Position numbers and translations under genes: made by a program
Shown: one piece after another, positions 1-64,000 of the stretch
Layout: every line of letters begins with the position of its first letter
How positions within the stretch are numbered: the stretch's first letter is position 1
The notes under the pieces: generated by a model
What the model was told of the DNA's origin: nothing
Databases searched by the model: none
The model's input: only the letters and a program-made list of their open reading frames with translations
Assembly: GCA_965219085.1 (NCBI GenBank)
Contig: OZ244720.1
Span: 2,464,001 to 2,528,000, forward strand
DNA length: 64,000 nucleotides
DNA from: Dehalococcoidia bacterium
GTDB taxonomy: Bacteria; Chloroflexota; Dehalococcoidia; UBA2979
Direction of reading: 5' to 3'

Positions 1-1
1 C

Positions 2-175
2 ACTGATGAACGTCTTGTGCTCGCGCTCGGAGCGGCCGGGGCGATCGCGCTGATCGTGGCCGGAGCGCTGCTCAGGCGGCGCGTGCCACTCTACGTAATC
101 GTGCCCGCGGCACTCATGTTCATGCAGGCGGCGGCCTTCTATCTGCACCCGCCTCAGACCGATTTTGGGCGCTGA
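2..175 (+). CDS. 3' end of a membrane protein (partial, starts before the window)
   Basis: Open frame from position 2 reading TDERLVLALGAAGAIALIVAGALL...FYLHPPQTDFGR to TGA at 173-175; two hydrophobic segments. Confidence 0.6.
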   Translation, partial: TDERLVLALGAAGAIALIVAGALLRRRVPLYVIVPAALMFMQAAAFYLHPPQTDFGR

Positions 176-220
176 CACGCCGACGCGCGCTTGAGCGCGC
201 CTGAAGGTAGGCTGGCCGTC

Positions 221-841
221 ATGGACCCCGAACTGCTCGCTCGCCTCGCCGCCGCCGACTCGCTGCACATCGGGCTGGTGTCTGACACGCACATCCCCGA
301 GGCTGGGCCGACGCTGCACCCGCAGGTCTTCGAGGCGTTCCGGGACGTCGACTGCATCCTCCACGCGGGGGACATCCACGACATCTCGCTCATCGACCTC
401 TTCTCCGAGGTCGCGCCGACGTTCGTCGCGCGTGGCAACGGCGATGACGGCTCGGGCGGGCGGCCCGTCCAGCCCGAGGATCCGAGGCTGCGCGAGGGCT
501 GGTTCCTGGAGCTGGCCGGGCTGCGCGTCGGCATCGCCCACACGGTGCCCGTGCCGGACATCGGGGGGTGGACGCTGGAGCGGGCGATGGAGCGCTACTG
601 CGGCCGCACCGACCTCGACGTGATGGTCTTCGGCGACACCCACACCGAGTGGTGCGAGGAGGTCCGCGGCGTGCTGTGCGTGAACCCGGGCTCGCCGACG
701 CTGCCGCGCAACTACGAGCAGCGCCTCGGGACCATCGCCTTCCTCGATATCGCCGGCGGCACGGCGACCGTGGACATGCGGCAACTGACCGAGGATGGCC
801 ACGAGCCGTTCGACTGGTCGACGTGGAAGAGCCCGCTGTAG
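221..841 (+). CDS. YfcE/MJ0936-family metallophosphoesterase
   Basis: Motifs SDTH, HAGD, GNGD, GDTH, NPGS; ATG at 221 preferred to TTG at 191. Confidence 0.85.
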   Translation: MDPELLARLAAADSLHIGLVSDTHIPEAGPTLHPQVFEAFRDVDCILHAGDIHDISLIDLFSEVAPTFVARGNGDDGSGGRPVQPEDPRLREGWFLELAGLRVGIAHTVPVPDIGGWTLERAMERYCGRTDLDVMVFGDTHTEWCEEVRGVLCVNPGSPTLPRNYEQRLGTIAFLDIAGGTATVDMRQLTEDGHEPFDWSTWKSPL

Positions 842-930
842 CCCAATGTAGCCCGAGCCCTCGACCCGACCGTGCCGACGCTGGTGCGCGCGGTATACCC
901 TGCACGCCGTGGCGAGCGGGGAGGCGCACG

Positions 931-1521
931 ATGGTGGACTACGACGCACGTACGGCGCTCGTCGTCGTCGACGTGCAGAACGACTTCGCGCACCCGGACG
1001 GCGCGCTCTACGTGAGCGAGGCCGGCGAGGCCATCGTCACCGTCAACGAGGAGATCGAGCGCGCCTCGGCGGCCGGCGCGCTCGTCGCGTACACGCAGGA
1101 CTGGCACCCGGAGCACACGCCGCACTTCGCGCCGGACGGCGGCATCTGGCCCGTCCACTGCGTCGGCGACTCGTGGGGCGCGCAACTCCACGACGACCTG
1201 ACCGCGCTCGATGACGCCGCGCGCGTCCGCAAGGGCGTCGATGGCGAGGACGGCTACTCCGGCTTCACCGTCCACGACGTCGAGCGCGACGAGGACGCGC
1301 CGACGGAGCTTGAGGGCCTGCTCCGCGAGCGCGACGTGGAGCGGGTGGTCGTGGTCGGCCTCGCGACGGACTACTGCGTGCGCGACACGGCGCTCGATGC
1401 CGCCCGGCTCGGCTTCGAGACGACCGTGCTTGCGCGCGCGATCCGCGCCGTGAACCTCGAACCCGGCGACGGCGAGCGTGCGCTCGAGGCGATGCGCCTG
1501 GCCGGCGCGCGCATCGAGTGA
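931..1521 (+). CDS. pncA: Nicotinamidase (isochorismatase family)
   Basis: VVDVQNDF, DWHP..H, WPVHCV, GLATDYCV; GGAGG RBS before ATG 931; coupled to pncB. Confidence 0.9.
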   Translation: MVDYDARTALVVVDVQNDFAHPDGALYVSEAGEAIVTVNEEIERASAAGALVAYTQDWHPEHTPHFAPDGGIWPVHCVGDSWGAQLHDDLTALDDAARVRKGVDGEDGYSGFTVHDVERDEDAPTELEGLLRERDVERVVVVGLATDYCVRDTALDAARLGFETTVLARAIRAVNLEPGDGERALEAMRLAGARIE

Positions 1522-2882
1522 GCCCGCCACACAACCGCGAGGCGGCCGCGGGCGTCGACCTCGCGCTGTTCACCGACCTCTACGAGCTGACGATGCTCCA
1601 GTCGTACTGGGAGCACGACCTCCGCGCGCCTGCCACGTTCGAGCTGTTCGCGCGCACGCTCCCTGAGGGCCGCAACTACCTGCTCGCCTGCGGTCTCGAT
1701 TCCGCACTGACGTACCTCGAACGGCTCAGCTTCGGGGCCGAGGCGCTCGCGGCGCTGGAGCGGGTGGGCTTCCCCGCGGGCTTCCTCGACTGGCTCGGCG
1801 AGCTGCGGTTCACGGGCGACGTGTGGGCGATGCCGGAGGGGACGCCCGCCTTCGGCAACGAGCCGCTGCTGGTCGTCGAGGCGCCGATGCCGGAGGCGCA
1901 GGTGGTAGAGACGTACCTCATCAACCAGGTGCACTTCCAGACGCTCGTCGCCTCGAAGGGCGCGCGCGTCGTCACCGCCGCGGCAGGGCGTCCTGTCGCC
2001 GACTTCGGCGGGCGCCGTGCCCACGGGACCGACGCCGGACTGACGGCCGCACGCGCGCTCTACCTCGCCGGCATGGCGTCGACGTCGAACGTGGCGGCCG
2101 GCGCGCGCTACGGCATCCCCGTGACCGGCACCATGGCGCACAGCTACGTGCAGGCGCACGGCGAGGACTACTCGGCGTTCCGCGACTTCGTCGCCACGCA
2201 CCCCGAGACCACGCTGCTCGTCGACACGTTCGACACGCTCGAGGGGGTGCGCACGGTCGTCGCCCTCGCCGAGGAGCTCGGCGACGCGTTCCGCGTGCGC
2301 AACATCCGGCTCGACTCGGAGCCGCTCCGGGAACTGGCCGTCGAGGCGCGGCGCATCCTCGACGCGGCCGGGCTCACCTCCGTGCGCATCATCGCGAGCG
2401 GCGGCCTCGACGAACACGGCGTCGCCGACCTCGTCGCCGCGGGTGCGCCGATCGACGCCTTCGGCGTCGGCACGCGCGCGGTCACGTCCGCCGACGCGCC
2501 GACGTTCGACGCGGTCTACAAGCTCGTCGCGTACGACGGCGAGGGGCGGATCAAGCACTCGACGGGCAAGGCGACGCTCCCCGGCCGCAAGCAAGTGTTC
2601 CGCCAGCGCGCCGCCTCGGGCGTTGCGAGGCGCGACATCCTCGCCCGCGCCGACGAGCGCCACGCGGGCGAGCCGCTCCTCGTGCAGGTCATGCGCGGCG
2701 GGGAGCGCCTACCCGCGGGCGAGGACTCGCTGGAGCGTGCGCGCGAGCGGGCTGCCTCGGAGATCGCACGCCTCCCCGAGCGGCTGCGAGGACTCGATGA
2801 GGCCTCGCCGCCGTACGAGGTGGTGGTCAGCGAGGCGCTGCGCGCGGACGCGGCCCGCCTCGGGCGGGCGTGGGACGATTAG
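1518..2882 (+). CDS. pncB: Nicotinate phosphoribosyltransferase
   Basis: TDLYELTM, DFGGRRAHG, GTMAHS, LLVDTFD, IRLDS, SGGLDE, FGVGT, VYKLV; GTGA overlap with pncA. Confidence 0.93.
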   Translation: MSPPHNREAAAGVDLALFTDLYELTMLQSYWEHDLRAPATFELFARTLPEGRNYLLACGLDSALTYLERLSFGAEALAALERVGFPAGFLDWLGELRFTGDVWAMPEGTPAFGNEPLLVVEAPMPEAQVVETYLINQVHFQTLVASKGARVVTAAAGRPVADFGGRRAHGTDAGLTAARALYLAGMASTSNVAAGARYGIPVTGTMAHSYVQAHGEDYSAFRDFVATHPETTLLVDTFDTLEGVRTVVALAEELGDAFRVRNIRLDSEPLRELAVEARRILDAAGLTSVRIIASGGLDEHGVADLVAAGAPIDAFGVGTRAVTSADAPTFDAVYKLVAYDGEGRIKHSTGKATLPGRKQVFRQRAASGVARRDILARADERHAGEPLLVQVMRGGERLPAGEDSLERARERAASEIARLPERLRGLDEASPPYEVVVSEALRADAARLGRAWDD

Positions 2883-3187
2883 GCCTCGGTCTCGTCGCCT
2901 CCGCACAGTTCCACGCGCGCCTCGACGCCCGGGATGGCTCGCAGCCGTCCGTCAAGCTCGCGGAACGCCGGCGAGGCGCGCCAGGCCAGGGCGGCCTCAC
3001 GCGATTCCCACAAACTCGTCAGCAACAGCGAGCGCCGCGAGATCCATCGGTGCATCCGCACGCAGCCGGGCGCCGTGCGGCCATCGCGTTCGAGGCGGCG
3101 TGCGAGCCAGAACGCGCGCGGCATCGAGCGCATGCGCCGCAGGTGCCAGGCGGTCAGCAGCAGGACGGGGGCCGTTGGCGGTTGCAT
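2879..3187 (-). CDS. Small ABM/dimeric alpha-beta barrel-like protein
   Basis: ~102 aa from ATG 3187; APG...TSLWESREAALAWRASP pattern typical of ABM-like proteins. Confidence 0.55.
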   Translation of the reverse strand: MQPPTAPVLLLTAWHLRRMRSMPRAFWLARRLERDGRTAPGCVRMHRWISRRSLLLTSLWESREAALAWRASPAFRELDGRLRAIPGVEARVELCGGDETEA

Positions 3188-3203
3188 GCGCCGACGGTAG
3201 CAC

Positions 3204-4286
3204 TCAACCGAACTCGCCGAGGATGTGCGCGAGCAGGCGCAGCATCCGCCACCCGTCGCGCGCCGCGTGGCGCAGGTTCCCCGGCTGCGGCTCGACGTGG
3301 TCGAAGAGGTCGAGGCGATGGTAGAGGGCGGGCTCGTGCGCTGCGGCGAGCGCCTCGGACTCCACCCACGGCACGAACGCGTCGGCGCGGTCATGCAGCA
3401 GGTAGAGTGGGGCGCGCAGGCCGTCGATGTGGCGGCTCGGGCTCACCCCATCGAGGTTCGCGCGCGGCACCGGCCCGAGACCATCCAGGAACGCCTCGGC
3501 CTCCTCGATCGTCGCCCCGTCGGCCAGCGCCTCGAAGACGGCACGCCCCGGCTCATCGAGCGACGCGAGGAGGGTGTTGCGGACGGCGCGCTCGGAGATG
3601 CCCGCTGGGTCCCACGCCTCGACGCCCTCGGGGCCGCGGAAGCTCCGCGAGAGCACCGAGGCGGCGAGGCTCGCGGCGTCGTAGTACGGCCCGATCGCGA
3701 CGACGAAGGCGACGTCCCCGGCGACCTCCGGCTGCGCGGCGGCGACTATAGTCAGCGATCCGCCGGCCGACAGCCCGACGTAGCCGACTCGGTCCTCGCG
3801 CACGCGCGGGTGCGCCGCGAGCGCCTCGAACGCGGCGGTGAGGCGTCCGATCTCGACGGGCAGCACCACCGCGCCATCGAGCTCGTCGGAGTGGGAGAGC
3901 AGCACCGCGAAGCCGATGCGCGCGAGACCCTCGGTGAAGCGCACGACGCGCTCGTCGTCGGCCTCGGCGGGGTCCGCGCCGAGCACGACGATGAGGCCCG
4001 GCGCCTCCCCGTCGCCGGCGGGGAGGGTGAGCACGCCGCTACCGCCCTCGGCGTAGTCGAGCGTGTGCGTCGAGGGGTCGCCGGTGAACCACGTGATGGG
4101 GCGGCCGGGGAGGCGGAACACGACGTCTGCGGTGAATGCGGTGGCGCGCAGCCAGTCGTGCGCGGTCGGGAGCGCCGCGCCGACGGCCATGAGCGCCACG
4201 AGCATGGTGAGGAAGCGCAGGCGGCGCCGGATGGCCCACGCGTCCATGCGTCGAGGGGCGAGTCGGCGGGGGTCGAGGCGGCGCAT
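3204..4286 (-). CDS. Membrane-anchored alpha/beta hydrolase
   Basis: N-terminal TM helix, GLSAGG nucleophile elbow, HDRADAFVP, DLFDHV; start uncertain. Confidence 0.7.
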   Translation of the reverse strand: MRRLDPRRLAPRRMDAWAIRRRLRFLTMLVALMAVGAALPTAHDWLRATAFTADVVFRLPGRPITWFTGDPSTHTLDYAEGGSGVLTLPAGDGEAPGLIVVLGADPAEADDERVVRFTEGLARIGFAVLLSHSDELDGAVVLPVEIGRLTAAFEALAAHPRVREDRVGYVGLSAGGSLTIVAAAQPEVAGDVAFVVAIGPYYDAASLAASVLSRSFRGPEGVEAWDPAGISERAVRNTLLASLDEPGRAVFEALADGATIEEAEAFLDGLGPVPRANLDGVSPSRHIDGLRAPLYLLHDRADAFVPWVESEALAAAHEPALYHRLDLFDHVEPQPGNLRHAARDGWRMLRLLAHILGEFG

Positions 4287-4335
4287 GGCCAGATGGTACG
4301 TCCGGGGCCGAGGGGAGGGGGGCGTTTACCAGGGT

Positions 4336-4364
4336 AGAACGGGCGTTCGTAGACCGGCTATACT
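4336..4364 (+). promoter_or_regulatory. Promoter of TIR gene 1 with LexA-type SOS box
   Basis: AGAAC-GGGC-GTTCG at 4336-4349 lying over the expected -35 position; TATACT -10 at 4359-4364. Confidence 0.6.
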
Positions 4365-4396
4365 CGGCCACGGCGGGGTTGGTGGGGGGAACCACG

Positions 4397-4780
4397 ATGG
4401 CGCGACATGTCTTCCTCAGCTTCGCGGCTGAGGATCAGTGGCTGGCCAACGCCTTGCGCAGGCAGGCCGAGAGCAGGAGCTGCGGCCTCGAACTCCGCGA
4501 CTACGCAGCGTCGGAGCCGTTCGAGCGCGCGCGCCGGATGAACGTCGAACGGCTGATCCGCACGTGCTCCGCGACGATCTGCCTCGTCGGCAAGACGACG
4601 TGGCGCAGCGACGCGGTGAACTGGGAGATCCGCAAGAGCAGGGAGCTCGGGAAGCGGGTCATCGCCGTGCGGCTCTCGTCCGACGTCTCGCGCTACCCGG
4701 AAGCGCTGATCAAGCCGGGCGTGACGATCGTCCCTCGGGACATCGAGGAGGTCGCCCGCGCGCTCGGCGTCGCGGCGTGA
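4397..4780 (+). CDS. TIR domain protein (ThsB/MTH538/DUF1863-like), copy 1
   Basis: VFLSF..ED, CSATICLVG, T..S.AVNWEI (catalytic Glu), GKRVIAV; 127 aa from ATG 4397. Confidence 0.85.
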   Translation: MARHVFLSFAAEDQWLANALRRQAESRSCGLELRDYAASEPFERARRMNVERLIRTCSATICLVGKTTWRSDAVNWEIRKSRELGKRVIAVRLSSDVSRYPEALIKPGVTIVPRDIEEVARALGVAA

Positions 4781-4838
4781 CCGCATGAGCGACCATCACG
4801 GGCCTCATGGGGCGCTCGGCAAGCCGGGAGATGTCGCT

Positions 4839-4861
4839 AGAACGCGCGTTCGGCGTAGACT
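4839..4861 (+). promoter_or_regulatory. Promoter of TIR gene 2 with LexA-type SOS box
   Basis: AGAAC-GCGC-GTTCG at 4839-4852; TAGACT -10-like hexamer at 4856-4861. Confidence 0.55.
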
Positions 4862-4903
4862 GTACTTCGCTGGCGGGCTGGAACCGGGCAAAGGCGGTCA
4901 TCG

Positions 4904-5287
4904 ATGGCGCGAAACGTCTTCCTCAGCTTCGCGATGGAGGATCAGCGGCTTGCCAACGCGTTTCGGGTGCAGGCGACGAACAGCCGCTCCGACCTGGAGT
5001 TCCGTGACTACTCCGTGAAAGAGGCGTTCGAGCACGCGTGGAAGACGAACGTTGAGCGTCTGATCCGGATGTGCTCCGCGACGGTCTGTCTTGTCGGTGA
5101 GTCCACGTGGCGCAGTGATGCGGTCGACTGGGAGATACGCAAGAGCAATCAGCTGGGGAAGCGGCTGATTGCGGTGCGGCTGGGACCCGACGTTCGACTT
5201 CCAACGGCCCTGGGCGAGTTGGGCGTCACAGTCGTTCCATGGGATATCGAGGCGATCATGCGGGAACTCGGTGGCGTGGCCGCGTGA
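4904..5287 (+). CDS. TIR domain protein (ThsB/MTH538/DUF1863-like), copy 2
   Basis: VFLSF..ED, RDYSVKE.F..AWK, SATVCLVG, S.AVDWEI; ~66% identical to copy 1 by manual alignment. Confidence 0.88.
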   Translation: MARNVFLSFAMEDQRLANAFRVQATNSRSDLEFRDYSVKEAFEHAWKTNVERLIRMCSATVCLVGESTWRSDAVDWEIRKSNQLGKRLIAVRLGPDVRLPTALGELGVTVVPWDIEAIMRELGGVAA

Positions 5288-5817
5288 CCACGGATGGGGC
5301 AGCCCTCGAGCGCCGATTGTTCCCCGCGGGTCCGCCACCCGCGGACGATGGAACCGCGCGGTCCTTGCTCGACCAGTACCGGCTGCTGGTGGAGTCGTCC
5401 GAACGGGTGGTGGCTCGGCGTCAGACCGCCAACACGTTCTTCCTCTCCATCAACTCGGGTCTCTTGATCGTCGCGGGCGTCCTGCTTCGCGAAGGCGACT
5501 TGGTCTCCACACTGGGCGGAGGTGTGAGCGCGGGTGTGAGCTTGATGGGGTTCTTCATCTGCTTCGTGTGGTGGCGCATGGTGACGTCCTTCCGCCAGTT
5601 GAACACGGCGAAGTTCAGGATCATTCACCTGCTGGAGGGTCATCTCCCGGCTGCCGTCTTTGCGGCCGAGTGGGATGCGCTCGGCGAAGGACACGACCCG
5701 TCGCTCTATCGCCCCTTCACGCGCCTCGAGACACAGATCCCCATGGGACTCATGGCCCTCTATGGAAGCGCGGCTGTGGCCGGGGTCGTGTTGGCGGCAC
5801 TCAGCGGGATTCGCTGA
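5284..5817 (+). CDS. Small integral membrane protein (2-3 TM), resembling the TIR-associated RipA/octameric membrane protein family; putative effector
   Basis: GTG start overlapping the TIR2 stop (GTGA); LDQYRLLVESSERVVARRQTANTFFLSIN, two TM helices, SFRQLNTAKF.IIH.LE..LP, EW..LGEG, FTRLE..IP and a C-terminal TM. Confidence 0.75.
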   Translation: MTTDGAALERRLFPAGPPPADDGTARSLLDQYRLLVESSERVVARRQTANTFFLSINSGLLIVAGVLLREGDLVSTLGGGVSAGVSLMGFFICFVWWRMVTSFRQLNTAKFRIIHLLEGHLPAAVFAAEWDALGEGHDPSLYRPFTRLETQIPMGLMALYGSAAVAGVVLAALSGIR

Positions 5818-5831
5818 CCCGCCGTTCGCAG

Positions 5832-6263
5832 CTACCCGCCCAGCATCGCGTCCAGCGACAGCGGCCCCGCGCCGCCGAGGATGAGCGCGACGAGGGCCGC
5901 GACCATGAGGATGTCGAGTTCGTAGCCCTGCGCGTTCTCGTTGCCCGCGAACGGCAGGTGCAGCTTCGCCGCGTTCGTGTACGTCGCCACCGCCATGCTC
6001 ACGGCGAGCGGGATCGCGACCCACGACGTGAACAGGCCCGCGAGCAGCGCGAGACCGCCGATGACCTCGAGCGCCACGACGAGGGGACCGAGCAGCCGCG
6101 GGATTGGATAGCCGAGTTCACCGAGCCACGAGCTGAAGCCGCCGACGCCGCGCCGGAACTTGCCGTAGCCGGCGTGCACAAGGATGACGCCGAGGGCGAC
6201 GCGTAGCGGCAGCATCGCCCATCCGGGCTCGCAGGCGCAGAGGGGCTCGGTCAGCACGTCCAC
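5832..6263 (-). CDS. DoxX family membrane protein
   Basis: LRVALGVILVHAGYGK, EVIGGLALLAGLFT, GYEL, GAGPLSLD. Confidence 0.88.
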   Translation of the reverse strand: MDVLTEPLCACEPGWAMLPLRVALGVILVHAGYGKFRRGVGGFSSWLGELGYPIPRLLGPLVVALEVIGGLALLAGLFTSWVAIPLAVSMAVATYTNAAKLHLPFAGNENAQGYELDILMVAALVALILGGAGPLSLDAMLGG

Positions 6264-6371
6264 GGGTCGACTCGCACTACGCGGCGGGCGCCTGCATCGA
6301 GGAGCCCGGCAAGGAGGAGCACTTGCGCGCCGGTGCGGGCGAGGCCCGTCACCGGCGCGTCGGGCCCGGCG

Positions 6372-6836
6372 CTAGCGTTTTGGCAACTGCACCACCGCGG
6401 TGCCCTGCAGTGGCCGCTCGCCTCGCTCGTTCTCGAGGTAGATGTCGAGCTTCACCGTGCCGCCGCCGTCGCCTTCCTCGGTGTCGGTGATGAGGCCGAG
6501 CACCTTGAGTGCGTCGTCGTGCAGCACGGGACGGCGGAAGTTGACGTCGACGAACTCGAGCGTGCCCGCCGTGCCGACCCAGTCGGTGACGAGCTTCGTC
6601 AGCTTCGAGAGGCTGAACGCGCCGGGGACGATCGGCTTGGGGAAGCCGAGCTTCTTCGCGCCCTCGGGGTCCGTAAAGCGCCCGTCGCCGGGGCCGCCGG
6701 AGCCGAGCGCGTCACCCTCGAGCCCGAGGTAGCCGAGCACCTGGTCCATGGTCGGGGTCCACGCGTCCTCGAACTCGTCGCCGAGGTCGACGTCGTCGAA
6801 GTAGTTCTGCGTGGTGGGGTCGACGGTGGGTGTCAT
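6372..6836 (-). CDS. MaoC-like hotdog-fold protein
   Basis: YFDDVDLGDE, A..LGFPKPIVPG, FRRPV..D.L, G.AVV.LP; canonical D-x-N-P-x-H absent. Confidence 0.75.
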   Translation of the reverse strand: MTPTVDPTTQNYFDDVDLGDEFEDAWTPTMDQVLGYLGLEGDALGSGGPGDGRFTDPEGAKKLGFPKPIVPGAFSLSKLTKLVTDWVGTAGTLEFVDVNFRRPVLHDDALKVLGLITDTEEGDGGGTVKLDIYLENERGERPLQGTAVVQLPKR

Positions 6837-7264
6837 TCGCCGACCTGCCTGCGGACCATGAGCTGGTCGGAGTGGGCGACTTCCTCGCCGGCCTCGTCCC
6901 GGTAGGTGAGGCGGCTGACCTGGAAGACCATGGTGCCCGTGCGGCCGGTCTTGGCGTAGACCTCCTTGGCCTGCGCCCAGCCGGTGAGGGTCTGGCCGAC
7001 CTTGACGGGCTTCAGCAGCTCCATCCGCGATCCGGCGTGGAAGCCGGTGTTGCCGAACTTCACCTTCGGGTCCGGGCCGCCGCGGAAGCGCAAGCGCTGC
7101 AGGACGCTCGGAGGCACGAAGCCCTGCTCCGTGTAGCGCGGGTTGGTCTCACCCATGAGCTCGCAGTAGCGCGCCACGGTCTCTGCGTCGACGGTGATGG
7201 TGCCGACTTCCTCCTCGATGCCGATGACGCTCGCGTCGTATTCGAATACTGCTTCTTCGGTCAT
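6833..7264 (-). CDS. MaoC N-terminal/FAS1-like hotdog-fold protein
   Basis: YCELMGETNP.Y, FHAGS, PVKVGQTL, KTGRTGTMVF. Confidence 0.8.
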   Translation of the reverse strand: MTEEAVFEYDASVIGIEEEVGTITVDAETVARYCELMGETNPRYTEQGFVPPSVLQRLRFRGGPDPKVKFGNTGFHAGSRMELLKPVKVGQTLTGWAQAKEVYAKTGRTGTMVFQVSRLTYRDEAGEEVAHSDQLMVRRQVGE

Positions 7265-8022
7265 ACCGCCTCTTCCTCGAGCGTTTGCTCGATAGTCACT
7301 GGATAATAGTCGCCCGTGGCCAGTTGCTCCACGAGGTCCTCGAGGGTGGCTATAGGCTGGGCGAACGCCGTCAGGCAGCGCCCGATCGCGCTGACATAGT
7401 GGGCGTCGCTGCCGCCGACCTGACCGAGCCCGTGCTGCTCGGCGAACTCCGCGCCGATGCCGTTCTCGTGGTCCGAACTGCCGCCGTTGAGCGCCTCGAC
7501 TGCTTCGACGAACTCAAGGCTGTGCCCGTTCGCCACGTGCTCCGCGATGCCGATGCTCGGCCGGCCGGCGTGCGCGGCCACGGCGAAGCCGCCGGTCTCG
7601 CGGGCGATGCGGAACACGTCGGCCGGCGGCAGCCGCGTCGAGGAGAGGTCGAAGTGGCGCGCGAAGTCGTCGGTGATGCCGTAGACCAACACGTGCCCGA
7701 CGGTCGTCTCGACCTCCGCGCCGCGCAGCACGACTGCCTCGTACTGCTCGGAGATCGCCGCGTAGTCGACGTCCGGGTCGAACTGGCGGTGTTCGGTCAG
7801 CACGAAGCCGTCGATGTGGTAGCCGCGCCTGCGGCGGGAGGCGATCCACTTGAGATAGCCCTCGACGGTCCCGCCGGCGTCGTCCGACGCGTCGGTCGAG
7901 TGGGAGTGGAGATCGACGTAGAAACGGCGTCCGGCGATGAGATCGTCCTTCCGGCGGGCAGGCGCGGGCTCGCCATTCTCGGCAGCGCGCGGCGCGGGCG
8001 TCAATCGGACGCCGCCGCTCAC
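7261..8022 (-). CDS. PHP-domain metallohydrolase
   Basis: DLHSHS, LTEH, GAEVETTVGH, AAH, GGSDAH; GTG start overlapping the menC stop. Confidence 0.85.
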   Translation of the reverse strand: MSGGVRLTPAPRAAENGEPAPARRKDDLIAGRRFYVDLHSHSTDASDDAGGTVEGYLKWIASRRRRGYHIDGFVLTEHRQFDPDVDYAAISEQYEAVVLRGAEVETTVGHVLVYGITDDFARHFDLSSTRLPPADVFRIARETGGFAVAAHAGRPSIGIAEHVANGHSLEFVEAVEALNGGSSDHENGIGAEFAEQHGLGQVGGSDAHYVSAIGRCLTAFAQPIATLEDLVEQLATGDYYPVTIEQTLEEEAV

Positions 8023-9122
8023 CCCTCGATGGCGATCCAGGGCCCCGTCGCCGCCGCGTCGAGCGCGGCTGCGTCGAGCGCGACGCCGAGACCGGGGTGA
8101 GCGGGCACGGGCAACACACCCCCGATCGGTCGCGGCGGCTCGGCGACGATGTCGGCGGCGAGGTGGTCTGCAGTCCCCAGGCCGTGCGCCGCATCGGGCA
8201 GCGCGTCGAAGGCCGGGATTGCAGCGGCGAGGTGGAGCGCCGCTGCCACGCCGATGCCGGCGTCGAACGTCGTCGTGACGATGCACGGGACGCCTCGCTC
8301 CGCGGCCTCGCGGGCGAGGGCGAGCGCGGGCCGGATGCCACCGAGCCGCATCGGCTTGAGCACCAGCGCCCCGACCGCGCCTGCGGCGAGCAGGCGGCGG
8401 CCATCCTCGATCGAGGTGACGCCCTCGTCCGCCGCGATGCGAGTCGAGGACTCCCGGTGGATCCGCGCCAGCGCCTTGTCGGCGCCGACGGGGACCGGCT
8501 GCTCGACGAGTTCGACATCGCAGGCGGCGAGCCGCGCGAGCGTGGCGGCGGCGGTCGGCTCATCCCAGCCGCCGTTGGCGTCCAGGCGCAGGCGAGCCTC
8601 GGGCAGCGCTTCGCGGACGGCCTGCACGCGGCGCACGTCGTCGTCGGGGGGCCTGGCGGCGACCTTGAGCTTGAACGTGCGGAAGCCCGCCGCCCACGCC
8701 TCGCGCACCTGCGCGAGCGCCAGCTCCGGCGGCCCGTCACTGATGACCGCGTTGGCCGCCACGGTCGCGCGAGGGTGCTCCGTGAGCAGCGCTGCCACGG
8801 ATAGGCCGCGCTGCTTCCCTTCCAGGTCGAGCTGCGCCACGTCGAGCGCGCAGCGCAGCGCGGCGACGCCGAGGCCGCCGAGGTCGTCCGGGATGCCGCC
8901 GAGGAGGTCGCGCGCGTGCACCTCAAGCAGCCGCAGCACGTCGTCCGCGTCGCCCTCGCCGAACTCGGGGAGCGGCGAGGCTTCGCCGACCCCTCGCAGG
9001 CCCGAGCCGTCGATGAGTTCGACGACGACGCCGGCGCGGTACGCGATCGCAGCGCGTGCGGTCTGCATCGGCGCGCGCATCGGGAGGCGGAACGGGCGGT
9101 AGCGGACGCCGACGAGGGTCAC
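8019..9122 (-). CDS. menC: o-succinylbenzoate synthase (enolase superfamily)
   Basis: GEASPLPEF, FKLKV, RLDANGGW, VEQP, AADE, VLKP, HGLGT; in men cluster; start approximate. Confidence 0.88.
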   Translation of the reverse strand: MTLVGVRYRPFRLPMRAPMQTARAAIAYRAGVVVELIDGSGLRGVGEASPLPEFGEGDADDVLRLLEVHARDLLGGIPDDLGGLGVAALRCALDVAQLDLEGKQRGLSVAALLTEHPRATVAANAVISDGPPELALAQVREAWAAGFRTFKLKVAARPPDDDVRRVQAVREALPEARLRLDANGGWDEPTAAATLARLAACDVELVEQPVPVGADKALARIHRESSTRIAADEGVTSIEDGRRLLAAGAVGALVLKPMRLGGIRPALALAREAAERGVPCIVTTTFDAGIGVAAALHLAAAIPAFDALPDAAHGLGTADHLAADIVAEPPRPIGGVLPVPAHPGLGVALDAAALDAAATGPWIAIEG

Positions 9123-9136
9123 GACGACCGTCCCGC

Positions 9137-10051
9137 TTAGACGGCGAGGCCGACGGCGAGCAGCACGCCGAGCACGAGGTGCAGGCGCGCCGTCGCGCGC
9201 AGCGCCGCGTTGAGCGTCGGGCCGTCGGTGCTGGTCATGACCGCGCGCACGGGCGAAACGGCGAGGGGGATGCTCAGCCACGCGAGCAGCGTCCACGCGC
9301 CGAAGCCGTCGATTGGCGCGAGCGCGGCGGCGGTGAGGTACGCGGCCGCCACGGTCGCGACGAAGAGCCAGCGCGCGGGCTGGCGGCCGACGATCACGGC
9401 GAGCGTGCGCTTGCCCGCGGCCTCGTCGGTCTCGATGTCGCGGATGTTGTTGACCATGAGGATCGCCGTGACCGTGCAGCCGACCGGCACCGCGGCGGCA
9501 ACGGCCGCGGCCGTGATCGCCTCGGCCTGCACGTAGTACGTGCCGACCACCGCGACGAGGCCGAAGAAGATGAACACGAAGACGTCGCCGAGGCCGTGGT
9601 AGCCGAACGGCCACGGTCCACCCGTGTAGGCGAGCGCGGCCAGCATCGAGGCGACACCCGCGGCGACCACCGGCCAGCCGGCCACCGCGACGAGGTAGAG
9701 CCCCGCCAGCGTCGCGATGCCGAACGCGACCACCAGGCCGCCGATGACCTGTCGTTCGCTGAGGATCCCGAGCTGCGTGACGCGCGGCGGGCCGATGCGG
9801 TCGGCGGTGTCCGCCCCTCGGCGGAAGTCCGAGACGTCGTTGGCGAGGTTCGCACCGACCTGGATGGCGAGCGCGCCGAGCATGGCGGCGGCCGCCGGGC
9901 CGGCCTGAGCCTCGCCCGCGTGGAGGGCCACGGCCGTGCCGACCACGACGGGCGTGGCGGCGGCGGTGAGCGTCGGCGGGCGGGCGGCCAGCACCCACGC
10001 GCCGAGCCGCGAGGGGCGGCCGTCGGCGTCCGGCTGCGAGGCCTCCTGCAT
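9137..10051 (-). CDS. menA: 1,4-dihydroxy-2-naphthoate polyprenyltransferase
   Basis: AARPPTL, NLANDVSDFRRGAD, YTGGP.PFGY.GLGD, NNIRDIETD..AGKRTLAV. Confidence 0.95.
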   Translation of the reverse strand: MQEASQPDADGRPSRLGAWVLAARPPTLTAAATPVVVGTAVALHAGEAQAGPAAAAMLGALAIQVGANLANDVSDFRRGADTADRIGPPRVTQLGILSERQVIGGLVVAFGIATLAGLYLVAVAGWPVVAAGVASMLAALAYTGGPWPFGYHGLGDVFVFIFFGLVAVVGTYYVQAEAITAAAVAAAVPVGCTVTAILMVNNIRDIETDEAAGKRTLAVIVGRQPARWLFVATVAAAYLTAAALAPIDGFGAWTLLAWLSIPLAVSPVRAVMTSTDGPTLNAALRATARLHLVLGVLLAVGLAV

Positions 10052-10074
10052 CGCGTCGTCCTCGATGGGCGCGC

Positions 10075-10911
10075 TCAGGGCAGGCGCGGGAACTGCGAGA
10101 AGTCCGGTGAGCGCTTCTCGAGGAAGGCGTTGCGGCCCTCCTTGCCCTCGTCGGTGCGGTAGAACAGCGAGGTCGCGTCGCCGGCGAGTTGCTGGAGGCC
10201 GGCGATGCCGTCGGTGTCCGCGAGGAACCCCATCTTCATGAAGCGGAGCGCGGTCGGGCTATGGACGAGGATCTCGCGCGCCCACTGCACGCCCTCGGCC
10301 TCGAGGTCGTCGGCGGGGACGACGGCGTTGACGAGCCCCATCTCCATGGCCTCCTGCGCGCTGTACTGGCGGCACAGGTACCAGATCTCGCGCGCCTTCT
10401 TGTGGCCGACGATGCGCGCGAGCTGCGCCGCGCCGAGGCCCGCGTCGAACGAGCCGACGCGCGGGCCGACCTGGCCCAGGCGTGCCGTGTCCGAAGCGAT
10501 GGAGAGGTCGCAGACGACGTGCAGGACGTGCCCGCCGCCGATCGCGTAGCCGTTGACGAGGGCGATCACCGGCTTCGGCATCGAGCGAATGTAGCGCTGC
10601 AGCGGCAGCACGTTGAGCGTGGGGACGCCGTCATCGCCGATGTAGCCGCCCTCGCCGCGCACGCGCTGGTCGCCGCCGGTGCAGAACGCGCGCTGCCCCG
10701 AGCCGGTCAGCAGCACGACGCCGATGTCGGCGTCCATGTGCGCGTCCTCGAACGCCCACTGCATCTGGTCGAGGGTCTGCGGGCGGAAGGCGTTGAGCAC
10801 CTCGGGCCGGTTCATCGTGATCTTCGCGATGCCCTCGGCCTTGTGGTAGAAGATGTCGCTGTGGTCGCCCACCTGGGTCCACTCGATTGCTTCACTCGCC
10901 GTCGTCGTCAT
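10075..10911 (-). CDS. menB: 1,4-dihydroxy-2-naphthoyl-CoA synthase
   Basis: [49 protein letters not shown]. Confidence 0.96.
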
Positions 10912-10937
10912 GGTCGTCCCCAATCCGTCGTCGTCTG

Positions 10938-11780
10938 TCAGGCGTCGGCGCCGACGCGTGCACCCGGATAGGCGCGCCGCAGGAACTCGAGCAGCGGGCG
11001 TTGGAACGCCTCGGGACGCTCGAGGTGCGCGGCGTGCCCGGCGCCCTCGATCGCATGCATCGTAGCGTCCGGCATCGTGCGCGCCATATCCCGCGCGATT
11101 TCCGCGTACTTCGTGTCGAGCGCGCCCGCGATCAACAGCGTGGGGACGGTGATGCCGACGATGCGATCCAGCAGCGGATCCTGCGCGCCCGCGCCCATGC
11201 CGCGCAGCGAGTTCGCGAGCCCCGTCGCCGTGTTCGCGGTGCGCGTCGCGCGGATCGCCGCGCGCGTCCCGGCCTGGAGCGAAAGCTGCGAGGCGAACAG
11301 CGGGACGCGCTCCCACGTGTCGACGAACGCCTCCACGCCGTCGCGCTCGATGCGCTCGGCCATCGCCTCGTCGTTGCGGACGCGTGCCGCGCGCTCATCG
11401 TCGCCGGCGATGCCGGGCGAGGCGCCTTCGAGGATGAGCGCCTCGACGGCCTCGGGGTGGTCCGTGACGAGCTGGAGCGCCGTGCGACCGCCCAGCGAGT
11501 AGCCGAGCCAGGCGGCGCGCTCGTGCCCGAGCCGTCGCACCAGCGCGACGAGGTCGGCGGCGGCGCGCGGCATCCGGTAGCGCTCGACGTCTTCGGGGGC
11601 GTCGGATCGGCCGTGGCCGATGAGGTCGGGCGCGATCACGGTGTAGTCGGCGGCGAGGGCGGCCGTGAGGCCGGCCCAGGTGTCGGCGGAGCCGGTGAAG
11701 CCGTGCACCAGCACGAGCGGCGGGCCCGATCCGGCGACCTCGGCGTGCAGTTCCAGCCCGTCGACGTCGAAGCGCGGCAT
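10938..11780 (-). CDS. menH: SHCHC synthase (alpha/beta hydrolase)
   Basis: [35 protein letters not shown]; TGATG overlap with menD. Confidence 0.9.
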
Positions 11781-13693
11781 CAGCCCTGCCGGGCGCTGGC
11801 CGGGGCCGGCGAGGTGGATTCCGCCGCGGCGTCGCGCAGCGCCGAGTCGACGCGCGCCCACGCCTCGCGGTGCAGCGCCACATTGCGCTCGCGGTCCGTG
11901 CGCAACTCGACGACGGTCAGGCCGGGCATGCTCGCGGCGCCTCGCAGTGCCGGCAGCCACTCGGTCGGCTCCGGCCGTACGAGGCGCCCGCCGAACGTGC
12001 CGATGGCGCCGGAGAAGTCGAGCCCATGCGGCGTGCCGAACCACTCCTCGAACTCCGCGGAGGCGAGATCGGCCTGCGGGAGGAAGTGGAAGATGCCGCC
12101 GCCGTCGTTGTTGACCAGCGCCACGAGGAGCGAGAGGTGGTGGCGGCGCAACGCCCACAGCCCGTTGAGGTCGTGCAGGAAGGAGAGGTCGCCGACCAGC
12201 GCGGCAACGGGACCCATGCCCGCCGCCGCGGCCCCGACGGCCGTCGACACGACGCCGTCGATACCCGACGCGCCGCGTGTGCCGAGATAGCGCAGCGCGC
12301 GCCCCTGGGACGGCAAGAAGGAGTCGGCGTCGCGGATGATCATCGAGTTGCCGAGGATGACGGTGGTGACGTCCCGGATCGCGCTCGCGAGCGCGACGGG
12401 CGCGTAGCCCTCGAACGGCTCGGACTGCTCGCGCAGCATCTCGTCGAGGGCCGCCCGCGCGGTGTGACTCGCGTTCGTCCAGAACTGCAGCCAGCCCGGG
12501 TCGGCGTGGTACGGCGCGCCGACCCGCGCGGGATCGTTGGCCGCGCCCGTGAACGCCGAGGGTCGGCGCGCGCCCAGCGCGTCGACCGCGGCGTCGCAGA
12601 GCGCGTGCGGCTCGGCGCGCAGCATCAGCGAGGCGACGGCGTCGGGGTCGCGCCAGCCGCCGGCCACGTCGACAACGAGTTGCGGCACGCCCCGCAGCGA
12701 GGCGAGGAACTGGCCGAGCACCTTCGAGGTCGGCGCGGCGCCGAAGCGCACGACCACCTCGGGCGCGGCCTGCGCGGCGAAGCGGGGCGAGCGCAGCAGC
12801 GCGTCGTACGTGTCGATCACGCGCACCATGCTGTGGCGGCCGGCGCGCACGCCGGAGAGCGGGTCGGCGAGGATCGGCCAGTCGAGCGTGCGCGCGAGGT
12901 TGTCGATCGCCTCGGCCGGCAGCCCCTCGGAATCGGGCCCGCAGACGATGATCCCGCGGCGGCCGAGGACCAGCTCGACGAGGCGCGCCGCGGCGGGGCG
13001 CGCGTGTTCGTGGGGGCGGCCGACCTTCGGGGTCAGCACCGGCGCGTACGGCCGCCTCGGCGACGGCCGCGCGTGTGGCGTGATCGGGTTGGGCGCCACG
13101 TCCAGATGCGCGGTCGCGGCGCCCTCGTCGAGCGCCTGCTGCCAACCCGCCTCGATCAGCGGCTCGCGGAGCGGCACGTTGACATGCACCGGCCCGGCGG
13201 GCGCCTCGGCGGCCGTCACCACGGCGCGCGCGGCGATGCCGCGAGCGTAGCCTTCGAGCGCGGTGCTGCCGTCGGTGGTCGGCAGCTCGACGGCCCAGCG
13301 CGCGTGGCTGCCGAAGAGCCCCGTCTGGTCGATGGTCTGGTTCGCGCCGATGTCGCGCAGCTCGGGCGGCCGGTCGGCGGTGAGCGCGACGAGGGGGATC
13401 CGCGACAGTGACGCCTCGACGATGGACGGCAGGAGGTTCGCGGCTGCCGTGCCGGACGAGGTCACGATCGCGACCGGCTCGTTGAGCTGCCGCGCGAGGC
13501 CGAGCGCGAAGTAGCCCGCGGCACGCTCGTCGAGGTGCAGCCACGTCCGGATCGAGGCGTGGCGATCGAGCGCCAGCGTGAGCGGCGTCGAGCGCGAGCC
13601 GGGCGCGATCACGGCGTGGTGCACGCCGCCGCGCGCGAGCTGCGCGATGAACGCGCCGATGTAGCGGTAGAGCGCGCTGGTGTCGCTGGTCAC
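11780..13693 (-). CDS. menD: SEPHCHC synthase
   Basis: PGSRSTPL, DERAAGYFALG, SGTAAAN, TADRP, GASGIDG, GDLSFLHD, NNDGGGIF. Confidence 0.95.
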   Translation of the reverse strand: MTSDTSALYRYIGAFIAQLARGGVHHAVIAPGSRSTPLTLALDRHASIRTWLHLDERAAGYFALGLARQLNEPVAIVTSSGTAAANLLPSIVEASLSRIPLVALTADRPPELRDIGANQTIDQTGLFGSHARWAVELPTTDGSTALEGYARGIAARAVVTAAEAPAGPVHVNVPLREPLIEAGWQQALDEGAATAHLDVAPNPITPHARPSPRRPYAPVLTPKVGRPHEHARPAAARLVELVLGRRGIIVCGPDSEGLPAEAIDNLARTLDWPILADPLSGVRAGRHSMVRVIDTYDALLRSPRFAAQAAPEVVVRFGAAPTSKVLGQFLASLRGVPQLVVDVAGGWRDPDAVASLMLRAEPHALCDAAVDALGARRPSAFTGAANDPARVGAPYHADPGWLQFWTNASHTARAALDEMLREQSEPFEGYAPVALASAIRDVTTVILGNSMIIRDADSFLPSQGRALRYLGTRGASGIDGVVSTAVGAAAAGMGPVAALVGDLSFLHDLNGLWALRRHHLSLLVALVNNDGGGIFHFLPQADLASAEFEEWFGTPHGLDFSGAIGTFGGRLVRPEPTEWLPALRGAASMPGLTVVELRTDRERNVALHREAWARVDSALRDAAAESTSPAPASARQG

Positions 13694-15054
13694 AGCTGGC
13701 CTCCGCCGAGGGCGGTGGTGAGCGGGCGGAACTTCAGCTCGATCTCGGCCAGCTCGGCCTCCGGGTCTGAGTCGCCCATGATGCCCGCGCCTGCGAACAG
13801 CCACGCCCTCGCACCGCGCACGAGCGCCGACCGCAGCCCGACCGCGAACTCGCCGTCGCCGGCCGCGTCGATCCACCCGACGGGTCCGGCGTACCAGCCG
13901 CGGTCGAAGCGCTCGTAGCGGCCGATGACGGAGCGAGCGGTGGGGGTCGGCCAGCCGCAGACGGCGGGCGTCGGATGCAACCGCTCGACCACGTCGAGCA
14001 CGTCGATACCCGGCCGCGCGTCGGCGGTCACCTCGGTTGCGAGGTGCTGGATGTTGCTCAGGCGGCGCAGGACGGGCTGGTTGGGGGCGTGCAGGCCACT
14101 GCCGAGGTCGGCGAGGCCTTCACGCAGCGCGCGCACGACGATGGTGTGCTCGATGCGGTCCTTCACGCTGTTCAGGAGCGCGTCGCCCAGCTCCTCGTCC
14201 TCCTCGGGCGTCTGGCCGCGGCGGATGGAGCCCGCGAGGCCGAGCGTGGTGATGCGCCCGTCGCGGAGCCCGGCGAGCTGCTCGGGGCTGGCCCCCAGGA
14301 AGATGCCGTCGCCGGCGCGGTAGCTGAAGAGGTGGCAGTTCGAGTAGCCCTCGCGCAGGCGGGCGAGCGCGACACCCGGCTCGATGGGGCGCTCCGCCTC
14401 GAGCTCGCGCGTCGCGGCGAGCACGGCCTTTTCGTAGGCGCCCGATCGGATGTCGGTCGCGACGCTGGCGACGCCGCTCAGCAGGGCGGGGCGGTTCACG
14501 TCCCAGAGCACCCGCAGCGAGGTCGTGTCGGCGTCCGGATCGGCGCGGTCGGCCGGATCGCGTGCCGCGAGGTCGGCGAGCACGCTGTAGAGCTCCTCGC
14601 GGTCGATGTCGGGGGCGATCACGACGCCGCAGACGCCGCCCTCGCGGACGAACAGCAGGCGAGGCAGGAGCAGCCAGCCCGCGTCGAAGCCCGTCCACGG
14701 CGCGCCGCTCGGCGCTGCGTCGTCGAACGCGAACCCGCCGAGCAGCCGCGGTCGCAGCGCCTGCCGATTCGAGCCGTCCCACGCGCCGAGAAGCTGCCGC
14801 GCGGGCTCGCGGAGCGCGGTCGCGCCACGCCCCGCGGGCGCCATGATGCGCTCCGCGACGCCGATCCCGGCGAGCACGAAGTCCTGGTCGGGGCGCTCGT
14901 AGTACGCGCTCACCATCGACGCCGTCGCGCCGCTGAGCAGCACGCGCGGGTCGAACCGCTCCGGCAGCTCGACGACGTGGAAGCGGCCCATCGAGGCTGT
15001 CTCGCGCTCGAATCCCGGCCGAGGTGCGCCGTGGGGATCGCGTGGCCGGGTCAT
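13690..15054 (-). CDS. menF: Isochorismate synthase
   Basis: KAVLA, GASPEQL, LAGSIRRG, KDRIEH, IQHLAT, LHPTPAVCG, RGWYAGPVG, FAGAGI; start 15054 or 14991. Confidence 0.9.
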   Translation of the reverse strand: MTRPRDPHGAPRPGFERETASMGRFHVVELPERFDPRVLLSGATASMVSAYYERPDQDFVLAGIGVAERIMAPAGRGATALREPARQLLGAWDGSNRQALRPRLLGGFAFDDAAPSGAPWTGFDAGWLLLPRLLFVREGGVCGVVIAPDIDREELYSVLADLAARDPADRADPDADTTSLRVLWDVNRPALLSGVASVATDIRSGAYEKAVLAATRELEAERPIEPGVALARLREGYSNCHLFSYRAGDGIFLGASPEQLAGLRDGRITTLGLAGSIRRGQTPEEDEELGDALLNSVKDRIEHTIVVRALREGLADLGSGLHAPNQPVLRRLSNIQHLATEVTADARPGIDVLDVVERLHPTPAVCGWPTPTARSVIGRYERFDRGWYAGPVGWIDAAGDGEFAVGLRSALVRGARAWLFAGAGIMGDSDPEAELAEIELKFRPLTTALGGGQL

Positions 15055-15237
15055 GGCGCCCTCGGCCCGCGGCGACTCGCTGCGCGACGTGATGACGCGT
15101 CGGGCCGAGCCCCTCGAGGCGCGCTGCGAGCCATCGTCCGTTCCCATTCCTGTCACGGCCCCAGTATAGGTCGGTGCGGGATTATCAGCCGCGCGTACCG
15201 GGGGCATCGAAGGCGCTCGCGGTGGCATACTGCCGGG

Positions 15238-15519
15238 GTGTTGGACCGCCAAATCCTGCTGATGACCGTGGTGCTCTCGCTCCTGGCGGGCGTGATTGCA
15301 TTCGTGTCGAGTGGGGGCGACTGGCTGACGGTCGTGATCTCGATGCCGCTGTTCGTGACCGCGAGTTTCTGGTCGCTGCAGCTCTCCCGCTGGATCTCGC
15401 GCAAGATCGTCGGCGAGCCCGAGCCCGTGCTACCGCCGACGCCGACTGAGGCGACGACCGCGCGACCCGAGCACGTGCAGCGCAGGCGCCGCCGCCGCAG
15501 GCAGCGCGGCCGGCGCTGA
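15238..15519 (+). CDS. Small 2-TM membrane protein with Pro-rich linker and poly-Arg tail
   Basis: 3' part of ORF 13975..15519; two hydrophobic helices; fills the gap between menF and the serine hydrolase gene. Confidence 0.6.
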   Translation: MLDRQILLMTVVLSLLAGVIAFVSSGGDWLTVVISMPLFVTASFWSLQLSRWISRKIVGEPEPVLPPTPTEATTARPEHVQRRRRRRRQRGRR

Positions 15520-15525
15520 CGACCA

Positions 15526-16647
15526 TCAACCGCCTCGATCGGCCTCGTCGCAGGCGGCGACGAGCGCGAGCGCCACGTCGGCGTAGCGCATCTGCAACTC
15601 GAGCGGGCCGTGCAGGCCGTTGGTGAGGTAGGCGACGGCGAGCCCTCGCGCCGGGTCGGCGTAGCCGATCGCGCACTGCTGGCCGGTGTGGCCGAAGACG
15701 CCGCGCTCGTTGTACGGCTCCATCACCCCGCCCACGAGGAATCCGAGGCCGTACGACGCGGGCAGCATGAACGTGCGGTCGAAGCCCGCGCGCCACTGCA
15801 CCGTCGTCGCCTCTGTGGCCGTCGCGGGGCTCAGCAGGCGCGGGCGGTCCGAGTCGTCTCGCGGGCTCCGGGCGTGGAGCAGCGCGTCGTAGAACCGCGC
15901 GAGTGCCTCGGCGGTCCCGATGGCGTTCGCCGCAGGCATCTGGCCCCGTAGCGTCGAGGCGAGGCGGAACCGCCGCACGATGTCCGAGGTGCGCCGCTCG
16001 CTCCCCGTGGGGTCGAGCATGGTGATCTCCGACATCGCCTCGACCGGGACGACGTCCGGGAGCCTCGCCTCCTCGACGCCGAGCGAGGCGTCCATGCCGA
16101 GCGGCTCGAAGACCTCGTCGCGCAGGAAGTCGCGCGGTGCGCGGCCGTCGGCGCGGCGGATGACCTCACCGAGCGCGAAGCCGTAGGTCACCGGGTGGTA
16201 GCCGGTGTCCGTGCCCGGCTCCCACTCGGCCTCGATCGCCGCGGTCACGGCGCAGACTGCCTCCCAGTCGTCGATGTGCTCCCAGTCGTACTCGCGTGGG
16301 AAGACGGGGAAGCCGCCGCGGTGGGTGAGCACGTGGCGGACGGTGCATGGCGCCTTCCCGCCCGCGCCGAACTCGGGCCACAGCTCCGCGATCGGGCGGT
16401 CGAGGTCGAGGACGCCACGCTCGGCGAGGATGAGCACGGCCACGGCGGCGAGGGGCTTCGTGGCGGAGAACCACAGCAGCCGGGACTGCAGCTCGGATGC
16501 CGTGCCGATGCGCAGGTCTACTTGCAACTCACCGTCGCGGTACACGGCGAGCTGCGCGCCGGAGTGCAGTCCGAGGTCGAGGTGACGCCGCGCGGCGGCC
16601 TCGACGCTCGCGCGCCCAGCGGGCGTGAGGCCGCGCGAGGTGGTCAC
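15526..16647 (-). CDS. Serine hydrolase (beta-lactamase-related family VIII esterase)
   Basis: FSATK (SxxK), LTHRGG, YHP.TYG, PLGM, FGHTG. Confidence 0.88.
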   Translation of the reverse strand: MTTSRGLTPAGRASVEAAARRHLDLGLHSGAQLAVYRDGELQVDLRIGTASELQSRLLWFSATKPLAAVAVLILAERGVLDLDRPIAELWPEFGAGGKAPCTVRHVLTHRGGFPVFPREYDWEHIDDWEAVCAVTAAIEAEWEPGTDTGYHPVTYGFALGEVIRRADGRAPRDFLRDEVFEPLGMDASLGVEEARLPDVVPVEAMSEITMLDPTGSERRTSDIVRRFRLASTLRGQMPAANAIGTAEALARFYDALLHARSPRDDSDRPRLLSPATATEATTVQWRAGFDRTFMLPASYGLGFLVGGVMEPYNERGVFGHTGQQCAIGYADPARGLAVAYLTNGLHGPLELQMRYADVALALVAACDEADRGG

Positions 16648-16650
16648 GGC

Positions 16651-17637
16651 TCAGTCGGCGATGTGGAGGACGATCTTGCCGAAGTTCGCGTTGCTCTCCA
16701 TGTAGCGATGCGCCTCCGCCACCTCCTCGAGCGGGTAGACGCGGTCGACCACGGAGACGAGGCGGCCGGAGGCGAAGTGGTCGAGGTGGCGGCGCGCAAA
16801 GATCTGCGTGAGCGCCGCCTTCTCCTCGAGTGGCCGGGCGCGGAGCACGGTGCCGTGCACGCGCAGGCGCTTGCCCATGAGCAGGCCGAGGTTCGTCTCG
16901 AGCCTGCCGCCGCCCATCGTCCCGACGAGCACGAGGCGGCCGCGCACGGCGAGCGAGGCGAGGTTGCGCTCCCAGTAGGGCGCGCCGATGACATCGAGGA
17001 TCACGTTGACGCCCGCGCCACCCGTGTCTTCGGCGATGACCTCGGCGAAGTCGCTCTCGTGGTAGTTCACGCCGACGTCGAGGCCGAGGTCGGCGGCGCG
17101 CGCGAGCTTCTCCTCGCTGCCGGCGGTGCCGTAGACGCGGCACCCGGAGACCGAGGCGAGTTGCGTCGCGGCCGTGCCGACGCCCGAGCCGGCGGCGTGC
17201 ACGAGCATGGACTCGCCGGGCAGTAGCTCGCAGTGCTGGAAGAGGGCGTCGAAGGCCGTCAGGTACACCTCGGGGATGGCCGCGGCCTCGTCGAAGCTGA
17301 GGCCCTCCGGTATCGCCATCACCTGTCGTTCGTGGACGGTGACCTTCGAGGCGTAACCGGCGCCGCCGAGCAGCGCCATCACGCGGTCGCCGACCTGCCA
17401 TGCGGTGACGCGGTCGCCGATGGCCTCGACGACGCCGGCCATCTCGAGGCCGGGCACGTCGCCGCGGATGCCGGGCGGGGCCGGGTAGCCGCCGCGGCGC
17501 TGCATGAGGTCGGCGCGGTTGAGCGCGCTGGCGTGCACGGCGACGAGGATCTCCTCGGGGCCGGGCTCCGGGTCGGGGAGCTCACGAATCTCGAAGACAT
17601 CGGGATCGCCGGGCTCGCTGATGACGGCCGCTCGCAT
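16651..17637 (-). CDS. NAD(P)H-quinone oxidoreductase, PIG3 family
   Basis: LNRADLMQRRGGY, GLEMAG, HAAGSGVGTAA, EAHRYMESN..FGKIVL. Confidence 0.92.
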   Translation of the reverse strand: MRAAVISEPGDPDVFEIRELPDPEPGPEEILVAVHASALNRADLMQRRGGYPAPPGIRGDVPGLEMAGVVEAIGDRVTAWQVGDRVMALLGGAGYASKVTVHERQVMAIPEGLSFDEAAAIPEVYLTAFDALFQHCELLPGESMLVHAAGSGVGTAATQLASVSGCRVYGTAGSEEKLARAADLGLDVGVNYHESDFAEVIAEDTGGAGVNVILDVIGAPYWERNLASLAVRGRLVLVGTMGGGRLETNLGLLMGKRLRVHGTVLRARPLEEKAALTQIFARRHLDHFASGRLVSVVDRVYPLEEVAEAHRYMESNANFGKIVLHIAD

Positions 17638-17764
17638 GCCTCGATCCTTTCGTGATCGCATGAGTCGTCGCGACCGCGGGATGCTAGCACGGCGCGCAGT
17701 GGGCAGCGTGCTACGCTCGATCCGCCGCACGGGGCACGGCGCAGCGCTGGAGAGGGAACGCACG

Positions 17765-20266
17765 ATGGATGAGCGTCTGGACGCCCTCGAAGTCGCCACG
17801 GAGGACCTCACGGCGCGCTGCGATCCCGAGACACTGCCGTTCGCCAGCACCGAGGAACTGCACGCCCTCGAAGCCGTCTTCGGGCAGGAACGTGCGGTGC
17901 GCGCCATCGAGTTCGCGCTGGGGATGAAGGCGCCCGGCTACAACCTCTACGCGTCCGGCCCCGACGGCATCGGCAAGGCCTCGATCATCGAGGCACTGCT
18001 GCACCACCGGGCGGAGACCGAACCGGCGCCTTCGGACCGGGTCTACGTCCACAACTTCGAGGATCCCGACCGCCCGGTCGGCATCGAACTGCCCGCAGGC
18101 GCGGCGCCGGGCTTCGCTTCCCAGGCGCGACTCACCGTCGAGCGGGCGATCGAGGACGTGCGCGAGGCGTTCGAGGGCGACTCCTACGTGCGCCAGCGCG
18201 CCGACGTCGGTGGTGGCTCCGACCAGCGCCGCGGCGAGCTCATCCAGGGGCTGCAGCGCCGCGCCGCGGAGATGGGGTTCGCGCTGCAGATGACGCCCCA
18301 GGGCATCATGTCGTCGCCCCTCATCGACGGACAGCCTGCCTCGGACGAGGAGTTCGCCGCGCTGCCTCAGAACCAGCGAGACGAGACGATGCGACTCGCT
18401 CGCGAGGAGCTCGAACCCGTCGTGCAGGACACGCTGCTGCAGATCCGCGGCCTCGAGCGCGAGGCCCGCGAGGCGCTCGGACGCCTCGACGAGGAGGTCG
18501 CGGGCGAGGCGATCGAGGAGCGCTTCGGCCCGCTGCGCGGGCTCCACCCCGACAACGACGACGTGACGGCGTTCCTCGGCGCCGTGCAGGCCGACATCGT
18601 GCGCGAGCGCGACCGCCTGCGCGCGCCAGCGCAGGGCCAGGGGCCCGCGGGCGCCGACCCCGAGCAGCCGCGGCAGGCGCTGCTGCGTCGCTACGAGGTG
18701 AACGCGCTGATCACCAACGACACGAATGGCGGCGCGCCGGTCATCGTCGAGACGAACCCGACCTATCAGAACCTGCTCGGACGCATCGAGTACATCGGGC
18801 AGGCGGGGATGGTCGTCACCGACCACACGATGATCCGCAACGGCTCGCTGGGGCGGGCCAATGGCGGCTACCTGATGCTGCGGATGCGCGACCTGCTCAC
18901 CAACGGCGCGGCGTACGACGGCCTCAAGCGCGCGCTCCACTCCGCCGAGCTGACCATCGAGAGCCTGCAGCAGGCCCTCGGGCTCATCCCCACCGCCGGG
19001 CTACGCCCCGAGCCGATGCCGCTGGACGTGAAGGTCGTGATCATCGGCGACGCCTCGATGTACCCGTACCTCTACCGCCTCGACCCCGACTTCCGGGAGC
19101 TGTTCCGCGTGAAGGCGGACTTCGAGGTCGACTTCGAGCGCAACCGCGAGAACATCCTCGGGCTCTCCTCGGTGATCCACGGCCAGTGCGACCGCGCCGG
19201 CATGGCCTGCTTCTCCGACCGCGCCGTCGCGCGGCTGATCGAGCACTCCTCGCGGCTCGTCGAGGACCAGCGACGGCTCTCCGGCAACATGGGTGCGCTG
19301 CTCGACCTCGTGCGCCAGGCCGACTACTGGGCCAACCAGGACGGCTCCGGCGTCGCGCATCTCCAGCACGTCGAGCGTGCGCTCGAGGAGGGTGTGTACC
19401 GTTCCTCGCTCGTGCGCGACCGCATGCAGCAGCTCATCGACGAGGGCACGGTCTTCATCGACACCGAGGGCGAGCAGGTGGGGCAGATCAACGCGCTGTC
19501 CGTCTACAACCTCGGCGACATCACGTTCGGGCGGCCGTCGCGCATCACCTGCGTGGTCTCGGCCGGCCGCGGCACGATCGTGAACATCGAGCGCGAGAGC
19601 GACATGGCCGGGCGTACCCATAACAAGGGGTTCCTGATCCTGCGAGGCCTCCTCGCCGACCGGCTCGGGCAGGACATGGCGATGGCGCTCCACGCCAGCC
19701 TGACGTTCGAGCAGCTCTACAACGACATCGACGGCGACTCGGCGTCCTCGACGGAGCTGTACGCGCTCCTGTCGGCGCTCGCCGAGGCGCCCATTCGCCA
19801 GTCGATCGCCGTGACCGGCTCGCTCAACCAGCGCGGCGAAGTGCAGCCCATCGGCGGCGCCACCGCCAAGATCGAGGGCTTCTTCGAGGTATGCCGCGCC
19901 CGCGGCCTCGACGGCACGCAGGGCGTGATGATCCCGGCGTCCAACGTCCCGAACGTCGTGCTGCGCCCCGACGTCGCGGATGCCGTTGCGCGCGGCGAGT
20001 TCCACGTCTGGGCCATCGAGCGCATCGAGCAGGGCATCGAGGTGCTCACGGGGGTCCCCGCCGGCGAGCCCGGCGAGGACGGGGCCTACCCACCGGACAC
20101 AATCTTCGGCCGGGTGCAGGCGCGGCTGCGCCGGTTCGCCGAGGCGCTGCGCGGTGGCGCCGCGCCCGGCATCGACCTGGCGCTCGTGCCCGCGCCGCGC
20201 ATGGCGGCGCTGCCCACTCCGGGCGTCCCGCCGCAGCCGCCGCCCGATCCGCCGGTACAGGTCTGA
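17765..20266 (+). CDS. Lon-like protease (LonC/LonB-type AAA + S16 domain)
   Basis: GQERAV, GPDGIGK, ANGGYL, GQINALSV, FEQLY.DIDGDSASS, IGGATAKIEGF (Ser-Lys dyad). Confidence 0.9.
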   Translation: MDERLDALEVATEDLTARCDPETLPFASTEELHALEAVFGQERAVRAIEFALGMKAPGYNLYASGPDGIGKASIIEALLHHRAETEPAPSDRVYVHNFEDPDRPVGIELPAGAAPGFASQARLTVERAIEDVREAFEGDSYVRQRADVGGGSDQRRGELIQGLQRRAAEMGFALQMTPQGIMSSPLIDGQPASDEEFAALPQNQRDETMRLAREELEPVVQDTLLQIRGLEREAREALGRLDEEVAGEAIEERFGPLRGLHPDNDDVTAFLGAVQADIVRERDRLRAPAQGQGPAGADPEQPRQALLRRYEVNALITNDTNGGAPVIVETNPTYQNLLGRIEYIGQAGMVVTDHTMIRNGSLGRANGGYLMLRMRDLLTNGAAYDGLKRALHSAELTIESLQQALGLIPTAGLRPEPMPLDVKVVIIGDASMYPYLYRLDPDFRELFRVKADFEVDFERNRENILGLSSVIHGQCDRAGMACFSDRAVARLIEHSSRLVEDQRRLSGNMGALLDLVRQADYWANQDGSGVAHLQHVERALEEGVYRSSLVRDRMQQLIDEGTVFIDTEGEQVGQINALSVYNLGDITFGRPSRITCVVSAGRGTIVNIERESDMAGRTHNKGFLILRGLLADRLGQDMAMALHASLTFEQLYNDIDGDSASSTELYALLSALAEAPIRQSIAVTGSLNQRGEVQPIGGATAKIEGFFEVCRARGLDGTQGVMIPASNVPNVVLRPDVADAVARGEFHVWAIERIEQGIEVLTGVPAGEPGEDGAYPPDTIFGRVQARLRRFAEALRGGAAPGIDLALVPAPRMAALPTPGVPPQPPPDPPVQV

Positions 20267-20290
20267 GTCCGGCTTGGGCATCGCGCGGGC

Positions 20291-20878
20291 ATGACCACCG
20301 ACGAGCGCGACGACCTGCCGCTGCTCACCCTCGACCTCGACGGGGTGATCTGCGGCCCGCCCTTCGGGGGTGAGCGCGGGCTCAACCTCGGGATCAGCCG
20401 CCGCTTCGTCGACCCGCACGAACGCCCGCACCGCGCTGTCGTCCCGCCTCGCTGGCTGTCGTGGCCCATCGACCACGCGCGGTTCGACCTGCGCCGCCCG
20501 TTGCCGGGCGTCGCGGAGGCGCTGGAGCGGTTGCGCGAGGTGCGCCGCCTCATCGTCGTGACTGGCCGCCGCAGCCCCCCGGACCACTGGCTGCGCTGGC
20601 ACGGCCTGGACGAGTACCTCGACGGTGTCATCGTGAACACCACGTGGCTGCCGAGCCCCCACTTCAAGTGGGGAGCCCTCGTTGTCCTCGAAGCCGCCGA
20701 ACACATCGACGACGACGGCCGCACCACGCAGCTGATCGCCGAGCGCACCGAGGCGCGGCCGTTCCTGCGCGACTGGCCGCGCAACCGCGACCTGCCGTAC
20801 CACGAGCGCGTCGAGCGCGTCGCGGACCTCGGCGCCCTGGCGGACCTGCTCGTGGGTGGCGAGGCGGCCCAGCCCTAG
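20291..20878 (+). CDS. HAD-superfamily hydrolase
   Basis: DLDGV motif I, VTGR motif II, K, HIDDD motif IV. Confidence 0.75.
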   Translation: MTTDERDDLPLLTLDLDGVICGPPFGGERGLNLGISRRFVDPHERPHRAVVPPRWLSWPIDHARFDLRRPLPGVAEALERLREVRRLIVVTGRRSPPDHWLRWHGLDEYLDGVIVNTTWLPSPHFKWGALVVLEAAEHIDDDGRTTQLIAERTEARPFLRDWPRNRDLPYHERVERVADLGALADLLVGGEAAQP

Positions 20879-22171
20879 CAGGGTGCTGAAAAAGGCGCGG
20901 CCATCTGGCAGGATAGCGAAGGCGGCGGGGGCGTAGCCTGGGAGGCAGCCCCGTGCGAGGCGACGCCGAGCGCCAGACCAACATGTTGCTGGCGGTGACG
21001 CCGGACTCCTTCATCCCGGACGACCACCCGATCCGACGCATCAAGCCGATCGTCGATGCAGCGCTGCAGCGGCTCTCGCCGCTCTTCGGCACGATGTACG
21101 CAACGAGCGGGCGGCCCTCGATCCCGCCCGAGCACCTGCTCAAGGCGAGCCTGCTGATCGCGCTCTACTCGATCCGCAGCGAGCGCCAGTTCTGCGAGCG
21201 GCTGCGCTACGACCTGCTCTTCAAGTGGTTCTTGGACCTCAACATCTCAGACGCGCCGTTCGACGCCTCGAGCTTCTCGAAGAACCGCGAGCGCCTGCTC
21301 GCAGCCGATGTCGCGCGCGCCTTCTTCGCCGAGGTGGTGGCCGAGGCAAAGCGCCGCCGGCTGCTCTCCGCCGAGCACTTCACCGTGGACGGGACGCTGC
21401 TGGAGGCCTGGGCCTCGCTCAAGAGCTACCGCCCGCGCGACGGGCAGGAGCCACCCCCGGGCGGACGCAACCCGGACGTGGACTTCCGCGGGCGGCGGCG
21501 CAGCCGCGATACGCATAGCTCCGGCACCGACCCGCAGGCGCAGCTGTACACAAAGGGAGCGGGGCAGACGGCGAAACTGAGCTACATGGGCCATCTGCTC
21601 ACCGAGAACCGTCACGGCCTGGTGCTGGACGTGGAGTTGACCGAGGCGAACGGGTACGCCGAGCGCGAGGCCGCGGTCACGATGCTGGAGCGCAGCGTGA
21701 GCGGCTGCGGGACGCTGGGCGCCGACCGCGGCTACGACACGCGCGACTTCGTGGCGGAACTGCGCGCGCGCGGCGTGACGCCGCACGTGGCGCAAAACGA
21801 CCGCGGCCGCCGCAGCGCCGTGGACGGGCGCACCACGCGGCATCGCGGCTACAGGCAGAGTCAGCAGCGGCGCAAGATCGTGGAGCAGGTCTTCGGCTGG
21901 ATGAAGACCGTGGGCGGCGGGCGCAAGCTGCGTTTCGTGGGCCGCGAGCGCAACCGCGGCTGGCTGGAGCTCACCGCCGCCGCCTACAACCTCGTGCGCA
22001 TGGCCAGGCTCGAACTCGCCCCTGCGTAGGCGCAGTGCGCCCTCCGGCCGGTCCGGGAGCCCTCAGAGGCCCCCGGGGGCAGGTCAGGAGGCCACCATCA
22101 CGAAGCCGGAGGCGGCTTCAAGCCGCCTCTCGCCACTCCGAGACCCCGGAAGGCGCTTCTTCAGCACCCTG
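20879..22171 (+). mobile_element. IS5-like insertion sequence, 1293 bp, intact
   Basis: TIRs CAGGGTGCTGAAAAAG (20879-20894) and CTTCTTCAGCACCCTG (22156-22171), 15/16 match; CTAG direct repeats at 20875-20878 and 22172-22175. Confidence 0.93.
20953..22029 (+). CDS. IS5/IS1182-type DDE transposase
   Basis: GRPSIPPE, SIRSERQ, VDGT, GADRGYD, Y..SQ.RRK.VEQVFGW.K, AAYNLVR. Confidence 0.93.
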   Translation: MRGDAERQTNMLLAVTPDSFIPDDHPIRRIKPIVDAALQRLSPLFGTMYATSGRPSIPPEHLLKASLLIALYSIRSERQFCERLRYDLLFKWFLDLNISDAPFDASSFSKNRERLLAADVARAFFAEVVAEAKRRRLLSAEHFTVDGTLLEAWASLKSYRPRDGQEPPPGGRNPDVDFRGRRRSRDTHSSGTDPQAQLYTKGAGQTAKLSYMGHLLTENRHGLVLDVELTEANGYAEREAAVTMLERSVSGCGTLGADRGYDTRDFVAELRARGVTPHVAQNDRGRRSAVDGRTTRHRGYRQSQQRRKIVEQVFGWMKTVGGGRKLRFVGRERNRGWLELTAAAYNLVRMARLELAPA

Positions 22172-22241
22172 CTAGACGCCAGTCTCACGCGCACGTTAGG
22201 TTCGTGGTTCGAGCGCCCTCGGCGAACGGGTGGAGGCGAGC

Positions 22242-23561
22242 ATGGCCGCAGCGCGCGCGAGCATGTTCTCGTCGCTCTACATCCGTGACTTTCGCCTGCT
22301 CTGGCTCGGCGTGTCGAGTCACTCCGCCGCGCTGTGGACGGAGAACATCGCCCGCCCGTACCTCGTCTACGAGCTGACGGGGTCGCCGGCACAGCTCGGC
22401 CTGGTCATCGTCGCGCGCACGCTGCCGCAGTTCGCGTTCGGCATCTTCGCCGGCGTCGCCATCGACTGGTTCGACCGCAAGCGCGTGCTCCAACTCTCGC
22501 AGATCGGCGCGTTCGTGCTGAATGTGAGCTTCGCCATGCTGCTTGTTGCGGGGCTGCTCGAGCTCTGGCACATCTACGCCGCCGCCGCCATCCGAGGGGT
22601 CACGATGGCGTTCGACCAGCCCGCCCGGCAGTCGCTCGTGCCCGCCGTGGTGCCCCCGGACCGCGTCACGAACGCGATCGCGCTCTTCTCGGCGACCCAG
22701 AACACGATGCGCATCGTCGGCACGGCGGCGTCGGGCTTCCTGATCGCCGCGGTCGGCGTCAATGGCGCCTTCGTCGCCATCGCCATCATCTACGCCGGGA
22801 CCGTCACCGCCACCTCGATGCTGCGCGTGCCGCCGCACGTGCCGCCGTCCGCCACGGGCGCTGGGGCGATGCTGAGCGGGCTCGGCGATGCGATGCGCTA
22901 CGCGTGGCGCACGCCCACCATCCGCGGCGCGATCGGGCTCGCGCTCATCTACTTCGCCTTCGGGCTGTCGTTCATGCAGCTGTTCGCGCCGCTGTTCGCC
23001 CTCGAGGTGCTCGACATCGGGCCGTTCGGGTTCGGGGTGATGATGTCGCTCACGGGCGCGGGATCGCTGGTGGGCGCGCTGGCGATCGCGTCGAGGTCGC
23101 CTCGGCGGCTCGGGGTGCTGGTGCCGCTGATGATGATCGCCTTCGGGTCGCTGTTGATCCTGTTCGCGCTCAGCACGTACCTGCCGGGCGAGCTGGGCCG
23201 GGCGTGGATCGCGCTCTCGCTGGTGCTGGTGTTCGCGGCGGGGCTGTTCCAGTCCGGCGCGTTCGCGCTGGTGCAGGTGATCATGCTCGACGCCGCGCCG
23301 GAGCAGATGCGAGGCCGCCTGATGGGCCTCCTCGCGTTCGACCGCGCCACGATGATGATGGGCGCGGCGGCCGGCGGCCTCCTCGCCCAGACGGTCGGCA
23401 CCCAACCCGCCCAGATCGTCTACGCCCTGCTCGTCATCGTCGGCGCCGTGGCCGTGCTCGTCTTCGCCCCCGGCTTCCGCGCGACGGTGGTGGGGGAGGC
23501 GCGGCGGGGGGCGGAGCGCGAGCAGGGCGTGGCGGAGCGTGAGGGTGCGGCTGCGCGCTAG
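22242..23561 (+). CDS. MFS transporter (DHA3/EntS-like)
   Basis: About 12 TM; FRLLW, AGVAIDWFDRKR, DQPARQSLVP, MRGRLMG. Confidence 0.9.
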   Translation: MAAARASMFSSLYIRDFRLLWLGVSSHSAALWTENIARPYLVYELTGSPAQLGLVIVARTLPQFAFGIFAGVAIDWFDRKRVLQLSQIGAFVLNVSFAMLLVAGLLELWHIYAAAAIRGVTMAFDQPARQSLVPAVVPPDRVTNAIALFSATQNTMRIVGTAASGFLIAAVGVNGAFVAIAIIYAGTVTATSMLRVPPHVPPSATGAGAMLSGLGDAMRYAWRTPTIRGAIGLALIYFAFGLSFMQLFAPLFALEVLDIGPFGFGVMMSLTGAGSLVGALAIASRSPRRLGVLVPLMMIAFGSLLILFALSTYLPGELGRAWIALSLVLVFAAGLFQSGAFALVQVIMLDAAPEQMRGRLMGLLAFDRATMMMGAAAGGLLAQTVGTQPAQIVYALLVIVGAVAVLVFAPGFRATVVGEARRGAEREQGVAEREGAAAR

Positions 23562-24520
23562 AGGTCGAGCGCCGTCTGTGTTGGTTGGCCGCTCGCTGTG
23601 AACATATCCAGTTGTCGGCTGTCCCGAGCCCTCAGCACCTTTACATCCTCGAGCATGATGCCGTGGGGATTGGGGTGCTCAGACTGCAGTCTCGCCTCAG
23701 CGTGCTGGCAGAACTCGGGGTTCAGGTCGATACCGATCCAGCGCCGTCCGATCGATTTTGCCGCGAGCGTAGTCGCACCGGTACCGTTGAACATATCCAG
23801 GACAAGATCTCCGCCGAAACCGGCCTCCGGCGCTTGCGCGAATGAGTACATCAACGCCAGCCGCTGCGGGAGGACGGTTGGGAACGGTGCGGGATGTCCG
23901 CCGGTACGCTTCACATCCTCTGGGTACATAGGCCAGATTTGCATGCTGAGGTTCCTCCACTCAGCTTGTGTGACCTTGCTGGGTTCTTTTGCCGCCTTCG
24001 AAATCGGGTGAGGAGGGCCATCCTTGACGTACACGTTGATGAATTCGATGGTATTGTCTTCGTAGATGTTTGGAGGATACGGGTAACTTCCAAACATCTT
24101 CGTCGTTGTTTGCTTCTTCCACACGAAGAGGCTGTACCGGTGCAGAGCGGGTAGCTCCCGAAGGATAGTCGCCTCAATGTCGAAGGCGATGTTCTTGAGA
24201 TGCCGTGTGTGCTGATTACCGATTTGATCCTTCCGAATGGGCATGATCGGTGTCACGATGGCAAGCTTCCCATTTGGTATGAGAACACGCAGCGTCTCAC
24301 GCCAGACGTTCATTAGCTGGTCAAGGTACCGCTCGTAGCTCGTCTGACCGATTTGGCCTTCAATTCCGTAGTCCACGACGTTCCAGTACGGGGGGCTCGT
24401 GACAGCAAGCGCGACGCACTCATCCGGCAGGCCTCGAAGCGTCGTGTGCGCATCAGCGCATACGATGCGATCGACGAGGTCGCCCGGCCAATGGTGCTGA
24501 TCAGGTATGCGGTATTTCAT
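23558..24520 (-). CDS. Beta-class N4-cytosine/N6-adenine DNA methyltransferase
   Basis: TSPPY (motif IV) precedes HPAPFP and VLDMFNGTGAT (motif I); lower GC than flanks. Confidence 0.9.
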   Translation of the reverse strand: MKYRIPDQHHWPGDLVDRIVCADAHTTLRGLPDECVALAVTSPPYWNVVDYGIEGQIGQTSYERYLDQLMNVWRETLRVLIPNGKLAIVTPIMPIRKDQIGNQHTRHLKNIAFDIEATILRELPALHRYSLFVWKKQTTTKMFGSYPYPPNIYEDNTIEFINVYVKDGPPHPISKAAKEPSKVTQAEWRNLSMQIWPMYPEDVKRTGGHPAPFPTVLPQRLALMYSFAQAPEAGFGGDLVLDMFNGTGATTLAAKSIGRRWIGIDLNPEFCQHAEARLQSEHPNPHGIMLEDVKVLRARDSRQLDMFTASGQPTQTALDL

Positions 24521-24525
24521 ACGTG

Positions 24526-26010
24526 TCAGACCTCGACGGTTGCGAACCCGTGCTGCTTGAATCGAAGGAATTGATCCGCGTCCGGCTTGAGCAATCCGAT
24601 TCTGGAGTATCGCGCCTTGTCGGGGAATTGACTTGCGAGGATGATCCCCCGGACGTTGTCTCTCCCGTTCTGGTAGTTGCCATGGACCCACCCGATATAC
24701 CGTAGAATCTGCCCGAATACGGAGTCCTCCGCAGCCTTTGCTTTGATTTCGACAACCACGTATTTCCCGTCCGCTCCTCGGCACAGTAGGTCGATGCGCC
24801 CGATCGGCGTCTCTACCTGCCTGCCTTCCAGTTGCAGGCCCTGCTCAAGCGTGTGGAGCAAGTCCGGATTGTCCGCGTAGGAGGACTCGATCGCCTTCTC
24901 GATCTCGAGGCGGCTGATCTCGGCTGACTCTTCCTCTGACAGTCGCCCCGCATGCTCTTCGATCTCCTCACGAGCGCGCTCACTCGATTCCGCCGACTGG
25001 ACGGTGAATGCCAGATAGTCGAACCAGGATGGAGTTCGCTCGGGATCCCCGAGGTAGGAAAACCAGTCTTCGCGGCTCGTGAAGCCCGCGACCTTGACGT
25101 CCGTGCTCGCCAATTCCTTGGTGTAATCGGGCTCGCGGATGCGAATCGTCTTGTCGTTGCTGTCGACCTCGAGCCAAGAGGGATAGCAGAAGAAGGACCG
25201 CTGATAGCTCGCGTCTTGCTGGATGCGCTTGAAACGCTTGCCAGGGTCAGGCTCAGCCTTGGTCGGCATGGTCTGGAAGATATCTTGGAGATGCTCCTGT
25301 TCGTCCGTGTTCAGGTTCCGCCAGTGCTCGACATATCGAACCACCCGCTCTAAGTCGTCGTGGTCTCTGGCGAGGTTCAGGAAGAGTTCCTGTTCGTCGA
25401 AAGTTAGGTATCCATTCGATTCTTGAAGGACTTGGAGCAGGAAGATGTGTGGAACCAAACCGCCAAACCCTTCTCGATTCGCGCGCGATTGCAGCGGGTT
25501 GGGATACTGCAGCTTCGCCACTTGCTGCTCCACAACCGACCGCAAAGGCTCGTCGTTGGCGAGCGCTGCGATCATCGCGAACCCTGCGTCCGTGATGATG
25601 ATCTCTTGGGCAGGCTCAGCCCATAGGAACCCGAGGGTCCCTAGTAGGGTGCTGACGATGCGAGGCAGCGCTGTACGGTCCGCAACTGTGGCTTTGGGAT
25701 CCTGTGGATGGAGCAGGTCCCTTTCTGCGAGGCTTGTAAGAAGGCTGTCTTGGGTATCGCGGTTCCATGTTTCATCGAGAAACTCTTCGAATATCAACCG
25801 CAGCGTTTGTGCGCAGAAGAGTACGTTGCCATCATTGAGCACACGCGCCTTCGGGATGTACCAGTAGGTGGGGCACTTACGATAGTCGGACAGTGCGTCA
25901 GAGAACACGTCCCGGAAGGGAAAGTCGCGCCGAAGTCTCTTCCGCCTCTGCGGCACTACGCCCAACCTCGCTCGTCGCGTGGCTCCAGTCTCCAGAATCC
26001 GAGCATACAC
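24526..26010 (-). CDS. Putative restriction endonuclease: helical N-terminal region plus C-terminal NucS/DUF91-like PD-(D/E)xK domain
   Basis: E..IE...GRQV.T.IGRIDLL...VVVEIK...GQILRY..W...VRGIILA; adjacent to MTase; start uncertain (GTG 25908 possible). Confidence 0.7.
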   Translation of the reverse strand: MYARILETGATRRARLGVVPQRRKRLRRDFPFRDVFSDALSDYRKCPTYWYIPKARVLNDGNVLFCAQTLRLIFEEFLDETWNRDTQDSLLTSLAERDLLHPQDPKATVADRTALPRIVSTLLGTLGFLWAEPAQEIIITDAGFAMIAALANDEPLRSVVEQQVAKLQYPNPLQSRANREGFGGLVPHIFLLQVLQESNGYLTFDEQELFLNLARDHDDLERVVRYVEHWRNLNTDEQEHLQDIFQTMPTKAEPDPGKRFKRIQQDASYQRSFFCYPSWLEVDSNDKTIRIREPDYTKELASTDVKVAGFTSREDWFSYLGDPERTPSWFDYLAFTVQSAESSERAREEIEEHAGRLSEEESAEISRLEIEKAIESSYADNPDLLHTLEQGLQLEGRQVETPIGRIDLLCRGADGKYVVVEIKAKAAEDSVFGQILRYIGWVHGNYQNGRDNVRGIILASQFPDKARYSRIGLLKPDADQFLRFKQHGFATVEV

Positions 26011-26037
26011 GCTTGGCGCATGAGTGGCCCCGCCCGC

Positions 26038-26880
26038 CTACACCTCGACGCCCAGGCTCCGCAGCAACGCCATCGCCCGCCCAGGCTCGCCGGCCACGAA
26101 CGGCGGGATGCGCTCCTGCTGCGGCGAGAGCTCGAGGGGGGCGCCGTTGACCTGCAGGATCACGCCGCCCGCGCCGGCGAGGACCGCCGCGCCGCCGGCG
26201 GCGTCCCAGACGGAGCGGGGGCCGGTCGAGAGGTACACGCCGGCCTCGCCCGTCGCGGCGTGGACGAGCTTCACGACCGCCGAGCCCAGCGGGTAGACCT
26301 CGTGCGGGATGCGGTACTGGAGCCGCCGGTGCTCGTAGTCCCAGCGGGAGACGACGATGCGGCCCGGCTCCGCCTCGCCGTCGGCGTCGACGCCCGGAGC
26401 GTCGAGCGGGGCGAGCGGCACGCCGTCGACCCGGGCCTCGCGTCGCCCGTCGGCGACGATGCCGCTGTAGATGACGGGCTCGTCTTCCGCGGGGAGCCCC
26501 GCCGCGCCGAGCACGAGCTGGTCGCCGGCGAAGAAGCCGACCGAGACGCCGAACTCCGGCAGGCCACGGAGGAACTCGCGTGTGCCGTCGAGCGGGTCGA
26601 TCACCCACGTCGGCTCGCCCGCGACGATCGGGTGTTCCTGCTCGGACTCCTCGGAGAGCCAGTGGGCGCCGGCGATGAGCGGCGTGAGCCGCCGATGCAG
26701 GATCTCGTCGGCGGCGTGGTCGGCCTCGGTGACCGGGCCCTCGCCCCACTTGTGGCCGACGCGCACCGAGCCGCGGCGCATGACCGTGCGGATCGCCTCG
26801 CAGGCGTCGTGGACGGCGTCCTCGAGGGCGTCGCGCAGGGCATCGAGGTCGAGCGCGGGCGGGGTGGCGGGCGCGGTCAC
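26038..26880 (-). CDS. Inositol monophosphatase/CysQ family phosphatase
   Basis: VTEAD, LSEE, IDPLDGTREF, WDAAGG; GTG start overlapping upstream stop. Confidence 0.88.
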   Translation of the reverse strand: MTAPATPPALDLDALRDALEDAVHDACEAIRTVMRRGSVRVGHKWGEGPVTEADHAADEILHRRLTPLIAGAHWLSEESEQEHPIVAGEPTWVIDPLDGTREFLRGLPEFGVSVGFFAGDQLVLGAAGLPAEDEPVIYSGIVADGRREARVDGVPLAPLDAPGVDADGEAEPGRIVVSRWDYEHRRLQYRIPHEVYPLGSAVVKLVHAATGEAGVYLSTGPRSVWDAAGGAAVLAGAGGVILQVNGAPLELSPQQERIPPFVAGEPGRAMALLRSLGVEV

Positions 26881-28577
26881 AGCGCGCCGCCGACCGCGGC
26901 CGGGCGTGACGGCTCGCGCGTGGAGCTGGAGCCGACGTGCCAGAGCGGCGCGAGCCCGCGCTCGTTGAAGTCGTACGCATCGTACGCGTAGCCGCCGACG
27001 GCGCTCGCGATGGCGATGCGCTCGACCGGCTCGGGGAGCGGGATCATGGCGGGGACGTCGTCGAGCAGCAACTGCTGTGCCGCGCGCGCTCCGCCGGCGC
27101 GTTGGCCCGGGTCGATGTTGCCGAGCGTGGCGCGCACGGCGTCGTCGTAGACGGGGTTGGAGTAGCCCCACGGCGAAACGCCGTTGAGCCCGCCCGACAT
27201 GTGGAGCCGGAGCCCGATGTCGGGCGACCGCACGGGCTCCAGTTCGAAGAGGATCGCCTGGAAGTTCCCCTGCTCGAGGTCGGTCTGGAGGCGGACGTGG
27301 TCGACGAGGTCCAGCACCGGGCTGAAGCCGGCCTCGCGCAACTGGCGTGCGACGAGCTGCGCGAGCCCGCGCAGCGGCTGCTTCAGTGGGGCTTCGAAGG
27401 TGAACGTGAGGTCTTCGTGGCCGGCTGCCTGCAGCAGCCGTGTCGCCTCGCGGGGGTCGTGCTGGAAGAGCTCGTGCGCGCCGAGCGTGGCCGGATCGAG
27501 CGCGTCGGCGCCGAAGGCGGGTCCGACCGGTCCCGCGGCGATCGATTCGTCGTAGGCGGCAAGCGTCTCGCGGTCGAGCGAGAGCGCAAGCGCGCGTCGT
27601 ACGCGATGGTCCTGGAAGGCGGGATGGAACCGGACGTCCCGCCCACCCTTGGCGCCGACCAGGGAGAGCCCAAGGCCGCGCGCACGACGCGAACTGCGAG
27701 CGAGCAGCCTCGCATCGGAGCGCTCGTTGGCGCGGGCCGCGCTATCCGGCGTGCCGAGCGCCAGGATGTCGAGGGCGCCACCGGCGAAGGCGGCGCCAAG
27801 CGTGCGTTCGCGCTCGGCGGTCGCCATCTGGATCGATCGGAGTAGCGGCAACCCGAGACGGTGGTAAGCGGCGTGGGGGCGGAGCGTGAGGCTGCCGTCC
27901 TCGTGGCGCTCGGGAATGAACGGGCCGCTCCCGAGGGGGATCCCCACCGTCGACGGCGCGTCCGCCCGGATGCCGGCTGCCTCGGCATCGCCGAGGTGCT
28001 CGAGCAGGAGCGCGAACGGCGCACGCAGCCGCAGTTGGAGCGTGGTTGGGTCGATGGCGATGGCGTCCTCGACCACCTGGGTGAAGAGGAACTCCGCGGC
28101 GCCGCCACGGATGCCGAAGTCGCGCGCGATCTCGTCGGCGTCGATTGGCTCCACCGTGCCCGTACTGCCGTTCGTGACCGCGGGGTGGAAGGCGGCGTGC
28201 CGGTTCAGCGTGCACGTGACTGTCAGCGGATCGGGCTGTTCGACGAGGTCGGCGAGGTCACCGTGGATGCGGGCGTCGCGGGGATCGACCGTGACGAGGG
28301 TCGAGTAGACGAGCGCCGGGGGCACCGCGGGCTCGCCCACCGCCCCGAGGCGGAGCAGGCCGTTCGCGGCGACGGACGGGATGGCCTGCACGGGCGCGAG
28401 GGGCAGTGTCGAGCCGGGGGGCGGCGTGGATGTCGTCTCGACCGCCTCGTCCGGCTCTTCGTCCTCGGGCGAGGTGCATGCGGCGATGAGCGCGGCGGCG
28501 AATGCCCCCAGGCCCAGGTGCAGCACGTCGCGGCGGCTGCGAGGCCGCCGCCAGGCGGGTGGTGCGTCAGACGCCAT
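26877..28577 (-). CDS. Family 5 ABC substrate-binding lipoprotein with Tat-like signal
   Basis: SRRDVL twin-Arg, lipobox IAAC, GSGPF, F.D.RVRRAL, YSNP.YD. Confidence 0.8.
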   Translation of the reverse strand: MASDAPPAWRRPRSRRDVLHLGLGAFAAALIAACTSPEDEEPDEAVETTSTPPPGSTLPLAPVQAIPSVAANGLLRLGAVGEPAVPPALVYSTLVTVDPRDARIHGDLADLVEQPDPLTVTCTLNRHAAFHPAVTNGSTGTVEPIDADEIARDFGIRGGAAEFLFTQVVEDAIAIDPTTLQLRLRAPFALLLEHLGDAEAAGIRADAPSTVGIPLGSGPFIPERHEDGSLTLRPHAAYHRLGLPLLRSIQMATAERERTLGAAFAGGALDILALGTPDSAARANERSDARLLARSSRRARGLGLSLVGAKGGRDVRFHPAFQDHRVRRALALSLDRETLAAYDESIAAGPVGPAFGADALDPATLGAHELFQHDPREATRLLQAAGHEDLTFTFEAPLKQPLRGLAQLVARQLREAGFSPVLDLVDHVRLQTDLEQGNFQAILFELEPVRSPDIGLRLHMSGGLNGVSPWGYSNPVYDDAVRATLGNIDPGQRAGGARAAQQLLLDDVPAMIPLPEPVERIAIASAVGGYAYDAYDFNERGLAPLWHVGSSSTREPSRPAAVGGAL

Positions 28578-28619
28578 GCGTTGAGCGTGCGCCGGGTGGG
28601 CCAGGCCGTGCGCGCGGGC

Positions 28620-28949
28620 CTACCAGATGCCGAGCTGCATCCGGACCTCTTCGGACGCCATGGTCTTGGGGTCCCACGGCGGGTCCCACACGAGGTTCAC
28701 CTCGACATCCTCGACGCCTTCGAGCTGCGTGAGCATGTGGTACGCCTGCCCCTGCAGCATCGGCCCGATCGGGCATGCGGGTGTCGTCAGCGTGAGGTCG
28801 ATGCTGACGAGTCCGTCACCGTCGATCTCGACGTGGTAGATGAGCCCGAGGTCGACGATGCTCATGCGCAACTCCGGGTCCTCGATGTCGCGCAGGACCT
28901 CGCGCAGCGTGTCGACGCTGGGGCGCTCAATGGCAGCCGCTTCAGTCAT
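28620..28949 (-). CDS. sufT: DUF59 Fe-S maturation protein (SufT/PaaD-like)
   Basis: DPEL..SIVDLGLIY, TLTTPACP, VWDPPW. Confidence 0.88.
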   Translation of the reverse strand: MTEAAAIERPSVDTLREVLRDIEDPELRMSIVDLGLIYHVEIDGDGLVSIDLTLTTPACPIGPMLQGQAYHMLTQLEGVEDVEVNLVWDPPWDPKTMASEEVRMQLGIW

Positions 28950-29424
28950 GTCCGGTGCTCCTCTCGTCCGTGGTGATGGGGTCGGCCTGATTATCGCTCG
29001 TGGTCAGTGCCTGCTCGAGCGTCTTCCAGGCGAGCGATGCACACTTTACCCGCACGGGGAACTTGCGCACCCCGGCCAGCGCCTCGATGTCGCCGAACGC
29101 CTCGTCGAGGGGCTCGCCGTCGACCATCATGCGCTGAAACGCCTCGACGCCGGCCAGGGCCTCCTCGGCGGGTCGTCCCTTCACATACCCGGTCATCATC
29201 GAACTCGACGCCTGCGAGATCGAGCAGCCCGAGCCCTCGAACGCCACATCGGCGACGTTGCCGTCGTCGTCGAGCGCGACGTCGAGCGTGATCTGGTCGC
29301 CGCAGAGCGGGTTCGCGCCGTCCGCGCTCGCCGTCGGCGCGTCGAGGCGGCCGCGGTTGCGCGGGCTGCGGTAGTGGTCGAGCAGGATCTCGCGATAGAG
29401 GTCGTCGAGCGCCGAGGTGGTCAT
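28942..29424 (-). CDS. sufU: SUF-system NifU-family protein
   Basis: LYREILLDHY, NPLCGD, GCSISQAS, RVKCA.LAW. Confidence 0.93.
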   Translation of the reverse strand: MTTSALDDLYREILLDHYRSPRNRGRLDAPTASADGANPLCGDQITLDVALDDDGNVADVAFEGSGCSISQASSSMMTGYVKGRPAEEALAGVEAFQRMMVDGEPLDEAFGDIEALAGVRKFPVRVKCASLAWKTLEQALTTSDNQADPITTDERSTGHD

Positions 29425-30713
29425 CGCTGGCCCGCCGTCGTGCTCGGGACGACGCCGAAGTAGCTCGCGGTCTCGCGCACCGCGGCCTCGAGGATGTCGA
29501 CCTCCTCGCGGGTGTTGTAGATGTAGAACGACGCGCGCGCCGTCGCGGGAATGCCGAGGCGCTGCATGACGGGCTGCGCGCAGTGGTGCCCGGCGCGGAT
29601 CGCCACACCGCGGCTGTCCAGCACCTGCCCCACGTCGTGGGGGTGCACGCCTTCGAGGCCGAACGAGACGACGCCGCCGCGGAGGGCAGCGTCGAGCGGG
29701 CCGTAGAGCGTCACGCCGGGCACGTCGACGAGCTTGCCGAGTGCGTAGTCGGTCAGCTCGCGCTCGTGGGCGCGCACGCGCTCCATGCCGAGGGCCTGCA
29801 GGTAGTCGATGGCGATGCCGAAGGCGACGACGCCGCCGACGTTGGGGGTGCCCGCCTCGAACTTGTGAGGGACCTCGTTCCATGTCGACTCGGTGAGCGA
29901 GACAGTGGCGATCATGTCGCCGCCGCCGAGGAAGGGCCGCATCGCTTCGAGCAGCTCACCGCGCGCCCAGAGCACGCCGACGCCCGTCGGGCCGAGCATC
30001 TTGTGGGCGGAGAACGCGAGGAAGTCCGCGCCCAACTCGCCGACATCGACCGGCAGGTGCGGCGCGGCCTGTGCGGCGTCGACGAGTACGCGCGCGCCTC
30101 GCGCGTGCGCCAGATCGGCCAGCTCACCGACGGGGACGATCGAGCCGAGCGCGTTCGACATCAGCGTGATCGCGAGCAGCCGCGTGCGCGGGTTGATGAC
30201 CTCGCGCGCGACATCGAGGTCGAGCGTGCCGTCGTCGCGCATCGGGATGTGGCGCAGCACGATGCCGCGCTCGTCGCGCAGCATCTGCCACGGGACGATG
30301 TTCGAGTGGTGCTCGATCTCGGTGATGACGACCTCGTCGCCGGGCTCGAGGAACGCCCGCGCCCAGGCGTGCGCGACGAGGTTGATCGACTCGGTCGTGT
30401 TGCGGGTGAAGACGATCTCGGACGCCGACGGGGCGCCGATGAAGCTGCGGACCTTCTCGCGCACCCCCTCGTACAGGTCGGTCGCCTCGACGGAGAGGGT
30501 GTGGACGCCGCGATGGATGTTGGCGTTGCTGTCGCGGTAGAAGCGCGTGATCTCCGCCATCACCTGCACGGGCTTTTGCGAAGTCGCGGCGTTGTCGAGG
30601 TACACAAGCGGGTGGCCGTTGACCTCGCGCTTGAGGATCGGGAAGTCGCGGCGGATGCGCTCGACGTCGAAGCCGTACGCGGAGCTGCCGACGCCGTCGA
30701 ACACGCTGGTCAC
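29421..30713 (-). CDS. sufS: Cysteine desulfurase
   Basis: YLDNAATSQKP, EHHSNIVPW, SAHKMLGPTG, EAGTP, RAGHHCA. Confidence 0.95.
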   Translation of the reverse strand: MTSVFDGVGSSAYGFDVERIRRDFPILKREVNGHPLVYLDNAATSQKPVQVMAEITRFYRDSNANIHRGVHTLSVEATDLYEGVREKVRSFIGAPSASEIVFTRNTTESINLVAHAWARAFLEPGDEVVITEIEHHSNIVPWQMLRDERGIVLRHIPMRDDGTLDLDVAREVINPRTRLLAITLMSNALGSIVPVGELADLAHARGARVLVDAAQAAPHLPVDVGELGADFLAFSAHKMLGPTGVGVLWARGELLEAMRPFLGGGDMIATVSLTESTWNEVPHKFEAGTPNVGGVVAFGIAIDYLQALGMERVRAHERELTDYALGKLVDVPGVTLYGPLDAALRGGVVSFGLEGVHPHDVGQVLDSRGVAIRAGHHCAQPVMQRLGIPATARASFYIYNTREEVDILEAAVRETASYFGVVPSTTAGQR

Positions 30714-31027
30714 GACGCCTCGCAATCGACGTACACGTCGTCGCCGTCGACGGTGACGGTGTAGGCGCTGACGCCGCGCACGGCGGGCAGGGTCAGCGCG
30801 CGGCCGGTGCGCGCGTCGAAGGCCGCGCCGTGGCGTGGGCAGATGATGCGGCCGCGGAGCAGCCGCCCCTCGCCGAGCGGGCCGTCGTCGTGGGTACACA
30901 CGTTGTCGATGGCGTACAGGTCGCCCTCGATGTTGCTCACCGCGAGCGAGCGGCCCTCGGCACACATCACCACGCGTATCTCGCCCTCGGGGATGTCGGA
31001 GACGGAGGCGACGCGCTCAGGCGGCAC
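30710..31027 (-). CDS. Rieske [2Fe-2S] ferredoxin
   Basis: CTH ... CPRH Rieske ligands. Confidence 0.92.
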   Translation of the reverse strand: MPPERVASVSDIPEGEIRVVMCAEGRSLAVSNIEGDLYAIDNVCTHDDGPLGEGRLLRGRIICPRHGAAFDARTGRALTLPAVRGVSAYTVTVDGDDVYVDCEAS

Positions 31028-31045
31028 GGGGGTTGGCCCTTCGGC

Positions 31046-32272
31046 TCACAGCTCGGCCAGCGCGAGCTTGGCGAAGACCGTCTCCTCGAGCTCCTCGGCG
31101 ACGCCCTCGAGGCGTACGTCGCGCAGCACCGTCTGGAAGAAGCCGCTCACGAGCAGCTGTAGCGAGGTGCGGCGGTCGAGCCCGCGGCTCTGGAGGTAGA
31201 ACAGCGCCTCCTCGTCCACTGGCCCCACGGTCGCGCCGTGGCCGCAGCGGATGACGTCGGCGGTCAGGATCTCGAGCACGGGGTCGGAGTCGGCCTTCGA
31301 GCGATCGGACAGCAGCAGGTTGCGGTTCTGCTGGTTGGCCTCCGCGCCCGCGGCGCCCTCGCCGACGCGCGTGATGCCGTAGTAGATCGAGCGCGACGCC
31401 CCGGCGAGCGCTGCCTTGATCTCGACGTCCGAGGTCGTGCGCGGGCCGGTGTGGTCCTGCAGGGTTACGAAGTCGAAGTGCTGGTCGCTGTCGCCGAGCG
31501 CGACGGCGCGGATCGCCGAGTTCGCTCCCTCGCCCTCGAGCGTGACCTCGATGGTCTGCTTGAGCACGCGCCCGCCGATGGCGAGCGAGGCGACCTGCAG
31601 GTCGGCGTCGCGGCCGAGGCGCGCACGGACGGTGGTGTAGTCCTGCGTGTCGGCGCCCCAGCGGTCGTCGAGCAGCAGCCGCACGCGCGCGGCCTGCGCA
31701 ACCTCGATCTCGATGGTGCCCGCGGCGAGCAGCGGCGCGTCGCCGGAGCGCATGCGCAGCACGACGGTTACCTCGGCCTGCTCGCCGGCGACGACGAGCA
31801 GGCGCGGGTAGACGGCGGTGTCGCCCTCGGGCACGTCGAGCTCGGCGACGATCGGCTCGGCGAAGACCGCGCGCGCCGGCGCATGCACCAGCACGCCATT
31901 GCCCCACAGCGCGGCGTTGGCCGCCTGGAACTTGCCCTCGGTGGCGGGTGTCAGCGAGCCGAGGCGGTCGCGCAGCAGTTCCTCGTGCGTATCGAGGGCG
32001 TCGGCGATGGCGCCCGCGTACGCGCCATCCGGCGCGGTCCCCGAGATGCGCATCTCCCCGGCGATCGGGGCGAAGGCGCCGAAGTCGAGCCCCGTGACGT
32101 TGGTGTAGCGCCACGGGCGCAGCGCGCGTGTGGGCAGCGGGGTGGCGTCGAAGGCGCGGGCCGCCTCGGCGCGGCGATCGCGCAGCCAGCCGGGCTCGCC
32201 GCGCCCATCGGCGGCGGCGAGGACGGCGGGCTCTGCGTAGTGGTCGGTAGTGGTCCGGGCGTCGGTCGTCAT
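31046..32272 (-). CDS. sufD: Fe-S assembly protein SufD
   Basis: WRYT, NRNLLLS, P.LEI, CGHGATVG, LFYLQSRG. Confidence 0.92.
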   Translation of the reverse strand: MTTDARTTTDHYAEPAVLAAADGRGEPGWLRDRRAEAARAFDATPLPTRALRPWRYTNVTGLDFGAFAPIAGEMRISGTAPDGAYAGAIADALDTHEELLRDRLGSLTPATEGKFQAANAALWGNGVLVHAPARAVFAEPIVAELDVPEGDTAVYPRLLVVAGEQAEVTVVLRMRSGDAPLLAAGTIEIEVAQAARVRLLLDDRWGADTQDYTTVRARLGRDADLQVASLAIGGRVLKQTIEVTLEGEGANSAIRAVALGDSDQHFDFVTLQDHTGPRTTSDVEIKAALAGASRSIYYGITRVGEGAAGAEANQQNRNLLLSDRSKADSDPVLEILTADVIRCGHGATVGPVDEEALFYLQSRGLDRRTSLQLLVSGFFQTVLRDVRLEGVAEELEETVFAKLALAEL

Positions 32273-32293
32273 AGCCGTCCAGTCGGGCCGGCG

Positions 32294-33712
32294 CTAGCCG
32301 ACCGAGCCTTCCATCTGCAGCTCGATCAGGCGGTTGAGCTCGATGGCGTACTCCATCGGCAGCTCCTTGACGATCGGCTCGACGAAGCCGTTGACGACCA
32401 TCTTGGAGGCTTCCTCCTCGGTCAGCCCGCGCGACATCAGGTAGAAGAGCTGGTCGTCGCCGAGCTTGGAGACCGAGGCCTCGTGGCCGATGTTCACGCG
32501 CTCCTCGTCCACCTCCATGGTCGGGTAGGTGTCGGAGCGCGAGTGCTCGTCGAGCAGCAGCGCGTCACAGCGCACCGTCGACGTGGAGCCCTCGGCGCCC
32601 TCCTCGACCTTGAGCAGGCCGCGGTAGGAGGTGCGGCCGCTGCCGCGCGAGACGGACTTGGAGACGATCGCCGACGAGGTGTTCGGGGCGACGTGGATGA
32701 CCTTGCCGCCCGCGTCCTGGTGCTGCCCGTCGCCCGCGAACGCCAGCGAGAGGATCTCGCCGTGCGCGCCTGGCTCCATCAGGTAGACCGAGGGGTACTT
32801 CATCGTGAGCTTCGAGCCGATGTTGCCGTCGACCCACTCCATGACTGCGTCCCGGTAGGCGACCGCGCGCTTCGTCACGAGGTTGTAGACGTTGTTCGAC
32901 CAGTTCTGGATCGTCGTGTAGCGGACGCGCGCGTCCTTCTTGACGATGATCTCGACCACGGCCGAGTGCAGCGAGTCCGTGCTGTAGATCGGCGCGGTAC
33001 AGCCCTCGACGTAGTGCACGTACGAGCCCTCGTCGGCGATGATCAGCGTCCGCTCGAACTGGCCCATGCTCTCGGTGTTGATGCGGAAGTAGGCCTGCAG
33101 CGGCACCTCGACGTGCACGCCCGGCGGCACGTAGATGAACGAGCCGCCGGACCAGACGGCGCTGTTCAGCGCCGCGAACCGGTTGTCGCCGGGCGGGATC
33201 ACGGTACCGAAGTGCTCGCGCACGAGGTCGCCGTACTCGGCCAGCCCCTGGTCCATGCCCAGGAAGACCACGCCCTGCTCGGTGAGGTCCTCGCGGAGGT
33301 TGTGGTAGACGACCTCGGAGTCGTACTGCGCGCCCGCGCCGGCCAGGAACTGGCGCTCGGCCTCGGGAATCCCGAGCTTGTCGAACGTGTCCTTGATGTA
33401 CTCGGGCACATCTTCCCAGTCGGTCGAGTCGCGGTCGGTCGCGCGCACGTAATAGGTGATGGCGTCGAAGTCGATGGCGGCGAGCAGCTCGGGGCTGCCG
33501 GCCCAGGTCGGGTCATCCTTCTCGTAGAAGGTGCGGAGGGCTTCGAGGCGGAACTCGCGCATCCACTCCGGCTCGTCCTTCAACTCCGAGATCTGGCGCA
33601 CCACGTCCTCGCTGAGGCCCTTGTCGGCGCGGAAGAGCGGGACCTCGTCGTCGTGGAATCCCCACTGGTAGTCGCCGACGGCTTCGCGGGCCTTGGGGTT
33701 CACGGTCGTCAT
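32294..33712 (-). CDS. sufB: Fe-S assembly protein SufB
   Basis: [45 protein letters not shown]. Confidence 0.97.
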
Positions 33713-33769
33713 CTTGTGCCTCGCTTCTTGCTCGGTTTGTTGCTGCGGACTGCGTAGCCCGCTGTGGCC

Positions 33770-34585
33770 CTAGAGGGCCGCGGCCCCGGCGGGTTCGTTG
33801 ATCGCTTGCAGGCTGAGTTCCTGCAAGATCGGGTCGTAGCCCTCGGACTCGATTTGATGCGCCAGCTCCGGGCCGCCGGAGCGGACGATGCGGCCGGTGA
33901 CCAGCACATGCACGAAGTCCGGGGTGATGTAGTTGAGGATGCGCTGGTAGTGGGTGATGAGCACGATGCCCATGTCGTCGGTGTGGAGCGCGTCCACGCC
34001 CTCGGCGACCGTGCGCAGTGCGTCGACGTCGAGGCCGGAGTCGGTCTCGTCGAGGATCGCGAGCTGCGGCTTGAGCATGCCGAGCTGGAGGATCTCGGCG
34101 CGCTTCTTCTCGCCGCCGGAGAAGCCGTCGTTGACGTAACGGCGGGCGAAGTCCTCGTCGATGCGGAGCGTGGTGAGCACCTCGCGCAGCTGCTGGAGGA
34201 ACTCGCGCGCCGAGGGCTCCTCGCCGCTGCGGGCCTTCATGGCCATGCGCAGCAGGTTCACCATCGTCACGCCGGGGATGGGGGTGGGGTACTGGAACGA
34301 CAGGAACATGCCCATGCGTGCGCGCTTGTCGGCGGAGAGCAGCGTCACGTTCTCGCCCTGGAAGTGCACCTCGCCGGAGTCGATCATGTACTGCGGGCTG
34401 CCGGCGATGGCGTTTGCCAGGGTGCTCTTGCCCGAGCCGTTCGGCCCCATCAGCGCGTGCACCTCGCCGGGCCGGACCTTGAGGTCGACGCCCTGGACGA
34501 TCTTGATCTCCCGGTCCGCGGTCACACTCACGTGGAGGTCGCGGACCTCCAGCAGCGGCTGACCGGGCTCGTTCATCTCGCTCAC
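33770..34585 (-). CDS. sufC: Fe-S assembly ATPase SufC
   Basis: MGPNGSGKST, FQYP, GFSGGEKKR, LDETDSGLDVDA, ITHYQR; start GTG 34585 or ATG 34576. Confidence 0.96.
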   Translation of the reverse strand: MSEMNEPGQPLLEVRDLHVSVTADREIKIVQGVDLKVRPGEVHALMGPNGSGKSTLANAIAGSPQYMIDSGEVHFQGENVTLLSADKRARMGMFLSFQYPTPIPGVTMVNLLRMAMKARSGEEPSAREFLQQLREVLTTLRIDEDFARRYVNDGFSGGEKKRAEILQLGMLKPQLAILDETDSGLDVDALRTVAEGVDALHTDDMGIVLITHYQRILNYITPDFVHVLVTGRIVRSGGPELAHQIESEGYDPILQELSLQAINEPAGAAAL

Positions 34586-35316
34586 AGCAACTCCACTCTT
34601 GCTTGTGCTTGTCCCGCTGGTTGCGGCCCCGGCATCCCAAACGCCGGTACCGATGTACCGCGCTCGGGGTCGCCGTCCACGGGCTTCTTCACGATGTACT
34701 CGCAGCAACTCGAGCCACCCGCGATGGTCGCGACCTGCTCGACCGGTGCGCCCACGAGCAACTCGATGCTGTACCGGTCCGCCTCGCAGGCGGCGCCGGT
34801 CTCGAGGGCGGTCGAGCGGCAGGGGCATCCGACGTTGCTGAGCCGGAAGGCGTCGCCTTCGTCGACGGCATCGTTGAGGACGCCGACCTCGCTCATGGCG
34901 GCGACGACCTCGGTGATGCGGTCCGGGAGGTCGTCGCTGCGGATGAACGGGGCATGCTCGCTTGCCACGCGCTCCGCGACGGACTCGAAGACGCGCCACA
35001 GGATCGCCGCGCCGGGCTGGCCCGCCACCTCGTCGGCGCCGAGGTCGGTGAGGGCGGGGTAGACGTGGTCCAGCAGGCGGGCGTAGTTGGCGGCCGATGA
35101 GCGCTCCTCGCCGGCCTCGCTCAGCGAGTAGACGGTGAGCGGGCGGCCGCGCGCGCGGCGCTCCTGGCGGGTCTCGATGAAATCGTCGGCGCCGAGGATG
35201 TCGAGGTGGCGCCGCACCGAGCCCTGGGACATGCGCATGGCCTCGGCGAGGCCGGCGACGGAGCTGTCACCGCGCTCGTGGAGGATGCGAATCAGTTCGT
35301 CGCGTGCTCGCTCCAT
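34582..35316 (-). CDS. sufR: SufR-like wHTH regulator
   Basis: VRRHLD.L, RGRP..VY.L, C-terminal CPC...C..D...CC ligands; first gene of suf operon. Confidence 0.8.
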   Translation of the reverse strand: MERARDELIRILHERGDSSVAGLAEAMRMSQGSVRRHLDILGADDFIETRQERRARGRPLTVYSLSEAGEERSSAANYARLLDHVYPALTDLGADEVAGQPGAAILWRVFESVAERVASEHAPFIRSDDLPDRITEVVAAMSEVGVLNDAVDEGDAFRLSNVGCPCRSTALETGAACEADRYSIELLVGAPVEQVATIAGGSSCCEYIVKKPVDGDPERGTSVPAFGMPGPQPAGQAQARVELL

Positions 35317-35454
35317 GCGCCCTTCAGTCTGCGTCGGGGACTCTCGTCTCGCATCGTGCGCGAGAGCGAGGGTCCGTCGGTGCGTTTCGGTTCGGCCACC
35401 CCGCCAGGGGACCGGTGACACGTCCTGCGCTGAGTGTGCGCGGTCCGTGCATCC

Positions 35455-35503
35455 ATTATCGCCGCCCGGCGGGCTGGGTCAATCTTTTTTCACATTTTTT
35501 TGT
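35455..35503 (-). promoter_or_regulatory. Sigma70-type suf promoter with A-tract UP-like element
   Basis: Minus strand TTGACC (35482-35477), 16-nt spacer, GATAAT (35460-35455); two A-tracts at 35485-35501, rare in this GC-rich DNA. Confidence 0.6.
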
Positions 35504-35659
35504 AATCAACGGTTAAATGCTGCGCAACCTGGGTCCGGCGATGGCGACAGGGCGGAGAGGCCGCCCCGGGCATCCCGCGTGGGCGCGATTCCCGCTATGC
35601 TCAACACACTTCGCGACGCGCGAGGAGCATACGCGCCCGCGGGCGCGGCAGGCGAGGGG

Positions 35660-36088
35660 ATGACGATGGCTGACGATGTCCAGGGTGTAAGCGTCGGGAC
35701 GACGGCGAGCTTCGAGAAGACCGTGACCGAGGAAGACATCGCGATGTTCACTCAGGTCTCGGGCGACACGAACCCGCTGCACCGCGACGCCGAGTATGCG
35801 GCGCGTACGCGCTTCCGGGCGCCGATCGCCCACGGCATCCTCGCCGCCGGCGTGATTTCGGCAGCGCTCGGCACGCAGCTGGCGCCGGACGCGGTCGTGA
35901 TCTACCTGGGGCAGAACCTCCAGTTCCGCGCCCCCGTCTCGGCCGGCGACACGCTGACGGCGAGCGTTGAGGCGACGGCCGTGAACACCGAGCGCAGCCA
36001 GGTCTCGCTCAACACGAACGTCACCAACCAGGACGGCACCGAGGTGATCCGCGGCGACGCGCTCGTCATGATCGACGCGCTGCGCTAG
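35660..36088 (+). CDS. MaoC/PhaJ-type (R)-enoyl-CoA hydratase
   Basis: SGDTNPLH, IAHG, IYLGQ.LQF.APV..GD. Confidence 0.88.
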   Translation: MTMADDVQGVSVGTTASFEKTVTEEDIAMFTQVSGDTNPLHRDAEYAARTRFRAPIAHGILAAGVISAALGTQLAPDAVVIYLGQNLQFRAPVSAGDTLTASVEATAVNTERSQVSLNTNVTNQDGTEVIRGDALVMIDALR

Positions 36089-36134
36089 CCTCGCGCATAT
36101 CAGAGCACAGCGTCAGGGTCCGAGGAGCAGAACG

Positions 36135-37811
36135 ATGATGAAGCCGGAGCAGGCGACGGCAATCGAAGAGGCGCAGGGCGCGTGGGAAGAGGGCCCGCTG
36201 GCCAAGGTGCTGGGCCGCTTCCCCGAGCGCAGGCAGGCGTTCCAGACCTCCTCGGCGGAGGCGGAACGCGTATACACCCCGGCCGATGTCGCCGACGTCG
36301 ACTACCTCGATGACATCGGGTTCCCCGGCCAGTACCCGTTCACGCGCGGTGTGCAGCCGACCATGTATCGCGGGCGGCTCTGGACCATGCGCCAGTACGC
36401 CGGCTTCGGCACGCCCGAGGAGACCAACGAGCGCTTCCGCGAGTTGCTCGCGAACGGCCAGACGGGCCTCTCGACGGCGTTCGACCTGCCGACCCAGACC
36501 GGCTACGACTCGGACCACCCGATGGCGGCCGGCGAGGTTGGCCAGGTGGGCGTCGCGATCGACAGCCTCGCCGACATGGAGACGCTGTTCGACGACATCC
36601 CGCTGGACGGCATCTCGACGTCGATGACGATCAACGCGCCCGCGCCGATCCTCGTCGCGATGTACATCGTCGCCGCCGAGAAGCAGGGCCATCCGCCGAG
36701 CGTGATCATGGGCACCGCGCAGAACGACGTGCTCAAGGAGTATGTCGCGCGCGGCACCTACATCTTCCCGCCCGGTCCCTCGGTGCGGCTGGCCGCCGAT
36801 CTCATCAACTACTGCGCGCACGAGTCGCCGCGCTTCAACTCGATCTCCGTCTCCGGCTACCACATCCGCGAGGCGGGCTCGACGGCCGCGCAAGAGGTCG
36901 CGTTCGCGTTCGCCAACGCCTTCGCGTACCTCGACCGCTGCCTGGAGCAGGGCGCATCGATCGACGACGTGGCGCCGCGCGTGTCGTGGATCTTCAACAC
37001 GCACAATTACTTCTTCGAGGAGGTCGCGAAGTTCCGCGCGCTGCGGCGGATGTGGGCGCGCGCGATGAAGGAGCGCTACGGCGCAACCAACCCCAACTCG
37101 ATGATGTTCCGCACCCACACCCAGACCGGCGGCTCGACGCTCACCGCGCAGCAGCCGCTCAACAACCTCACCCGCTCGGCGATCCAGGCGCTCGCCGCCG
37201 TCGTCGGTGGCGTGCAGTCGCTCGCGCTGTCGTGCTACGACGAGGCGCTCGCGCTGCCGACCGAGGAGGCGCAGCAGCTCGCGCTGCGCTCGCAGCAGAT
37301 CATCGCCCACGAGACCGGCGCGGCCGACACCATCGACCCGCTCGCCGGCTCGTACTACGTCGAGTCGCTGACGAACCAGCTCGAGGAGGCCGCGCAGGCG
37401 ATCATCGACCGCGTCGAGGACATCGGCGGGGCGGTCGCTGCGGTCGAGACCGGGTACGTGCAGTCCGAGATCCAGGAAGCCTCGGTCGTCTACCAGCGTG
37501 AGATCGAGGCGGGCGAGCGCGTCGTCGTTGGCGTCAACCAGTACGTCGACGAGGACGAGAACGCGACGCCGATCTTCCGCCCGAACAGGGCGGTCATCGA
37601 CGCCCAGCTCGCGCGCCTCGCGCGCGTGAAGTCGGAGCGCGACCAGGGCGCCGTCGACGCGGCGCTGGCCGGTCTGCGCCAGGCGGCGCGCGGCGACGAC
37701 TCGATGATGGAGCCGATCCTCGACGCGGTGCGCAGCTACGCCACGCTCGGCGAGATGTGCGACGTGCTGCGCGGGGAGTGGGGCGAGTACACCCCACCGA
37801 CGGTCGTCTAA
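36135..37811 (+). CDS. Methylmalonyl-CoA mutase-family large (substrate-binding) subunit without B12 domain
   Basis: YPFTRG, RQYAGFG, AFDLPTQ.GYDSD, QNDVLKEYVARG, SGYHIREAG, DPLAGSYYVE. Confidence 0.9.
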   Translation: MMKPEQATAIEEAQGAWEEGPLAKVLGRFPERRQAFQTSSAEAERVYTPADVADVDYLDDIGFPGQYPFTRGVQPTMYRGRLWTMRQYAGFGTPEETNERFRELLANGQTGLSTAFDLPTQTGYDSDHPMAAGEVGQVGVAIDSLADMETLFDDIPLDGISTSMTINAPAPILVAMYIVAAEKQGHPPSVIMGTAQNDVLKEYVARGTYIFPPGPSVRLAADLINYCAHESPRFNSISVSGYHIREAGSTAAQEVAFAFANAFAYLDRCLEQGASIDDVAPRVSWIFNTHNYFFEEVAKFRALRRMWARAMKERYGATNPNSMMFRTHTQTGGSTLTAQQPLNNLTRSAIQALAAVVGGVQSLALSCYDEALALPTEEAQQLALRSQQIIAHETGAADTIDPLAGSYYVESLTNQLEEAAQAIIDRVEDIGGAVAAVETGYVQSEIQEASVVYQREIEAGERVVVGVNQYVDEDENATPIFRPNRAVIDAQLARLARVKSERDQGAVDAALAGLRQAARGDDSMMEPILDAVRSYATLGEMCDVLRGEWGEYTPPTVV

Positions 37812-37948
37812 CCGCCCGGTGCATCGGTAGTCGCGCCCCCGTTGCAGGGGACGCGGCGGACGCGAGGGGCGCAGGCTTGCGCCCTCGCCGCCGCACGGTC
37901 ACGATGCGGCCGTCGAACCGTGAACCCATGACACCACAGGAGGCGGAG

Positions 37949-38695
37949 ATGGCTGGAGCACTCGAGGGACAGGTGGCGGTCGTGACCGGCGGCGGTCGCG
38001 GCATCGGGCGCGCGTGCGCGATCGAACTGGCGCGCGAGGGCGCGAGCGTGATCGTCAACTACGTGTCGAACGCGGATACGGCTGAGGCCACGCGCGACGC
38101 GATCCACGAGTTCGGCGGCACCGTCGTGCTCGTCAAGGCCAACGTGTCCGACCCCGACGAGGCATCCGACGTGGTCGAGACCGCGGTCGAAGAGCTCGGA
38201 AAGATCGACATCCTCGTCAACAACGCCGGCGTGAACCGCGACCGCACCATCGCGCGGCTCTCCGTCGAGGAGTGGGACGAGGTCATCAAGACGGACCTGT
38301 CGTCGATGTTCTACTGCACGCGCGCGGCGGTGCCGCACATGCGCGAGGCGAACTACGGCCGGATCATCAACATGTCCTCGATCGTCGGGCAGATGGGCAA
38401 CGTCGGTCAGGCGAACTACGCGGCCGCGAAGGCCGGGATGATCGCCTTCACGAAGACGGCCGCGAAGGAGCTCGCGCGCAACAACATCACCGTCAACGCG
38501 GTGTGCCCGGGCTTCGTCTCGACCGACATGGTGACCGCGCTGTCAGACGAGATTCAGGACAACATCAAGTCGCAGATCCCCCTCGGCCGCTTCGGTGAGC
38601 CCGAGGAGATCGCGGCGCTGGTGCGCTTCCTGTGCACCGAGGGCGGCTTCTTCACCGGCGCGCAGCTCTCCCCGAACGGCGGCCAGTACATGTAG
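37949..38695 (+). CDS. SDR reductase, acetoacetyl-CoA reductase (PhaB)/FabG-like
   Basis: TGGGRGIG, NNAG..RD, GQANYAAAK, C-terminal NGGQYM; AGGAGG RBS. Confidence 0.85.
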   Translation: MAGALEGQVAVVTGGGRGIGRACAIELAREGASVIVNYVSNADTAEATRDAIHEFGGTVVLVKANVSDPDEASDVVETAVEELGKIDILVNNAGVNRDRTIARLSVEEWDEVIKTDLSSMFYCTRAAVPHMREANYGRIINMSSIVGQMGNVGQANYAAAKAGMIAFTKTAAKELARNNITVNAVCPGFVSTDMVTALSDEIQDNIKSQIPLGRFGEPEEIAALVRFLCTEGGFFTGAQLSPNGGQYM

Positions 38696-38696
38696 G

Positions 38697-38783
38697 GCGC
38701 TCCCCCTCGCAGGGAGCGCGGCGCGGGCGAGCCAGCCCGCGCCGCCGACTTCGGAACGCCGCCGCGCAGCACGCGGCGGCGTT
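38697..38783. terminator. Three GC-rich hairpins downstream of the SDR gene (possible terminators)
   Basis: Stems 38697-38719 (8 bp), 38718-38745 (11 bp), 38755-38783 (perfect 12 bp); no long U-tract. Confidence 0.5.
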
Positions 38784-38970
38784 TGCGTGTGACGCACGGC
38801 TGGACGGGGCGCCCGTGGTGAACGACGAACGCTGGGGGTGAGCCGGGTGCGAGCGCACGCGCACCTCGCGTTCGTGCGGCTGTAATCACCCAGCGAGACC
38901 GAGCGCCGGATCGCGACCGTCGAGGCGAGCCCGGCTGCCCCGGTGCGCTGAGCGCTGAGTATCGTGGCGC

Positions 38971-39279
38971 TCAGGCTTCGGCGGGCTCCATGAGGATCGC
39001 CTCGTAGAGCGAGACGTGCGGCGCGTCCTGCATCACGCCTTGCGTAAGCGGCTGTGCGTGCGAGCGGCGGAAGTCGTCGGACTGCGTCCAGGCGACGAAC
39101 GCGTCGCGCGACTCCCACGTCGAGTGCGAGATGTACTCGCCGGGCTGGTCGCCCTTGAGCAGCGCGAACGCCTGGTAGCCGGGCACCCCGGCCATGTAGC
39201 TGTCGCGCTCGCGCCAGGTCCGCTCGAACTCCTCCTCGCGTCCCTCGGCGATCTGGAACCGGTTCATCGCGATGAACAT
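38971..39279 (-). CDS. ABM-family monooxygenase (IsdG/HmoA-like)
   Basis: MFIAMNRF, EFE..W..R, VPG, WESRDAFVAWTQS..FR.SH. Confidence 0.85.
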   Translation of the reverse strand: MFIAMNRFQIAEGREEEFERTWRERDSYMAGVPGYQAFALLKGDQPGEYISHSTWESRDAFVAWTQSDDFRRSHAQPLTQGVMQDAPHVSLYEAILMEPAEA

Positions 39280-39395
39280 GCGTGGGCCTCACTCCCTCTC
39301 GCGCGCCGTAGCGGCGCTGCGCGGCGTTGCTCTCAGCATCAGGATACGTCGAGGTGCGGCGGGTCGCTGCGAGGCTTCGGGGGTAGGATGCCTGC

Positions 39396-40034
<639 letters not shown>

Positions 40035-40112
40035 GGCAGCGACACCTCAGTTGGGTATACTCGTCGAGCCGACTGCTCCCACCCATGCAGTTGGAAGTGA
40101 CGTAAGCAGACC

Positions 40113-40307
40113 ATGGGACCCGAAGATCACCCTCGCGACCCTGAGGCGCCCAAAGTGAGCCACCCGAACGTGGAGGAGCTCACTGAAGCTGAAATCGAAG
40201 CTCTCGAAGACGCCGAGGACCTCCGGATCGCGCGCCAACGGTCCCGCCTCGCGAAGATCGAAGGCACCGTCTCGTGGGAGTCCGTCAAGGAGAAGTACGG
40301 CCTGTAG
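40113..40307 (+). CDS. Small antitoxin-like protein (64 aa)
   Basis: LEDAEDL...GTVSWESVKEKYGL resembles the C-terminal toxin-binding segment of RelB/Phd-like antitoxins; TATACT at 40056-40061. Confidence 0.55.
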   Translation: MGPEDHPRDPEAPKVSHPNVEELTEAEIEALEDAEDLRIARQRSRLAKIEGTVSWESVKEKYGL

Positions 40308-40953
40308 CCTCCCTGGACGCTTCGCCCACATCGAGCAGCAGGTATCGGAACTCGCCGCCCGGACCTTCAGCCGGCTGCGAGTAGTGCTCCCATCGAGTGA
40401 CGTAGCGGCCGCTGAGCTCGATCGGTTGCTCGCGGTTCTTCATCGTCCCCGCGCTCGCCCCGGGACCCCACGCCAGCGCGCCGAGGACTTCGTTGCCCTC
40501 GTGCGTGCGGAACGTCCCGTCGATGGCGCCAACTCCACCTTCATTCCAGTAAGACTGTTCGTTGGTCAAGGCCGCCACGTAGCCACCCGTAGCCCACCCG
40601 TGCTCGATGAGTCTCTCGATGCGCGCAACGTCCTTCCACAAGTCGTAACGCGAGGGAGGCTGTGCACCTTGCTGCCGCAGCTCGTAGTCCTCGCCAGACA
40701 CGAAAAGGTGCGCCTCGCGCGTCCAGTACTTCAACTCGAGCACGGTCTCCGTCCCACTACCTCGCAACCAGATGTCCACGTGGCCTCGCTCGCCCTCCAG
40801 AGGCACGGGCCGCTCCAAACGCACGTCGATGTCCTGGTGGTGACCGCGCACGGTCCACGCAAGCGCGTGCTGGAAGTCAGCCTCGGAGTGGAACACGGGG
40901 CGTTCCTCCGCGAGAGCGGAGAGCGCGGCCGTGAGGTCAGCGCGCCCGATCAC
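40285..40953 (-). CDS. Putative PD-(D/E)xK nuclease-fold protein
   Basis: FHSEADFQHALAW, VRLERP, VDIW, ELKY; GTG start overlapping upstream stop. Confidence 0.65.
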   Translation of the reverse strand: MIGRADLTAALSALAEERPVFHSEADFQHALAWTVRGHHQDIDVRLERPVPLEGERGHVDIWLRGSGTETVLELKYWTREAHLFVSGEDYELRQQGAQPPSRYDLWKDVARIERLIEHGWATGGYVAALTNEQSYWNEGGVGAIDGTFRTHEGNEVLGALAWGPGASAGTMKNREQPIELSGRYVTRWEHYSQPAEGPGGEFRYLLLDVGEASREATGRTSP

Positions 40954-41342
40954 GCGTCGCCTAGGGCCACCGATGCAGTCCCGGTAAGCAGCACCGTGCC
41001 GTCCGCGGTCTCGCACCGCACCGCGTAGCTCGCCACGCCGTCCGTCACACCTCGAGGTTCCGCCGACGCCGTGACTTCGACGGGCTGGAGGGCCGGGGCG
41101 CGCCAGCGCACCTTGAGCGCGCCGCTCTCTGCCCAGCGCTGCCCGAACGTCGCGCTCATCGCCTCGGAGACGAGGGCGAGCACGAGCATGCCGTGGGCGA
41201 CGGGGCGGCCGAACTCCGTGGTCGCGGCGAAGGCCGCGTCCGTGTGGATAGGATTCGGGTCGCGCGCGGCTGCGGCGTAGCGACTCACGCGGTCATGGTC
41301 GATGAGGCGAGTGACCGGGGCGACCTCGGGTGGCGTGGTCAC
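40950..41342 (-). CDS. MaoC dehydratase
   Basis: YAAAARDPNPIH, VAHGML. Confidence 0.85.
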   Translation of the reverse strand: MTTPPEVAPVTRLIDHDRVSRYAAAARDPNPIHTDAAFAATTEFGRPVAHGMLVLALVSEAMSATFGQRWAESGALKVRWRAPALQPVEVTASAEPRGVTDGVASYAVRCETADGTVLLTGTASVALGDA

Positions 41343-41752
41343 GAGGTGGCCTCCGGGGCGGGCGCTGCGACCGTCGAGCGCCCGCGCAGCACGATGTCGC
41401 CGCCGGGCGCGGTGCGCAGCTCGATGTCCAGGGTGAGCAGCAGGGTGCCTCGGCGCTCGGAGCGCTGCGCGACGCTGACTGACGCCTCGACCAGCTCGCC
41501 GGGCGTGATGGCGTGCAGGAAGTCGAACTCCTGCCGGACGTGCAGCGCGCCCCAGGGTAGCCCCACGTGCTCCATGAACTGGCCGAGCACCCATGCGCCG
41601 GCCGCGAGGGGCGGAACCACACTGGCCCAGCGTTCGGCCGGCTCGCCCGTGGCGTCGAGGTAGGCACGCACGTCCGCTGCGTCGTATGAGATGGGCGGGA
41701 GCGGGAACTCGTCGCCCCGGGCGAGGCCGCCGAAGTCGAGTTCGATGGTCAC
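41339..41752 (-). CDS. MaoC N-terminal-type hotdog protein
   Basis: YLDATGE, VPPLA, GALHVRQEFDF; coupled to MaoC gene. Confidence 0.75.
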   Translation of the reverse strand: MTIELDFGGLARGDEFPLPPISYDAADVRAYLDATGEPAERWASVVPPLAAGAWVLGQFMEHVGLPWGALHVRQEFDFLHAITPGELVEASVSVAQRSERRGTLLLTLDIELRTAPGGDIVLRGRSTVAAPAPEATS

Positions 41753-41765
41753 CGCGGGAGCGCGG

Positions 41766-42113
41766 TCAGGCGGGCGAGGCCGCGGAGAGGTAGCGGGCGC
41801 CCCAGTGCTGAATCGGGCGCATCGCCACGTGCAACTCGCGACCGCGCGGGGTGAGGTCGTACTCCACCCAGGGCGGCATCTTGTGCACGATCTTGCGCCG
41901 CACGATGCCGAGTTCCTCGAGCTCTTCGAGGCGGTCGCGCAGCGTGCGGGCGTTGCAGCCGCCGATGCGGATGGCGAGCTCGTTGAAGCGGCGCTTCCCG
42001 CCGCCGAGCTCGTAGACGATGTGGGGTACCCACTTCTGACCGAGGACGGAGAGCATGGCCCGGATCGGGCAGTACTCGCCTTCCGGCGTATGGACGAGCT
42101 TTTCTTCCATCAC
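41766..42113 (-). CDS. HxlR-family wHTH regulator
   Basis: CPI...LG.KW...I, RRFNEL, L..RL.ELE..GIV.R, PP.VEY.LT..G. Confidence 0.92.
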   Translation of the reverse strand: MMEEKLVHTPEGEYCPIRAMLSVLGQKWVPHIVYELGGGKRRFNELAIRIGGCNARTLRDRLEELEELGIVRRKIVHKMPPWVEYDLTPRGRELHVAMRPIQHWGARYLSAASPA

Positions 42114-42167
42114 GAGCGCGTCACCCCCCGCTTCTCGTGACCTCTTCCCGTCGCTCGCACCCCGCCG

Positions 42168-42611
42168 CTAGGAGCCCTGGATGGCGGCGAGCACGTCCGA
42201 GTGGTCGCGCGCCTCCGGGATCGGGTTCTGCTTCGAGTAGGCGACGTTGCCGTTCGCGTCGACGACGACCGTGAGCCGCTCGGCGGCGCCAAGCGCCTCG
42301 TTCCAGGTGCCGTATGCCTGCGCCACCTCGCCCTTGAGGTCGGCGAGGAGCGAGTGCGAGAGGTTCTCCGCCTGCTTGAAGGCGGCGTGGGCGAAGCGGC
42401 TGTCGCGGCTGATGCCGAAGATGGTGGCGCCGGCGTCGCTCCAGCCTGAGTAGTCGTCGCGGATCTCGCACAGCTCGTTGGTGCAGATGCCGGAGAAGTC
42501 GAACGTGTAGAAGACGAGGACGACAGGTGAACCGCGCAACTCGGAGAGCGTCACCTGCTCGTTGTCTTCGTTTACCAACGTGAAGTCAGGTGCTTCCTGG
42601 CCGATCTCCAT
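42168..42611 (-). CDS. Peroxiredoxin (AhpE/BCP-like)
   Basis: APDFTL, FYTFDFSGICTNELC, GISRD, LLAD, ERLTVVVD. Confidence 0.88.
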   Translation of the reverse strand: MEIGQEAPDFTLVNEDNEQVTLSELRGSPVVLVFYTFDFSGICTNELCEIRDDYSGWSDAGATIFGISRDSRFAHAAFKQAENLSHSLLADLKGEVAQAYGTWNEALGAAERLTVVVDANGNVAYSKQNPIPEARDHSDVLAAIQGS

Positions 42612-42734
42612 CGCCACGCGCGCCTCCCTTTCAGTACGGGCTCGGCCCCGCGGGCCTCGTCCGATGTTCGCTCCTTCTACTCTACCCGCTCGGCGCATGA
42701 CCCGACTACCGGGTGCACGCTCCGACCACTCGGC

Positions 42735-44231
42735 CTACCACTCGCCCGTGGCGAGGTACTCCTCGATCGAGGCGGCGGCGACGTGGCCGTCGGCCAGAGC
42801 CGTGACCACAAGGTCCGCGCCGTTGACGTCGTCGCCGCCCGCGAAGATGCCCGGGCGGTTGGTGCGCATCGTGTCCGGGTCGACAGTGAAGCGGCCCCAT
42901 GGGTCGCGGTTCACCTCGGGGGCGACCTCGCCCCACTCCTCGTCGACGTTGTAGCCGATTGCGAGCACGAGCGCGTCGGCCGCGATCTCGAATTCGGTGT
43001 CGGGGACCGGCTCGGGGCGCGCCCGGCCGGACTCGTCGGGCTCGCCGAGCTGCATGCGCTGGCAGCGCACGCCGCTCACGGCGCCGTCGGCGTCGGTCAG
43101 GATCGCGAGGGGCGCGGTGACGTAATCGAAGATGACGCCCTCTTCGTAGGCGTGCTGGCGCTCCTCGGCGCGGCCTTGCATCTCCTCCTCGGTGCGGCGG
43201 TACACGAGGCGCACCTGCTCCGCGCCGAGGCGGACGGCGGTGCGCACACAGTCCATCGAGGTGTCGCCGCCGCCGATGACCACGACGCGGCGCATCGGTG
43301 GCAGGGGCTCGCGGAGGTGCTCCGGCAGTTCCTCCGGCGTCAGGTTGCCGCGCACGAGGAAGTCCGTGGCCGTGTACACGCCCGGCGCATCCTCGTGCTC
43401 GAAGCCGAGCCGCGAGCCGGCGATGGCGCCGACGCCGATGAAGACCGCGTCGTGGTCGCGCTCGAGGTCCTCGAACGGGACGTCCTCGCCGATGCGCGTG
43501 TTCGTGACGAGCTCGACACCCATGGCGCGCAGGTCGTCGAACTTCTGGGCGACGGTGGCCTTGTTCTGCTTGAAGTTGGGGATGCCGTAGTGGAGCAGCG
43601 CACCGGGCAAGGGCCACGCGTCGTACATCGTGACGCCGTGACCGTTGCGCGCGAGCCGTTCGGCGACGCCAATGCCGGCCGGGCCGGCCCCGATCACGGC
43701 GACGCGCTTACCGGTCGCGGGCGCGGTGGCCGTCGAGGGACCCTCGCCGTGCGTGCGCTGGTGCTCGGCGACGAACGCCTCGAGCTTGCCGATGGCGACC
43801 GGGATGCCCTTCTTGCCGACGACGCAGTCGCCCTCGCAGAGGCGCTCCTGCGGGCAGAGCCGTCCACACATCTCGGGCAACTCGCTGGTCTCGCGGAAGA
43901 TGTTGGCGGCGCCGTCGAAGTCGCCTTGCTCGAGCAGCCAGAGTGCGCCGGGGATGTCGTTGTCGACGGGGCAGGCGACGATGCAGGGCGCGGCCGGGCA
44001 CTGGATGCAGCGCACGGCCTCGGCCTTGGCGGTCTCGGGGTCGAAGAGGTGGAAGACCTCATCCCAGTTGTGGACGCGGACATCGGGCGGCTGCTTCTCT
44101 GGCGTGTTGGCCGGCAGCGTGAGGCGCGCCTTGCGATCGACCGGCGGGCGTTCGGGCTTGGCGCTGCGCGCAGGCTCGTCCGCGGGTGCGGGCGAGTCGG
44201 GCGGTTCGCTGGCGGCGGGGTCGGCGACCAT
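42735..44231 (-). CDS. GltD/SudA/NfnB-like NAD(P)-dependent Fe-S flavoprotein
   Basis: RCIQC...C...CP, CGRLCPQE.LCE..C, GAGPAG, GGGDTSMD, YRR, FAGGD. Confidence 0.88.
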   Translation of the reverse strand: MVADPAASEPPDSPAPADEPARSAKPERPPVDRKARLTLPANTPEKQPPDVRVHNWDEVFHLFDPETAKAEAVRCIQCPAAPCIVACPVDNDIPGALWLLEQGDFDGAANIFRETSELPEMCGRLCPQERLCEGDCVVGKKGIPVAIGKLEAFVAEHQRTHGEGPSTATAPATGKRVAVIGAGPAGIGVAERLARNGHGVTMYDAWPLPGALLHYGIPNFKQNKATVAQKFDDLRAMGVELVTNTRIGEDVPFEDLERDHDAVFIGVGAIAGSRLGFEHEDAPGVYTATDFLVRGNLTPEELPEHLREPLPPMRRVVVIGGGDTSMDCVRTAVRLGAEQVRLVYRRTEEEMQGRAEERQHAYEEGVIFDYVTAPLAILTDADGAVSGVRCQRMQLGEPDESGRARPEPVPDTEFEIAADALVLAIGYNVDEEWGEVAPEVNRDPWGRFTVDPDTMRTNRPGIFAGGDDVNGADLVVTALADGHVAAASIEEYLATGEW

Positions 44232-44365
44232 CGCTGCTCTCGTGCCCGGGCGGCCGTCGAGGCGGCCTGATGCGCGTGGCCCGTGCAGTGAAGTCCAGCG
44301 TAGGGGTGACGCCGCTCGCGCTCAACCGGGGTCGGGAGACCGGGCCGGCAACCTCGTCCCGGCGC

Positions 44366-45217
44366 CTACTCGAGGGCGCCCGCGGGGAGGCGCGAGCCGC
44401 GGCGTGCCGTAGCCGCGAGGGCGACGCCGAAGGCGAGCGTGGAGGCGAGCACGATGGCCGGGCTGGCGGCGACGTTGGCGTGGAACGAGGCGTAGAGCCC
44501 CACCACCGAGGCGGCGACCGAGATCACGAAGCTGATCGCGATGATCCGCGGGATGCGACGAGCGAGCAGACTCGCGGTCGCCGGCGGGATGATCAGCATC
44601 GCCGAGACGAGCACGATGCCGATCGCCTGCAGAGCCACGACGACGGCAACGGCGATCAGCACGAGCAGCGCGTACTCGAACACCGACGCCGGCACGCCGG
44701 CCGCGGCCGCCATCGCTGGGTCGTAGGCGACCATCACCATCTCGCGGTAGAAGGCGAGCACGAAGCCCACCACGAACACGGCGAGCAGCAGTTCGCCCAA
44801 CAGGTCGGACTGCGATACGCCGAGGATGTCCCCGAAGATGAACGACAGGAGGTCCGGCGTGTAGCTCGTCCGCCGCGAGATCACGAGGATGCCGAGCGAG
44901 AAGGCGGAGACGAAGAAGATGGCGATCGCGGTGTCGTAGCTGACGCGCGAGTTGGTGCGTACGTAGCCGATGCCCACCCCCGCCGCCACGGCAGCCACCA
45001 GCGCGCCGACCGCGACGCTCACGCCGTTCACGAAGGCGATCGCCACGCCCGCGAGCGTTGCGTGCGCGAGCCCGCTGCCCGATGCGGCGAGCCCCTTGTG
45101 CACGACGAACGTCCCGACAACCGATCCGACGATGCTGACGATGATGAGCGAGGCCAGCGCTCGTCGCATGAACGCGAACTCGAACGGTCCGAACAGCCAC
45201 TCGGCGAGTTCCGCCAT
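44366..45217 (-). CDS. Zn/Mn ABC transporter permease
   Basis: FMRRAL, LAHATLAG, LFGDIL-like motif, ML IIPPA.A; multiple TM helices. Confidence 0.9.
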   Translation of the reverse strand: MAELAEWLFGPFEFAFMRRALASLIIVSIVGSVVGTFVVHKGLAASGSGLAHATLAGVAIAFVNGVSVAVGALVAAVAAGVGIGYVRTNSRVSYDTAIAIFFVSAFSLGILVISRRTSYTPDLLSFIFGDILGVSQSDLLGELLLAVFVVGFVLAFYREMVMVAYDPAMAAAAGVPASVFEYALLVLIAVAVVVALQAIGIVLVSAMLIIPPATASLLARRIPRIIAISFVISVAASVVGLYASFHANVAASPAIVLASTLAFGVALAATARRGSRLPAGALE

Positions 45218-46170
45218 CAGTGGTGGTCTGCGTGGTCGTGGCGCCCGTCGTCATGGACGCCGCTGGCGCCGGCGTCGTCGAAGATCACGCCGTGTTCGCC
45301 CACGGTGATGAGCTGGCGATCAAAGGTGCGTGCAAGCACCTCTTCCGTGAGCACGTCGGCGGGTGCGCCATAGCCGTGCACGCGGCGGTTGAGGCAGCAT
45401 GCCTCGTCGCAGGCGGTGGCGACGCAGGACAGGTCGTGTGTGGCGATGAGGATGCTGCAGCCCTCGTGGGTGAGCTCATCGAGGATCCCCAGCAGATCGT
45501 GTTCCACACCCGCGTCGAGGCCCGCGAACGGCTCATCAAGCAGCATGAGCCGCGCGCCGCGGGCGATCGAGCGGGCGATCAGCACGCGCCGCCGCTGGCC
45601 GCTGGAGAGCTCGCCTACCTGGCGCTTCGAGAAGTCGGCGAGCTGGACGCGATCCAACGCCTCATGCGCGCTCTCGCGGTCCTCGCGGGACCAACGGCGG
45701 AACGGCCGCGTCCCGTTCCAGCGGCCCATCAGGACCACGTCCATGACGCTGACCGGGAAGTCCCAATCGACCTCCTCGGCCTGCGGCGTGTAGGCGACGT
45801 CGCGGCGTGTCTCGCCAACCGGCCGGCCGAAGATGCGAACCTCGCCGAGCAGCGGACGCACCACGCCGAGGATGGACTTGAAGAGCGTGGACTTGCCGGC
45901 TCCGTTCGGGCCGACGAGACCCACCATCTCACCCTCGGGGACGACGAAGCTGACGTCCTCGAGGGCGGGGGGTTTGCCCGGATAGCCCGCCCAGAGGCCG
46001 CTGACCTCGAGCGCGAGCGGACCGTGGGCATGCCCGCTGGCGAGCCTCGCCCGGGCCGGTACGTGTCCGGAGCCGTCAAGGCCCATCTCGTCGTGGAGAT
46101 GGGCGGGATCCTCGTGACCGACGGGCCCGTGCGCTCCGTGTCCGTGGTCCGCGCCGTGGTCTGCCGTCAC
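45217..46170 (-). CDS. Zn/Mn ABC transporter ATPase
   Basis: GPNGAGKST, LSSGQ, LLDEPF, THDL; His-rich termini. Confidence 0.9.
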   Translation of the reverse strand: MTADHGADHGHGAHGPVGHEDPAHLHDEMGLDGSGHVPARARLASGHAHGPLALEVSGLWAGYPGKPPALEDVSFVVPEGEMVGLVGPNGAGKSTLFKSILGVVRPLLGEVRIFGRPVGETRRDVAYTPQAEEVDWDFPVSVMDVVLMGRWNGTRPFRRWSREDRESAHEALDRVQLADFSKRQVGELSSGQRRRVLIARSIARGARLMLLDEPFAGLDAGVEHDLLGILDELTHEGCSILIATHDLSCVATACDEACCLNRRVHGYGAPADVLTEEVLARTFDRQLITVGEHGVIFDDAGASGVHDDGRHDHADHH

Positions 46171-46200
46171 GGTCGGGTCCGTTCTCCGCCGCCGCGCACG

Positions 46201-47211
46201 TTACCCGCCGCCGAGCCCTTCGGCCAGCGCTTCGGCGTTGACTCGCATCAGTTGGACGTAGGTGCTGACGTCACCGGTGAAGGCGGCGGTGTAGAGCACG
46301 AGCACCTCCACGCCGGCCTCCTCGGCGATCACTTCCAGGGCGTCCGCGGCGAACTGCGGCTCGCGGTAGACCGCACCCACGTCGCGCCCGGCGACGATCT
46401 CGATGATCTCGGCGACCGCGCCCGCGCTCGCCTGCTGCGACGGGCTGGCCGGCAGGACGGCGGCAGCCAGATCGAGGCCGTACTCGGCTGCGAAGTACTG
46501 GAACGCGTCGTGGTAGACGATCAGGACGCGGCGCTCGGGCGGGATGCCGCTGATGATCGATCGCACCTCCTCGTCCAGGGCCTGTAGCTCGGCGAGGTAT
46601 GCCTCGGTGCGCGCCCGGTAGCCAGCCGCGTTGTCCGGGTCGGCCGCGGCGAGACCGTCGCTGATGTTGCGCACGTAGACCATCGCGTTCGGGACGGTCA
46701 GCCACATGTGTGGGTCGCCATCGGCGACGGCGAGCTCGGCGCCCGCGGGGCCGTCGGCCGCTGCGCGGTCCGCGTCGCCCTGGTCGTCGCCCTCAGCCTC
46801 CTCCTCGTCGTGGTCGCCACCCTTGTGTGGGGTGATGCCGGTGGCGGCGATGACGAGACGTGCGTCGTTCGGGATGTGCTCGAAGATGGTGTCGAGGGCG
46901 CCTTCCTCGAGGTTGAAGCCGTTGACGATGACGATGTCGGCGTCCGCGATGTTGCGGATGTCGCGGGTGGAGGCGCTGAACGTGTGCGTGTCCGCGCCGG
47001 CGGGGATCACTGCGACCACGGCGGCGTCGTCGCCGGTTATCTGCTCGGCGAAGTGGGCAAGGATGCCGGTGGACGCGACGACGTTCAGCGGTTCGCCCTC
47101 GGCGGGTGCGGCATCGTCGTCGTCGCCGCAGGCGAGTATGGCGCCGGCGATGAGCGCTACGGCCAGGAGCGGGATCGGTGCGCGCGTGAAACGGCAGAGT
47201 CCGTGTAGCAT
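46201..47211 (-). CDS. Zn/Mn ABC substrate-binding lipoprotein (cluster A-I)
   Basis: Lipobox ILAC, GADTHTF, DPHMW, HDAFQYF. Confidence 0.9.
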   Translation of the reverse strand: MLHGLCRFTRAPIPLLAVALIAGAILACGDDDDAAPAEGEPLNVVASTGILAHFAEQITGDDAAVVAVIPAGADTHTFSASTRDIRNIADADIVIVNGFNLEEGALDTIFEHIPNDARLVIAATGITPHKGGDHDEEEAEGDDQGDADRAAADGPAGAELAVADGDPHMWLTVPNAMVYVRNISDGLAAADPDNAAGYRARTEAYLAELQALDEEVRSIISGIPPERRVLIVYHDAFQYFAAEYGLDLAAAVLPASPSQQASAGAVAEIIEIVAGRDVGAVYREPQFAADALEVIAEEAGVEVLVLYTAAFTGDVSTYVQLMRVNAEALAEGLGGG

Positions 47212-47225
47212 GAGGCACCCTTAAT

Positions 47226-47294
47226 CGATACTGGGTCGCATGGTGCTGACGGAACGGTACTGGGTATCGCTTGGAGAGTCAAGACCCTGTATCA
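47226..47294 (-). promoter_or_regulatory. Promoter of metal ABC operon with three Fur-like 7-1-7 boxes
   Basis: Minus strand TTGACT (47282-47277), 17 nt, TACCGT (47259-47254); related 15-mers at 47226-47240, 47255-47269 and 47280-47294. Confidence 0.6.
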
Positions 47295-47359
47295 GTCTGA
47301 GTGTCGCGGCGGGGGGCCGCCGCCGGAGTCGCGGAGGGTCGCGCTGCGAGCGCGGCGAT

Positions 47360-47791
47360 CTACGCCGTGGGACTCGCCAGCGGCAGGCGGCAGTCGGAGC
47401 AGAGGCCGTAGACCTCCAGGCGGTGCGCCTGGATCTCGTAACCGGTGCGGCGGTGAAGCTCGTCGAGCAGGTCCTGGATGTCGCACGTCGCGAAGTCACT
47501 CATGGCGCCGCAGCCAGAGCACACGATGTGGTGGTGGTGTCCCTCGCTGGTGAGCCGGTAGCCGACGGTTCCACTCTCCATCACGACGTGGCACAACGCA
47601 CCGAGGTCCAGCAGCAGCCGCAGGGTGCGGAAGACCGTCGCGCGACCGACGCCCGGGGTGGCCTGCAGCAGCTCCTCGGCGGTGAAGTGATCGCCGAGGT
47701 CGCGCATCGCGTCGATGAGGGCCCGTCGCGGCTCGGTGATGCGGTGACCGGAATCGGCGAGGCGTATTTCGAGCGTTTCGGTGGAGACCAT
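47360..47791 (-). CDS. Fur-family regulator (probably Zur)
   Basis: R.T.PR, HFTAEE, ATVFRTL, HHHHIVCSGC, YGLCSDC; next to metal ABC genes. Confidence 0.9.
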   Translation of the reverse strand: MVSTETLEIRLADSGHRITEPRRALIDAMRDLGDHFTAEELLQATPGVGRATVFRTLRLLLDLGALCHVVMESGTVGYRLTSEGHHHHIVCSGCGAMSDFATCDIQDLLDELHRRTGYEIQAHRLEVYGLCSDCRLPLASPTA

Positions 47792-47909
47792 GGATGGTCC
47801 TCCTTAGGTCAAGTGAGATCGTGGCGCGTCCGGCGGAACCTGTCAACGAACGGAGGAAATCCGGCACAATGTGCCGCATGCGGGTGCGCGAGCGGGGCGG
47901 CGAGCGACG

Positions 47910-49139
47910 ATGACAGCAGCGCGATGGCGGATCGTGCTGTGGGCCGGCATGTTGCTGGTCGTCATCTGGGTCGCCTGGCAGGCCCGGTGGGCGTTGCTGC
48001 CATTCTCGATCGGGGCGCTGCTCGCCTATGTGCTGACGCCTGCCGTGGATCGGCTGGTCGGGCTGGTACCGGTGCGGTCGCGTCAGAACAACATCGTCCT
48101 CCGCGGATTCGTGGTGTTCTTCGTCTATCTCGTCATCGCGGGCCTGCTCGTGGGCGCGGGCGTTGCCATCGTGCCGGTGGCCGTGGACGAGATTTCGCAG
48201 TTCGTCGACCGTCTGCCGGACCTCATCGACGACTCACAGGTGCAGGTCAACCAGTGGCTCGAGGTCTACCGCGAGCGCGTGCCGGAGGACATCCGGGTGC
48301 GCATCGACGGGTACGCCGCGGACTTCGGCGACGATCTGGGTGAGCGCATCGCGTCCGCGGGAGCCCCGGTGTTCGAGTCGCTCACGGGTTGGATCGCGGT
48401 GATCGCCGGGTTCGTGGTCGTCCCGATCTGGATGTTCTACGCGCTGCGCGACCGCCACAACTTCGAGCGCAACTTCGCCGCCGCCGTCCCGGGGCCGGTG
48501 CAGCCCGACGTGCTGAACGCCATTCGCATCGCCGACCAGTTGATCGGGCGCTACCTGCGAGGACAGATCCTGCTCGGCTTCGTGGTGGGTGTCGCGACCT
48601 TCATCGGCCTGATGCTGCTGGACGTCAACCTGGCGATCGCGCTGGCGGTATTCGCGGGCGTCGCCGAGTTGATCCCGATTGTCGGGCCGTTCATCGGCGC
48701 GCTCCCGGCGGTGGTGATCGTCGCCGCCACTGACCCGGACAAGATCGTCTGGGTGCTGTTGCTGTACCTGCTGGTGCAGCAAGTCGAGAACCACCTGCTG
48801 GTGCCGCGGGTGCAGGGGCACGCGGTCGACCTGCATCCGGCGGTGATCATCATGTTGCTGGCGGTCGCCGGCACGGTATTCGGGTTCATCGCACTGATCG
48901 TCATCATCCCGCTCGTGGCGCTGCTGCGGGAGCTGTTCTGGTACGCCGACCACCGCCTCAGCGGGCTCGCGCCGGAGGAAGCCATGGCTCGCGCTCACGT
49001 CGGGCGACAGTCCGGCCTGGCGCCGGGGCCCGAGGACGAGGATGAGGAGGAGGCACCCGTGGAGGCCGCCGAGCCACCGGAGGGTGAGCAAGCAGCCGAT
49101 GCCGCTCGTGGCCCTGGCGGAGCAGAGTCGGGCGCGTAG
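47910..49139 (+). CDS. AI-2E family transporter
   Basis: LAYVL.P.V, YLRGQ, IPIVGP, QQVEN.LL.P, LHP. Confidence 0.9.
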   Translation: MTAARWRIVLWAGMLLVVIWVAWQARWALLPFSIGALLAYVLTPAVDRLVGLVPVRSRQNNIVLRGFVVFFVYLVIAGLLVGAGVAIVPVAVDEISQFVDRLPDLIDDSQVQVNQWLEVYRERVPEDIRVRIDGYAADFGDDLGERIASAGAPVFESLTGWIAVIAGFVVVPIWMFYALRDRHNFERNFAAAVPGPVQPDVLNAIRIADQLIGRYLRGQILLGFVVGVATFIGLMLLDVNLAIALAVFAGVAELIPIVGPFIGALPAVVIVAATDPDKIVWVLLLYLLVQQVENHLLVPRVQGHAVDLHPAVIIMLLAVAGTVFGFIALIVIIPLVALLRELFWYADHRLSGLAPEEAMARAHVGRQSGLAPGPEDEDEEEAPVEAAEPPEGEQAADAARGPGGAESGA

Positions 49140-49164
49140 CCCGGTCTGAGCTGCTGCCCGGGGA

Positions 49165-49995
49165 CTACGGCATCGAGCCCGCGAGGACGATCGGCTGCTG
49201 CAGGCTTTGCGACCCACCGACCGGCGCGGGCGTGATGGCGACCGAGAACGGGCTGAATTCGAAGTCCAGCTCGATCAGGACCTGCGCATCGCCCTCCGGG
49301 GTCGGCACGAACGTGCCGCCCGAGACCTCGTGGAAGCCCTCGATCAGCCACAGCTCGTAGACGGTGCCGATGGGCAGCGGCGGCAGCCGCCGCGCGATCA
49401 CGACGCCCGCGCCGAGCTCGGCGCTCCAGAGGTAGCGGCCGCTCGCGCCATGGCCGGCGGTCGTGCTTTCGAGTGAGGCCTCCTGCACGTCGGGGTCGGC
49501 GAGGATGGCGATGATGCGCTGCTGCGTATCGAGTGCCGTCTGGATCTCAGTGCGGATCGCGTCGTCACCGCCGCCCACGCGCTCGGTCTCGATCGCGTCC
49601 AGACGCTGCGTGTCGGCCACAACGGCTGCCGCCAGCGAAGCCGACTCCTGCTCGAGTGTCTCGATGGTGTGTTGGAGCCGCACACCCCACGTGACCGCGA
49701 CCGCGAGGACGGCGAACGTTGCCGCGACCGCCGCTACGCGGAGTAACGGGAGCCGCCGCCGGCGCGAGGGTCGCATCCGCTGCGCCGATTGCAGCATGCG
49801 TTCGCGCAACGCGGGATCCGTGCGGCGCAGTGGGGCCTCGAGGCCGATCAAATCCGCGATCTCGCGGTAGGCCGCGAGCCGCTCGGCGGCGTCGGCATCG
49901 GTGCGGATGAGGGCCTCCACCTCGTCCGCTTCCGGGCCGCTCAGCGCATCGAGCGCGTACGCGGCAAGCAGCTCCTCGCGCTCCTCGGACCTCAT
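49165..49995 (-). CDS. RskA-type anti-sigma factor
   Basis: LLAAYALDAL, one TM, LPPLP.G.VYELW, AIT..P.GGS..P. Confidence 0.85.
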   Translation of the reverse strand: MRSEEREELLAAYALDALSGPEADEVEALIRTDADAAERLAAYREIADLIGLEAPLRRTDPALRERMLQSAQRMRPSRRRRLPLLRVAAVAATFAVLAVAVTWGVRLQHTIETLEQESASLAAAVVADTQRLDAIETERVGGGDDAIRTEIQTALDTQQRIIAILADPDVQEASLESTTAGHGASGRYLWSAELGAGVVIARRLPPLPIGTVYELWLIEGFHEVSGGTFVPTPEGDAQVLIELDFEFSPFSVAITPAPVGGSQSLQQPIVLAGSMP

Positions 49996-50678
49996 GGTCT
50001 GCTTCCCGGCGCCTCTCCCGCGGCCTGGGGTCTCATCTGATCCAGCGCATCGCGCAGCTTCCGCATCGCGAGCCGGACGCGGGTCTTCACGGTACCGATG
50101 GGCGTAGAGGTCTGCTCGGCGATCTCGGCCTGCGTCAGCCCCGCGAAGTACGCGAGCTCGATCACGCGCCGCTGGGCCGGCGGCAGCTGCTCGACGGCGG
50201 CGCGGACGGCGGCTCGCTCGTCACCCAGCGCCGCCACGGCCGCGGGATCGTCGAGGCGGTCGGCGCTCTGTAGCGTCTGGATGGTCTCGCCGTCGGCGTC
50301 CTCCTCGCGCAGTCGGCGTGCGCGGCGGCGCTGCTCGTCGATCGCGCGGTTGCGCGCGACGGACATCAGCCAGCTCACGAACCGGCCACGCGAGGGGTCG
50401 TAGAGGCGCGGACGCCGCCAGAGACGCAGGAAGACTTCCTGCGTCATGTCCTCGGCGAGGCCCTGGTCGTGGAGCACGCGCAGCGCGACGGAGTAGACGA
50501 GCGTTGAGTAGCGGTCGTAGAGCTGCTCGAGCGCATCGATCTGCCCTGAGCGGAGATGCCTCAGGAGCTGCTCGTCGGTTGCCGGTATGCGTTGCCGCGA
50601 CTCGACTGCCTGGCGTTCGGCTCGTGCCGCGGCGAGGGAGGCTGGGATGCGGGCTGCTCGGGAGTGTGCTTCGGCCAT
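49992..50678 (-). CDS. ECF sigma factor (SigK-like)
   Basis: LYDRYS, AED.TQEVF..LW, RNRAID, LAYF.GLTQ.EIA, GTVKTR.R. Confidence 0.92.
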   Translation of the reverse strand: MAEAHSRAARIPASLAAARAERQAVESRQRIPATDEQLLRHLRSGQIDALEQLYDRYSTLVYSVALRVLHDQGLAEDMTQEVFLRLWRRPRLYDPSRGRFVSWLMSVARNRAIDEQRRRARRLREEDADGETIQTLQSADRLDDPAAVAALGDERAAVRAAVEQLPPAQRRVIELAYFAGLTQAEIAEQTSTPIGTVKTRVRLAMRKLRDALDQMRPQAAGEAPGSRP

Positions 50679-50776
50679 ACGGCCCCCCGATCCGTGCGGG
50701 AAGGCGAGCATATTGTACCTCGCCCGCCATAACGTCTAGCACCCAATACGCGATTGGAGCCGGGAACGTTCCGAGG

Positions 50777-51610
50777 TCAGACCGCCGCGCCCGTCGCGAA
50801 CAGGAGCCCGCGCGCCAGGATCTCACCGGTGAACACCGCGCCGACCGTGATGTAGAGGAGGCCGGTGGCCGCCATCATGCCGCGGATCGCGGCCGCTCTC
50901 CACGCGAGCCACGCGAGCACGCCGGGGAAGATCAGGCCGACACCGATGCGGAACCAGAACGCCGGGTTCTCGCCTAGCTCGACCCCGAACGCGGTCTGCG
51001 TGAGCGGCACCTCGCGCACCGGCGCGGCTGCCGCGACGATGGCGAACGCCGCCTGCGCCACGAGCGCGCCGAGCACCACGAGCGACATCTGCTCGAGCGG
51101 CTCCTTCGGCAGCCCGGAGTTCGTCAGGTACCAGTGCCCCCAGCTCATCGCCATCATCGAGCCGCCGAGGGCGATCGCCGCCGCAAGCATGCTCCCCAGT
51201 ACGCCGGCGTAGGACCACGCCGGACCGGCGACCAGCGCAGCGAGGATCGCGAGCGTGACCGCGCCGGCCACGCCGCCGGCGATGCCCGAGACCCGCGCCG
51301 CGTGCATGCGCTCGGCGAACGCGGCGACGAGGTTGACGACGGCGATGGCCGTGAAGACGAGCAGCGCTACCCGCAGCACGTCGATCGCACCCGCGCGCAG
51401 CGTGAAGCCGTCGATCACATCGACCGGGGTGATCGTGACGGCAACGACGATGGCGAGCAGCAGCGTGGGGACGACGACCACGCCGCCCATCTGGACGTAG
51501 CCGTGCGTGATCTGGCCGCGCCGCTCGAACCAGGTGACGAACACGAGCGATCCGGCGGCGAACTCGACCAGCAGGATGAGGACGGTGTAGGGCAGCGTGT
51601 CGGCGCTCAC
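50777..51610 (-). CDS. Polytopic membrane protein of unknown function (GHWYL motif)
   Basis: About 8 hydrophobic helices; AMSWGHWYL, ATGLLY...GE. Confidence 0.7.
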   Translation of the reverse strand: MSADTLPYTVLILLVEFAAGSLVFVTWFERRGQITHGYVQMGGVVVVPTLLLAIVVAVTITPVDVIDGFTLRAGAIDVLRVALLVFTAIAVVNLVAAFAERMHAARVSGIAGGVAGAVTLAILAALVAGPAWSYAGVLGSMLAAAIALGGSMMAMSWGHWYLTNSGLPKEPLEQMSLVVLGALVAQAAFAIVAAAAPVREVPLTQTAFGVELGENPAFWFRIGVGLIFPGVLAWLAWRAAAIRGMMAATGLLYITVGAVFTGEILARGLLFATGAAV

Positions 51611-51722
51611 GGGGCGAGCTTGGGCGCATCAGCCGTCCCGGTCAACGCGCCCGCAACCGGCGGCTTGCAGGCGGGGAAGCGGCAGATTGACAGGCCGGGC
51701 GCCGCGCGCCAACGATCGCGCC

Positions 51723-52235
51723 GTGCCACCCTCGACCCGCCGCTACGGCTCGAATCAGCGCTGGCTCATGAAGGCGCTACGCGAGGTCGCCCACGAGGTC
51801 GGGCAGCTGGTCTCCGGCCTGCCCGACGACGCGCTGCGGCGCCACCCTCCGGGCGAGGGGCTGCGTGAGCAGTGGTCGATCGTCGAGACCGTCGGCTTCC
51901 TGCGCGACTCGGAGCGCGAGGACCTGCGCGCGGTGCAGGCCATGCTGCAGCGCGACGGCGCGCGGCTGCCGGAGCGGCGCGCCCACCTGCTGCCTGCCGA
52001 GGGCAGCTATGAGTCGGCCGGGCTGCACGACCTGCTGTGGGACTTCGCAACGCTGCGCGAGCAGCTGCTGTGGGAGCTCGAGTGGGCCGGGCCCGGCTGG
52101 GAGCGCCGCGGCGTCCACCCGTACCGCGGCGAGGTGTCGCTCCCGGACTACGTGCACGAGATCAACGAGCGCGACCTCGACGCGATGTGGAACCTGCGGC
52201 GGCTGCGCGAGGAGGCCGAGGCGGTGGCCTTGTAG
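51723..52235 (+). CDS. DinB-family protein
   Basis: WSIVE.VG.LRD.E, F..LR, W.R.G.HP..G; start approximate. Confidence 0.7.
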   Translation: MPPSTRRYGSNQRWLMKALREVAHEVGQLVSGLPDDALRRHPPGEGLREQWSIVETVGFLRDSEREDLRAVQAMLQRDGARLPERRAHLLPAEGSYESAGLHDLLWDFATLREQLLWELEWAGPGWERRGVHPYRGEVSLPDYVHEINERDLDAMWNLRRLREEAEAVAL

Positions 52236-52303
52236 CGGCGTCCGGGGAGCGCGCGTAACGGGCGGCCTCTCTACGCTGTCGCCTGCGCTGGTGAGGGGCC
52301 ACG

Positions 52304-53386
52304 GTGGGCGACGACGCAGCACTGGACGACGCCGCGAGGCGTGCCGCGACCGACTCGGGCGCGTTCTGGAAGCTCGTCGCCGGTCTCCCCGAGCAGGCCG
52401 CCGAGGCCTGGGACGCCGGCCGTGCCTGGGCAGGCGCGCAGTCCCTGCCGACGCCACGCCGCGTCGTGTTCGCCGGTATGGGCGGCTCCGGTATCGGCGC
52501 GGAGATGGTCGCGGCGCTCGGCTCGACCCGTACCACGACGCCCATCGAGGTGGTGCGCGACTACGTCCCGCCCGCCCTCGACGCCGATTCGCTGTTCGTC
52601 GCCTGCTCGTTCTCCGGGAACACGGAGGAGGTGCTCGCGGCGTTCGAGGCGGCGGGCGCGCAGGGCGCGACGCGGGTTGCCATCACCACGGGCGGGAAGC
52701 TCGCTGAGCATGCCGCTCGTGCGGGTGTGCCGACGTTCACGTTCGCCTTCGACGGTCCGCCGCGCACCGCGCTCGGCTACGGCCTGCTCCCGCTGCTCGC
52801 GCTGCTGCGCCGCGCGGGTGTGCTCCGCGTGGAGGACGAGGAAGTCGCAACGGCGATCGAGGTGCTTGCGCGTTGCGGCGAAGCGGCCGCGCCGGACGTG
52901 GCCGCGTCCTCGAACCTGTCCAAGCAGATCGCCCAACGGCTGGCCGGGCGCATCCCGGTCATCGTGGGTCCGGGCGTGCTCGGTGTGGCCGCCTCGCGCT
53001 GGGCGGGTGTGATCCCCGAGAACGCGAGCCAGTGGGCGCTGTCGGCGGAGCTGCCGGAACTCGACCACAACCTCGTCGCGGGCTTCGCGCTGCCGCCGGC
53101 GGCGCGGGAGCAACTGCACGTCGTGCTGCTCGACGGCACGGGTGTGCACCCGCGCAACCGCCGTCGCGTGGACGTCACCGCGACAGAGCTTCAGCGCGCG
53201 GGCGTCTCCTGCGAGATCGTGCACGTCGAGGGCTCCGGCGGCCTCGACTCGATGCTGCACGCCGCGTACATCGGCGACTGGGCGTCGTACTACCTCGGCC
53301 TGCTCAACGGCGTCGACCCGTTCGAGGTGGCGCCCATCGGCCGCGTGAAGGCCGCGCTTGCCGCGCCCGACGGCCCGATCGCGTAG
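52304..53386 (+). CDS. Bifunctional phosphoglucose/phosphomannose isomerase (SIS)
   Basis: GMGGSG, SFSGNTEE, TTGG.L, PR.A, EN, PELDHN, VDP...I...K. Confidence 0.88.
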   Translation: MGDDAALDDAARRAATDSGAFWKLVAGLPEQAAEAWDAGRAWAGAQSLPTPRRVVFAGMGGSGIGAEMVAALGSTRTTTPIEVVRDYVPPALDADSLFVACSFSGNTEEVLAAFEAAGAQGATRVAITTGGKLAEHAARAGVPTFTFAFDGPPRTALGYGLLPLLALLRRAGVLRVEDEEVATAIEVLARCGEAAAPDVAASSNLSKQIAQRLAGRIPVIVGPGVLGVAASRWAGVIPENASQWALSAELPELDHNLVAGFALPPAAREQLHVVLLDGTGVHPRNRRRVDVTATELQRAGVSCEIVHVEGSGGLDSMLHAAYIGDWASYYLGLLNGVDPFEVAPIGRVKAALAAPDGPIA

Positions 53387-53414
53387 CGGCAGACTCGACG
53401 CCCCCAGTCGTGAC

Positions 53415-53603
53415 CTACGGCTCGAAGATCGCCTCGATGGGTCGATCGAAGAGGGCGGCGATGCGGAAGGCGAGGGGGAGGCTCGGGTCGTACTTGCCGG
53501 TCTCGATGGAGTTCACGGTCTGACGGCTGACCTCGAGCTCGCGCGAGAGGTCGGCCTGCGTCCATCCCCGCTCGGCGCGCAGCTCGCGGAGAGTGTTCTT
53601 CAC
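53415..53603 (-). CDS. XRE/Cro-family HTH regulator (62 aa)
   Basis: KN.LRELR...WTQ.DL...VSRQT.N.IE.GKY.PSL.LAF. Confidence 0.92.
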   Translation of the reverse strand: MKNTLRELRAERGWTQADLSRELEVSRQTVNSIETGKYDPSLPLAFRIAALFDRPIEAIFEP

Positions 53604-53992
53604 AGCCAGCGCTTCCTCGCGAGCCAGCCGCCGAGGATCCAGAGGCTGGCCATGATCGGCCACACCCACCACCAACTGATGCGCGGCAGGCCGGCCTGGT
53701 CGAGGAAGCCGTACGCGAGCGTGATGAGCGCCGTGCCACCGAACGCGAACGCGAGCGCCTCGAGGGCTATGCGCTGCTGGAGTTCGTCGCTGCTCCTCAA
53801 GAAGCGCACATAGGACACTACGACGAAGGTCGCCGGGATCATGGGGAGTGGGGCGATGGCATACCGCCACCCGGCGTCCTGATTGGTGTTCACGATGAAC
53901 CCGCAGACCCCGAGCAGAATCGCATACGCAAGAATCGCTACGAGGAATTCGCGGTTGAAGCGTCTCTTCGCAGTGTCGTGCCCGGTAGTCAT
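53600..53992 (-). CDS. Small 4-TM membrane protein coupled to the XRE gene
   Basis: DELQQRI.LEA motif, four TM helices, GTGA overlap. Confidence 0.8.
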   Translation of the reverse strand: MTTGHDTAKRRFNREFLVAILAYAILLGVCGFIVNTNQDAGWRYAIAPLPMIPATFVVVSYVRFLRSSDELQQRIALEALAFAFGGTALITLAYGFLDQAGLPRISWWWVWPIMASLWILGGWLARKRWL

Positions 53993-54023
53993 CTGGTCCC
54001 CTTGATCCGTGCATCCTCTCGGC

Positions 54024-54070
54024 AGTCAAGTCTCCTTTACACGTCGAGCGATTGTCAAGTGGCCTTGACA
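54024..54070. promoter_or_regulatory. Tandem palindromic operators TGTCAAG-N4-CTTGACA
   Basis: Perfect 7-4-7 inverted repeat at 54053-54070 and a 2-mismatch copy at 54024-54041. Confidence 0.7.
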
Positions 54071-54163
54071 TGCCGACGGAGCGGCCGGGGGTCAGTCGAG
54101 GGTGGGCGACGGCGATCGTACCCTGTGCGGCATGGCGTCGAGGACTGACGACGAGGCTCGGCC

Positions 54164-55930
54164 GTGAGCGTTGATGCGTGGCTGACCCTCGCGGTCATCG
54201 CGGTCACGGTCGTGGTGATGCTGCGCGGGCTCGCGCCGCCCTCGCTGGCGCTGCTCGGCGCAGCGGTCGTGCTCATGGCGGCGGGGGTGACCGAGCCCGA
54301 GCAGGCCCTCTCCGGGTTCGCCAACCCCGCGCCGTTCACCGTCGGCGCGCTGCTGGTGGTGGCGCGCGCGGTGCACGAGACGGGCGCCCTCGCGCCGGCG
54401 CTCTCGACGATGCTTGGCGGCGGGCGCAGCTTCCTGCAGGCAGGCGTGCGCCTGCTGGCGCCGACGGCGGCCGCCTCGGCGTTCCTCAGCAACACCTCGA
54501 TCGTCGCGATCCTGACGCCGGCCGTCCTGGAGTGGAGCGACCGGCAGGGCATGCCGCCGTCGCGCTACCTGATGCCGCTCTCCTTCGCTGCCGTGCTCGG
54601 CGGGACGATGACCGTGCTCGGCACCTCGACGAACGTGGCGGTGGCCGGGCTGGTCGAGAGCGCGGGGATGGCGCCGATCGGGCTCTTCGAGGTGGCGAAG
54701 CTCGGACTGCCGCTGACCGTCGTGGGCCTCGTCGTCATCGTCGTGCTGGCGCCGCGCGTGCTGCCACCGCGCGCCGGCCCGCGCGCGAGCCTCGGCGCCG
54801 GGTCCCGGGAATACACCATGGAAATGGTGGTCGAGTCCGGCGGCCCGCTCGAGGGCGCCGAGGTCGAGTCGGGCGGCCTGCGCAGCCTGAACGGCGTCTA
54901 CCTCGTGGAACTTGAGCGCCCCGGCTACACCATCGCGCCGGTGTCGCCGCGGACGGTGCTGCGCGGGGAGGACCGCCTGCGCTTCGTCGGGCGCGTCGAC
55001 GACGTTGTGGACCTCCACACCATCGACGGGCTGCGGTCGAGCGAGGACGGGCAGCTGGCGCAACTCGGCACCGACACGGGCGCGATCTACGAGGTGGTGC
55101 TGGGGCAGTCGTCGCCGGTGGTGGGGCAGACGATTCGCGACTCGGAGTTCCGTGGCCACTACCAGGCTGCCGTGCTGGCCGTGCACCGCGCCGGGCGCCG
55201 CATCGACGCGAAGCTTGGCGACGTGCAGATGCGCGTCGGCGATACGTTGCTGCTGATCGGTGACGATGACTTCGAGAGCCAGTGGGGCGAACAGCCCGAC
55301 TTCTTGCTGGTATCGGGCGTTGGTGAGCTCGCGCGCCGCGGCGTGCAGCGCCGCGCGCTGGTGGTCGCGCCGCTCGTCGCCGCGATGGTGGTGCTGGCCG
55401 CGACGGACGTCCTGACGCTGCTCGAGGCGGCCCTGCTGGCAGCGCTGGCGGTGGTCGCGCTGCGCGTGCTGACCCCGATCCAGGCGCGGAACGCGATCGA
55501 TCTCGACATCGTGGTGACGATCGCCTCGGCGTTCGGGCTCGCTGCGGCTATCCAGCAGTCCGGCCTCGCTGATCAGTTCGCGATGGGCATCGTCGACGTG
55601 TTCGATGGCCTCGGGCCGCGCGGCGTGCTGCTCGGCCTCGTGCTCGCCACGATCGTGCTCACGGAGCTGGTCACGAACAGCGCGGCGGCCGTGCTCATGT
55701 TCCCGGTCGCAGTCGCCGCCGCGCAGGCGACGGGGCTTGACCCGCGCAGCACGGCGATCGCCATCGCGATCACCGCGTCGGCGTCGTTCCTGACGCCGAT
55801 CGGCTACCAGACGAACATCATGGTCTACGGGCCGGGGGGCTATCGGTTCCCGGACTACGCGCGGCTCGGCGCACCGTTATCGCTCACGGTGATCATCGTC
55901 GTCGTGCTGGCGACGCCTGTGTTCTGGTAG
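54164..55930 (+). CDS. SLC13/CitMHS permease with two TrkA-C domains (probable sulfate uptake)
   Basis: SAFLSNT, LGG..T.LGTSTN, TELVTN.A, F.TPIGYQTN.MVYGPGGY.F.DY. Confidence 0.88.
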   Translation: MSVDAWLTLAVIAVTVVVMLRGLAPPSLALLGAAVVLMAAGVTEPEQALSGFANPAPFTVGALLVVARAVHETGALAPALSTMLGGGRSFLQAGVRLLAPTAAASAFLSNTSIVAILTPAVLEWSDRQGMPPSRYLMPLSFAAVLGGTMTVLGTSTNVAVAGLVESAGMAPIGLFEVAKLGLPLTVVGLVVIVVLAPRVLPPRAGPRASLGAGSREYTMEMVVESGGPLEGAEVESGGLRSLNGVYLVELERPGYTIAPVSPRTVLRGEDRLRFVGRVDDVVDLHTIDGLRSSEDGQLAQLGTDTGAIYEVVLGQSSPVVGQTIRDSEFRGHYQAAVLAVHRAGRRIDAKLGDVQMRVGDTLLLIGDDDFESQWGEQPDFLLVSGVGELARRGVQRRALVVAPLVAAMVVLAATDVLTLLEAALLAALAVVALRVLTPIQARNAIDLDIVVTIASAFGLAAAIQQSGLADQFAMGIVDVFDGLGPRGVLLGLVLATIVLTELVTNSAAAVLMFPVAVAAAQATGLDPRSTAIAIAITASASFLTPIGYQTNIMVYGPGGYRFPDYARLGAPLSLTVIIVVVLATPVFW

Positions 55931-55952
55931 CGGCCAGCGAGGGACGCGCCGC

Positions 55953-57128
55953 CTACGCGGCGCCCCCGCTGTAAGCCTCGACGAGCACCTCGGCGACCTC
56001 TGGCCGTGTGAACTCCGGTGGCGGCGCCTCGCCGGCTTCGAGCATCTGCCGCACGCGCGTGCCCGACAGGAAGACGTGGGCATCGTTGCCGTGCGGGCAG
56101 GTGTGCGAGCTGGCCATGCCCTCGCAGCTCACGCAATAGAAGCTGTGCTCGAACTTGAGCGGCTGGATCGCCAGCGCGCCGGGCTCGAGTTCGTCGAAGA
56201 TCTCCTGCGCTTCGTACGTGCCGTAGTAGTCGCCGACGCCCGCGTGGTCGCGGCCGACGATGAAGTGAGAGCAGCCGTAGTTCTGGCGCATGATTGCGTG
56301 GAAGATCGCCTCGCGCGGCCCCGCGTAGCGCATCGAGGCGGGGAGCACGGACAGCACGACGCGGTCCTGGGCGTAGTAGCCGTCGAGCAGCACCTGGTAG
56401 CAGCGCATCCGCACGTCGGCCGGTATGTCGCCTTCCTTGGTCTCGCCCACGAGCGGGTGCAGCAGCAGGCCGTCGACGACCTCGAGCGCGACCTTCGTGA
56501 GGTACTCGTGCGCGCGGTGCACGGGGTTGCGCGTCTGGAATCCGACGACGGTCTTCCAGCCACGCTCGGCGAACGCGGCGCGAGTCTGCGCCGGCGTCAG
56601 CCGGTGCGCGGGGAACTCGGGATCGGGCGGCAGCGCGAAGACGCGCACCGGCCCGCCGAGCAGCATGTCGGCCTGCTCGTTGACCGCCTCTACACCCGGG
56701 TGCGCCGGGTCGTTGGTGCGGTAGACCTGCTCCGCCTCGCGCTCACGGTCGTAGGCGTAGGCGTCGCCGGCGTCCATCACGGCGAGCAGCGTGCCGTCCT
56801 CGGTGGCGAGGGCGATCTCGCGGCCGGCGAGCTCCGCGGCTTGCCCGGACGTGACGGGGAGCGTGATCGGCACGCTCCACACGGCGCCGTCGGCGAGGCG
56901 CATGCCCTCGACGACGGCACGGTAGTCGGCCTCGTCCATGAAGCCGCCGAGGGGGCTGAGCGCGCCCACGGCGAGCAGTTCGAGGTCGGTGACCTGGCGC
57001 ACGCCGAGCCGCAGCACGGGCAGCTCTTGCGCCATCTCCGCGAGCGCCACGACCTCCTCGTGCGTGACGAGCAGTTCACGGAGCACGCCGCCGTGCGGGG
57101 GGACGAGTTGCGATGTGTCGGGGCTCAT
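55953..57128 (-). CDS. sat: Sulfate adenylyltransferase
   Basis: [45 protein letters not shown]. Confidence 0.96.
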
Positions 57129-57682
57129 TGGGCGGCTCCGGTCGGGATCAACTCCTGGGACTCGAGGTAGCTCACGATCGCGCCGAGCGATTGCTCCTCG
57201 GTCTGCGACTCGGAGTTGACGCGGACCTCGGGATGCTCGGGCGCCTCGTACGGGTCGGAGATGCCGGTGAAGTTCTGAATCTCGCCGCGCAGGGCCTTCT
57301 CGTAGAGGCCCTTGACGTCGCGGCGGGTCAACTCCTCGATGGAGCAATCGACGTGGATCTCGACGAACTCGGCAGGCTCGTCGGCGATGCTGGCGCGCAC
57401 CTCGTTGCGGATCTGCTCGTACGGGGAGATGGCCGCGGTGATGACGGCCACGCCGTTGCGGGACAGCAGCCGCGCGACGTACCCGATGCGCCGGATGTTG
57501 GTGTCGCGGTCCTCCTTGGAGAACCCGAGCCCCCTGGAGAGGTTCGTGCGCACCTCGTCACCGTCGAGGACCTCTACGTTGCGTCCGCGTGCCGTGAGCA
57601 CGGGCGCGAGGTATTCGGCGAGTGTCGATTTACCGGAGCCGGAGAGGCCCGTGAACCACAGGATGATGCCGCGATCACTCAC
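57125..57682 (-). CDS. cysC: Adenylyl-sulfate kinase
   Basis: [34 protein letters not shown]. Confidence 0.96.
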
Positions 57683-57913
57683 TGTCTGAAGCTCCTGTCT
57701 GCGCCCTGGACGGGCGCGATCCGATCGGCGGCTACTGTACCGTCATTCGCCGCTACGGACGCGCCGAAGGGCGTTGGGATGCCCTCCCGCTGCGGCGGGC
57801 TGGACATGTGTGGCAATATGCGGAGAACCGTACCGCGCGGTGGCCGGCAGGCGGCCCGCAAGGGCATCGGTCATGCGCGGCGGATTCGGACGACATCGGC
57901 AGAGGGGGTAGAC

Positions 57914-58099
57914 GTGCCAGAGGCTCGCAGCGTGACGACGGGAGATCACGTCCACCACTGGATTCTGTCGGAGCCGTCGGGCGGGGAAGTGCCGGGGCGC
58001 TGCAAGGGGTGCGGGGAGACTCGAGAGTTCCCGGCGAACCCCTCGAACCCGTACCTGCGAGGACTGGCGAAGAAGCGCCCGACGCGCCGCGAGTCGTAA
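57914..58099 (+). CDS. Small putative zinc-ribbon protein (61 aa)
   Basis: GAGGGGG RBS then GTG; HVHHW...G.CKGCG..REF; basic tail. Confidence 0.6.
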   Translation: MPEARSVTTGDHVHHWILSEPSGGEVPGRCKGCGETREFPANPSNPYLRGLAKKRPTRRES

Positions 58100-58381
58100 G
58101 CCTCCGGCGCATCGCTTCTTGCTGCTCGCGAGCGACGCGCCCGGCATCGGCCGGGCTCCGAGTGCGCGTCCGCATTGCATCGCGGACCAGAACGCGAGCC
58201 CCGGCACAGTCGCCGGGGCTTCTGCGTGGGCCGGCAGCGCCATGGGACGGCGGTCGTTCGCGCTGTTGAGGTAGCCTCGGTCGGCTCGTGCGTAGCGCTC
58301 CGGCGGCGACCAGGGCCCCGGCGCTCGCGGCAACCAGGGCCGGGCGGTCGCCTCGACGGGTCCCCTCGCGGTGACTGCGCG

Positions 58382-58636
58382 CTAGCGGCCGACCTTCTTC
58401 CAGAGCAGGATGCGCCTGGTCTTGTCCTCCCACGAGGAGCGAACCTTGGTCCCGGCTTCCCTTGCTGCTTCGGACAGGAGCCGCTTGATCCTGGTGGGAT
58501 TCTCACCTCGTCCGAGTTCGATCTTACCGGCATCGGAGGCACTCACGGCCTCGACATACTCAGCCCGCTCTTCGGCTGCCGATCGGGCGCGGCCAATGAG
58601 GACCTCGGAGGGCTCCATGGGAGTGAATTTGGGCAC
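58382..58636 (-). CDS. Small basic hypothetical protein (84 aa), possibly DNA-binding
   Basis: AAGGAG RBS; own TAAGCT -10-like element; K/R-rich. Confidence 0.65.
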   Translation of the reverse strand: MPKFTPMEPSEVLIGRARSAAEERAEYVEAVSASDAGKIELGRGENPTRIKRLLSEAAREAGTKVRSSWEDKTRRILLWKKVGR

Positions 58637-58745
58637 CGCTGGCTCCTTCGACTCATCTCATATCAGGCGCGGCTGAGCTTACGCAATACGCGTTGATTGA
58701 TCCAGTCGATTTGTTGGACAACAGCGCGCCTGAAGCGTACGGCGC

Positions 58746-58970
58746 TTACTCTTCCTTTTCGTGGTGGTGGTGAGAGCCCGTACCGGGCTCGTCGGAAACC
58801 GTTCAGCAACCTGGCTCACCGTGATTGCCGCAACACATCGAGAGCGTTCGTATCTTAGTCCAGTAGTTGCGGGTGAAGAGCCGCAGCTTCGTTGCGAACG
58901 GCGCGTCGTAGTCGCGCCAGTTGCGGCCGACGCCACCGAAACGCCCGATCCGGTCCTGTGGTTCCTGCAC
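58746..58970 (-). CDS. Candidate small selenoprotein (CCGNHGEPGC-U; 74 aa with read-through, 55 aa if TGA at 58805-58803 is a stop)
   Basis: GTG overlaps upstream TAG; in-frame TGA after Cys; SECIS-like hairpin; read-through gives TVSDEPGTGSHHHHEKEE then TAA. Confidence 0.6.
58772..58802 (-). promoter_or_regulatory. Putative bacterial SECIS element
   Basis: UGA, 12 nt, then GAGCCC-GGUAC-GGGCUC; apical GGU begins 18 nt after UGA; stem extends by GA/UC with a bulged C. Confidence 0.55.
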
Positions 58971-60292
58971 TACGGTATCGAGGGATCGTAGTCCATGCCG
59001 ATGTGACCGGCATGCTCGAACTCCTCGTACTCCGCGTCCGTGAAGCCCATGATCTCCTTGTAGACGTACTCGTTGTCCTCGCCGAGCCGAGGGGCGTGCC
59101 GCGCAGATCGAGGGTTCTGGCCGGTCGTGCTCCACAACGGGCCGGCGTGGCGTTGGGTTCCGGCCTCGGGGTGGGTGATCGTGCGCCAGAAGCCGCGTGC
59201 TTCGTGCTGCCGGTTCTCGAGTACGTCGCGCTCGTGCATGGCGACGCCGGCGGGGATGCCCTCGAGCTGCAGACGCTCCATCACCCAGTAGGCGTCCTTG
59301 ACCGCCGTCCACTCCGCGATGCGCGCATCGAGGGCGTCACGGTGTTCGTGCCGCGACTCCATGGTTGCGAAGCGCGGATCCGAGTCGAGTTCGAGCTGGT
59401 GCATCACCCCGCAGAGGCGGGCCCACTCCTCCTCGGACCGCGCCGCGATCGCGATCCAGCGGTCGGTGCCCCAGCACGGGTACACGTTGTGGGGCGCCAT
59501 CGTGGGGTGCGTGTTGCCGAGTTGCTCGTGGACGCGCCCGTTCATGGTGTAGTCCATGATGAAGTCGCCGATGAACGGGACGAAGTTCTCCGCTGTCGCT
59601 GCCTCGATGAGCAGCCCCTCGCCCGTCTTGCGTCGCTGGCGCAGCCCCATCAGGAACGCCAGGGCGCCTCCCACTCCGGACGCCGCGTCGGACGGCACGC
59701 CCGAGGGGGCGTAGTCGAGGCTGAGGTGGGGGTAGGCGCGCAGTACGGGGTGGCCGAGCAGCGCCTCCATGTGGTTGCCCCATGTGCGATAGCCGCGGTA
59801 CGGGCCGTCGAGGCCGAAGGCCGGCACGCGCAGCATCACGAACTGCGGGTTGATCTTCGACACGCGCTCCCACGTGATGCCCTGCTTCTCGATGTTGGGC
59901 GGCAAGTTGTTCTCGACCAGTCCGTCGGACTTCTCGATGAGCCGGTCGAGCACGGCCTGGCCCTCGGCCGTGCCGAGGTTGATGGTCACCGAGCGCTTGT
60001 TATGGCCGTGGTCGTTGAAGTTCGGTGCGCGGTTCCACGGCCGATCGCCCAGCAGGTCGTCGGGATACGCGCCCCCCTGGTTCGCGCTGTTGATCGCGAA
60101 CTCCGGCGGGGGGCGTGCGATCAGCCCGCGCGTCTGCGGCGCGAAGTGGTGCAGGGATTCCACGCGGATGATCTCCGCGCCCCAGTCCGCGAGCTGCATC
60201 GTGCCGTACGGGCCGGCCCACACCACCGTGAAGTCGATGATGCGGATGCCGTCCAGGGGGAGCCGCTTGCCGTCGGAAGGTAAGCTCGTCAT
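58970..60292 (-). CDS. Family III (CaiB/BaiF) CoA-transferase, catalytic-Asp-bearing
   Basis: PLDGIRIID, WAGP, LAD.GAE.I..E, NKRS, FG.DGPY, SD..SG, AP.LGE. Confidence 0.92.
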   Translation of the reverse strand: MTSLPSDGKRLPLDGIRIIDFTVVWAGPYGTMQLADWGAEIIRVESLHHFAPQTRGLIARPPPEFAINSANQGGAYPDDLLGDRPWNRAPNFNDHGHNKRSVTINLGTAEGQAVLDRLIEKSDGLVENNLPPNIEKQGITWERVSKINPQFVMLRVPAFGLDGPYRGYRTWGNHMEALLGHPVLRAYPHLSLDYAPSGVPSDAASGVGGALAFLMGLRQRRKTGEGLLIEAATAENFVPFIGDFIMDYTMNGRVHEQLGNTHPTMAPHNVYPCWGTDRWIAIAARSEEEWARLCGVMHQLELDSDPRFATMESRHEHRDALDARIAEWTAVKDAYWVMERLQLEGIPAGVAMHERDVLENRQHEARGFWRTITHPEAGTQRHAGPLWSTTGQNPRSARHAPRLGEDNEYVYKEIMGFTDAEYEEFEHAGHIGMDYDPSIP

Positions 60293-60310
60293 CGCGCTGG
60301 TCTCCTCCCG

Positions 60311-61525
60311 CTAGATCACGCTGGCGTCGCGCAGCGCGCCGAGCTCGTCGGCGCTGAGGCCAAGCTCCCCGCCGAGCACGTCCTCGGTGTGTTCGCCGAG
60401 CAGCGGCGCGCGCTGGCGCTCCGGCATCGGCTCGCCGCGGTGCAGGGTGGAGTGGAAGCCGGGGTAGCGGATCGGGCCGGTCGTTGGGTGGTCGATCTCC
60501 TGGAAGAACTCCCGAGCCTGGAAGTTCACGTCCTCGAGCAGGTCGCCGACGGTGTTGAGCGGGCCGCCGAGGACGCCGAAGCGCTCGCACTCCGCGCGCA
60601 CCTCGGCCTTGGTGCGGGCCAGCAGCCACGGGATGAGGATCGTCGCGAACTCCTGGGCGCGCTCGGTCTTGGCGAGCTCGGCGACGCTCGACCAGTCGGG
60701 GTGCGAGAGCAGGTCCTCGCGGCCGACCATGCGGATCATGCGGTTGACGAGGCCGGCCCCCGCGTTGAGTGCGAAGTAGCCGTCGGCGCAGGGGAAGATG
60801 CCGCTGCCGATCGCCCCGGCGAGCCCGCCGCGGCCTGCCAGTTGCCCGTTGTACTGGTACGAGAGCGTGCGCCCGAGGCGGAGGTCGATGGAGTGGGTGT
60901 GCGCCTCGAAGATGCTGATGTCCAGGTGCTCACCCTCGCCGCTCATCTCCGCGCTCATCAGGCCCATCGAGGTGGCGAGCGCGGCAACGTAGCCGGCGTG
61001 GTACGTGGCGTGGTGGCCTGCCGTCTTCAGCGGCTCGTGGTCCGGGTCGCCGAAGCCGATCATGTTGCCCATGGCGAGCAGCGTCAGGTCCGTGCCCTGC
61101 CAGTCGCGGTAGGGGCCGTCCTGACCAAAGTTGCTGATCGAGGTCAGCACGACGCCGGGGTTCACCTCGCGCAGCACATCGAAGCCGAGACCCAGGCGGT
61201 CGAGCGTGCCGGGCGCGAAGTTCTCGATGACGACCTGCGCGCTCGCGGCGAGTTCGAGTGCGAGTTCGTGTCCTCGCGCGCTCTTGAGGTCGAGTGTGAC
61301 GCTCCGCTTGTTGGTGTTGAGCATCAGGAAGACGCCGCTGCGCTCCAGTCCGGGCTCGTCCTGGTAGAACGGCGGGAGCGAACGGGCGGGGTCGCCGGTG
61401 ACGGGCTGCTCGATCTTGATCACATCGGCGCCGTAGTCGCCGAGCACGCGGGTGCAGAACGGCCCGGAGGTGTAGCGCGTCAGGTCCAGTACACGGACGT
61501 CGTCGAGCGGCATCACGCCAGGCAC
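60311..61525 (-). CDS. Family III (CaiB/BaiF) CoA-transferase-like subunit
   Basis: RVLDLT, GP..TR.LGDYGADVIKIE, NKRS, SNFGQDGPY, APLLGEHT. Confidence 0.92.
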   Translation of the reverse strand: MPGVMPLDDVRVLDLTRYTSGPFCTRVLGDYGADVIKIEQPVTGDPARSLPPFYQDEPGLERSGVFLMLNTNKRSVTLDLKSARGHELALELAASAQVVIENFAPGTLDRLGLGFDVLREVNPGVVLTSISNFGQDGPYRDWQGTDLTLLAMGNMIGFGDPDHEPLKTAGHHATYHAGYVAALATSMGLMSAEMSGEGEHLDISIFEAHTHSIDLRLGRTLSYQYNGQLAGRGGLAGAIGSGIFPCADGYFALNAGAGLVNRMIRMVGREDLLSHPDWSSVAELAKTERAQEFATILIPWLLARTKAEVRAECERFGVLGGPLNTVGDLLEDVNFQAREFFQEIDHPTTGPIRYPGFHSTLHRGEPMPERQRAPLLGEHTEDVLGGELGLSADELGALRDASVI

Positions 61526-61607
61526 GCGCAGCCTCCTCCCGGTGCGCCGGACACTCTAGCAGCAGCCTCCGAGGGCTGCCGTGCGGCGTCTTACGGCACG
61601 TCGGTGG

Positions 61608-62165
61608 TTACTCCCCGATGTCGCCGAGGTAGATGACCTCCGCCTCGGCGCTGTCCTCGGTGATGTCGAGCACCGCGACGTGGCCGAGCAGCATGCTCTG
61701 CTTGATCATCGAGGTGCTGCCGGGGTTGACGAACAGCACGTCCTGGAACGTCTCGACCATCGCCTCGTGCGTGTAGCCGAAGATCACGATGTCGACCGGC
61801 TCGCCAAAGACTTCCGTGAGTTCGTCCTGGACGTCGAGGCCCTCGGGGTACTTGGCGAGGGCGCCGGGGTAGATCTCGTCGACGATCGGCAGCAGCTCCA
61901 GCTTGTGGACGACGCCGACCTTTTGGCCCTCGAGTTCCAGCACCAGCGTGGTGCCGGTGCGCGGGGCTCCCTCGGCGAGGGCCGCGAAGCGCGACTTGGC
62001 CGACTCGACCGGCGCGATGCGGGCGAGCCACTCGAGGGCGGAGTCCGCGTAGATGTCCCCGGCGTGGACGATGAGGTCGACGCCCTCGAAGGCCGGGATC
62101 ACCTGTTCCGGGGGCGCGGGGCCCATGGACGGGATGTGGGTGTCTGAAATCACGCCAATCTTCAT
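61608..62165 (-). CDS. YfcE-family metallophosphoesterase-like protein (degenerate site)
   Basis: SDTH, HAGD, IFGYTH, NPGS; GNxD motif missing. Confidence 0.8.
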   Translation of the reverse strand: MKIGVISDTHIPSMGPAPPEQVIPAFEGVDLIVHAGDIYADSALEWLARIAPVESAKSRFAALAEGAPRTGTTLVLELEGQKVGVVHKLELLPIVDEIYPGALAKYPEGLDVQDELTEVFGEPVDIVIFGYTHEAMVETFQDVLFVNPGSTSMIKQSMLLGHVAVLDITEDSAEAEVIYLGDIGE

Positions 62166-62418
62166 GTTGTGTCCCTTCCGCGGGCATCTGCGAGAGTCGT
62201 CCGGATGGGAAGATAGCATCTGACGCCGCACCGCGGTTCCACGTCCGCCACAGCCGGCGTTCCCAGGCGTGATCGATCGTCGTCCTGCCGCGTGGCCGGC
62301 TGCGTTGCGGCATGCCGTGGCTCGGCCCGTTCGCCCACGCTGTTCGTCATGCAGGCTTTCGCGGTTCACGCCGTGTGTGATACTGCGAATCGCCCATCGA
62401 TCGAGGTTCGGAGACACC

Positions 62419-64000
62419 ATGAGCGGCGCCTTCCTGCCCACCCGGTCCGTTACACGACTCCTCGCGGCGTTGTGCGCCATGATCGCGCTCACGGCGGTGG
62501 CGCTCGTGCTGGACGCGCCCCGCACCGCGTTGGGCGAGGACGAAGCCGCGTGCGAGGTGAACGACCTCGGCATGCTCGACGACGACATGGTGGGGCTCTC
62601 GGCGGTGGGCGCCTGGACGACCGGGGACTGCGACTCGCGCTTCCGCATTGACAGCGATGCGCATACCTACCGGTTCCAGCACGCCGAGGGTGACCGGATC
62701 AGAGTCGACCTGGTGTCGGCCGACGGTGACCCCTACCTCTACCTGCTGGCTGAGGACGGGACCCGCATCACAGACAACGACGACGGCGGCGCCGGCCTGA
62801 ACGCACGCATCGAGCGTGACCTGGCGGGGGGCGTCTACCTCGTCGAGGCCACGACGGTCGGCGGGCGCGGACGCGGTCCGGCGGACTTCACGCTTTCCAT
62901 CAACCACGTCACCGGGTGCGATCCGGTCCACCTGGGCACACTCGAGCCGGGGGTCGATCTGACGGCATCCGGCTCCTGGACGATCGACACCTGCGGCGCA
63001 CGCGTCGTCCCGGAACACCCCGCCTACGCCTACTCCTTCAGCTTGCCGCGGGACGGTCGTGTGCGCATCGACCTGATGTCGGTAGACGGCGACCCCGTCC
63101 TCTCCCTGGCATCGTCCGACGGGCGCTTTATCGGCGCGAACGACGACGGTGGCGGCGTCCGCAACTCACGCATCGAGCAGTACCTGGCGGCCGGCGCCTA
63201 CCTGATCGAGGCGACAACCTATCGGCAGCGTGACCTCCAGCCTCTGGTGGCTGACTTCGACCTCGTGGTCCATCTGGTGGACGAGGAGGCGGAGCAGCGC
63301 CGCTTCCAACTCAAGATCGAGGCGAGCCACACCCCGGACCGCGTGATCGCGGGCGAGCCCTTCGACGTTCACTACCGGGCGGGCAATCCGGGCGGCGGCG
63401 ACCTGGCTGACGCCGGCGGCAGCGTCGTGTTGTACGTGGTGGCGCCCGGCGTGTTCGAGCGGATCGCCGTAACGCCCGAACGGTGGCCGGCCGGCGTCTC
63501 TTACCATTCCGGCGCCCAGATCGCGAGCGCGACGAGCGTCGCGGCCGCCGCGGTGACGCCGTTCGCGGTCACACTCAGGGGACCTGGTCCTTCGTGGGTG
63601 TTCGTCGCGATCATCGCGTTCGACGAAGCCGATGAGGAGATCGCATTCCACGGCATCTGGCGGAACCTGGTCGTGCTCACCGGCCCCACGTTCGATCCGG
63701 TCACCGTCGAGGTGGACGGCGGGCAGTACGTGGTCGCGCCCAGTGCCGGCGAGGACGGCATCGTGACCTACGCGGTCATCGCGGCCGGGGATCCGGTCAC
63801 GGACATCGATGCGTCCGTCGAGGCGAAGGCGATCTACGCGGCCGGCGTGCAGGCGCTCACCCTCGACGGCATCCTGGAGCGGCCCTCGATCGTCGCGCTG
63901 GGCGACGAACCCCCGGCGCCCGACGCGCCGCAGACGGCGGCGGTCAGCCTCGCGAACCCCTCGTCCACCACGCTGCTCGCGGCGTTCGGCCGGCACTACG
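62419..64000 (+). CDS. Large secreted protein with tandem PPC-like domains (partial, runs off the window)
   Basis: ATG 62419 after GGAG; signal peptide; two repeats of C...C...Y.F...R.DL.S.DGDP.L.L...NDDGG...N.RIE..LA.G.YL.EATT; absent from ORF track because no stop is in the window. Confidence 0.8.
   Translation, partial: MSGAFLPTRSVTRLLAALCAMIALTAVALVLDAPRTALGEDEAACEVNDLGMLDDDMVGLSAVGAWTTGDCDSRFRIDSDAHTYRFQHAEGDRIRVDLVSADGDPYLYLLAEDGTRITDNDDGGAGLNARIERDLAGGVYLVEATTVGGRGRGPADFTLSINHVTGCDPVHLGTLEPGVDLTASGSWTIDTCGARVVPEHPAYAYSFSLPRDGRVRIDLMSVDGDPVLSLASSDGRFIGANDDGGGVRNSRIEQYLAAGAYLIEATTYRQRDLQPLVADFDLVVHLVDEEAEQRRFQLKIEASHTPDRVIAGEPFDVHYRAGNPGGGDLADAGGSVVLYVVAPGVFERIAVTPERWPAGVSYHSGAQIASATSVAAAAVTPFAVTLRGPGPSWVFVAIIAFDEADEEIAFHGIWRNLVVLTGPTFDPVTVEVDGGQYVVAPSAGEDGIVTYAVIAAGDPVTDIDASVEAKAIYAAGVQALTLDGILERPSIVALGDEPPAPDAPQTAAVSLANPSSTTLLAAFGRHY

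Follow-up and report, generated by a model that had tools for sequence, protein, structure and literature searches.

A 15-bp element of the form TAGAAC-N4-GTTCG stands before each of two neighbouring TIR genes in the 64,000-base stretch of Dehalococcoidia DNA analysed here (the window), and from the way in which it is retained in relatives while the surrounding bases change, it is a real cis-element under selection. The reading that we favour, with a probability of roughly 0.55, is that the element is an SOS (LexA) operator placed on each promoter of a Thoeris-like module of TIR and 8xMP genes in one lineage of the Chloroflexota, 8xMP being a helical membrane protein. Such an arrangement suggests that the TIR-plus-membrane module is switched on by DNA damage.

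The boxes and the genes of the cassette

The features of the cassette and its flanks are these:

3204-4286, minus strand: alpha/beta-hydrolase gene (weak match), the divergent flank
4335-4349: box 1, TAGAACGGGCGTTCG, palindromic GAAC-N4-GTTC, over the -35/spacer position of the putative TIR1 promoter
4359-4364, plus strand: putative -10 hexamer of TIR1, TATACT, 9 nt 3' of box 1, conserved in relatives
4397-4780, plus strand: TIR1, a 127-aa ThsB-type TIR protein (PF08937, 3.8e-14; PADLOC ThsB, 4.7e-11)
4838-4852: box 2, TAGAACGCGCGTTCG, upstream of TIR2; its 12-nt core is a perfect palindrome
4856-4861 and 4860-4865, plus strand: two overlapping candidates for the -10 hexamer of TIR2, TAGACT and TGTACT, the latter in register with the TATACT/TATAGT of relatives
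4904-5287, plus strand: TIR2, a 127-aa ThsB-type TIR protein (PF08937, 1.9e-14; PADLOC ThsB, 2.6e-13)
5284-5817, plus strand: 8xMP, a 177-aa helical membrane protein (PF24838, 4.6e-34)
5832-6371, minus strand: DoxX gene, the convergent flank and end of the cassette (PF07681, 5.3e-17), syntenic in six relatives

Both 15-mers lie exactly where the sequence-only reading had placed them, and the GAAC-N4-GTTC cores within them (4337-4348 and 4840-4851) are the sole perfect sites on either strand of the window. The number of such sites is not by itself significant, since shuffled versions of the window contain 0.58 perfect sites on average and at least two in 11 of 100 shuffles; it is placement and conservation that matter. 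With respect to placement, the boxes start 62 nt (box 1) and 66 nt (box 2) upstream of the ATG codons at 4397 and 4904 and end 48 and 52 nt upstream of them, which agrees with the distance of about 50 bp first proposed; the first TIR start had been set one base away from the true ATG at 4397. The claim that the two upstream regions have otherwise diverged is also correct, in that only the box and an adjacent GTAGAC can be aligned between TIR1 and TIR2, while the coding regions align well.

The two TIR proteins are paralogues, with 65% identity. Their family profile matches the solved TIR chains 8fz9, 9b7d and 6lhy, and the family-invariant glutamate (Glu77 of TIR2) aligns with glutamate E85 of ThsB, the E85Q mutant of which is reported to lose defence (10.1101/2021.01.06.425286). 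The GTG start codon of 8xMP at 5284 overlaps the stop codon of TIR2 (GTGA), such that TIR2 and 8xMP probably form one operon. The proposed gene order, TIR genes followed by a gene for a membrane protein, is borne out by the PF08937 and PF24838 matches, and in the latter case the assignment is clear, with 117.6 bits against a gathering cut-off of 30 and a match spanning profile positions 1-133 of 136. The monomer model of 8xMP is all-helical (mean pLDDT 76), with three long hydrophobic helices at residues 22-69, 76-118 and 146-176. A search for solved relatives of 8xMP returned no PDB sequence match and 0 fold matches at E <= 0.001, and PF24838 is the only family that it matches, there being no PADLOC model and no Macro, SLOG or DUF2270 match; NCBIfam gave no match for TIR1, TIR2 or 8xMP. 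The nearest ESM Atlas clusters of 8xMP also carry PF24838, and one of these bears the automatic name 'RipA family octameric membrane protein'. The link to RipA is an automatic cluster name only, as distinct from the Pfam membership of 8xMP itself, which is clear.

The cassette has a G+C content of 63-69%, against 72-77% in its flanks, and the remainder of the window is unremarkable high-GC chromosomal DNA, which includes suf and menaquinone genes and genes for Lon and methylmalonyl-CoA mutase; no lexA, recA or SOS genes are found within the 64 kb. A gene for nicotinate phosphoribosyltransferase, an enzyme of NAD salvage, is located at 1314-2882, 1.5 kb from the TIR genes, and this arrangement is kept in relatives, although the proximity of a salvage gene to NAD-using TIR genes may be a coincidence. 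A DDE transposase gene (DUF772 and DDE_Tnp_1) is found at 20917-22029 amid housekeeping genes, and a similar one adjoins the TIR genes of a related locus (L004).

Two relaxed scans of the window were also made. GAAC-N4-GTTC with at most one mismatch gives 26 matches, six of which, besides the two boxes, fall outside the listed genes, none of them convincing; CGAAC-N4-GTTCG with at most two mismatches gives 82 matches, with 56 expected. An RNA element was considered and rejected, as positions 3900-6400 have no Rfam match and the palindrome is too short for a stable hairpin.

Conservation and promoter context of the box

A single TIR-alignment scan of the genome collection gave 43 related loci. 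Six of these (L001, L009, L011, L015, L016 and L018) are collinear with positions 206-10,000 of the window at 83-89% DNA identity and a seventh (L003) is collinear at 72-76%, all seven being Chloroflexota/Dehalococcoidia records, which places the host in that lineage and not among the actinobacteria. Every TIR gene in the seven syntenic genomes has a perfect box upstream, making nine promoters with two each in L001 and L016; the boxed genes include those of TIR2 type in L001, L016 and L003. An eighth, non-syntenic Dehalococcoidia locus (L002) has a box with one mismatch before its TIR2-type gene. In the protein tree these genes belong to a Chloroflexota clade of 14 TIR genes (support 99/96), within which TIR1 falls in a clade of seven rows (support 100/100). 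The perfect box is found before all seven TIR1-type genes and before four of the seven other members, and with the single one-mismatch copy this leaves two genes, those of the Dehalococcoidia loci L004 and L005, that have none. In other words, the expectation that the box would be conserved upstream of homologous TIR cassettes holds inside the host lineage, with 11 perfect boxes and one imperfect box at 14 genes. Moreover, some 140 kb of DNA (the window plus eight loci from related high-GC Chloroflexota) contains 12 perfect sites, and 11 of these are located 56-71 nt upstream of a TIR gene's start.

Recent common descent might be thought sufficient to account for this pattern, the boxes then being functionless leftovers of that descent and of gene duplication. 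TIR1 and TIR2 are indeed paralogues, the distance from box to box (503 nt) is close to that from one TIR start to the other (507 nt), and six relatives match this region of the window at 83-89% DNA identity. Against this, the bases next to the box have changed freely while the box has not. In TIR1-type promoters (n=7), one of the 15 columns of the box is variable, compared with 18 of 20 in the immediate flanks (Fisher p = 7e-7), and in TIR2-type promoters (n=5) the figures are 4 of 15 and 20 of 20 (Fisher p = 3e-6). When the promoters are anchored on the box, the share of the commonest base is 0.97 within the box itself (15 positions), 0.53 in the 30 nt on its upstream side and 0.56 in the 9 nt that follow it. 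The box is also retained in the more distant L003 and, nearly intact, in the non-syntenic L002, and it has been kept through the duplication that gave the 65%-identical paralogues. Mere inheritance is, accordingly, an explanation to which we give almost no weight.

Within the box, variation occurs at N4 positions 7-9 only, together with one half-site change in L002. Changes confined mainly to the N4 spacer are the pattern expected for two half-sites that are contacted. The left half is AGAAC in all 12 sites, and there is an invariant G at the first N4 position. Invariance extends likewise to the T and A of box positions 1-2 but not to their mirror positions, from which it follows that part of the constraint may lie in promoter (-35) function or in a different protein.

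The surroundings of the box are correspondingly uniform. All 12 promoters have a common layout, in which the box is followed after 8-9 nt by a -10 hexamer and the start codon comes a further 30-45 nt on; from the first base of the box to the TIR start the distance is 56-71 nt throughout. TATACT occupies the same register in 10 of the 12, the others being the second promoter of L001, with TATAGT, and the second promoter of the window, with TGTACT. Both hexamers named in the sequence-only reading are present, and TATACT is conserved in relatives; TAGACT is a doubtful -10 for TIR2, since the alignment register favours TGTACT, although either could be the one that is used. A simple sigma-70 scan returned no canonical promoter. 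TIR1 apparently has its own promoter, in which TAGAAC, 17-18 nt upstream of TATACT, would lie over the -35/spacer.

This location raises the question of whether the element is a promoter feature only, that is, a -35-like TAGAAC with a conserved spacer and no repressor. TAGAAC is at the normal -35 distance, its T, G and A agree with TTGACA at three positions, and conservation is stricter in the left half than in the far right flank. The right half, on the other hand, is difficult to account for in this way, because GTTCG falls in what would be a change-tolerant spacer and yet is invariant in 11 of 12 promoters, and because 8 of the 12 copies are perfect 12-nt palindromes. The neighbouring hydrolase gene offers a further comparison. 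GATGGTAC (minus-strand reading TACCAT) is conserved 6 nt before the hydrolase ATG, in window positions 4287-4310 and at the same place in the seven syntenic loci; it resembles the -10 of a leaderless transcript, which suggests that the hydrolase has a promoter of its own. As this promoter is without any -35, a strict -35 is evidently not a general need in this genome. Overall, a purely promoter-based explanation appears improbable. The same comparison bears on which gene the box might serve, since box 1 lies 49-63 nt upstream of the divergent hydrolase start, and with what seems to be a leaderless promoter of its own the hydrolase is not a likely target of the box.

Beyond the boxed Chloroflexota clade, the box is absent upstream of the TIR gene in 31 of 31 loci, and it cannot be regarded as a trait of the TIR-8xMP family as a whole. 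The five perfect sites in Vicinamibacterales loci, all at position 5075, fall within coding sequence. The box is likewise found in none of the three actinobacterial plasmid relatives, whose hosts have GAAC-N4-GTTC as their LexA motif; these comprise a TIR-8xMP pair from Paenarthrobacter, a TIR-caspase pair from Pseudarthrobacter and an 8xMP gene from Streptomyces. Inspection by eye of the gammaproteobacterial loci for the LexA motif of their own lineage gave no CTGT-N8-ACAG upstream. From its absence in other phyla and in the actinobacterial plasmids, control through the box would be lineage-specific.

Two other palindromes were encountered in the course of these comparisons. In Vicinamibacterales (L014, L020, L025, L041 and L043), the TIR promoters contain a different palindrome, CTGATGTGGTACGATCAG or close variants of it, some 40-60 nt before the start. 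It overlies a TGnTACGAT extended -10, its spacing is unlike that of the E. coli LexA box, and it may be a lineage-specific operator. In L005, a 60% G+C Dehalococcoidia record, AGAAC-N4-GTTCG is found on the minus strand at 6970-6983, about 140 nt upstream of a 180-aa open reading frame (6289-6831, minus strand) that has no Pfam or NCBIfam match and is situated between brxL and the TIR-8xMP pair. The reading frame could be a further member of the same regulon in a defence island.

LexA and other candidate binders

The extended LexA consensus has CGAAC as its left half, and LexA of Dehalococcoides is reportedly a protein that binds the GAAC-N4-GTTC motif. LexA recognises the same motif in B. subtilis, where it is called the Cheo box, in M. 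tuberculosis and in Gram-positive bacteria generally (PMC4234289, PMC3323433), and the box matches it exactly, as the sequence-only reading had maintained. The Firmicutes and Actinobacteria, to which that reading had also appealed, do not include the host, which belongs to the Chloroflexota. Compared with the Gram-positive LexA box, the element has an identical 4+4 core and spacing, a right half (GTTCG) that fits the extended consensus, and an apparent overlap with the promoter of the kind seen at repressor sites. It differs in having AGAAC in place of CGAAC at every one of its 12 occurrences and in its G+C-rich N4, and its predicted target is a TIR/membrane module in place of a repair gene.

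Some guidance as to the nature of the binder is given by the genes around the box, which occurs in three contexts. One is the interval that separates the hydrolase gene from TIR1, another is the TIR1-TIR2 interval, and the third, in L002, has a symporter gene on one side and the TIR gene on the other. No Pfam-recognisable transcription-factor gene stands beside any of the three, several of the neighbouring open reading frames being without a Pfam match. Three unrelated contexts with no local regulator gene identified point to a dimeric repressor that is encoded globally. A scan of 128 neighbouring open reading frames in the related loci found no lexA, recA or uvrA.

The main rival to LexA is then another global regulator, in other words a different dimeric transcription factor encoded elsewhere, for example a regulator of defence islands or of stress, to whose operator the LexA likeness would be coincidental. 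The AGAAC half-site is in keeping with such a protein, as are the invariant TA at positions 1-2 and the invariant G of the N4, all of which exceed the LexA core, and as is the AGAAC-N4-GTTCG site before the reading frame beside the BREX genes in L005. Furthermore, regulators that are known to link defence to DNA damage, namely DdaA, CapW and BrxR, are described as WYL-type and not as LexA (PMC12392091). No Pfam-recognisable regulator gene adjoins the box in any of its contexts, however, and the exact 4+4 core and spacing of a known global repressor would be an unlikely coincidence. We consider another regulator unlikely, and LexA to be the better candidate.

If LexA is the binder, the mechanism that we infer, from damage induction through TIR chemistry and the role of 8xMP to a function in defence, would be as follows. 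TAGAAC-N4-GTTCG would be an operator that overlaps the -35/spacer, with the -10 TATACT 8-9 nt downstream, and one copy would drive TIR1 while the second would drive the TIR2-8xMP operon. In undamaged cells the LexA repressor of the host would bind the box and hold the module silent or at a low level. DNA damage, prophage induction or phage replication would then lead to RecA-stimulated self-cleavage of LexA, such that both promoters are released. The TIR proteins, which keep the catalytic glutamate, would convert NAD+ to a signal or consume it, and 8xMP would serve as the membrane effector, as in Thoeris systems with membrane effectors.

The TIR-8xMP module and damage-linked immunity

In 26 of the 43 related loci a TIR gene and an 8xMP gene are direct neighbours, with overlapping reading frames in the window and in several relatives, and such pairs are found in the Chloroflexota, Binatota, Acidobacteriota, Pseudomonadota, Gemmatimonadota, Rhodothermota, Thermodesulfobacteriota and SAR324. 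The TIR-8xMP pair, which recurs in several phyla, is a candidate two-gene defence system. The copy number of both genes varies. L004 contains a second, diverged TIR-8xMP pair (2111-2985), L017 has a second TIR gene after 8xMP (5962-6393), and L029 and L030 each have a second 8xMP gene before the TIR gene (4420-4940). BREX genes lie beside L005, L013 and L041, an SMODS cyclase gene beside L004 and a methylase gene beside L023, and toxin-antitoxin, PIN, Fic or HNH genes are near several loci; many other loci are situated amid housekeeping genes.

In four of the relatives syntenic with the window (L009, L011, L015 and L018), the TIR2-8xMP segment is missing and approximately 0.8 kb of non-homologous DNA is found in its place, leaving a boxed TIR1 without an adjacent 8xMP. 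In L009 this DNA (5425-6139), flanked by TIR1 and DoxX, carries minus-strand genes for a Gp49 (HigB-like) toxin and for an HTH_3 antitoxin. The replacement of TIR2-8xMP in four relatives marks the site as a small variable defence hotspot and indicates that the boxed TIR1 can stand alone. Since TIR1 survives in these genomes without an adjacent effector, it may, if LexA is indeed the binder, be an SOS-induced enzyme in its own right, either NAD-consuming or signal-making.

Partners also differ among the plasmid-borne relatives. The Paenarthrobacter plasmid pYJN5-2, a conjugative plasmid, has, in the region 1-2935 of L046, a TIR-8xMP pair slightly more than 1.5 kb downstream of a caspase-family gene, and on a Pseudarthrobacter plasmid (L045) a related TIR gene is directly followed by a caspase-family gene. 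Caspase-family partners in one case and 8xMP in the other point to effector swapping around related TIR proteins.

In this regard, the comparison with Thoeris is instructive. Thoeris loci typically contain several thsB genes (10.1101/2021.01.06.425286), and membrane effectors are known for the type II and type V systems; a recent survey lists 29 putative types of effector, of which many are membrane proteins (10.64898/2025.12.03.692087). The module shares with type II (Macro-TM) and type V (DUF2270/ThsF) a ThsB-type TIR with the glutamate, followed by a small multi-helix membrane protein, and with Thoeris generally the presence of more than one ThsB-type gene per locus and, at some related loci, defence genes as neighbours. 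It differs in that each TIR gene has a boxed promoter of its own, in that the partner belongs to PF24838, and in that the boxed TIR1 is without an adjacent 8xMP in four relatives. Neither Pfam nor PADLOC matches 8xMP to any of the effector types described (SIR2-SLOG, Macro-TM, SLOG, caspase-like and DUF2270). The accessible part of the effector survey mentions neither LexA nor SOS (10.64898/2025.12.03.692087).

Precedents do exist for the coupling of immunity to the DNA-damage response. WYL regulators provide this coupling in the form of the activator DdaA in Moraxellaceae and the repressors CapW and BrxR (PMC12392091). The predicted arrangement is similar in that immune genes would be tied to DNA damage through a promoter site. 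It is different in that the known regulators are WYL-domain proteins that are often encoded beside the system, whereas here the site looks like one for LexA, a global repressor, and a search of the neighbouring genes identified no local regulator. In E. coli, a survey mentions defence genes in LexA-linked regulons, and transcriptomes in the same work show defence expression to be negatively correlated with recA overall (10.64898/2025.12.14.694197). Among the open-access and bioRxiv papers that were searched, screened by title and the opening of the abstract, no description was found of a LexA-controlled TIR system or of a LexA-type operator on one; a search of the same papers found nothing relevant on 8xMP or an octameric membrane protein. 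The most specific form of the proposal, that LexA directly gates a module of uncharacterised type composed of ThsB-type TIR proteins and 8xMP, such that TIR signalling would be damage-licensed and not constitutive, is put forward tentatively, and on the sequence comparisons given here we regard it as somewhat doubtful.

To our knowledge, bacterial TIR systems have mostly been studied under foreign or inducible promoters, and their regulation in their own hosts is largely unknown. Were the LexA reading to be true, TIR/NAD signalling genes would join an SOS regulon, and the DNA-damage response might be linked to NAD-derived signalling. The analysis also flags the TIR-8xMP pair, with its unstudied membrane partner. 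Should the binder prove not to be LexA, the element would still be a well-defined operator with which to find a new regulator in an uncultured lineage. The SOS response is the moment of prophage induction in a population, and a conserved LexA-type operator on the TIR promoters of one clade would offer a concrete and testable case of SOS-primed immunity.

Follow-up and report, generated by a model that had tools for sequence, protein, structure and literature searches.

Organization of the cassette

ORF analysis of a 64-kb window (the whole stretch of DNA analysed) revealed two TIR genes followed on the same strand by a membrane-protein gene, and together they probably form a Thoeris-like anti-phage module made of two small TIR enzymes and a three-helix membrane protein. 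The features, in 5' to 3' order, are the following.

4337..4348, + strand: GAAC-N4-GTTC palindrome 1 (GAACGGGCGTTC), 49 nt upstream of TIR1; overlaps the promoter as a candidate LexA-type operator
4397..4780, + strand: TIR1 (P0001), 127-aa minimal ThsB-type TIR protein; paralogue of TIR2
4840..4851, + strand: GAAC-N4-GTTC palindrome 2 (GAACGCGCGTTC), 53 nt upstream of TIR2
4904..5287, + strand: TIR2 (P0002), 127-aa minimal ThsB-type TIR protein; the copy coupled to the membrane gene
5284..5817, + strand: P0003, 177-aa membrane protein of the 8xMP family with three hydrophobic helices; proposed effector

The GTG start of the membrane gene overlaps the TGA stop of TIR2 by 4 bases (GTGA). An ATG at position 5239 was disfavoured as the start, since the 177-aa homologues begin at the same residue as the GTG. 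An earlier note on this DNA had described two 127-aa TIR proteins and a GTGA-coupled 177-aa membrane protein, and both the coordinates and the 4-base overlap agree with it. It had also described TIR2 and the membrane gene as less GC-rich than their surroundings. Indeed, their G+C contents are 0.625 and 0.65, and their GC3 values are 0.78 and 0.81, compared with 0.89–0.96 in eight flanking genes; TIR1, unlike these two genes, has a host-like GC3 of 0.92.

In the neighbourhood, a Pfam scan of 11 flanking genes gave no SIR2, SLOG, Macro or caspase domain, as expected from the note, which had seen no such effector nearby, and PADLOC indicated no defence gene near the cassette among 49 window ORFs scanned. 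The cassette is surrounded by housekeeping genes and is syntenic with two related genomes (L001 and L002), meaning that it lies here outside any defence island. Isochorismatase-family and nicotinate phosphoribosyltransferase genes are present about 1.5 kb upstream; a link with NAD salvage was set aside, as these neighbours are common to close relatives only.

Two ThsB-type TIR proteins

Both TIR proteins belong to the PF08937 family (ThsB_TIR), with E-values of 3.8e-14 for TIR1 and 1.9e-14 for TIR2 and scores of 53.3 and 54.3 bits for a cut-off of 21.2. They are 65% identical, and a second TIR copy is present in L001 too. TIR1 matched the ThsB models of PADLOC (E 4.7e-11); the PDC-M50B model also matched the window TIRs (E 1e-09 and 4.4e-09), the ThsB models scoring better. 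NCBIfam gave no match at E<=1 for any of the three cassette proteins.

The Glu of the 'WE' motif pointed out in the earlier note is E77 and is kept in both proteins. It is invariant in 35 of the 35 aligned TIRs, as are F6, S8 and G65. In the alignment with Bacillus cereus ThsB (6lhy/9b7d), the counterpart of E77 is the Glu of the '...RYEI...' motif, residue 85 by count, which we take to be the catalytic residue. Both proteins are ThsB-type TIRs with the catalytic Glu position intact. The solved structure nearest to TIR2 is 8fz9 (BcTir), with an E-value of 6.7e-07 for the sequence alone and 2.5e-18 with a profile.

The membrane protein belongs to the 8xMP family

P0003 is a member of Pfam PF24838, '8xMP, octameric membrane protein family' (E 4.6e-34). 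The match is near full-length (profile positions 1–133 of 136) and scores 117.6 bits for a cut-off of 30. All 35 aligned relatives match PF24838, as do all 71 close homologues, and the whole family comprises 4158 representatives at E<=1e-3. In the ESM Atlas, PF24838 is found in 76–93% of the members of the nearest clusters, and automatic cluster names label it 'RipA family octameric membrane protein'. The family annotation is silent on TIR or immunity, and literature text searches returned nothing relevant on 8xMP, PF24838, DUF7701, PF24792, PDC-M50 or the RipA family, and no structural paper on Francisella RipA.

The note had proposed two to three transmembrane helices and a conserved cytosolic segment, and both were recovered. 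Hydropathy analysis gave three hydrophobic segments (at about 50–68, 77–98 and 152–175), lying within confidently predicted helices (22–69, 76–118, 125–132 and 145–176; AF2 model, pLDDT 85.7). The homologue alignment contains 18 invariant columns, mostly on the predicted cytosolic side, and it is on this side that the invariant polar residues sit. A Leu-Phe motif is also invariant within the otherwise variable N-terminal tail.

The octameric state of P0003 is predicted from the name of its Pfam family. The P0003 sequence had no match to solved structures at E<=10, and a Foldseek search with the monomer model gave nothing below E 0.3 against PDB or viral models; the pore-forming toxins AhlB and SmhB were rejected as likenesses, their TM-scores of 0.2–0.28 being noise. 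Given this lack of a significant structural neighbour, pore formation is suggested by the family name and by analogy. The PADLOC check advised in the note gave no significant match to any PADLOC v2 model for P0003 or for 51 further 8xMP-family proteins, which means that the 8xMP partner is not a PADLOC v2 component; rows for PycTM and 2TM were at chance level (E about 0.005). When PF24838 was excluded, the best ESM Atlas score was 0.81, and PycTM appeared in 11% of one cluster at 0.76, both of which we treat as leads only. Complex prediction for 8xMP with TIR2, run without controls, scored 0.00 for a mark of 0.32 and weighs neither for nor against binding.

The 8xMP gene is a conserved partner of TIR genes

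The neighbourhoods of membrane-protein homologues, whose survey the note had recommended, revealed a clear TIR linkage. Of 57 genome loci spread over many phyla, 45 have a TIR gene as the immediate upstream, same-strand neighbour of the 8xMP gene; these loci were gathered with one 8xMP peptide pattern, and one subfamily is over-represented among them. The TIR is ThsB-like in 44 of the 45 pairs and a TIR_2 with Kelch in the remaining one (L051). An independent tblastn sample gave the same picture, PF08937 being encoded directly upstream of PF24838 in 6 of the 9 plasmid loci that were examined; haloarchaea account for two of these 6. In most loci of both samples the TIR gene stands in an operon with a conserved non-TIR partner, and all-against-all clustering of the neighbours showed that only the TIR and 8xMP genes are conserved across loci. 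Taken together, these results show that the pairing is not due to chance and that, in different phyla, the TIR gene has the 8xMP gene as its conserved partner.

The two genes are also tightly packed. The 4-base overlap is repeated in loci L001 to L005, including a second, divergent TIR-8xMP pair in L005, and plasmid copies have overlaps or gaps of 1–2 bases. Several TIR subfamilies are paired with 8xMP (minimal ThsB-like, 'FISFDY' type and TIR_2-Kelch), and additional TIR copies are found in L001, L004, L012, L029, L034 and L044, in some cases on the opposite strand or downstream (L012, L044 and L034). TIR copy number varies likewise in Thoeris, and extra copies are expected if several sensors share one effector.

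Among 32 longer 8xMP proteins scanned, 7 are natural TIR-8xMP fusions that keep the Glu and retain the Leu-Phe motif in their linkers. In 9 others of this set the TIR is replaced by DUF7701. Folded within a fusion protein, DUF7701 is predicted to form a small helical domain (pLDDT 80.5); the model had no structural neighbour, and its sole PHROG match is of unknown function. An LRR protein adjoins a truncated 8xMP copy. Finally, no TIR was detectable beside 8xMP in 12 of the 57 genome loci and 3 of the 9 plasmid loci, meaning that the PF24838 family has TIR-independent uses. Profile comparison ruled out that the ORFs flanking TIR-less 8xMP genes (L035, L046, L006 and L040) are hidden TIRs.

The pair occurs in unrelated contexts in different phyla. 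Non-TIR PADLOC defence genes (E<=1e-6) were found within about 4 kb of it in 7 of 24 sampled loci: BREX, CBASS cyclase-E2, IetAS, type IIG RM, PDC-S01, an OLD/PtuA-like ATPase and a type I MTase. Plasmid-borne pairs adjoin type I R subunit, PIN, HEPN, Fic and toxin-antitoxin genes.

Candidate LexA-type boxes upstream of the TIR genes

Each TIR gene is preceded by a perfect GAAC-N4-GTTC box, a motif that we take to be the LexA-type operator consensus. The boxes at 4337 and 4840 are the only two in the whole 64-kb window (0.58 expected; 11 of 100 shuffles reach 2). Aligning the upstream regions identified a –10-like hexamer 3' of each box, TATACT at 4359–4364 and TGTACT at 4861–4866, so that each box overlaps the putative promoter, as in a LexA regulon. 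The 123-bp TIR1-TIR2 spacer is thus provided with a promoter/operator copy of its own. The box and its hexamer are also kept ahead of both TIR genes of L001 and ahead of TIR in L002; in L003 they recur with one mismatch. A sigma-70 promoter and terminator scan of positions 4150–6000 gave nothing, and no CTGT-N8-ACAG, GTTC-N7-GTTC or GAAC-N7-GAAC motif was found upstream of 52 TIR genes. The two GAAC-N4-GTTC boxes make the TIR genes candidates for LexA control.

Comparison with described TIR systems

A preprint from December 2025 catalogues 29 configurations of TIR and effector, in some of which the effector is an unnamed membrane protein; in the available part of its text, Thoeris types II, V, VII and X have membrane effectors, and more putative ones are listed (10.64898/2025.12.03.692087). 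A TIR with a small membrane protein is therefore an already known kind of system, and the 'non-canonical', possibly uncharacterised type put forward in the earlier note holds only in part: what may be new here is the effector family, PF24838. Among the described effector families, the Pfam comparison covered SIR2, SLOG, Macro, caspase, DUF2270, DUF6650, SLATT and CMP-hydrolase and found no match to any of them; the preprint also has ThsJ, ThsK, ThsL and 18 putative effectors.

In layout the cassette resembles type V Thoeris, in which, according to the same partial text, ThsB is associated with ThsF (DUF2270/PF10028), a small protein predicted to cross the membrane with three helices; this system defends, its toxicity is triggered by 3'cADPR, and ThsF was modelled as a ring of identical subunits whose cytosolic pockets are positively charged (10.64898/2025.12.03.692087). 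In contrast, P0003 and 34 relatives match PF24838 and have no PF10028 match at E<=10, the distinction being drawn by Pfam profile searches. Types II (TIR with Macro-transmembrane) and VII (TIR with SLATT) likewise join a TIR enzyme to a membrane-disrupting effector in the part of the preprint consulted (10.64898/2025.12.03.692087), but P0003 has neither a Macro nor a SLATT domain (Pfam).

With type I Thoeris (ThsA and one or more ThsB), the cassette shares PF08937, the ThsB-equivalent Glu and several ThsB per effector; however, the window contains no SIR2 or SLOG protein, hence nothing that qualifies as ThsA, and the partner is a membrane protein. BcTir of the Bacillus cereus BcTir/BcTpr pair (8fz9), at 138 aa, is another minimal TIR and comes from a two-gene operon with anti-phage function, but its partner, in the portion of the report available, is a glycosidase-TPR protein and no membrane protein (10.1101/2023.05.26.542521). 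As for the PADLOC candidate system PDC-M50, its component B matches the window TIRs and no PADLOC model matches the 8xMP partner.

A proposed mechanism and its alternatives

We put it at slightly better than even that the cassette is a Thoeris-class anti-phage module, composed of a conserved mobile two-gene TIR-8xMP unit and an extra TIR paralogue, with the TIRs sensing and an 8xMP ring damaging the membrane. We infer the following course of events. The two minimal TIRs, each with its putative catalytic Glu, would be infection sensors and NAD-consuming enzymes; once activated, they would make an ADP-ribose-derived signal. This signal would bind a homo-oligomeric 8xMP ring on its cytosolic face, which is conserved and positively charged (R45, R46, Q47, N50 and K110), and the three-helix ring would then compromise the membrane so that infection is aborted. 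Two TIR paralogues acting on one effector would widen the sensing range and, in this Chloroflexota lineage, a promoter with an overlapping GAAC-N4-GTTC box for each TIR gene may cause expression to rise with DNA damage. In favour of a Thoeris-class module we counted the ThsB-type TIRs with their invariant E77, the recurrent pairing in genomes and plasmids with no other conserved neighbour, the second pair in L005, the fusions, the extra TIR copies, the defence genes close to other pairs, the unrelated contexts, the lower GC3 in this window and the invariant polar residues on the predicted cytosolic side. We also counted the type V precedent, as far as the preprint text at hand describes it, namely a TIR with a three-helix, ring-modelled protein for which defence was shown (10.64898/2025.12.03.692087). 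Against it we counted the TIR-less 8xMP genes, the DUF7701 forms, the bias of the 57 loci, the housekeeping context found here, the lack of a significant structural neighbour for the monomer model and the lack of an obvious separate sensor domain in a 127-aa TIR.

The covalent TIR-8xMP fusions weigh against the signal model, since they fit physical coupling at least equally well, and they keep alive the direct contact that the note had already offered as an alternative. The TIR would then dock on the cytosolic face or N-terminal tail of 8xMP, and a change in its state on infection would open or assemble the ring directly, with no diffusible messenger. Tight translational coupling in the window, in L001–L005 and on plasmids agrees with such a complex, as do the single-chain forms (7 of 32), and the invariant Leu-Phe motif, present in tail and linkers, could be a docking peptide. 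Yet a purely structural role does not need an invariant Glu, a shared small-molecule signal explains the diversity of TIR subfamilies more easily than a shared interface, and in L012, L044 and L034 the additional TIR genes are found downstream or on the other strand; we thus regard contact gating as unlikely. The roles could also be reversed, 8xMP being a membrane sensor or scaffold (for instance of envelope perturbation at phage entry or lysis) and the TIRs being effectors that deplete NAD+ once clustered by the ring. In CBASS, Pycsar and pAgo contexts TIRs are indeed NAD-depleting effectors, and in the accessible preprint text this may hold for some unverified TIR operons (10.64898/2025.12.03.692087). 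A ring would gather several TIR domains, which fusions would tether permanently, and 8xMP also partners other cytosolic domains (DUF7701, and the LRR protein beside the truncated copy). Multiple divergent TIRs for a single 8xMP nevertheless suit sensors better than redundant effectors, the TIRs match ThsB (signalling) models best, and small multi-helix membrane proteins beside signalling enzymes are effectors in the systems described in that part of the preprint (10.64898/2025.12.03.692087); such a reversal therefore seems improbable to us.

A non-immune function, with a TIR-like enzyme that processes nucleotides and a ring-type membrane protein serving housekeeping or stress needs in envelope or NAD physiology, would suit the core location of the cassette with its synteny in L001 and L002, the isochorismatase-family and nicotinate phosphoribosyltransferase genes about 1.5 kb away, the 'RipA' cluster label and the many 8xMP genes that have no TIR neighbour. 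We give it little credence: the NAD-salvage neighbours are conserved in close relatives only, TIR copy number is variable, and the pair is scattered over phyla and plasmids beside restriction, BREX, CBASS and toxin-antitoxin genes.

Returning to the Thoeris-class module, a broader proposal can be made tentatively, although we think it rather more probably wrong than right: PF24838 would be an unrecognised, widespread effector family of TIR immunity in bacteria and haloarchaea, a ring-forming three-helix protein gated by a TIR-made nucleotide, with two-gene or single-chain sense-signal-kill forms, swappable heads such as DUF7701 and, in one Chloroflexota lineage, SOS wiring. If so, TIR immunity would extend further than is now known, through an effector family of 4158 representatives (E<=1e-3) spread over bacteria and archaea, and a Pfam family known only by its predicted oligomeric state would gain a first functional handle. 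TIR signalling is common to bacterial, plant and animal immunity and, to our knowledge, every new TIR effector family so far has brought new signal chemistry. Should the 'RipA' label be correct, an intracellular pathogen's membrane protein that has long lacked an explanation would join a family of ligand-gated rings. The natural TIR-effector fusions, being compact, would lend themselves to the question of cis action by TIR products. Plasmid-borne pairs are carried by the cultured Polaromonas (pH8NP2), Synechococcus elongatus IITB6 and Novosphingobium ES2-1, which makes the idea directly testable.

Organization of the cassette and its flanks

Three genes read in one direction at positions 4397-5817 of the window, with a divergent gene on one side and a convergent gene on the other:

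3204-4286, minus strand: alpha/beta-hydrolase-like gene, divergent
4397-4780, plus strand: TIR1, 127 aa
123 bp: TIR1-TIR2 spacer
4904-5287, plus strand: TIR2, 127 aa
5284-5817, plus strand: 8xMP gene (protein P0003), 177 aa; its GTG start and the stop of TIR2 overlap as GTGA
5832-6263, minus strand: DoxX gene, convergent

The GTG start of P0003 was favoured over an ATG at 5239 because the 177-aa homologues begin at the identical residue. GC3 is 0.78-0.81 for TIR2 and the 8xMP gene, 0.92 for TIR1 and 0.89-0.96 for the flanks, and the nearest named relatives of the cassette and of the flanking genes are from Chloroflexota/Dehalococcoidia genome bins. The cassette occupies an identical slot in two related genomes, with two TIRs in L001 and one in L002; its vertical inheritance therefore goes back some time, and the insertion came before the TIR duplication.

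The 11 flanking genes scanned are all metabolic, and no defence island was found around the cassette, either among these genes or when the 49 window ORFs were compared with PADLOC. The sole PADLOC match among these ORFs is a DndA/SspA-like cysteine desulfurase gene 24 kb from the cassette (29421-30965; DndA and SspA models, E about 1e-52); since the scan of the 49 ORFs revealed no other part of a Dnd or Ssp system, it probably encodes a housekeeping IscS/NifS-type enzyme. About 1.5 kb upstream of the TIRs, which presumably consume NAD, lie two genes, one of the isochorismatase family (940-1521; perhaps encoding a nicotinamidase) and one for a nicotinate phosphoribosyltransferase (1518-2882). 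Their synteny extends only to L001 and L002, so that their nearness to the TIRs is probably a coincidence. A minus-strand run at 8019-13876 (MenC-like enolase-superfamily, UbiA-family prenyltransferase and MenB-like enoyl-CoA hydratase-family genes and a large downstream ORF, all named from Pfam domains only) looks like a menaquinone biosynthesis cluster.

The TIR proteins are ThsB-like

TIR1 and TIR2, which are 65% identical, both match PF08937 (ThsB TIR-like; E about 1e-14) and the PADLOC ThsB models. Across an alignment that adds 33 TIRs of related loci, four residues are invariant (F6, S8, G65 and E77), and the alignment profile matched four chains of solved structures, namely 8fz9 (E 2.5e-18), B. 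cereus ThsB (6lhy/9b7d, E 5e-09) and 8wcf. E77 is aligned to the ThsB Glu counted as residue 85, which we take to be the catalytic residue. 8fz9 is BcTir, a TIR of 138 aa encoded in a B. cereus defence operon of two genes (bioRxiv 10.1101/2023.05.26.542521); TIRs of such small size therefore occur in defence systems.

P0003 belongs to the 8xMP family

P0003 is a full-length member of PF24838, the "Octameric membrane protein family (8xMP)" (E 4.6e-34; 4158 family representatives at E<=1e-3), and has no match in NCBIfam, PADLOC or PHROG. Its ESM Atlas neighbours fall into clusters auto-named "RipA family octameric membrane protein" or "8xMP domain-containing". The AlphaFold2 model (35 sequences, pLDDT 85.7) is confident and all-helical, with predicted helices at 22-69, 76-118, 125-132 and 145-176, and has no significant structural neighbour in PDB or BFVD. 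Hydropathy places membrane segments at about 50-68, 77-98 and 152-175, three in all. The 8xMP alignment contains 18 invariant columns (including Y32, R45, R46, Q47, N50, K110, E118, E129 and W130), and the invariant residues are located ahead of segment 1 and between segments 2 and 3, two stretches that we infer to be cytosolic. The N-terminal tail is variable except for an invariant Leu12 and an almost invariant Phe13.

The TIR-8xMP pairing is widespread

One genome per species was surveyed with a single peptide pattern derived from the alignment of 8xMP proteins, and 57 loci were obtained; the use of a single pattern skews this sample to one 8xMP subfamily. The loci span Chloroflexota, Acidobacteriota, Binatia, Gemmatimonadota-like bins, Rhodothermales, Streptomyces, Bacteroidales, Alpha-, Gamma- and Deltaproteobacteria-type bins, and others. 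In 44 of them a relative of the window TIRs ends at, or slightly within, the start of the 8xMP gene. A further one (L051, Solirubrobacterales bin, 4002-6432) brings the TIR total to 45; there a gene for a 625-aa TIR_2 and Kelch protein precedes the 8xMP gene with a 17-base overlap, and this is a distinct, sensor-bearing TIR architecture paired with the same putative effector. All-against-all clustering of neighbouring ORFs at the 57 loci revealed no third conserved gene beyond small groups of related genomes. L005 (Dehalococcoidia) carries an additional, divergent pair, so two different TIR-8xMP pairs (2734-3608 and 8641-10284) lie 2.4 kb apart, and 2.6 kb downstream is a gene for a CBASS-type cyclase-E2 fusion.

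By a second route, tblastn against plasmids, 35 records were obtained. All nine inspected were PF24838, and in six of them the gene is immediately preceded by one for a PF08937 protein; these six come from Polaromonas, Synechococcus elongatus, Novosphingobium, Haematospirillum and two haloarchaea, Natronosalvus and Halobaculum. The haloarchaeal TIR proteins (L064, 1663-3031; L065, 1253-3076) are 253 and 277 aa long, with the TIR domain in the C-terminal half behind an N-terminal extension, and their 8xMP proteins are longer too.

The 12 loci without a TIR are from Streptomyces (L040-L043, L056) and Bacteroidales (L048-L050, L053), plus L035, L046 and L057. In Streptomyces L040-L043 and L066, the 8xMP gene has no TIR beside it; it is preceded by DUF2530-like or DUF4328 membrane-domain genes, or YunG, and downstream of it comes a conserved ORF, about 180 aa long, that matched no family. 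These genes may represent a TIR-independent use of the family. In Colwellia L035, a 103-aa ORF overlapping the 8xMP start (5672-5983) resembles TIRs faintly over one stretch, where the Glu position is not kept; the match was not significant (hhalign probability 0.4%). Two copies are decayed: Streptomyces L056 (4937-8442) is frameshifted and spread over two reading frames, and L057 (5887-6210), truncated to about 40 matching residues, adjoins a leucine-rich-repeat protein.

Possible mode of action

A total of 135 ORFs from 24 of the 57 loci was compared with PADLOC, the scan covering ORFs of at least 130 aa (plus a few shorter ones adjoining the pair) within about 4 kb. Non-TIR defence genes were present at E<=1e-6 in seven loci (BrxL/PglZ; CBASS cyclase-E2; IetA/IetS; a type IIG enzyme; PDC-S01; an OLD/PtuA-like ATPase; type I methyltransferase fragments with mad1), and an eighth had a subtilase match only. 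By record annotation, the plasmid pairs adjoin type I restriction subunit, PIN, HEPN, Fic, integrase and toxin-antitoxin genes. We lean slightly towards the cassette being a Thoeris-class module, in which the TIRs would act as sensor-enzymes and 8xMP as the membrane effector. The strongest analogy is type V Thoeris as described in a preprint (10.64898/2025.12.03.692087). There the TIR product is 3'cADPR, and the protein that turns toxic is a DUF2270 member with three helices, for which a ring with basic pockets was modelled.

Among 32 longer 8xMP proteins scanned, seven carry an N-terminal TIR, and these fusions retain the Glu and the Leu-Phe motif. Together with the tight gene coupling, they would suit a contact-gated complex of TIR and 8xMP, which we consider improbable, and also an exchange of roles in which the TIR would be the effector and deplete NAD, to which we give the same low credence; a non-immune role of the cassette appears less probable still. 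In nine others the domain N-terminal to 8xMP is DUF7701 (PF24792), which is helical and small, about 90 aa (P0085, P0098, P0103, P0108, P0120, P0129, P0136, P0170 and P0189). This domain also matches the function-unassigned phage protein family phrog_26560, and a search for its structural neighbours found none.

PADLOC v2 (2023) has no model for the 8xMP partner, and no searchable paper names 8xMP, PF24838 or DUF7701. In the same preprint, family assignments for ThsJ, ThsK, ThsL and 18 untested effectors are given only in figures and supplementary tables, so that TIR-8xMP may already be catalogued among them.

Putative LexA boxes in the TIR promoters

The 64-kb window contains exactly two copies of the palindrome GAAC-N4-GTTC, at 4337-4348 and 4840-4851 (0.58 expected; two reached by 11 of 100 shuffles), and the two boxes are not independent since the promoter was duplicated together with the TIR gene. 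Each starts 60-64 nt and ends 49-53 nt ahead of a TIR start codon, and ends 10 nt 5' of a TATACT or TGTACT hexamer. Both elements are kept before the two L001 TIRs and the L002 TIR, with one mismatch in L003. Of 46 TIR genes, three have a perfect box, all in L001 and L002, and none was found upstream of those in other phyla. This palindrome is presumably a LexA (Cheo-type) box, reportedly found in Dehalococcoides as well. Its presence in both TIR promoters and its retention in two related genomes suggest, from sequence, that the putative immune cassette is under SOS (LexA) control in this Chloroflexota lineage.

Follow-up and report, generated by a model that had tools for sequence, protein, structure and literature searches.

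A small gene following a CoA-transferase in a Dehalococcoidia genome is very probably a selenoprotein gene of a widespread family that gene callers cut at UGA

In a genome of the Dehalococcoidia, on the minus strand of the window (the whole stretch of 64,000 nucleotides analysed here), a short reading frame follows a gene for a family III CoA-transferase. Its start codon, GTG (58970-58968), overlaps by one base the TAG (58972-58970) that ends the 440-residue CoA-transferase frame. After 55 codons, the last ten of which read CCGNHGEPGC, it meets a TGA. Past the TGA the same frame continues with TVSDEPGTGSHHHHEKEE before closing at a TAA (58748-58746). Is the TGA a stop, with a product that ends in ..PGC, or is it read as selenocysteine (Sec), with a product that continues into a His-containing tail?

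An earlier note, made from the sequence alone, had proposed a selenoprotein with a SECIS-like hairpin behind the UGA, cut at that codon by annotation pipelines and coupled to CoA-transferases. The elements it listed (the coordinates, the overlap of GTG and TAG, the TGA, a hairpin 12 nt further on and a frame running to TAA) are all found in the sequence; the selenoprotein, its hairpin and its truncation by pipelines held up on comparison with relatives, and the coupling to CoA-transferases did not. Our reading, to which we assign a probability of about 0.88, is that a genuine gene occupies 58970-58746 (minus strand) and encodes a selenoprotein of 74 residues, whose UGA would be decoded as Sec by way of the hairpin, and whose role would lie in metal binding or redox chemistry. 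The small gene very probably belongs to a widespread family that gene callers truncate at the UGA. Its features are as follows.

58746..58970, minus strand: the whole gene, with the GTG start (58970-58968), 55 codons, the putative Sec-UGA, an 18-codon tail and the TAA (58748-58746); predicted product 74 residues
58806..58922, minus strand: conserved core, residues N17-C55 (NWRDYDAPF..KLRL..RN.W.K.RT..CCGNHGEPGC), from the 24-sequence alignment, 83/83 database homologues and the structure model
Within the core 58806..58922, minus strand: two predicted helices, then a Cys-rich loop (structure model)
58803..58835, minus strand: the CCGNHGEPGC-U motif, with C46, C47, C55 and U56 invariant in the family alignment
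58803..58805, minus strand: in-frame TGA, putatively read as selenocysteine (U56); TGA is conserved in relatives and TGC or TGT takes its place in Cys forms
58774..58790, minus strand: SECIS-like hairpin GAGCCC-GGUAC-GGGCUC, encoding E-P-G-T-G-S (covariation, rule test, fold and published rules)
58749..58802, minus strand: tail TVSDEPGTGS-HHHH-EKEE, translated only with UGA decoding (sequence; tails of the Cys forms are comparable)
58761-58772, minus strand: the four CAC codons of the tail (sequence)
58970..60292, minus strand: upstream family III CoA-transferase, 440 residues (domain matches); context only, not a conserved partner
60311..61525, minus strand: second family III CoA-transferase, 404 residues (domain matches); context only

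The position of the start is consistent across relatives: homologues begin about 45 codons before the Cys-Cys pair, with GTG or ATG at that point in all six members of the closest group, and a 55-residue database protein (P0001) starts at the same place as the gene in the window. A 169-residue open frame in the same phase (58803-59312, minus strand), which overlaps the CoA-transferase in another frame, was considered as a longer version of the gene and rejected as an open-frame artefact of high G+C content, because homologues start some 45 codons before the Cys-Cys pair. Contigs from three RNA libraries of two studies match the neighbouring 84-residue frame and parts of the CoA-transferase; none lies over 58746-58970, which has no bearing on the question either way.

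Homologues, Cys forms and the selenocysteine machinery

The read-through peptide, searched against 60 relatives in six frames, gave about 38 strong matches, each with exactly one internal TGA and each extending beyond it to query residues 57-74. Among class-level relatives the TGA stands directly after ..PGC in 36 of 36 copies (30 loci), while the 29 phylum-level loci comprise 25 with TGA, three with TGC and one that is frameshifted. A profile search across 401 genomes of the phylum, the source of these 29 loci, found matches in 45; tallies over these 401 include five genomes flagged as unpublished (G327, G201, G283, G097 and G229), on which none of the conclusions depends. In a pattern scan of records that represent each species by one genome, at least 532 loci were confirmed. 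By the names that depositors gave them, the best 80 of these divide into 56 Chloroflexota-type, 22 Actinomycetota-type and two Bacillota-type records, and the 86 copies that they hold, spanning the three phyla, carry TGA in 85 cases and TAA in one; the class-level, phylum-level and named-genome samples share some of their members, and kin do not count as independent.

The proteins of the family share a core of about 40 residues with the consensus N-W-x-x-Y-D-A-P-F..K-L-R-L..R-N..CCGxxG(E/Q)PGC. The 24-sequence alignment shows no variation at P, N, C, C, G, G, G, C or in the Sec column, and within a 65-residue fragment the invariant columns are C37, C38, G39, G42, G45, C46 and C47. Tandem duplicates about 330 nt apart were noted in six genomes of the window's genus (loci L027, L028, L029, L031, L032 and L033), each copy with its own TGA, hairpin and His-Pro-rich tail.

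Protein databases see a different end to the gene. A word-indexed database yielded 83 homologues of 42-91 residues, all 83 of which stop exactly at ..PGC and all named ones among which are called 'hypothetical protein'. The profile, run against 1.84 billion representatives, gave 461 proteins at E<=0.001 (131 at E<=1e-10); among the best 150 of the 461, 132 end at ..GC, nine have Cys at the Sec column and continue, five have Trp, one (P0134) has Arg and three are irregular. In the five with Trp (P0085, P0120, P0139, P0186 and P0220) the gene calls evidently read TGA as Trp. With a conserved TGA, a tail that appears to be coding and 83 of 83 homologues called to ..PGC, the picture agrees with the earlier proposal of a CC-x7-CU selenoprotein of about 74 residues that pipelines truncate.

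The same proposal had named TGA or a Cys codon after PGC in homologues as support, and TAA or TAG as evidence to the contrary. TGA or Cys is what follows PGC, with the exception of one TAA, one Arg and one frameshifted copy; the contrary case was thus seen once, against TGA in the other 85 of 86 copies. The single TAA among the best 80 of the at least 532 records belongs to L120, a record named Pelotomaculum sp. UBA4789, where the downstream His-rich frame is intact and in phase and a weakened hairpin is still there. This suggests a recent change from TGA to TAA or a sequencing error. A frameshift within the CCG..PGC motif was noted in the copy of L060/L082.

Cys codons (TGC or TGT) occupy the Sec column at four genome loci (L054, L059, L062 and L081), and in the same rule test that the TGA-form hairpins were put through (below) none of the four (0/4) passes. 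The nine Cys-form proteins among the best 150 of 461 representatives are translated without recoding and have tails rich in His and acidic residues. As to the host, selA is present in 38 of the 40 phylum-sample genomes with a TGA inside the match, over a base rate of 308 in 401 (77%), a co-occurrence that is only mildly informative because kin are not independent. The two TGA-form genomes without selA are fragmented assemblies; both encode a Sec-type selD and a tRNA-Sec that scores above threshold (69.7 and 58.1 bits). Among the four Cys-form genomes, selA is missing from two: G197, in which tRNA-Sec and selD matches also fall below threshold, and G047, which is 90% complete. On this comparison the Cys forms behave as would be expected for Sec/Cys pairing.

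The genome of the window, a single contig of 3.3 Mb with 69.8% G+C, has the complete set of Sec genes for which the earlier note had proposed to look (selA, selB, selC and selD): selA scores 543 bits, selB 301 bits, tRNA-Sec 73.7 bits and selD 366 bits, the last being of the Sec type with an in-frame TGA of its own. TGA also closes more of the long open frames (2073 of 3916) than any other stop does, and is therefore not reassigned genome-wide. The selD gene (G000:C1:475684-476619, L002; outside the window) is thus a selenoprotein gene itself, with the TGA in a ..CGG-U-AGK.. motif. Two candidate hairpins follow its UGA, one of them with a loop containing G-U; the comparison with the window hairpin is not clean.

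Hairpin and tail downstream of the UGA

The hairpin in the window can be drawn with 6 bp and a 5-nt loop or with 7 bp and a GUA loop; its stem begins 12 nt after the UGA and its loop 18-19 nt after it. The rules for bacterial SECIS elements (bSECIS), as laid out in the available portion of a 2026 review, specify a loop of 3-9 nt, a stem of 4-16 bp, a G in the first two loop positions, a distance of 16-37 nt from the UGA and an energy of -7.5 kcal/mol or lower (PMC13188914). In a simple contiguous-stem test of these rules the window hairpin shows 7 bp, the loop GUA, a spacing of 19 nt and -11.5 kcal/mol, all within the limits. The same holds for 51 of 58 copies, and for 79 of 85 copies in a second set drawn from named genomes (the best 80 of at least 532 records); seven and six copies, respectively, fail the test.

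How often would such a hairpin follow a TGA by chance? As controls, 1500 TGA ends of open frames of at least 300 codons were sampled from the same genome. The rules are satisfied by 231 of them (15%), of which 99 have a spacing of 16-24 nt and 28 (1.9% of the 1500) are also as strong. A 53-nt segment of the window folds with a minimum free energy of -15.8 kcal/mol (z = -1.40), and 20 of 200 shuffled sequences fold equally well. On its own, the window hairpin is unremarkable at 69.8% G+C. Since the window alone is weak, the case rests on comparison with relatives, in which the conservation of TGA, hairpin and downstream frame is far beyond chance.

RNAalifold applied to an alignment of 36 sequences recovers the same 6-bp stem. 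Pairing is retained in 94.9% of 216 cells and compensatory changes affect four of the six pairs (19 cells), a covariation score that none of 500 shuffles reached; when the 3' arm is slid by 1-3 columns, pairing falls to 16-52%. The loop G-U is at least 90% conserved, and the hairpin lies 16-24 nt past the TGA in the copies. The peptide that it encodes differs from clade to clade while the stem is kept, which points to constraint at the level of RNA rather than protein; the hairpin, on this evidence from alignments, is under RNA-level selection. What the earlier note had called a SECIS-like hairpin, to be checked by covariation, is therefore matched by covariation in four of six pairs and by agreement with the bSECIS rules in most copies. 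A terminator scan flagged no terminator at the hairpin on the strand of the gene, and a search of 58600-59000 against Rfam returned nothing but a chance microRNA match (E 0.72).

His codons follow the hairpin in frame. In 23 genus-level copies the tails run for 16-25 codons, all in frame to a TAA or TAG, with synonymous changes among them: CAC and CAT occur 123 and 30 times, and GAC/GAT, CCG/CCC and GAA/GAG also interchange. At least three His are found in 46 of 85 tails from the best 80 of the at least 532 named genome records; many distant members have short tails without His, and the tail is not uniformly conserved. That lengths of 16-25 codons are all in phase, that His codons change synonymously and that the Cys forms have like tails argues that the frame after the TGA is coding. 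The His-rich segments would then be a property of the protein, made in the TGA-form tails only if the UGA is decoded; this follows from the tails of Cys forms, which are translated without recoding, and from the His-rich stretches N-terminal to the core in some TGA-form members. Such N-terminal stretches were seen in P0017, P0032, P0038, P0047, P0050 and P0071. A second in-frame TGA ends the tail in L039-L043, in L049 and in about one third of the copies in L084-L163.

Neighbours, alternative readings and possible role

The genomic surroundings were compared at 52 loci by taking the four longest open frames within about 1.5 kb on each side, a scope in which a more distant CoA-transferase would be missed. 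CoA_transf_3 lies directly upstream at six of the 52 loci, all from the genus of the window, and a one-base overlap or direct abutment with the CoA-transferase recurs at the same-genus loci L022-L026 and L046. At 11 other loci of the genus the gene sits between a luciferase-like monooxygenase and a Zn-dependent dehydrogenase, often as tandem small-gene duplicates. Neighbours at the remaining loci include leuB/leuD, NuoD, DUF3179, a molybdopterin oxidoreductase, a P-type ATPase for heavy metals and a pyridine-nucleotide disulfide oxidoreductase accompanied by DUF1295, among others. No conserved partner gene was found across the 52 loci within about 1.5 kb on each side. The one-base overlap probably reflects co-transcription and translational coupling, in this genus only, and does not indicate a function common to the small gene and the CoA-transferase.

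If the TGA were a plain stop, the product would be a 55-residue protein ending in ..PGC, the hairpin would be a terminator, an attenuator or an element of mRNA stability, and the tail would be untranslated. Such a reading accords with the gene callers, which end 83 of 83 homologues there, with the modest standing of the window hairpin taken alone, with the short and unremarkable tails of some members and with the one member that has TAA at the position. We regard it as very improbable, given the use of TGA and of neither other stop codon in 85 of 86 copies (from the best 80 of at least 532 named genome records), a hairpin whose distance from the TGA (16-24 nt) and G-U loop follow the SECIS rules, tails of 16-25 codons that are all in phase with synonymous changes of His codons, Cys forms that run into a like His- and acid-rich tail with no hairpin before it, and in-frame His codons after a hairpin at which the terminator scan flags nothing on the gene's strand. 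Decoding need not mean Sec: read-through of stop codons stimulated by downstream structure is known in general, and the UGA might be read by a standard tRNA (a near-cognate Trp or Cys tRNA, for example) or under a local change of code, as the W at the column in five database proteins (best 150 of 461) could be taken to say. This we consider extremely unlikely in a genome whose main stop is TGA and which has the full Sec machinery, the more so as Cys stands at the column in non-TGA forms, in the classical Sec/Cys pairing, as the hairpin agrees with the bSECIS rules and as genomes without selA carry the Cys form.

Two further readings concern what the protein is for. The earlier note had cast it as a dedicated redox or metal partner, or an acyl carrier, of the two adjacent CoA-transferases, a notion favoured by the one-base overlap, which recurs as overlap or abutment in six same-genus genomes. 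Family III CoA-transferases are not known to require such a partner; with CoA_transf_3 adjacent at only six of 52 loci, in one genus, with other neighbours at 11 loci of that very genus and different ones again in other clades, the partnership is hardly credible. A ribosomally made peptide precursor is another thought, in which the helical N-terminal part would be a leader and the Cys/Sec-rich C-terminal part, possibly with its Sec, would be modified by a maturase. The small size, the succession of a conserved N-terminal region and a Cys-rich segment, and the tandem duplicates in six genus-level genomes all fit, and a Sec-containing class of this kind, 'selenobacteriocin' (TIGR04081), is listed in the 2026 review (PMC13188914). 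No maturase or other modifying enzyme recurs at the 52 loci, however, where a radical SAM/HemN-type frame occurs once and the remaining neighbours serve unrelated housekeeping or catabolic purposes; no NCBIfam model, TIGR04081 included, matches; and the supposed core peptide would fall within the most conserved part of the protein. We hold a precursor peptide to be highly unlikely.

We return, then, to a selenoprotein made by decoding of the UGA. On comparison with relatives, the UGA at 58805-58803 would be decoded as selenocysteine, and the hairpin at 58790-58774 would recruit the organism's SelB and Sec-tRNA(Sec); like the SECIS of other bacterial selenoprotein genes, this hairpin is itself part of the coding frame. 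The product would consist of two predicted basic helices and the invariant Cys-Cys-x7-Cys-Sec cluster, and would end in a flexible tail of Gly, Pro and acidic residues, with four consecutive His in the copy of the window. The likeliest role would be the binding of a metal ion or cluster by the three thiolates, the selenolate and the tail's imidazoles, with the protein acting as a chaperone, a buffer or a sensor; alternatively, the vicinal Cys and Sec could form a redox-active selenenylsulfide.

From the invariant C, C, C and U, from the His tails and from the members with His at the N-terminus we infer a metal site or a Cys-Sec redox couple, on grounds of composition only; a conserved neighbour, family match or solved relative in support of such a role was not found among the 52 loci, Pfam, NCBIfam and the PDB. 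A bolder reading, to which we give less than even odds, is that the cluster and the His-rich tail form a metal site containing a selenolate, which would make the protein a small 'seleno-metallochaperone' or metallothionein-like buffer rather than a thiol oxidoreductase, in a family so far unrecognised although its species, mostly Chloroflexota and Actinomycetota with a few Bacillota, number in the hundreds. An AlphaFold model built on the 24-sequence alignment has two helices and a disordered Cys-rich C-terminus, with modest confidence (mean pLDDT 66). The window protein matches no Pfam or NCBIfam family at E<=1, and none of 24 members (0/24) has a credible match to either collection. Individual members gave weak matches at chance level, with a Ni/Co efflux transporter model (E 0.2) and with ZrgA (E 0.049), which mirror their runs of His, Asp and Glu. 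A profile search of the PDB gave no matches, and a search of a protein atlas gave unnamed clusters only.

His-rich tails are known from the metallochaperones UreE, HypB and SlyD, which resemble the present protein in having runs of His, Asp and Glu at a flexible terminus; those proteins are not selenoproteins and show no homology to it, and the His tail is absent from many members here. Animal thioredoxin reductase has a C-terminal Gly-Cys-Sec-Gly redox centre. The likeness lies in a Gly-Cys-Sec within a flexible C-terminal segment that could form a selenenylsulfide, whereas the present family lacks a flavoprotein domain, does not have the motif in the penultimate position, possesses an additional Cys-Cys pair and a His tail, and shows no homology. 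A close parallel in gene design is with bacterial selenoprotein genes that have an in-frame SECIS (the type being E. coli fdhF): they share the UGA, the hairpin inside the coding frame with a G in its loop, the existence of Cys homologues and a host with selA, selB, selC and selD. SaoC, KCU-star/DUF466 and MbdU, small 'CU'-motif selenoproteins in the table of the 2026 review, are likewise short proteins with a vicinal Cys-Sec near the C-terminus, but the family described here differs from them in its helical core, in the further Cys-Cys pair that precedes the motif by seven residues and in having usually 10-35 residues beyond the Sec, often rich in His; the models for these proteins (NF040734 for SaoC, NF033934 for KCU-star and NF045648 for MbdU) gave no match at E<=1. 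In SaoB, SaoC and UXX-star proteins the Sec may be a metal ligand, according to the available text of the 2026 review (PMC13188914).

The family is very probably a so far unannotated one, without a Pfam or NCBIfam model. A 2026 table names 119 prokaryotic selenoprotein families and gives for every one an identifier from Pfam, NCBIfam, TIGR, cd or PTHR (PMC13188914); this family is absent from it and matches none of its models from Pfam or NCBIfam. None of the listed families resembles the protein, whose Sec lies near the C-terminus in a CC-x7-CU cluster and not in a redox motif of the UxxC or CxxU type. The available portions of the deep-Sep and BSepDB papers describe no such family, and a prior description in their supplements or website is possible; a full-text literature search for the motif strings gave nothing relevant, and keyword searches turned up no description of the family. 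The BSepDB paper, in the part available, reports Dehalococcoidia genomes with 46-49 selenoprotein genes. If confirmed, the family would be a widespread addition to the prokaryotic selenoproteome, with at least 532 loci in one-genome-per-species collections, in place of annotations that at present give a 'hypothetical protein' cut short at the UGA or, now and then, one with Trp in the Sec column. Current predictors do poorly on features of the kind seen here (small size, rare Cys homologues, a Sec close to the C-terminus), and deep-Sep, by the available portion of its paper, may miss families without Cys homologues. The design of three Cys, one Sec and a His tail would be a useful case for what selenium adds to a metal site, and, for Chloroflexota and Actinomycetota, the hairpins would supply a clean set of SECIS elements that covary.

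Two features of the surrounding window deserve mention. Just downstream of the small gene lies a frame of 84 residues (58382-58636, minus strand) with a Shine-Dalgarno-like site, GAAGGAG, before its GTG; it has no match in Pfam or NCBIfam, and the RNA contigs from three libraries of two studies match it at about 93-97% identity. A sulfate-activation cluster adjoins the gene, with ATP-sulfurylase (55953-57347, minus strand), APS kinase (57125-57682, minus strand) and a divergent transporter of the CitMHS/Na-sulfate-symporter type with TrkA-C domains (54164-55930, plus strand). An APS kinase is also found downstream of the small gene at the same-genus loci L024 and L026.
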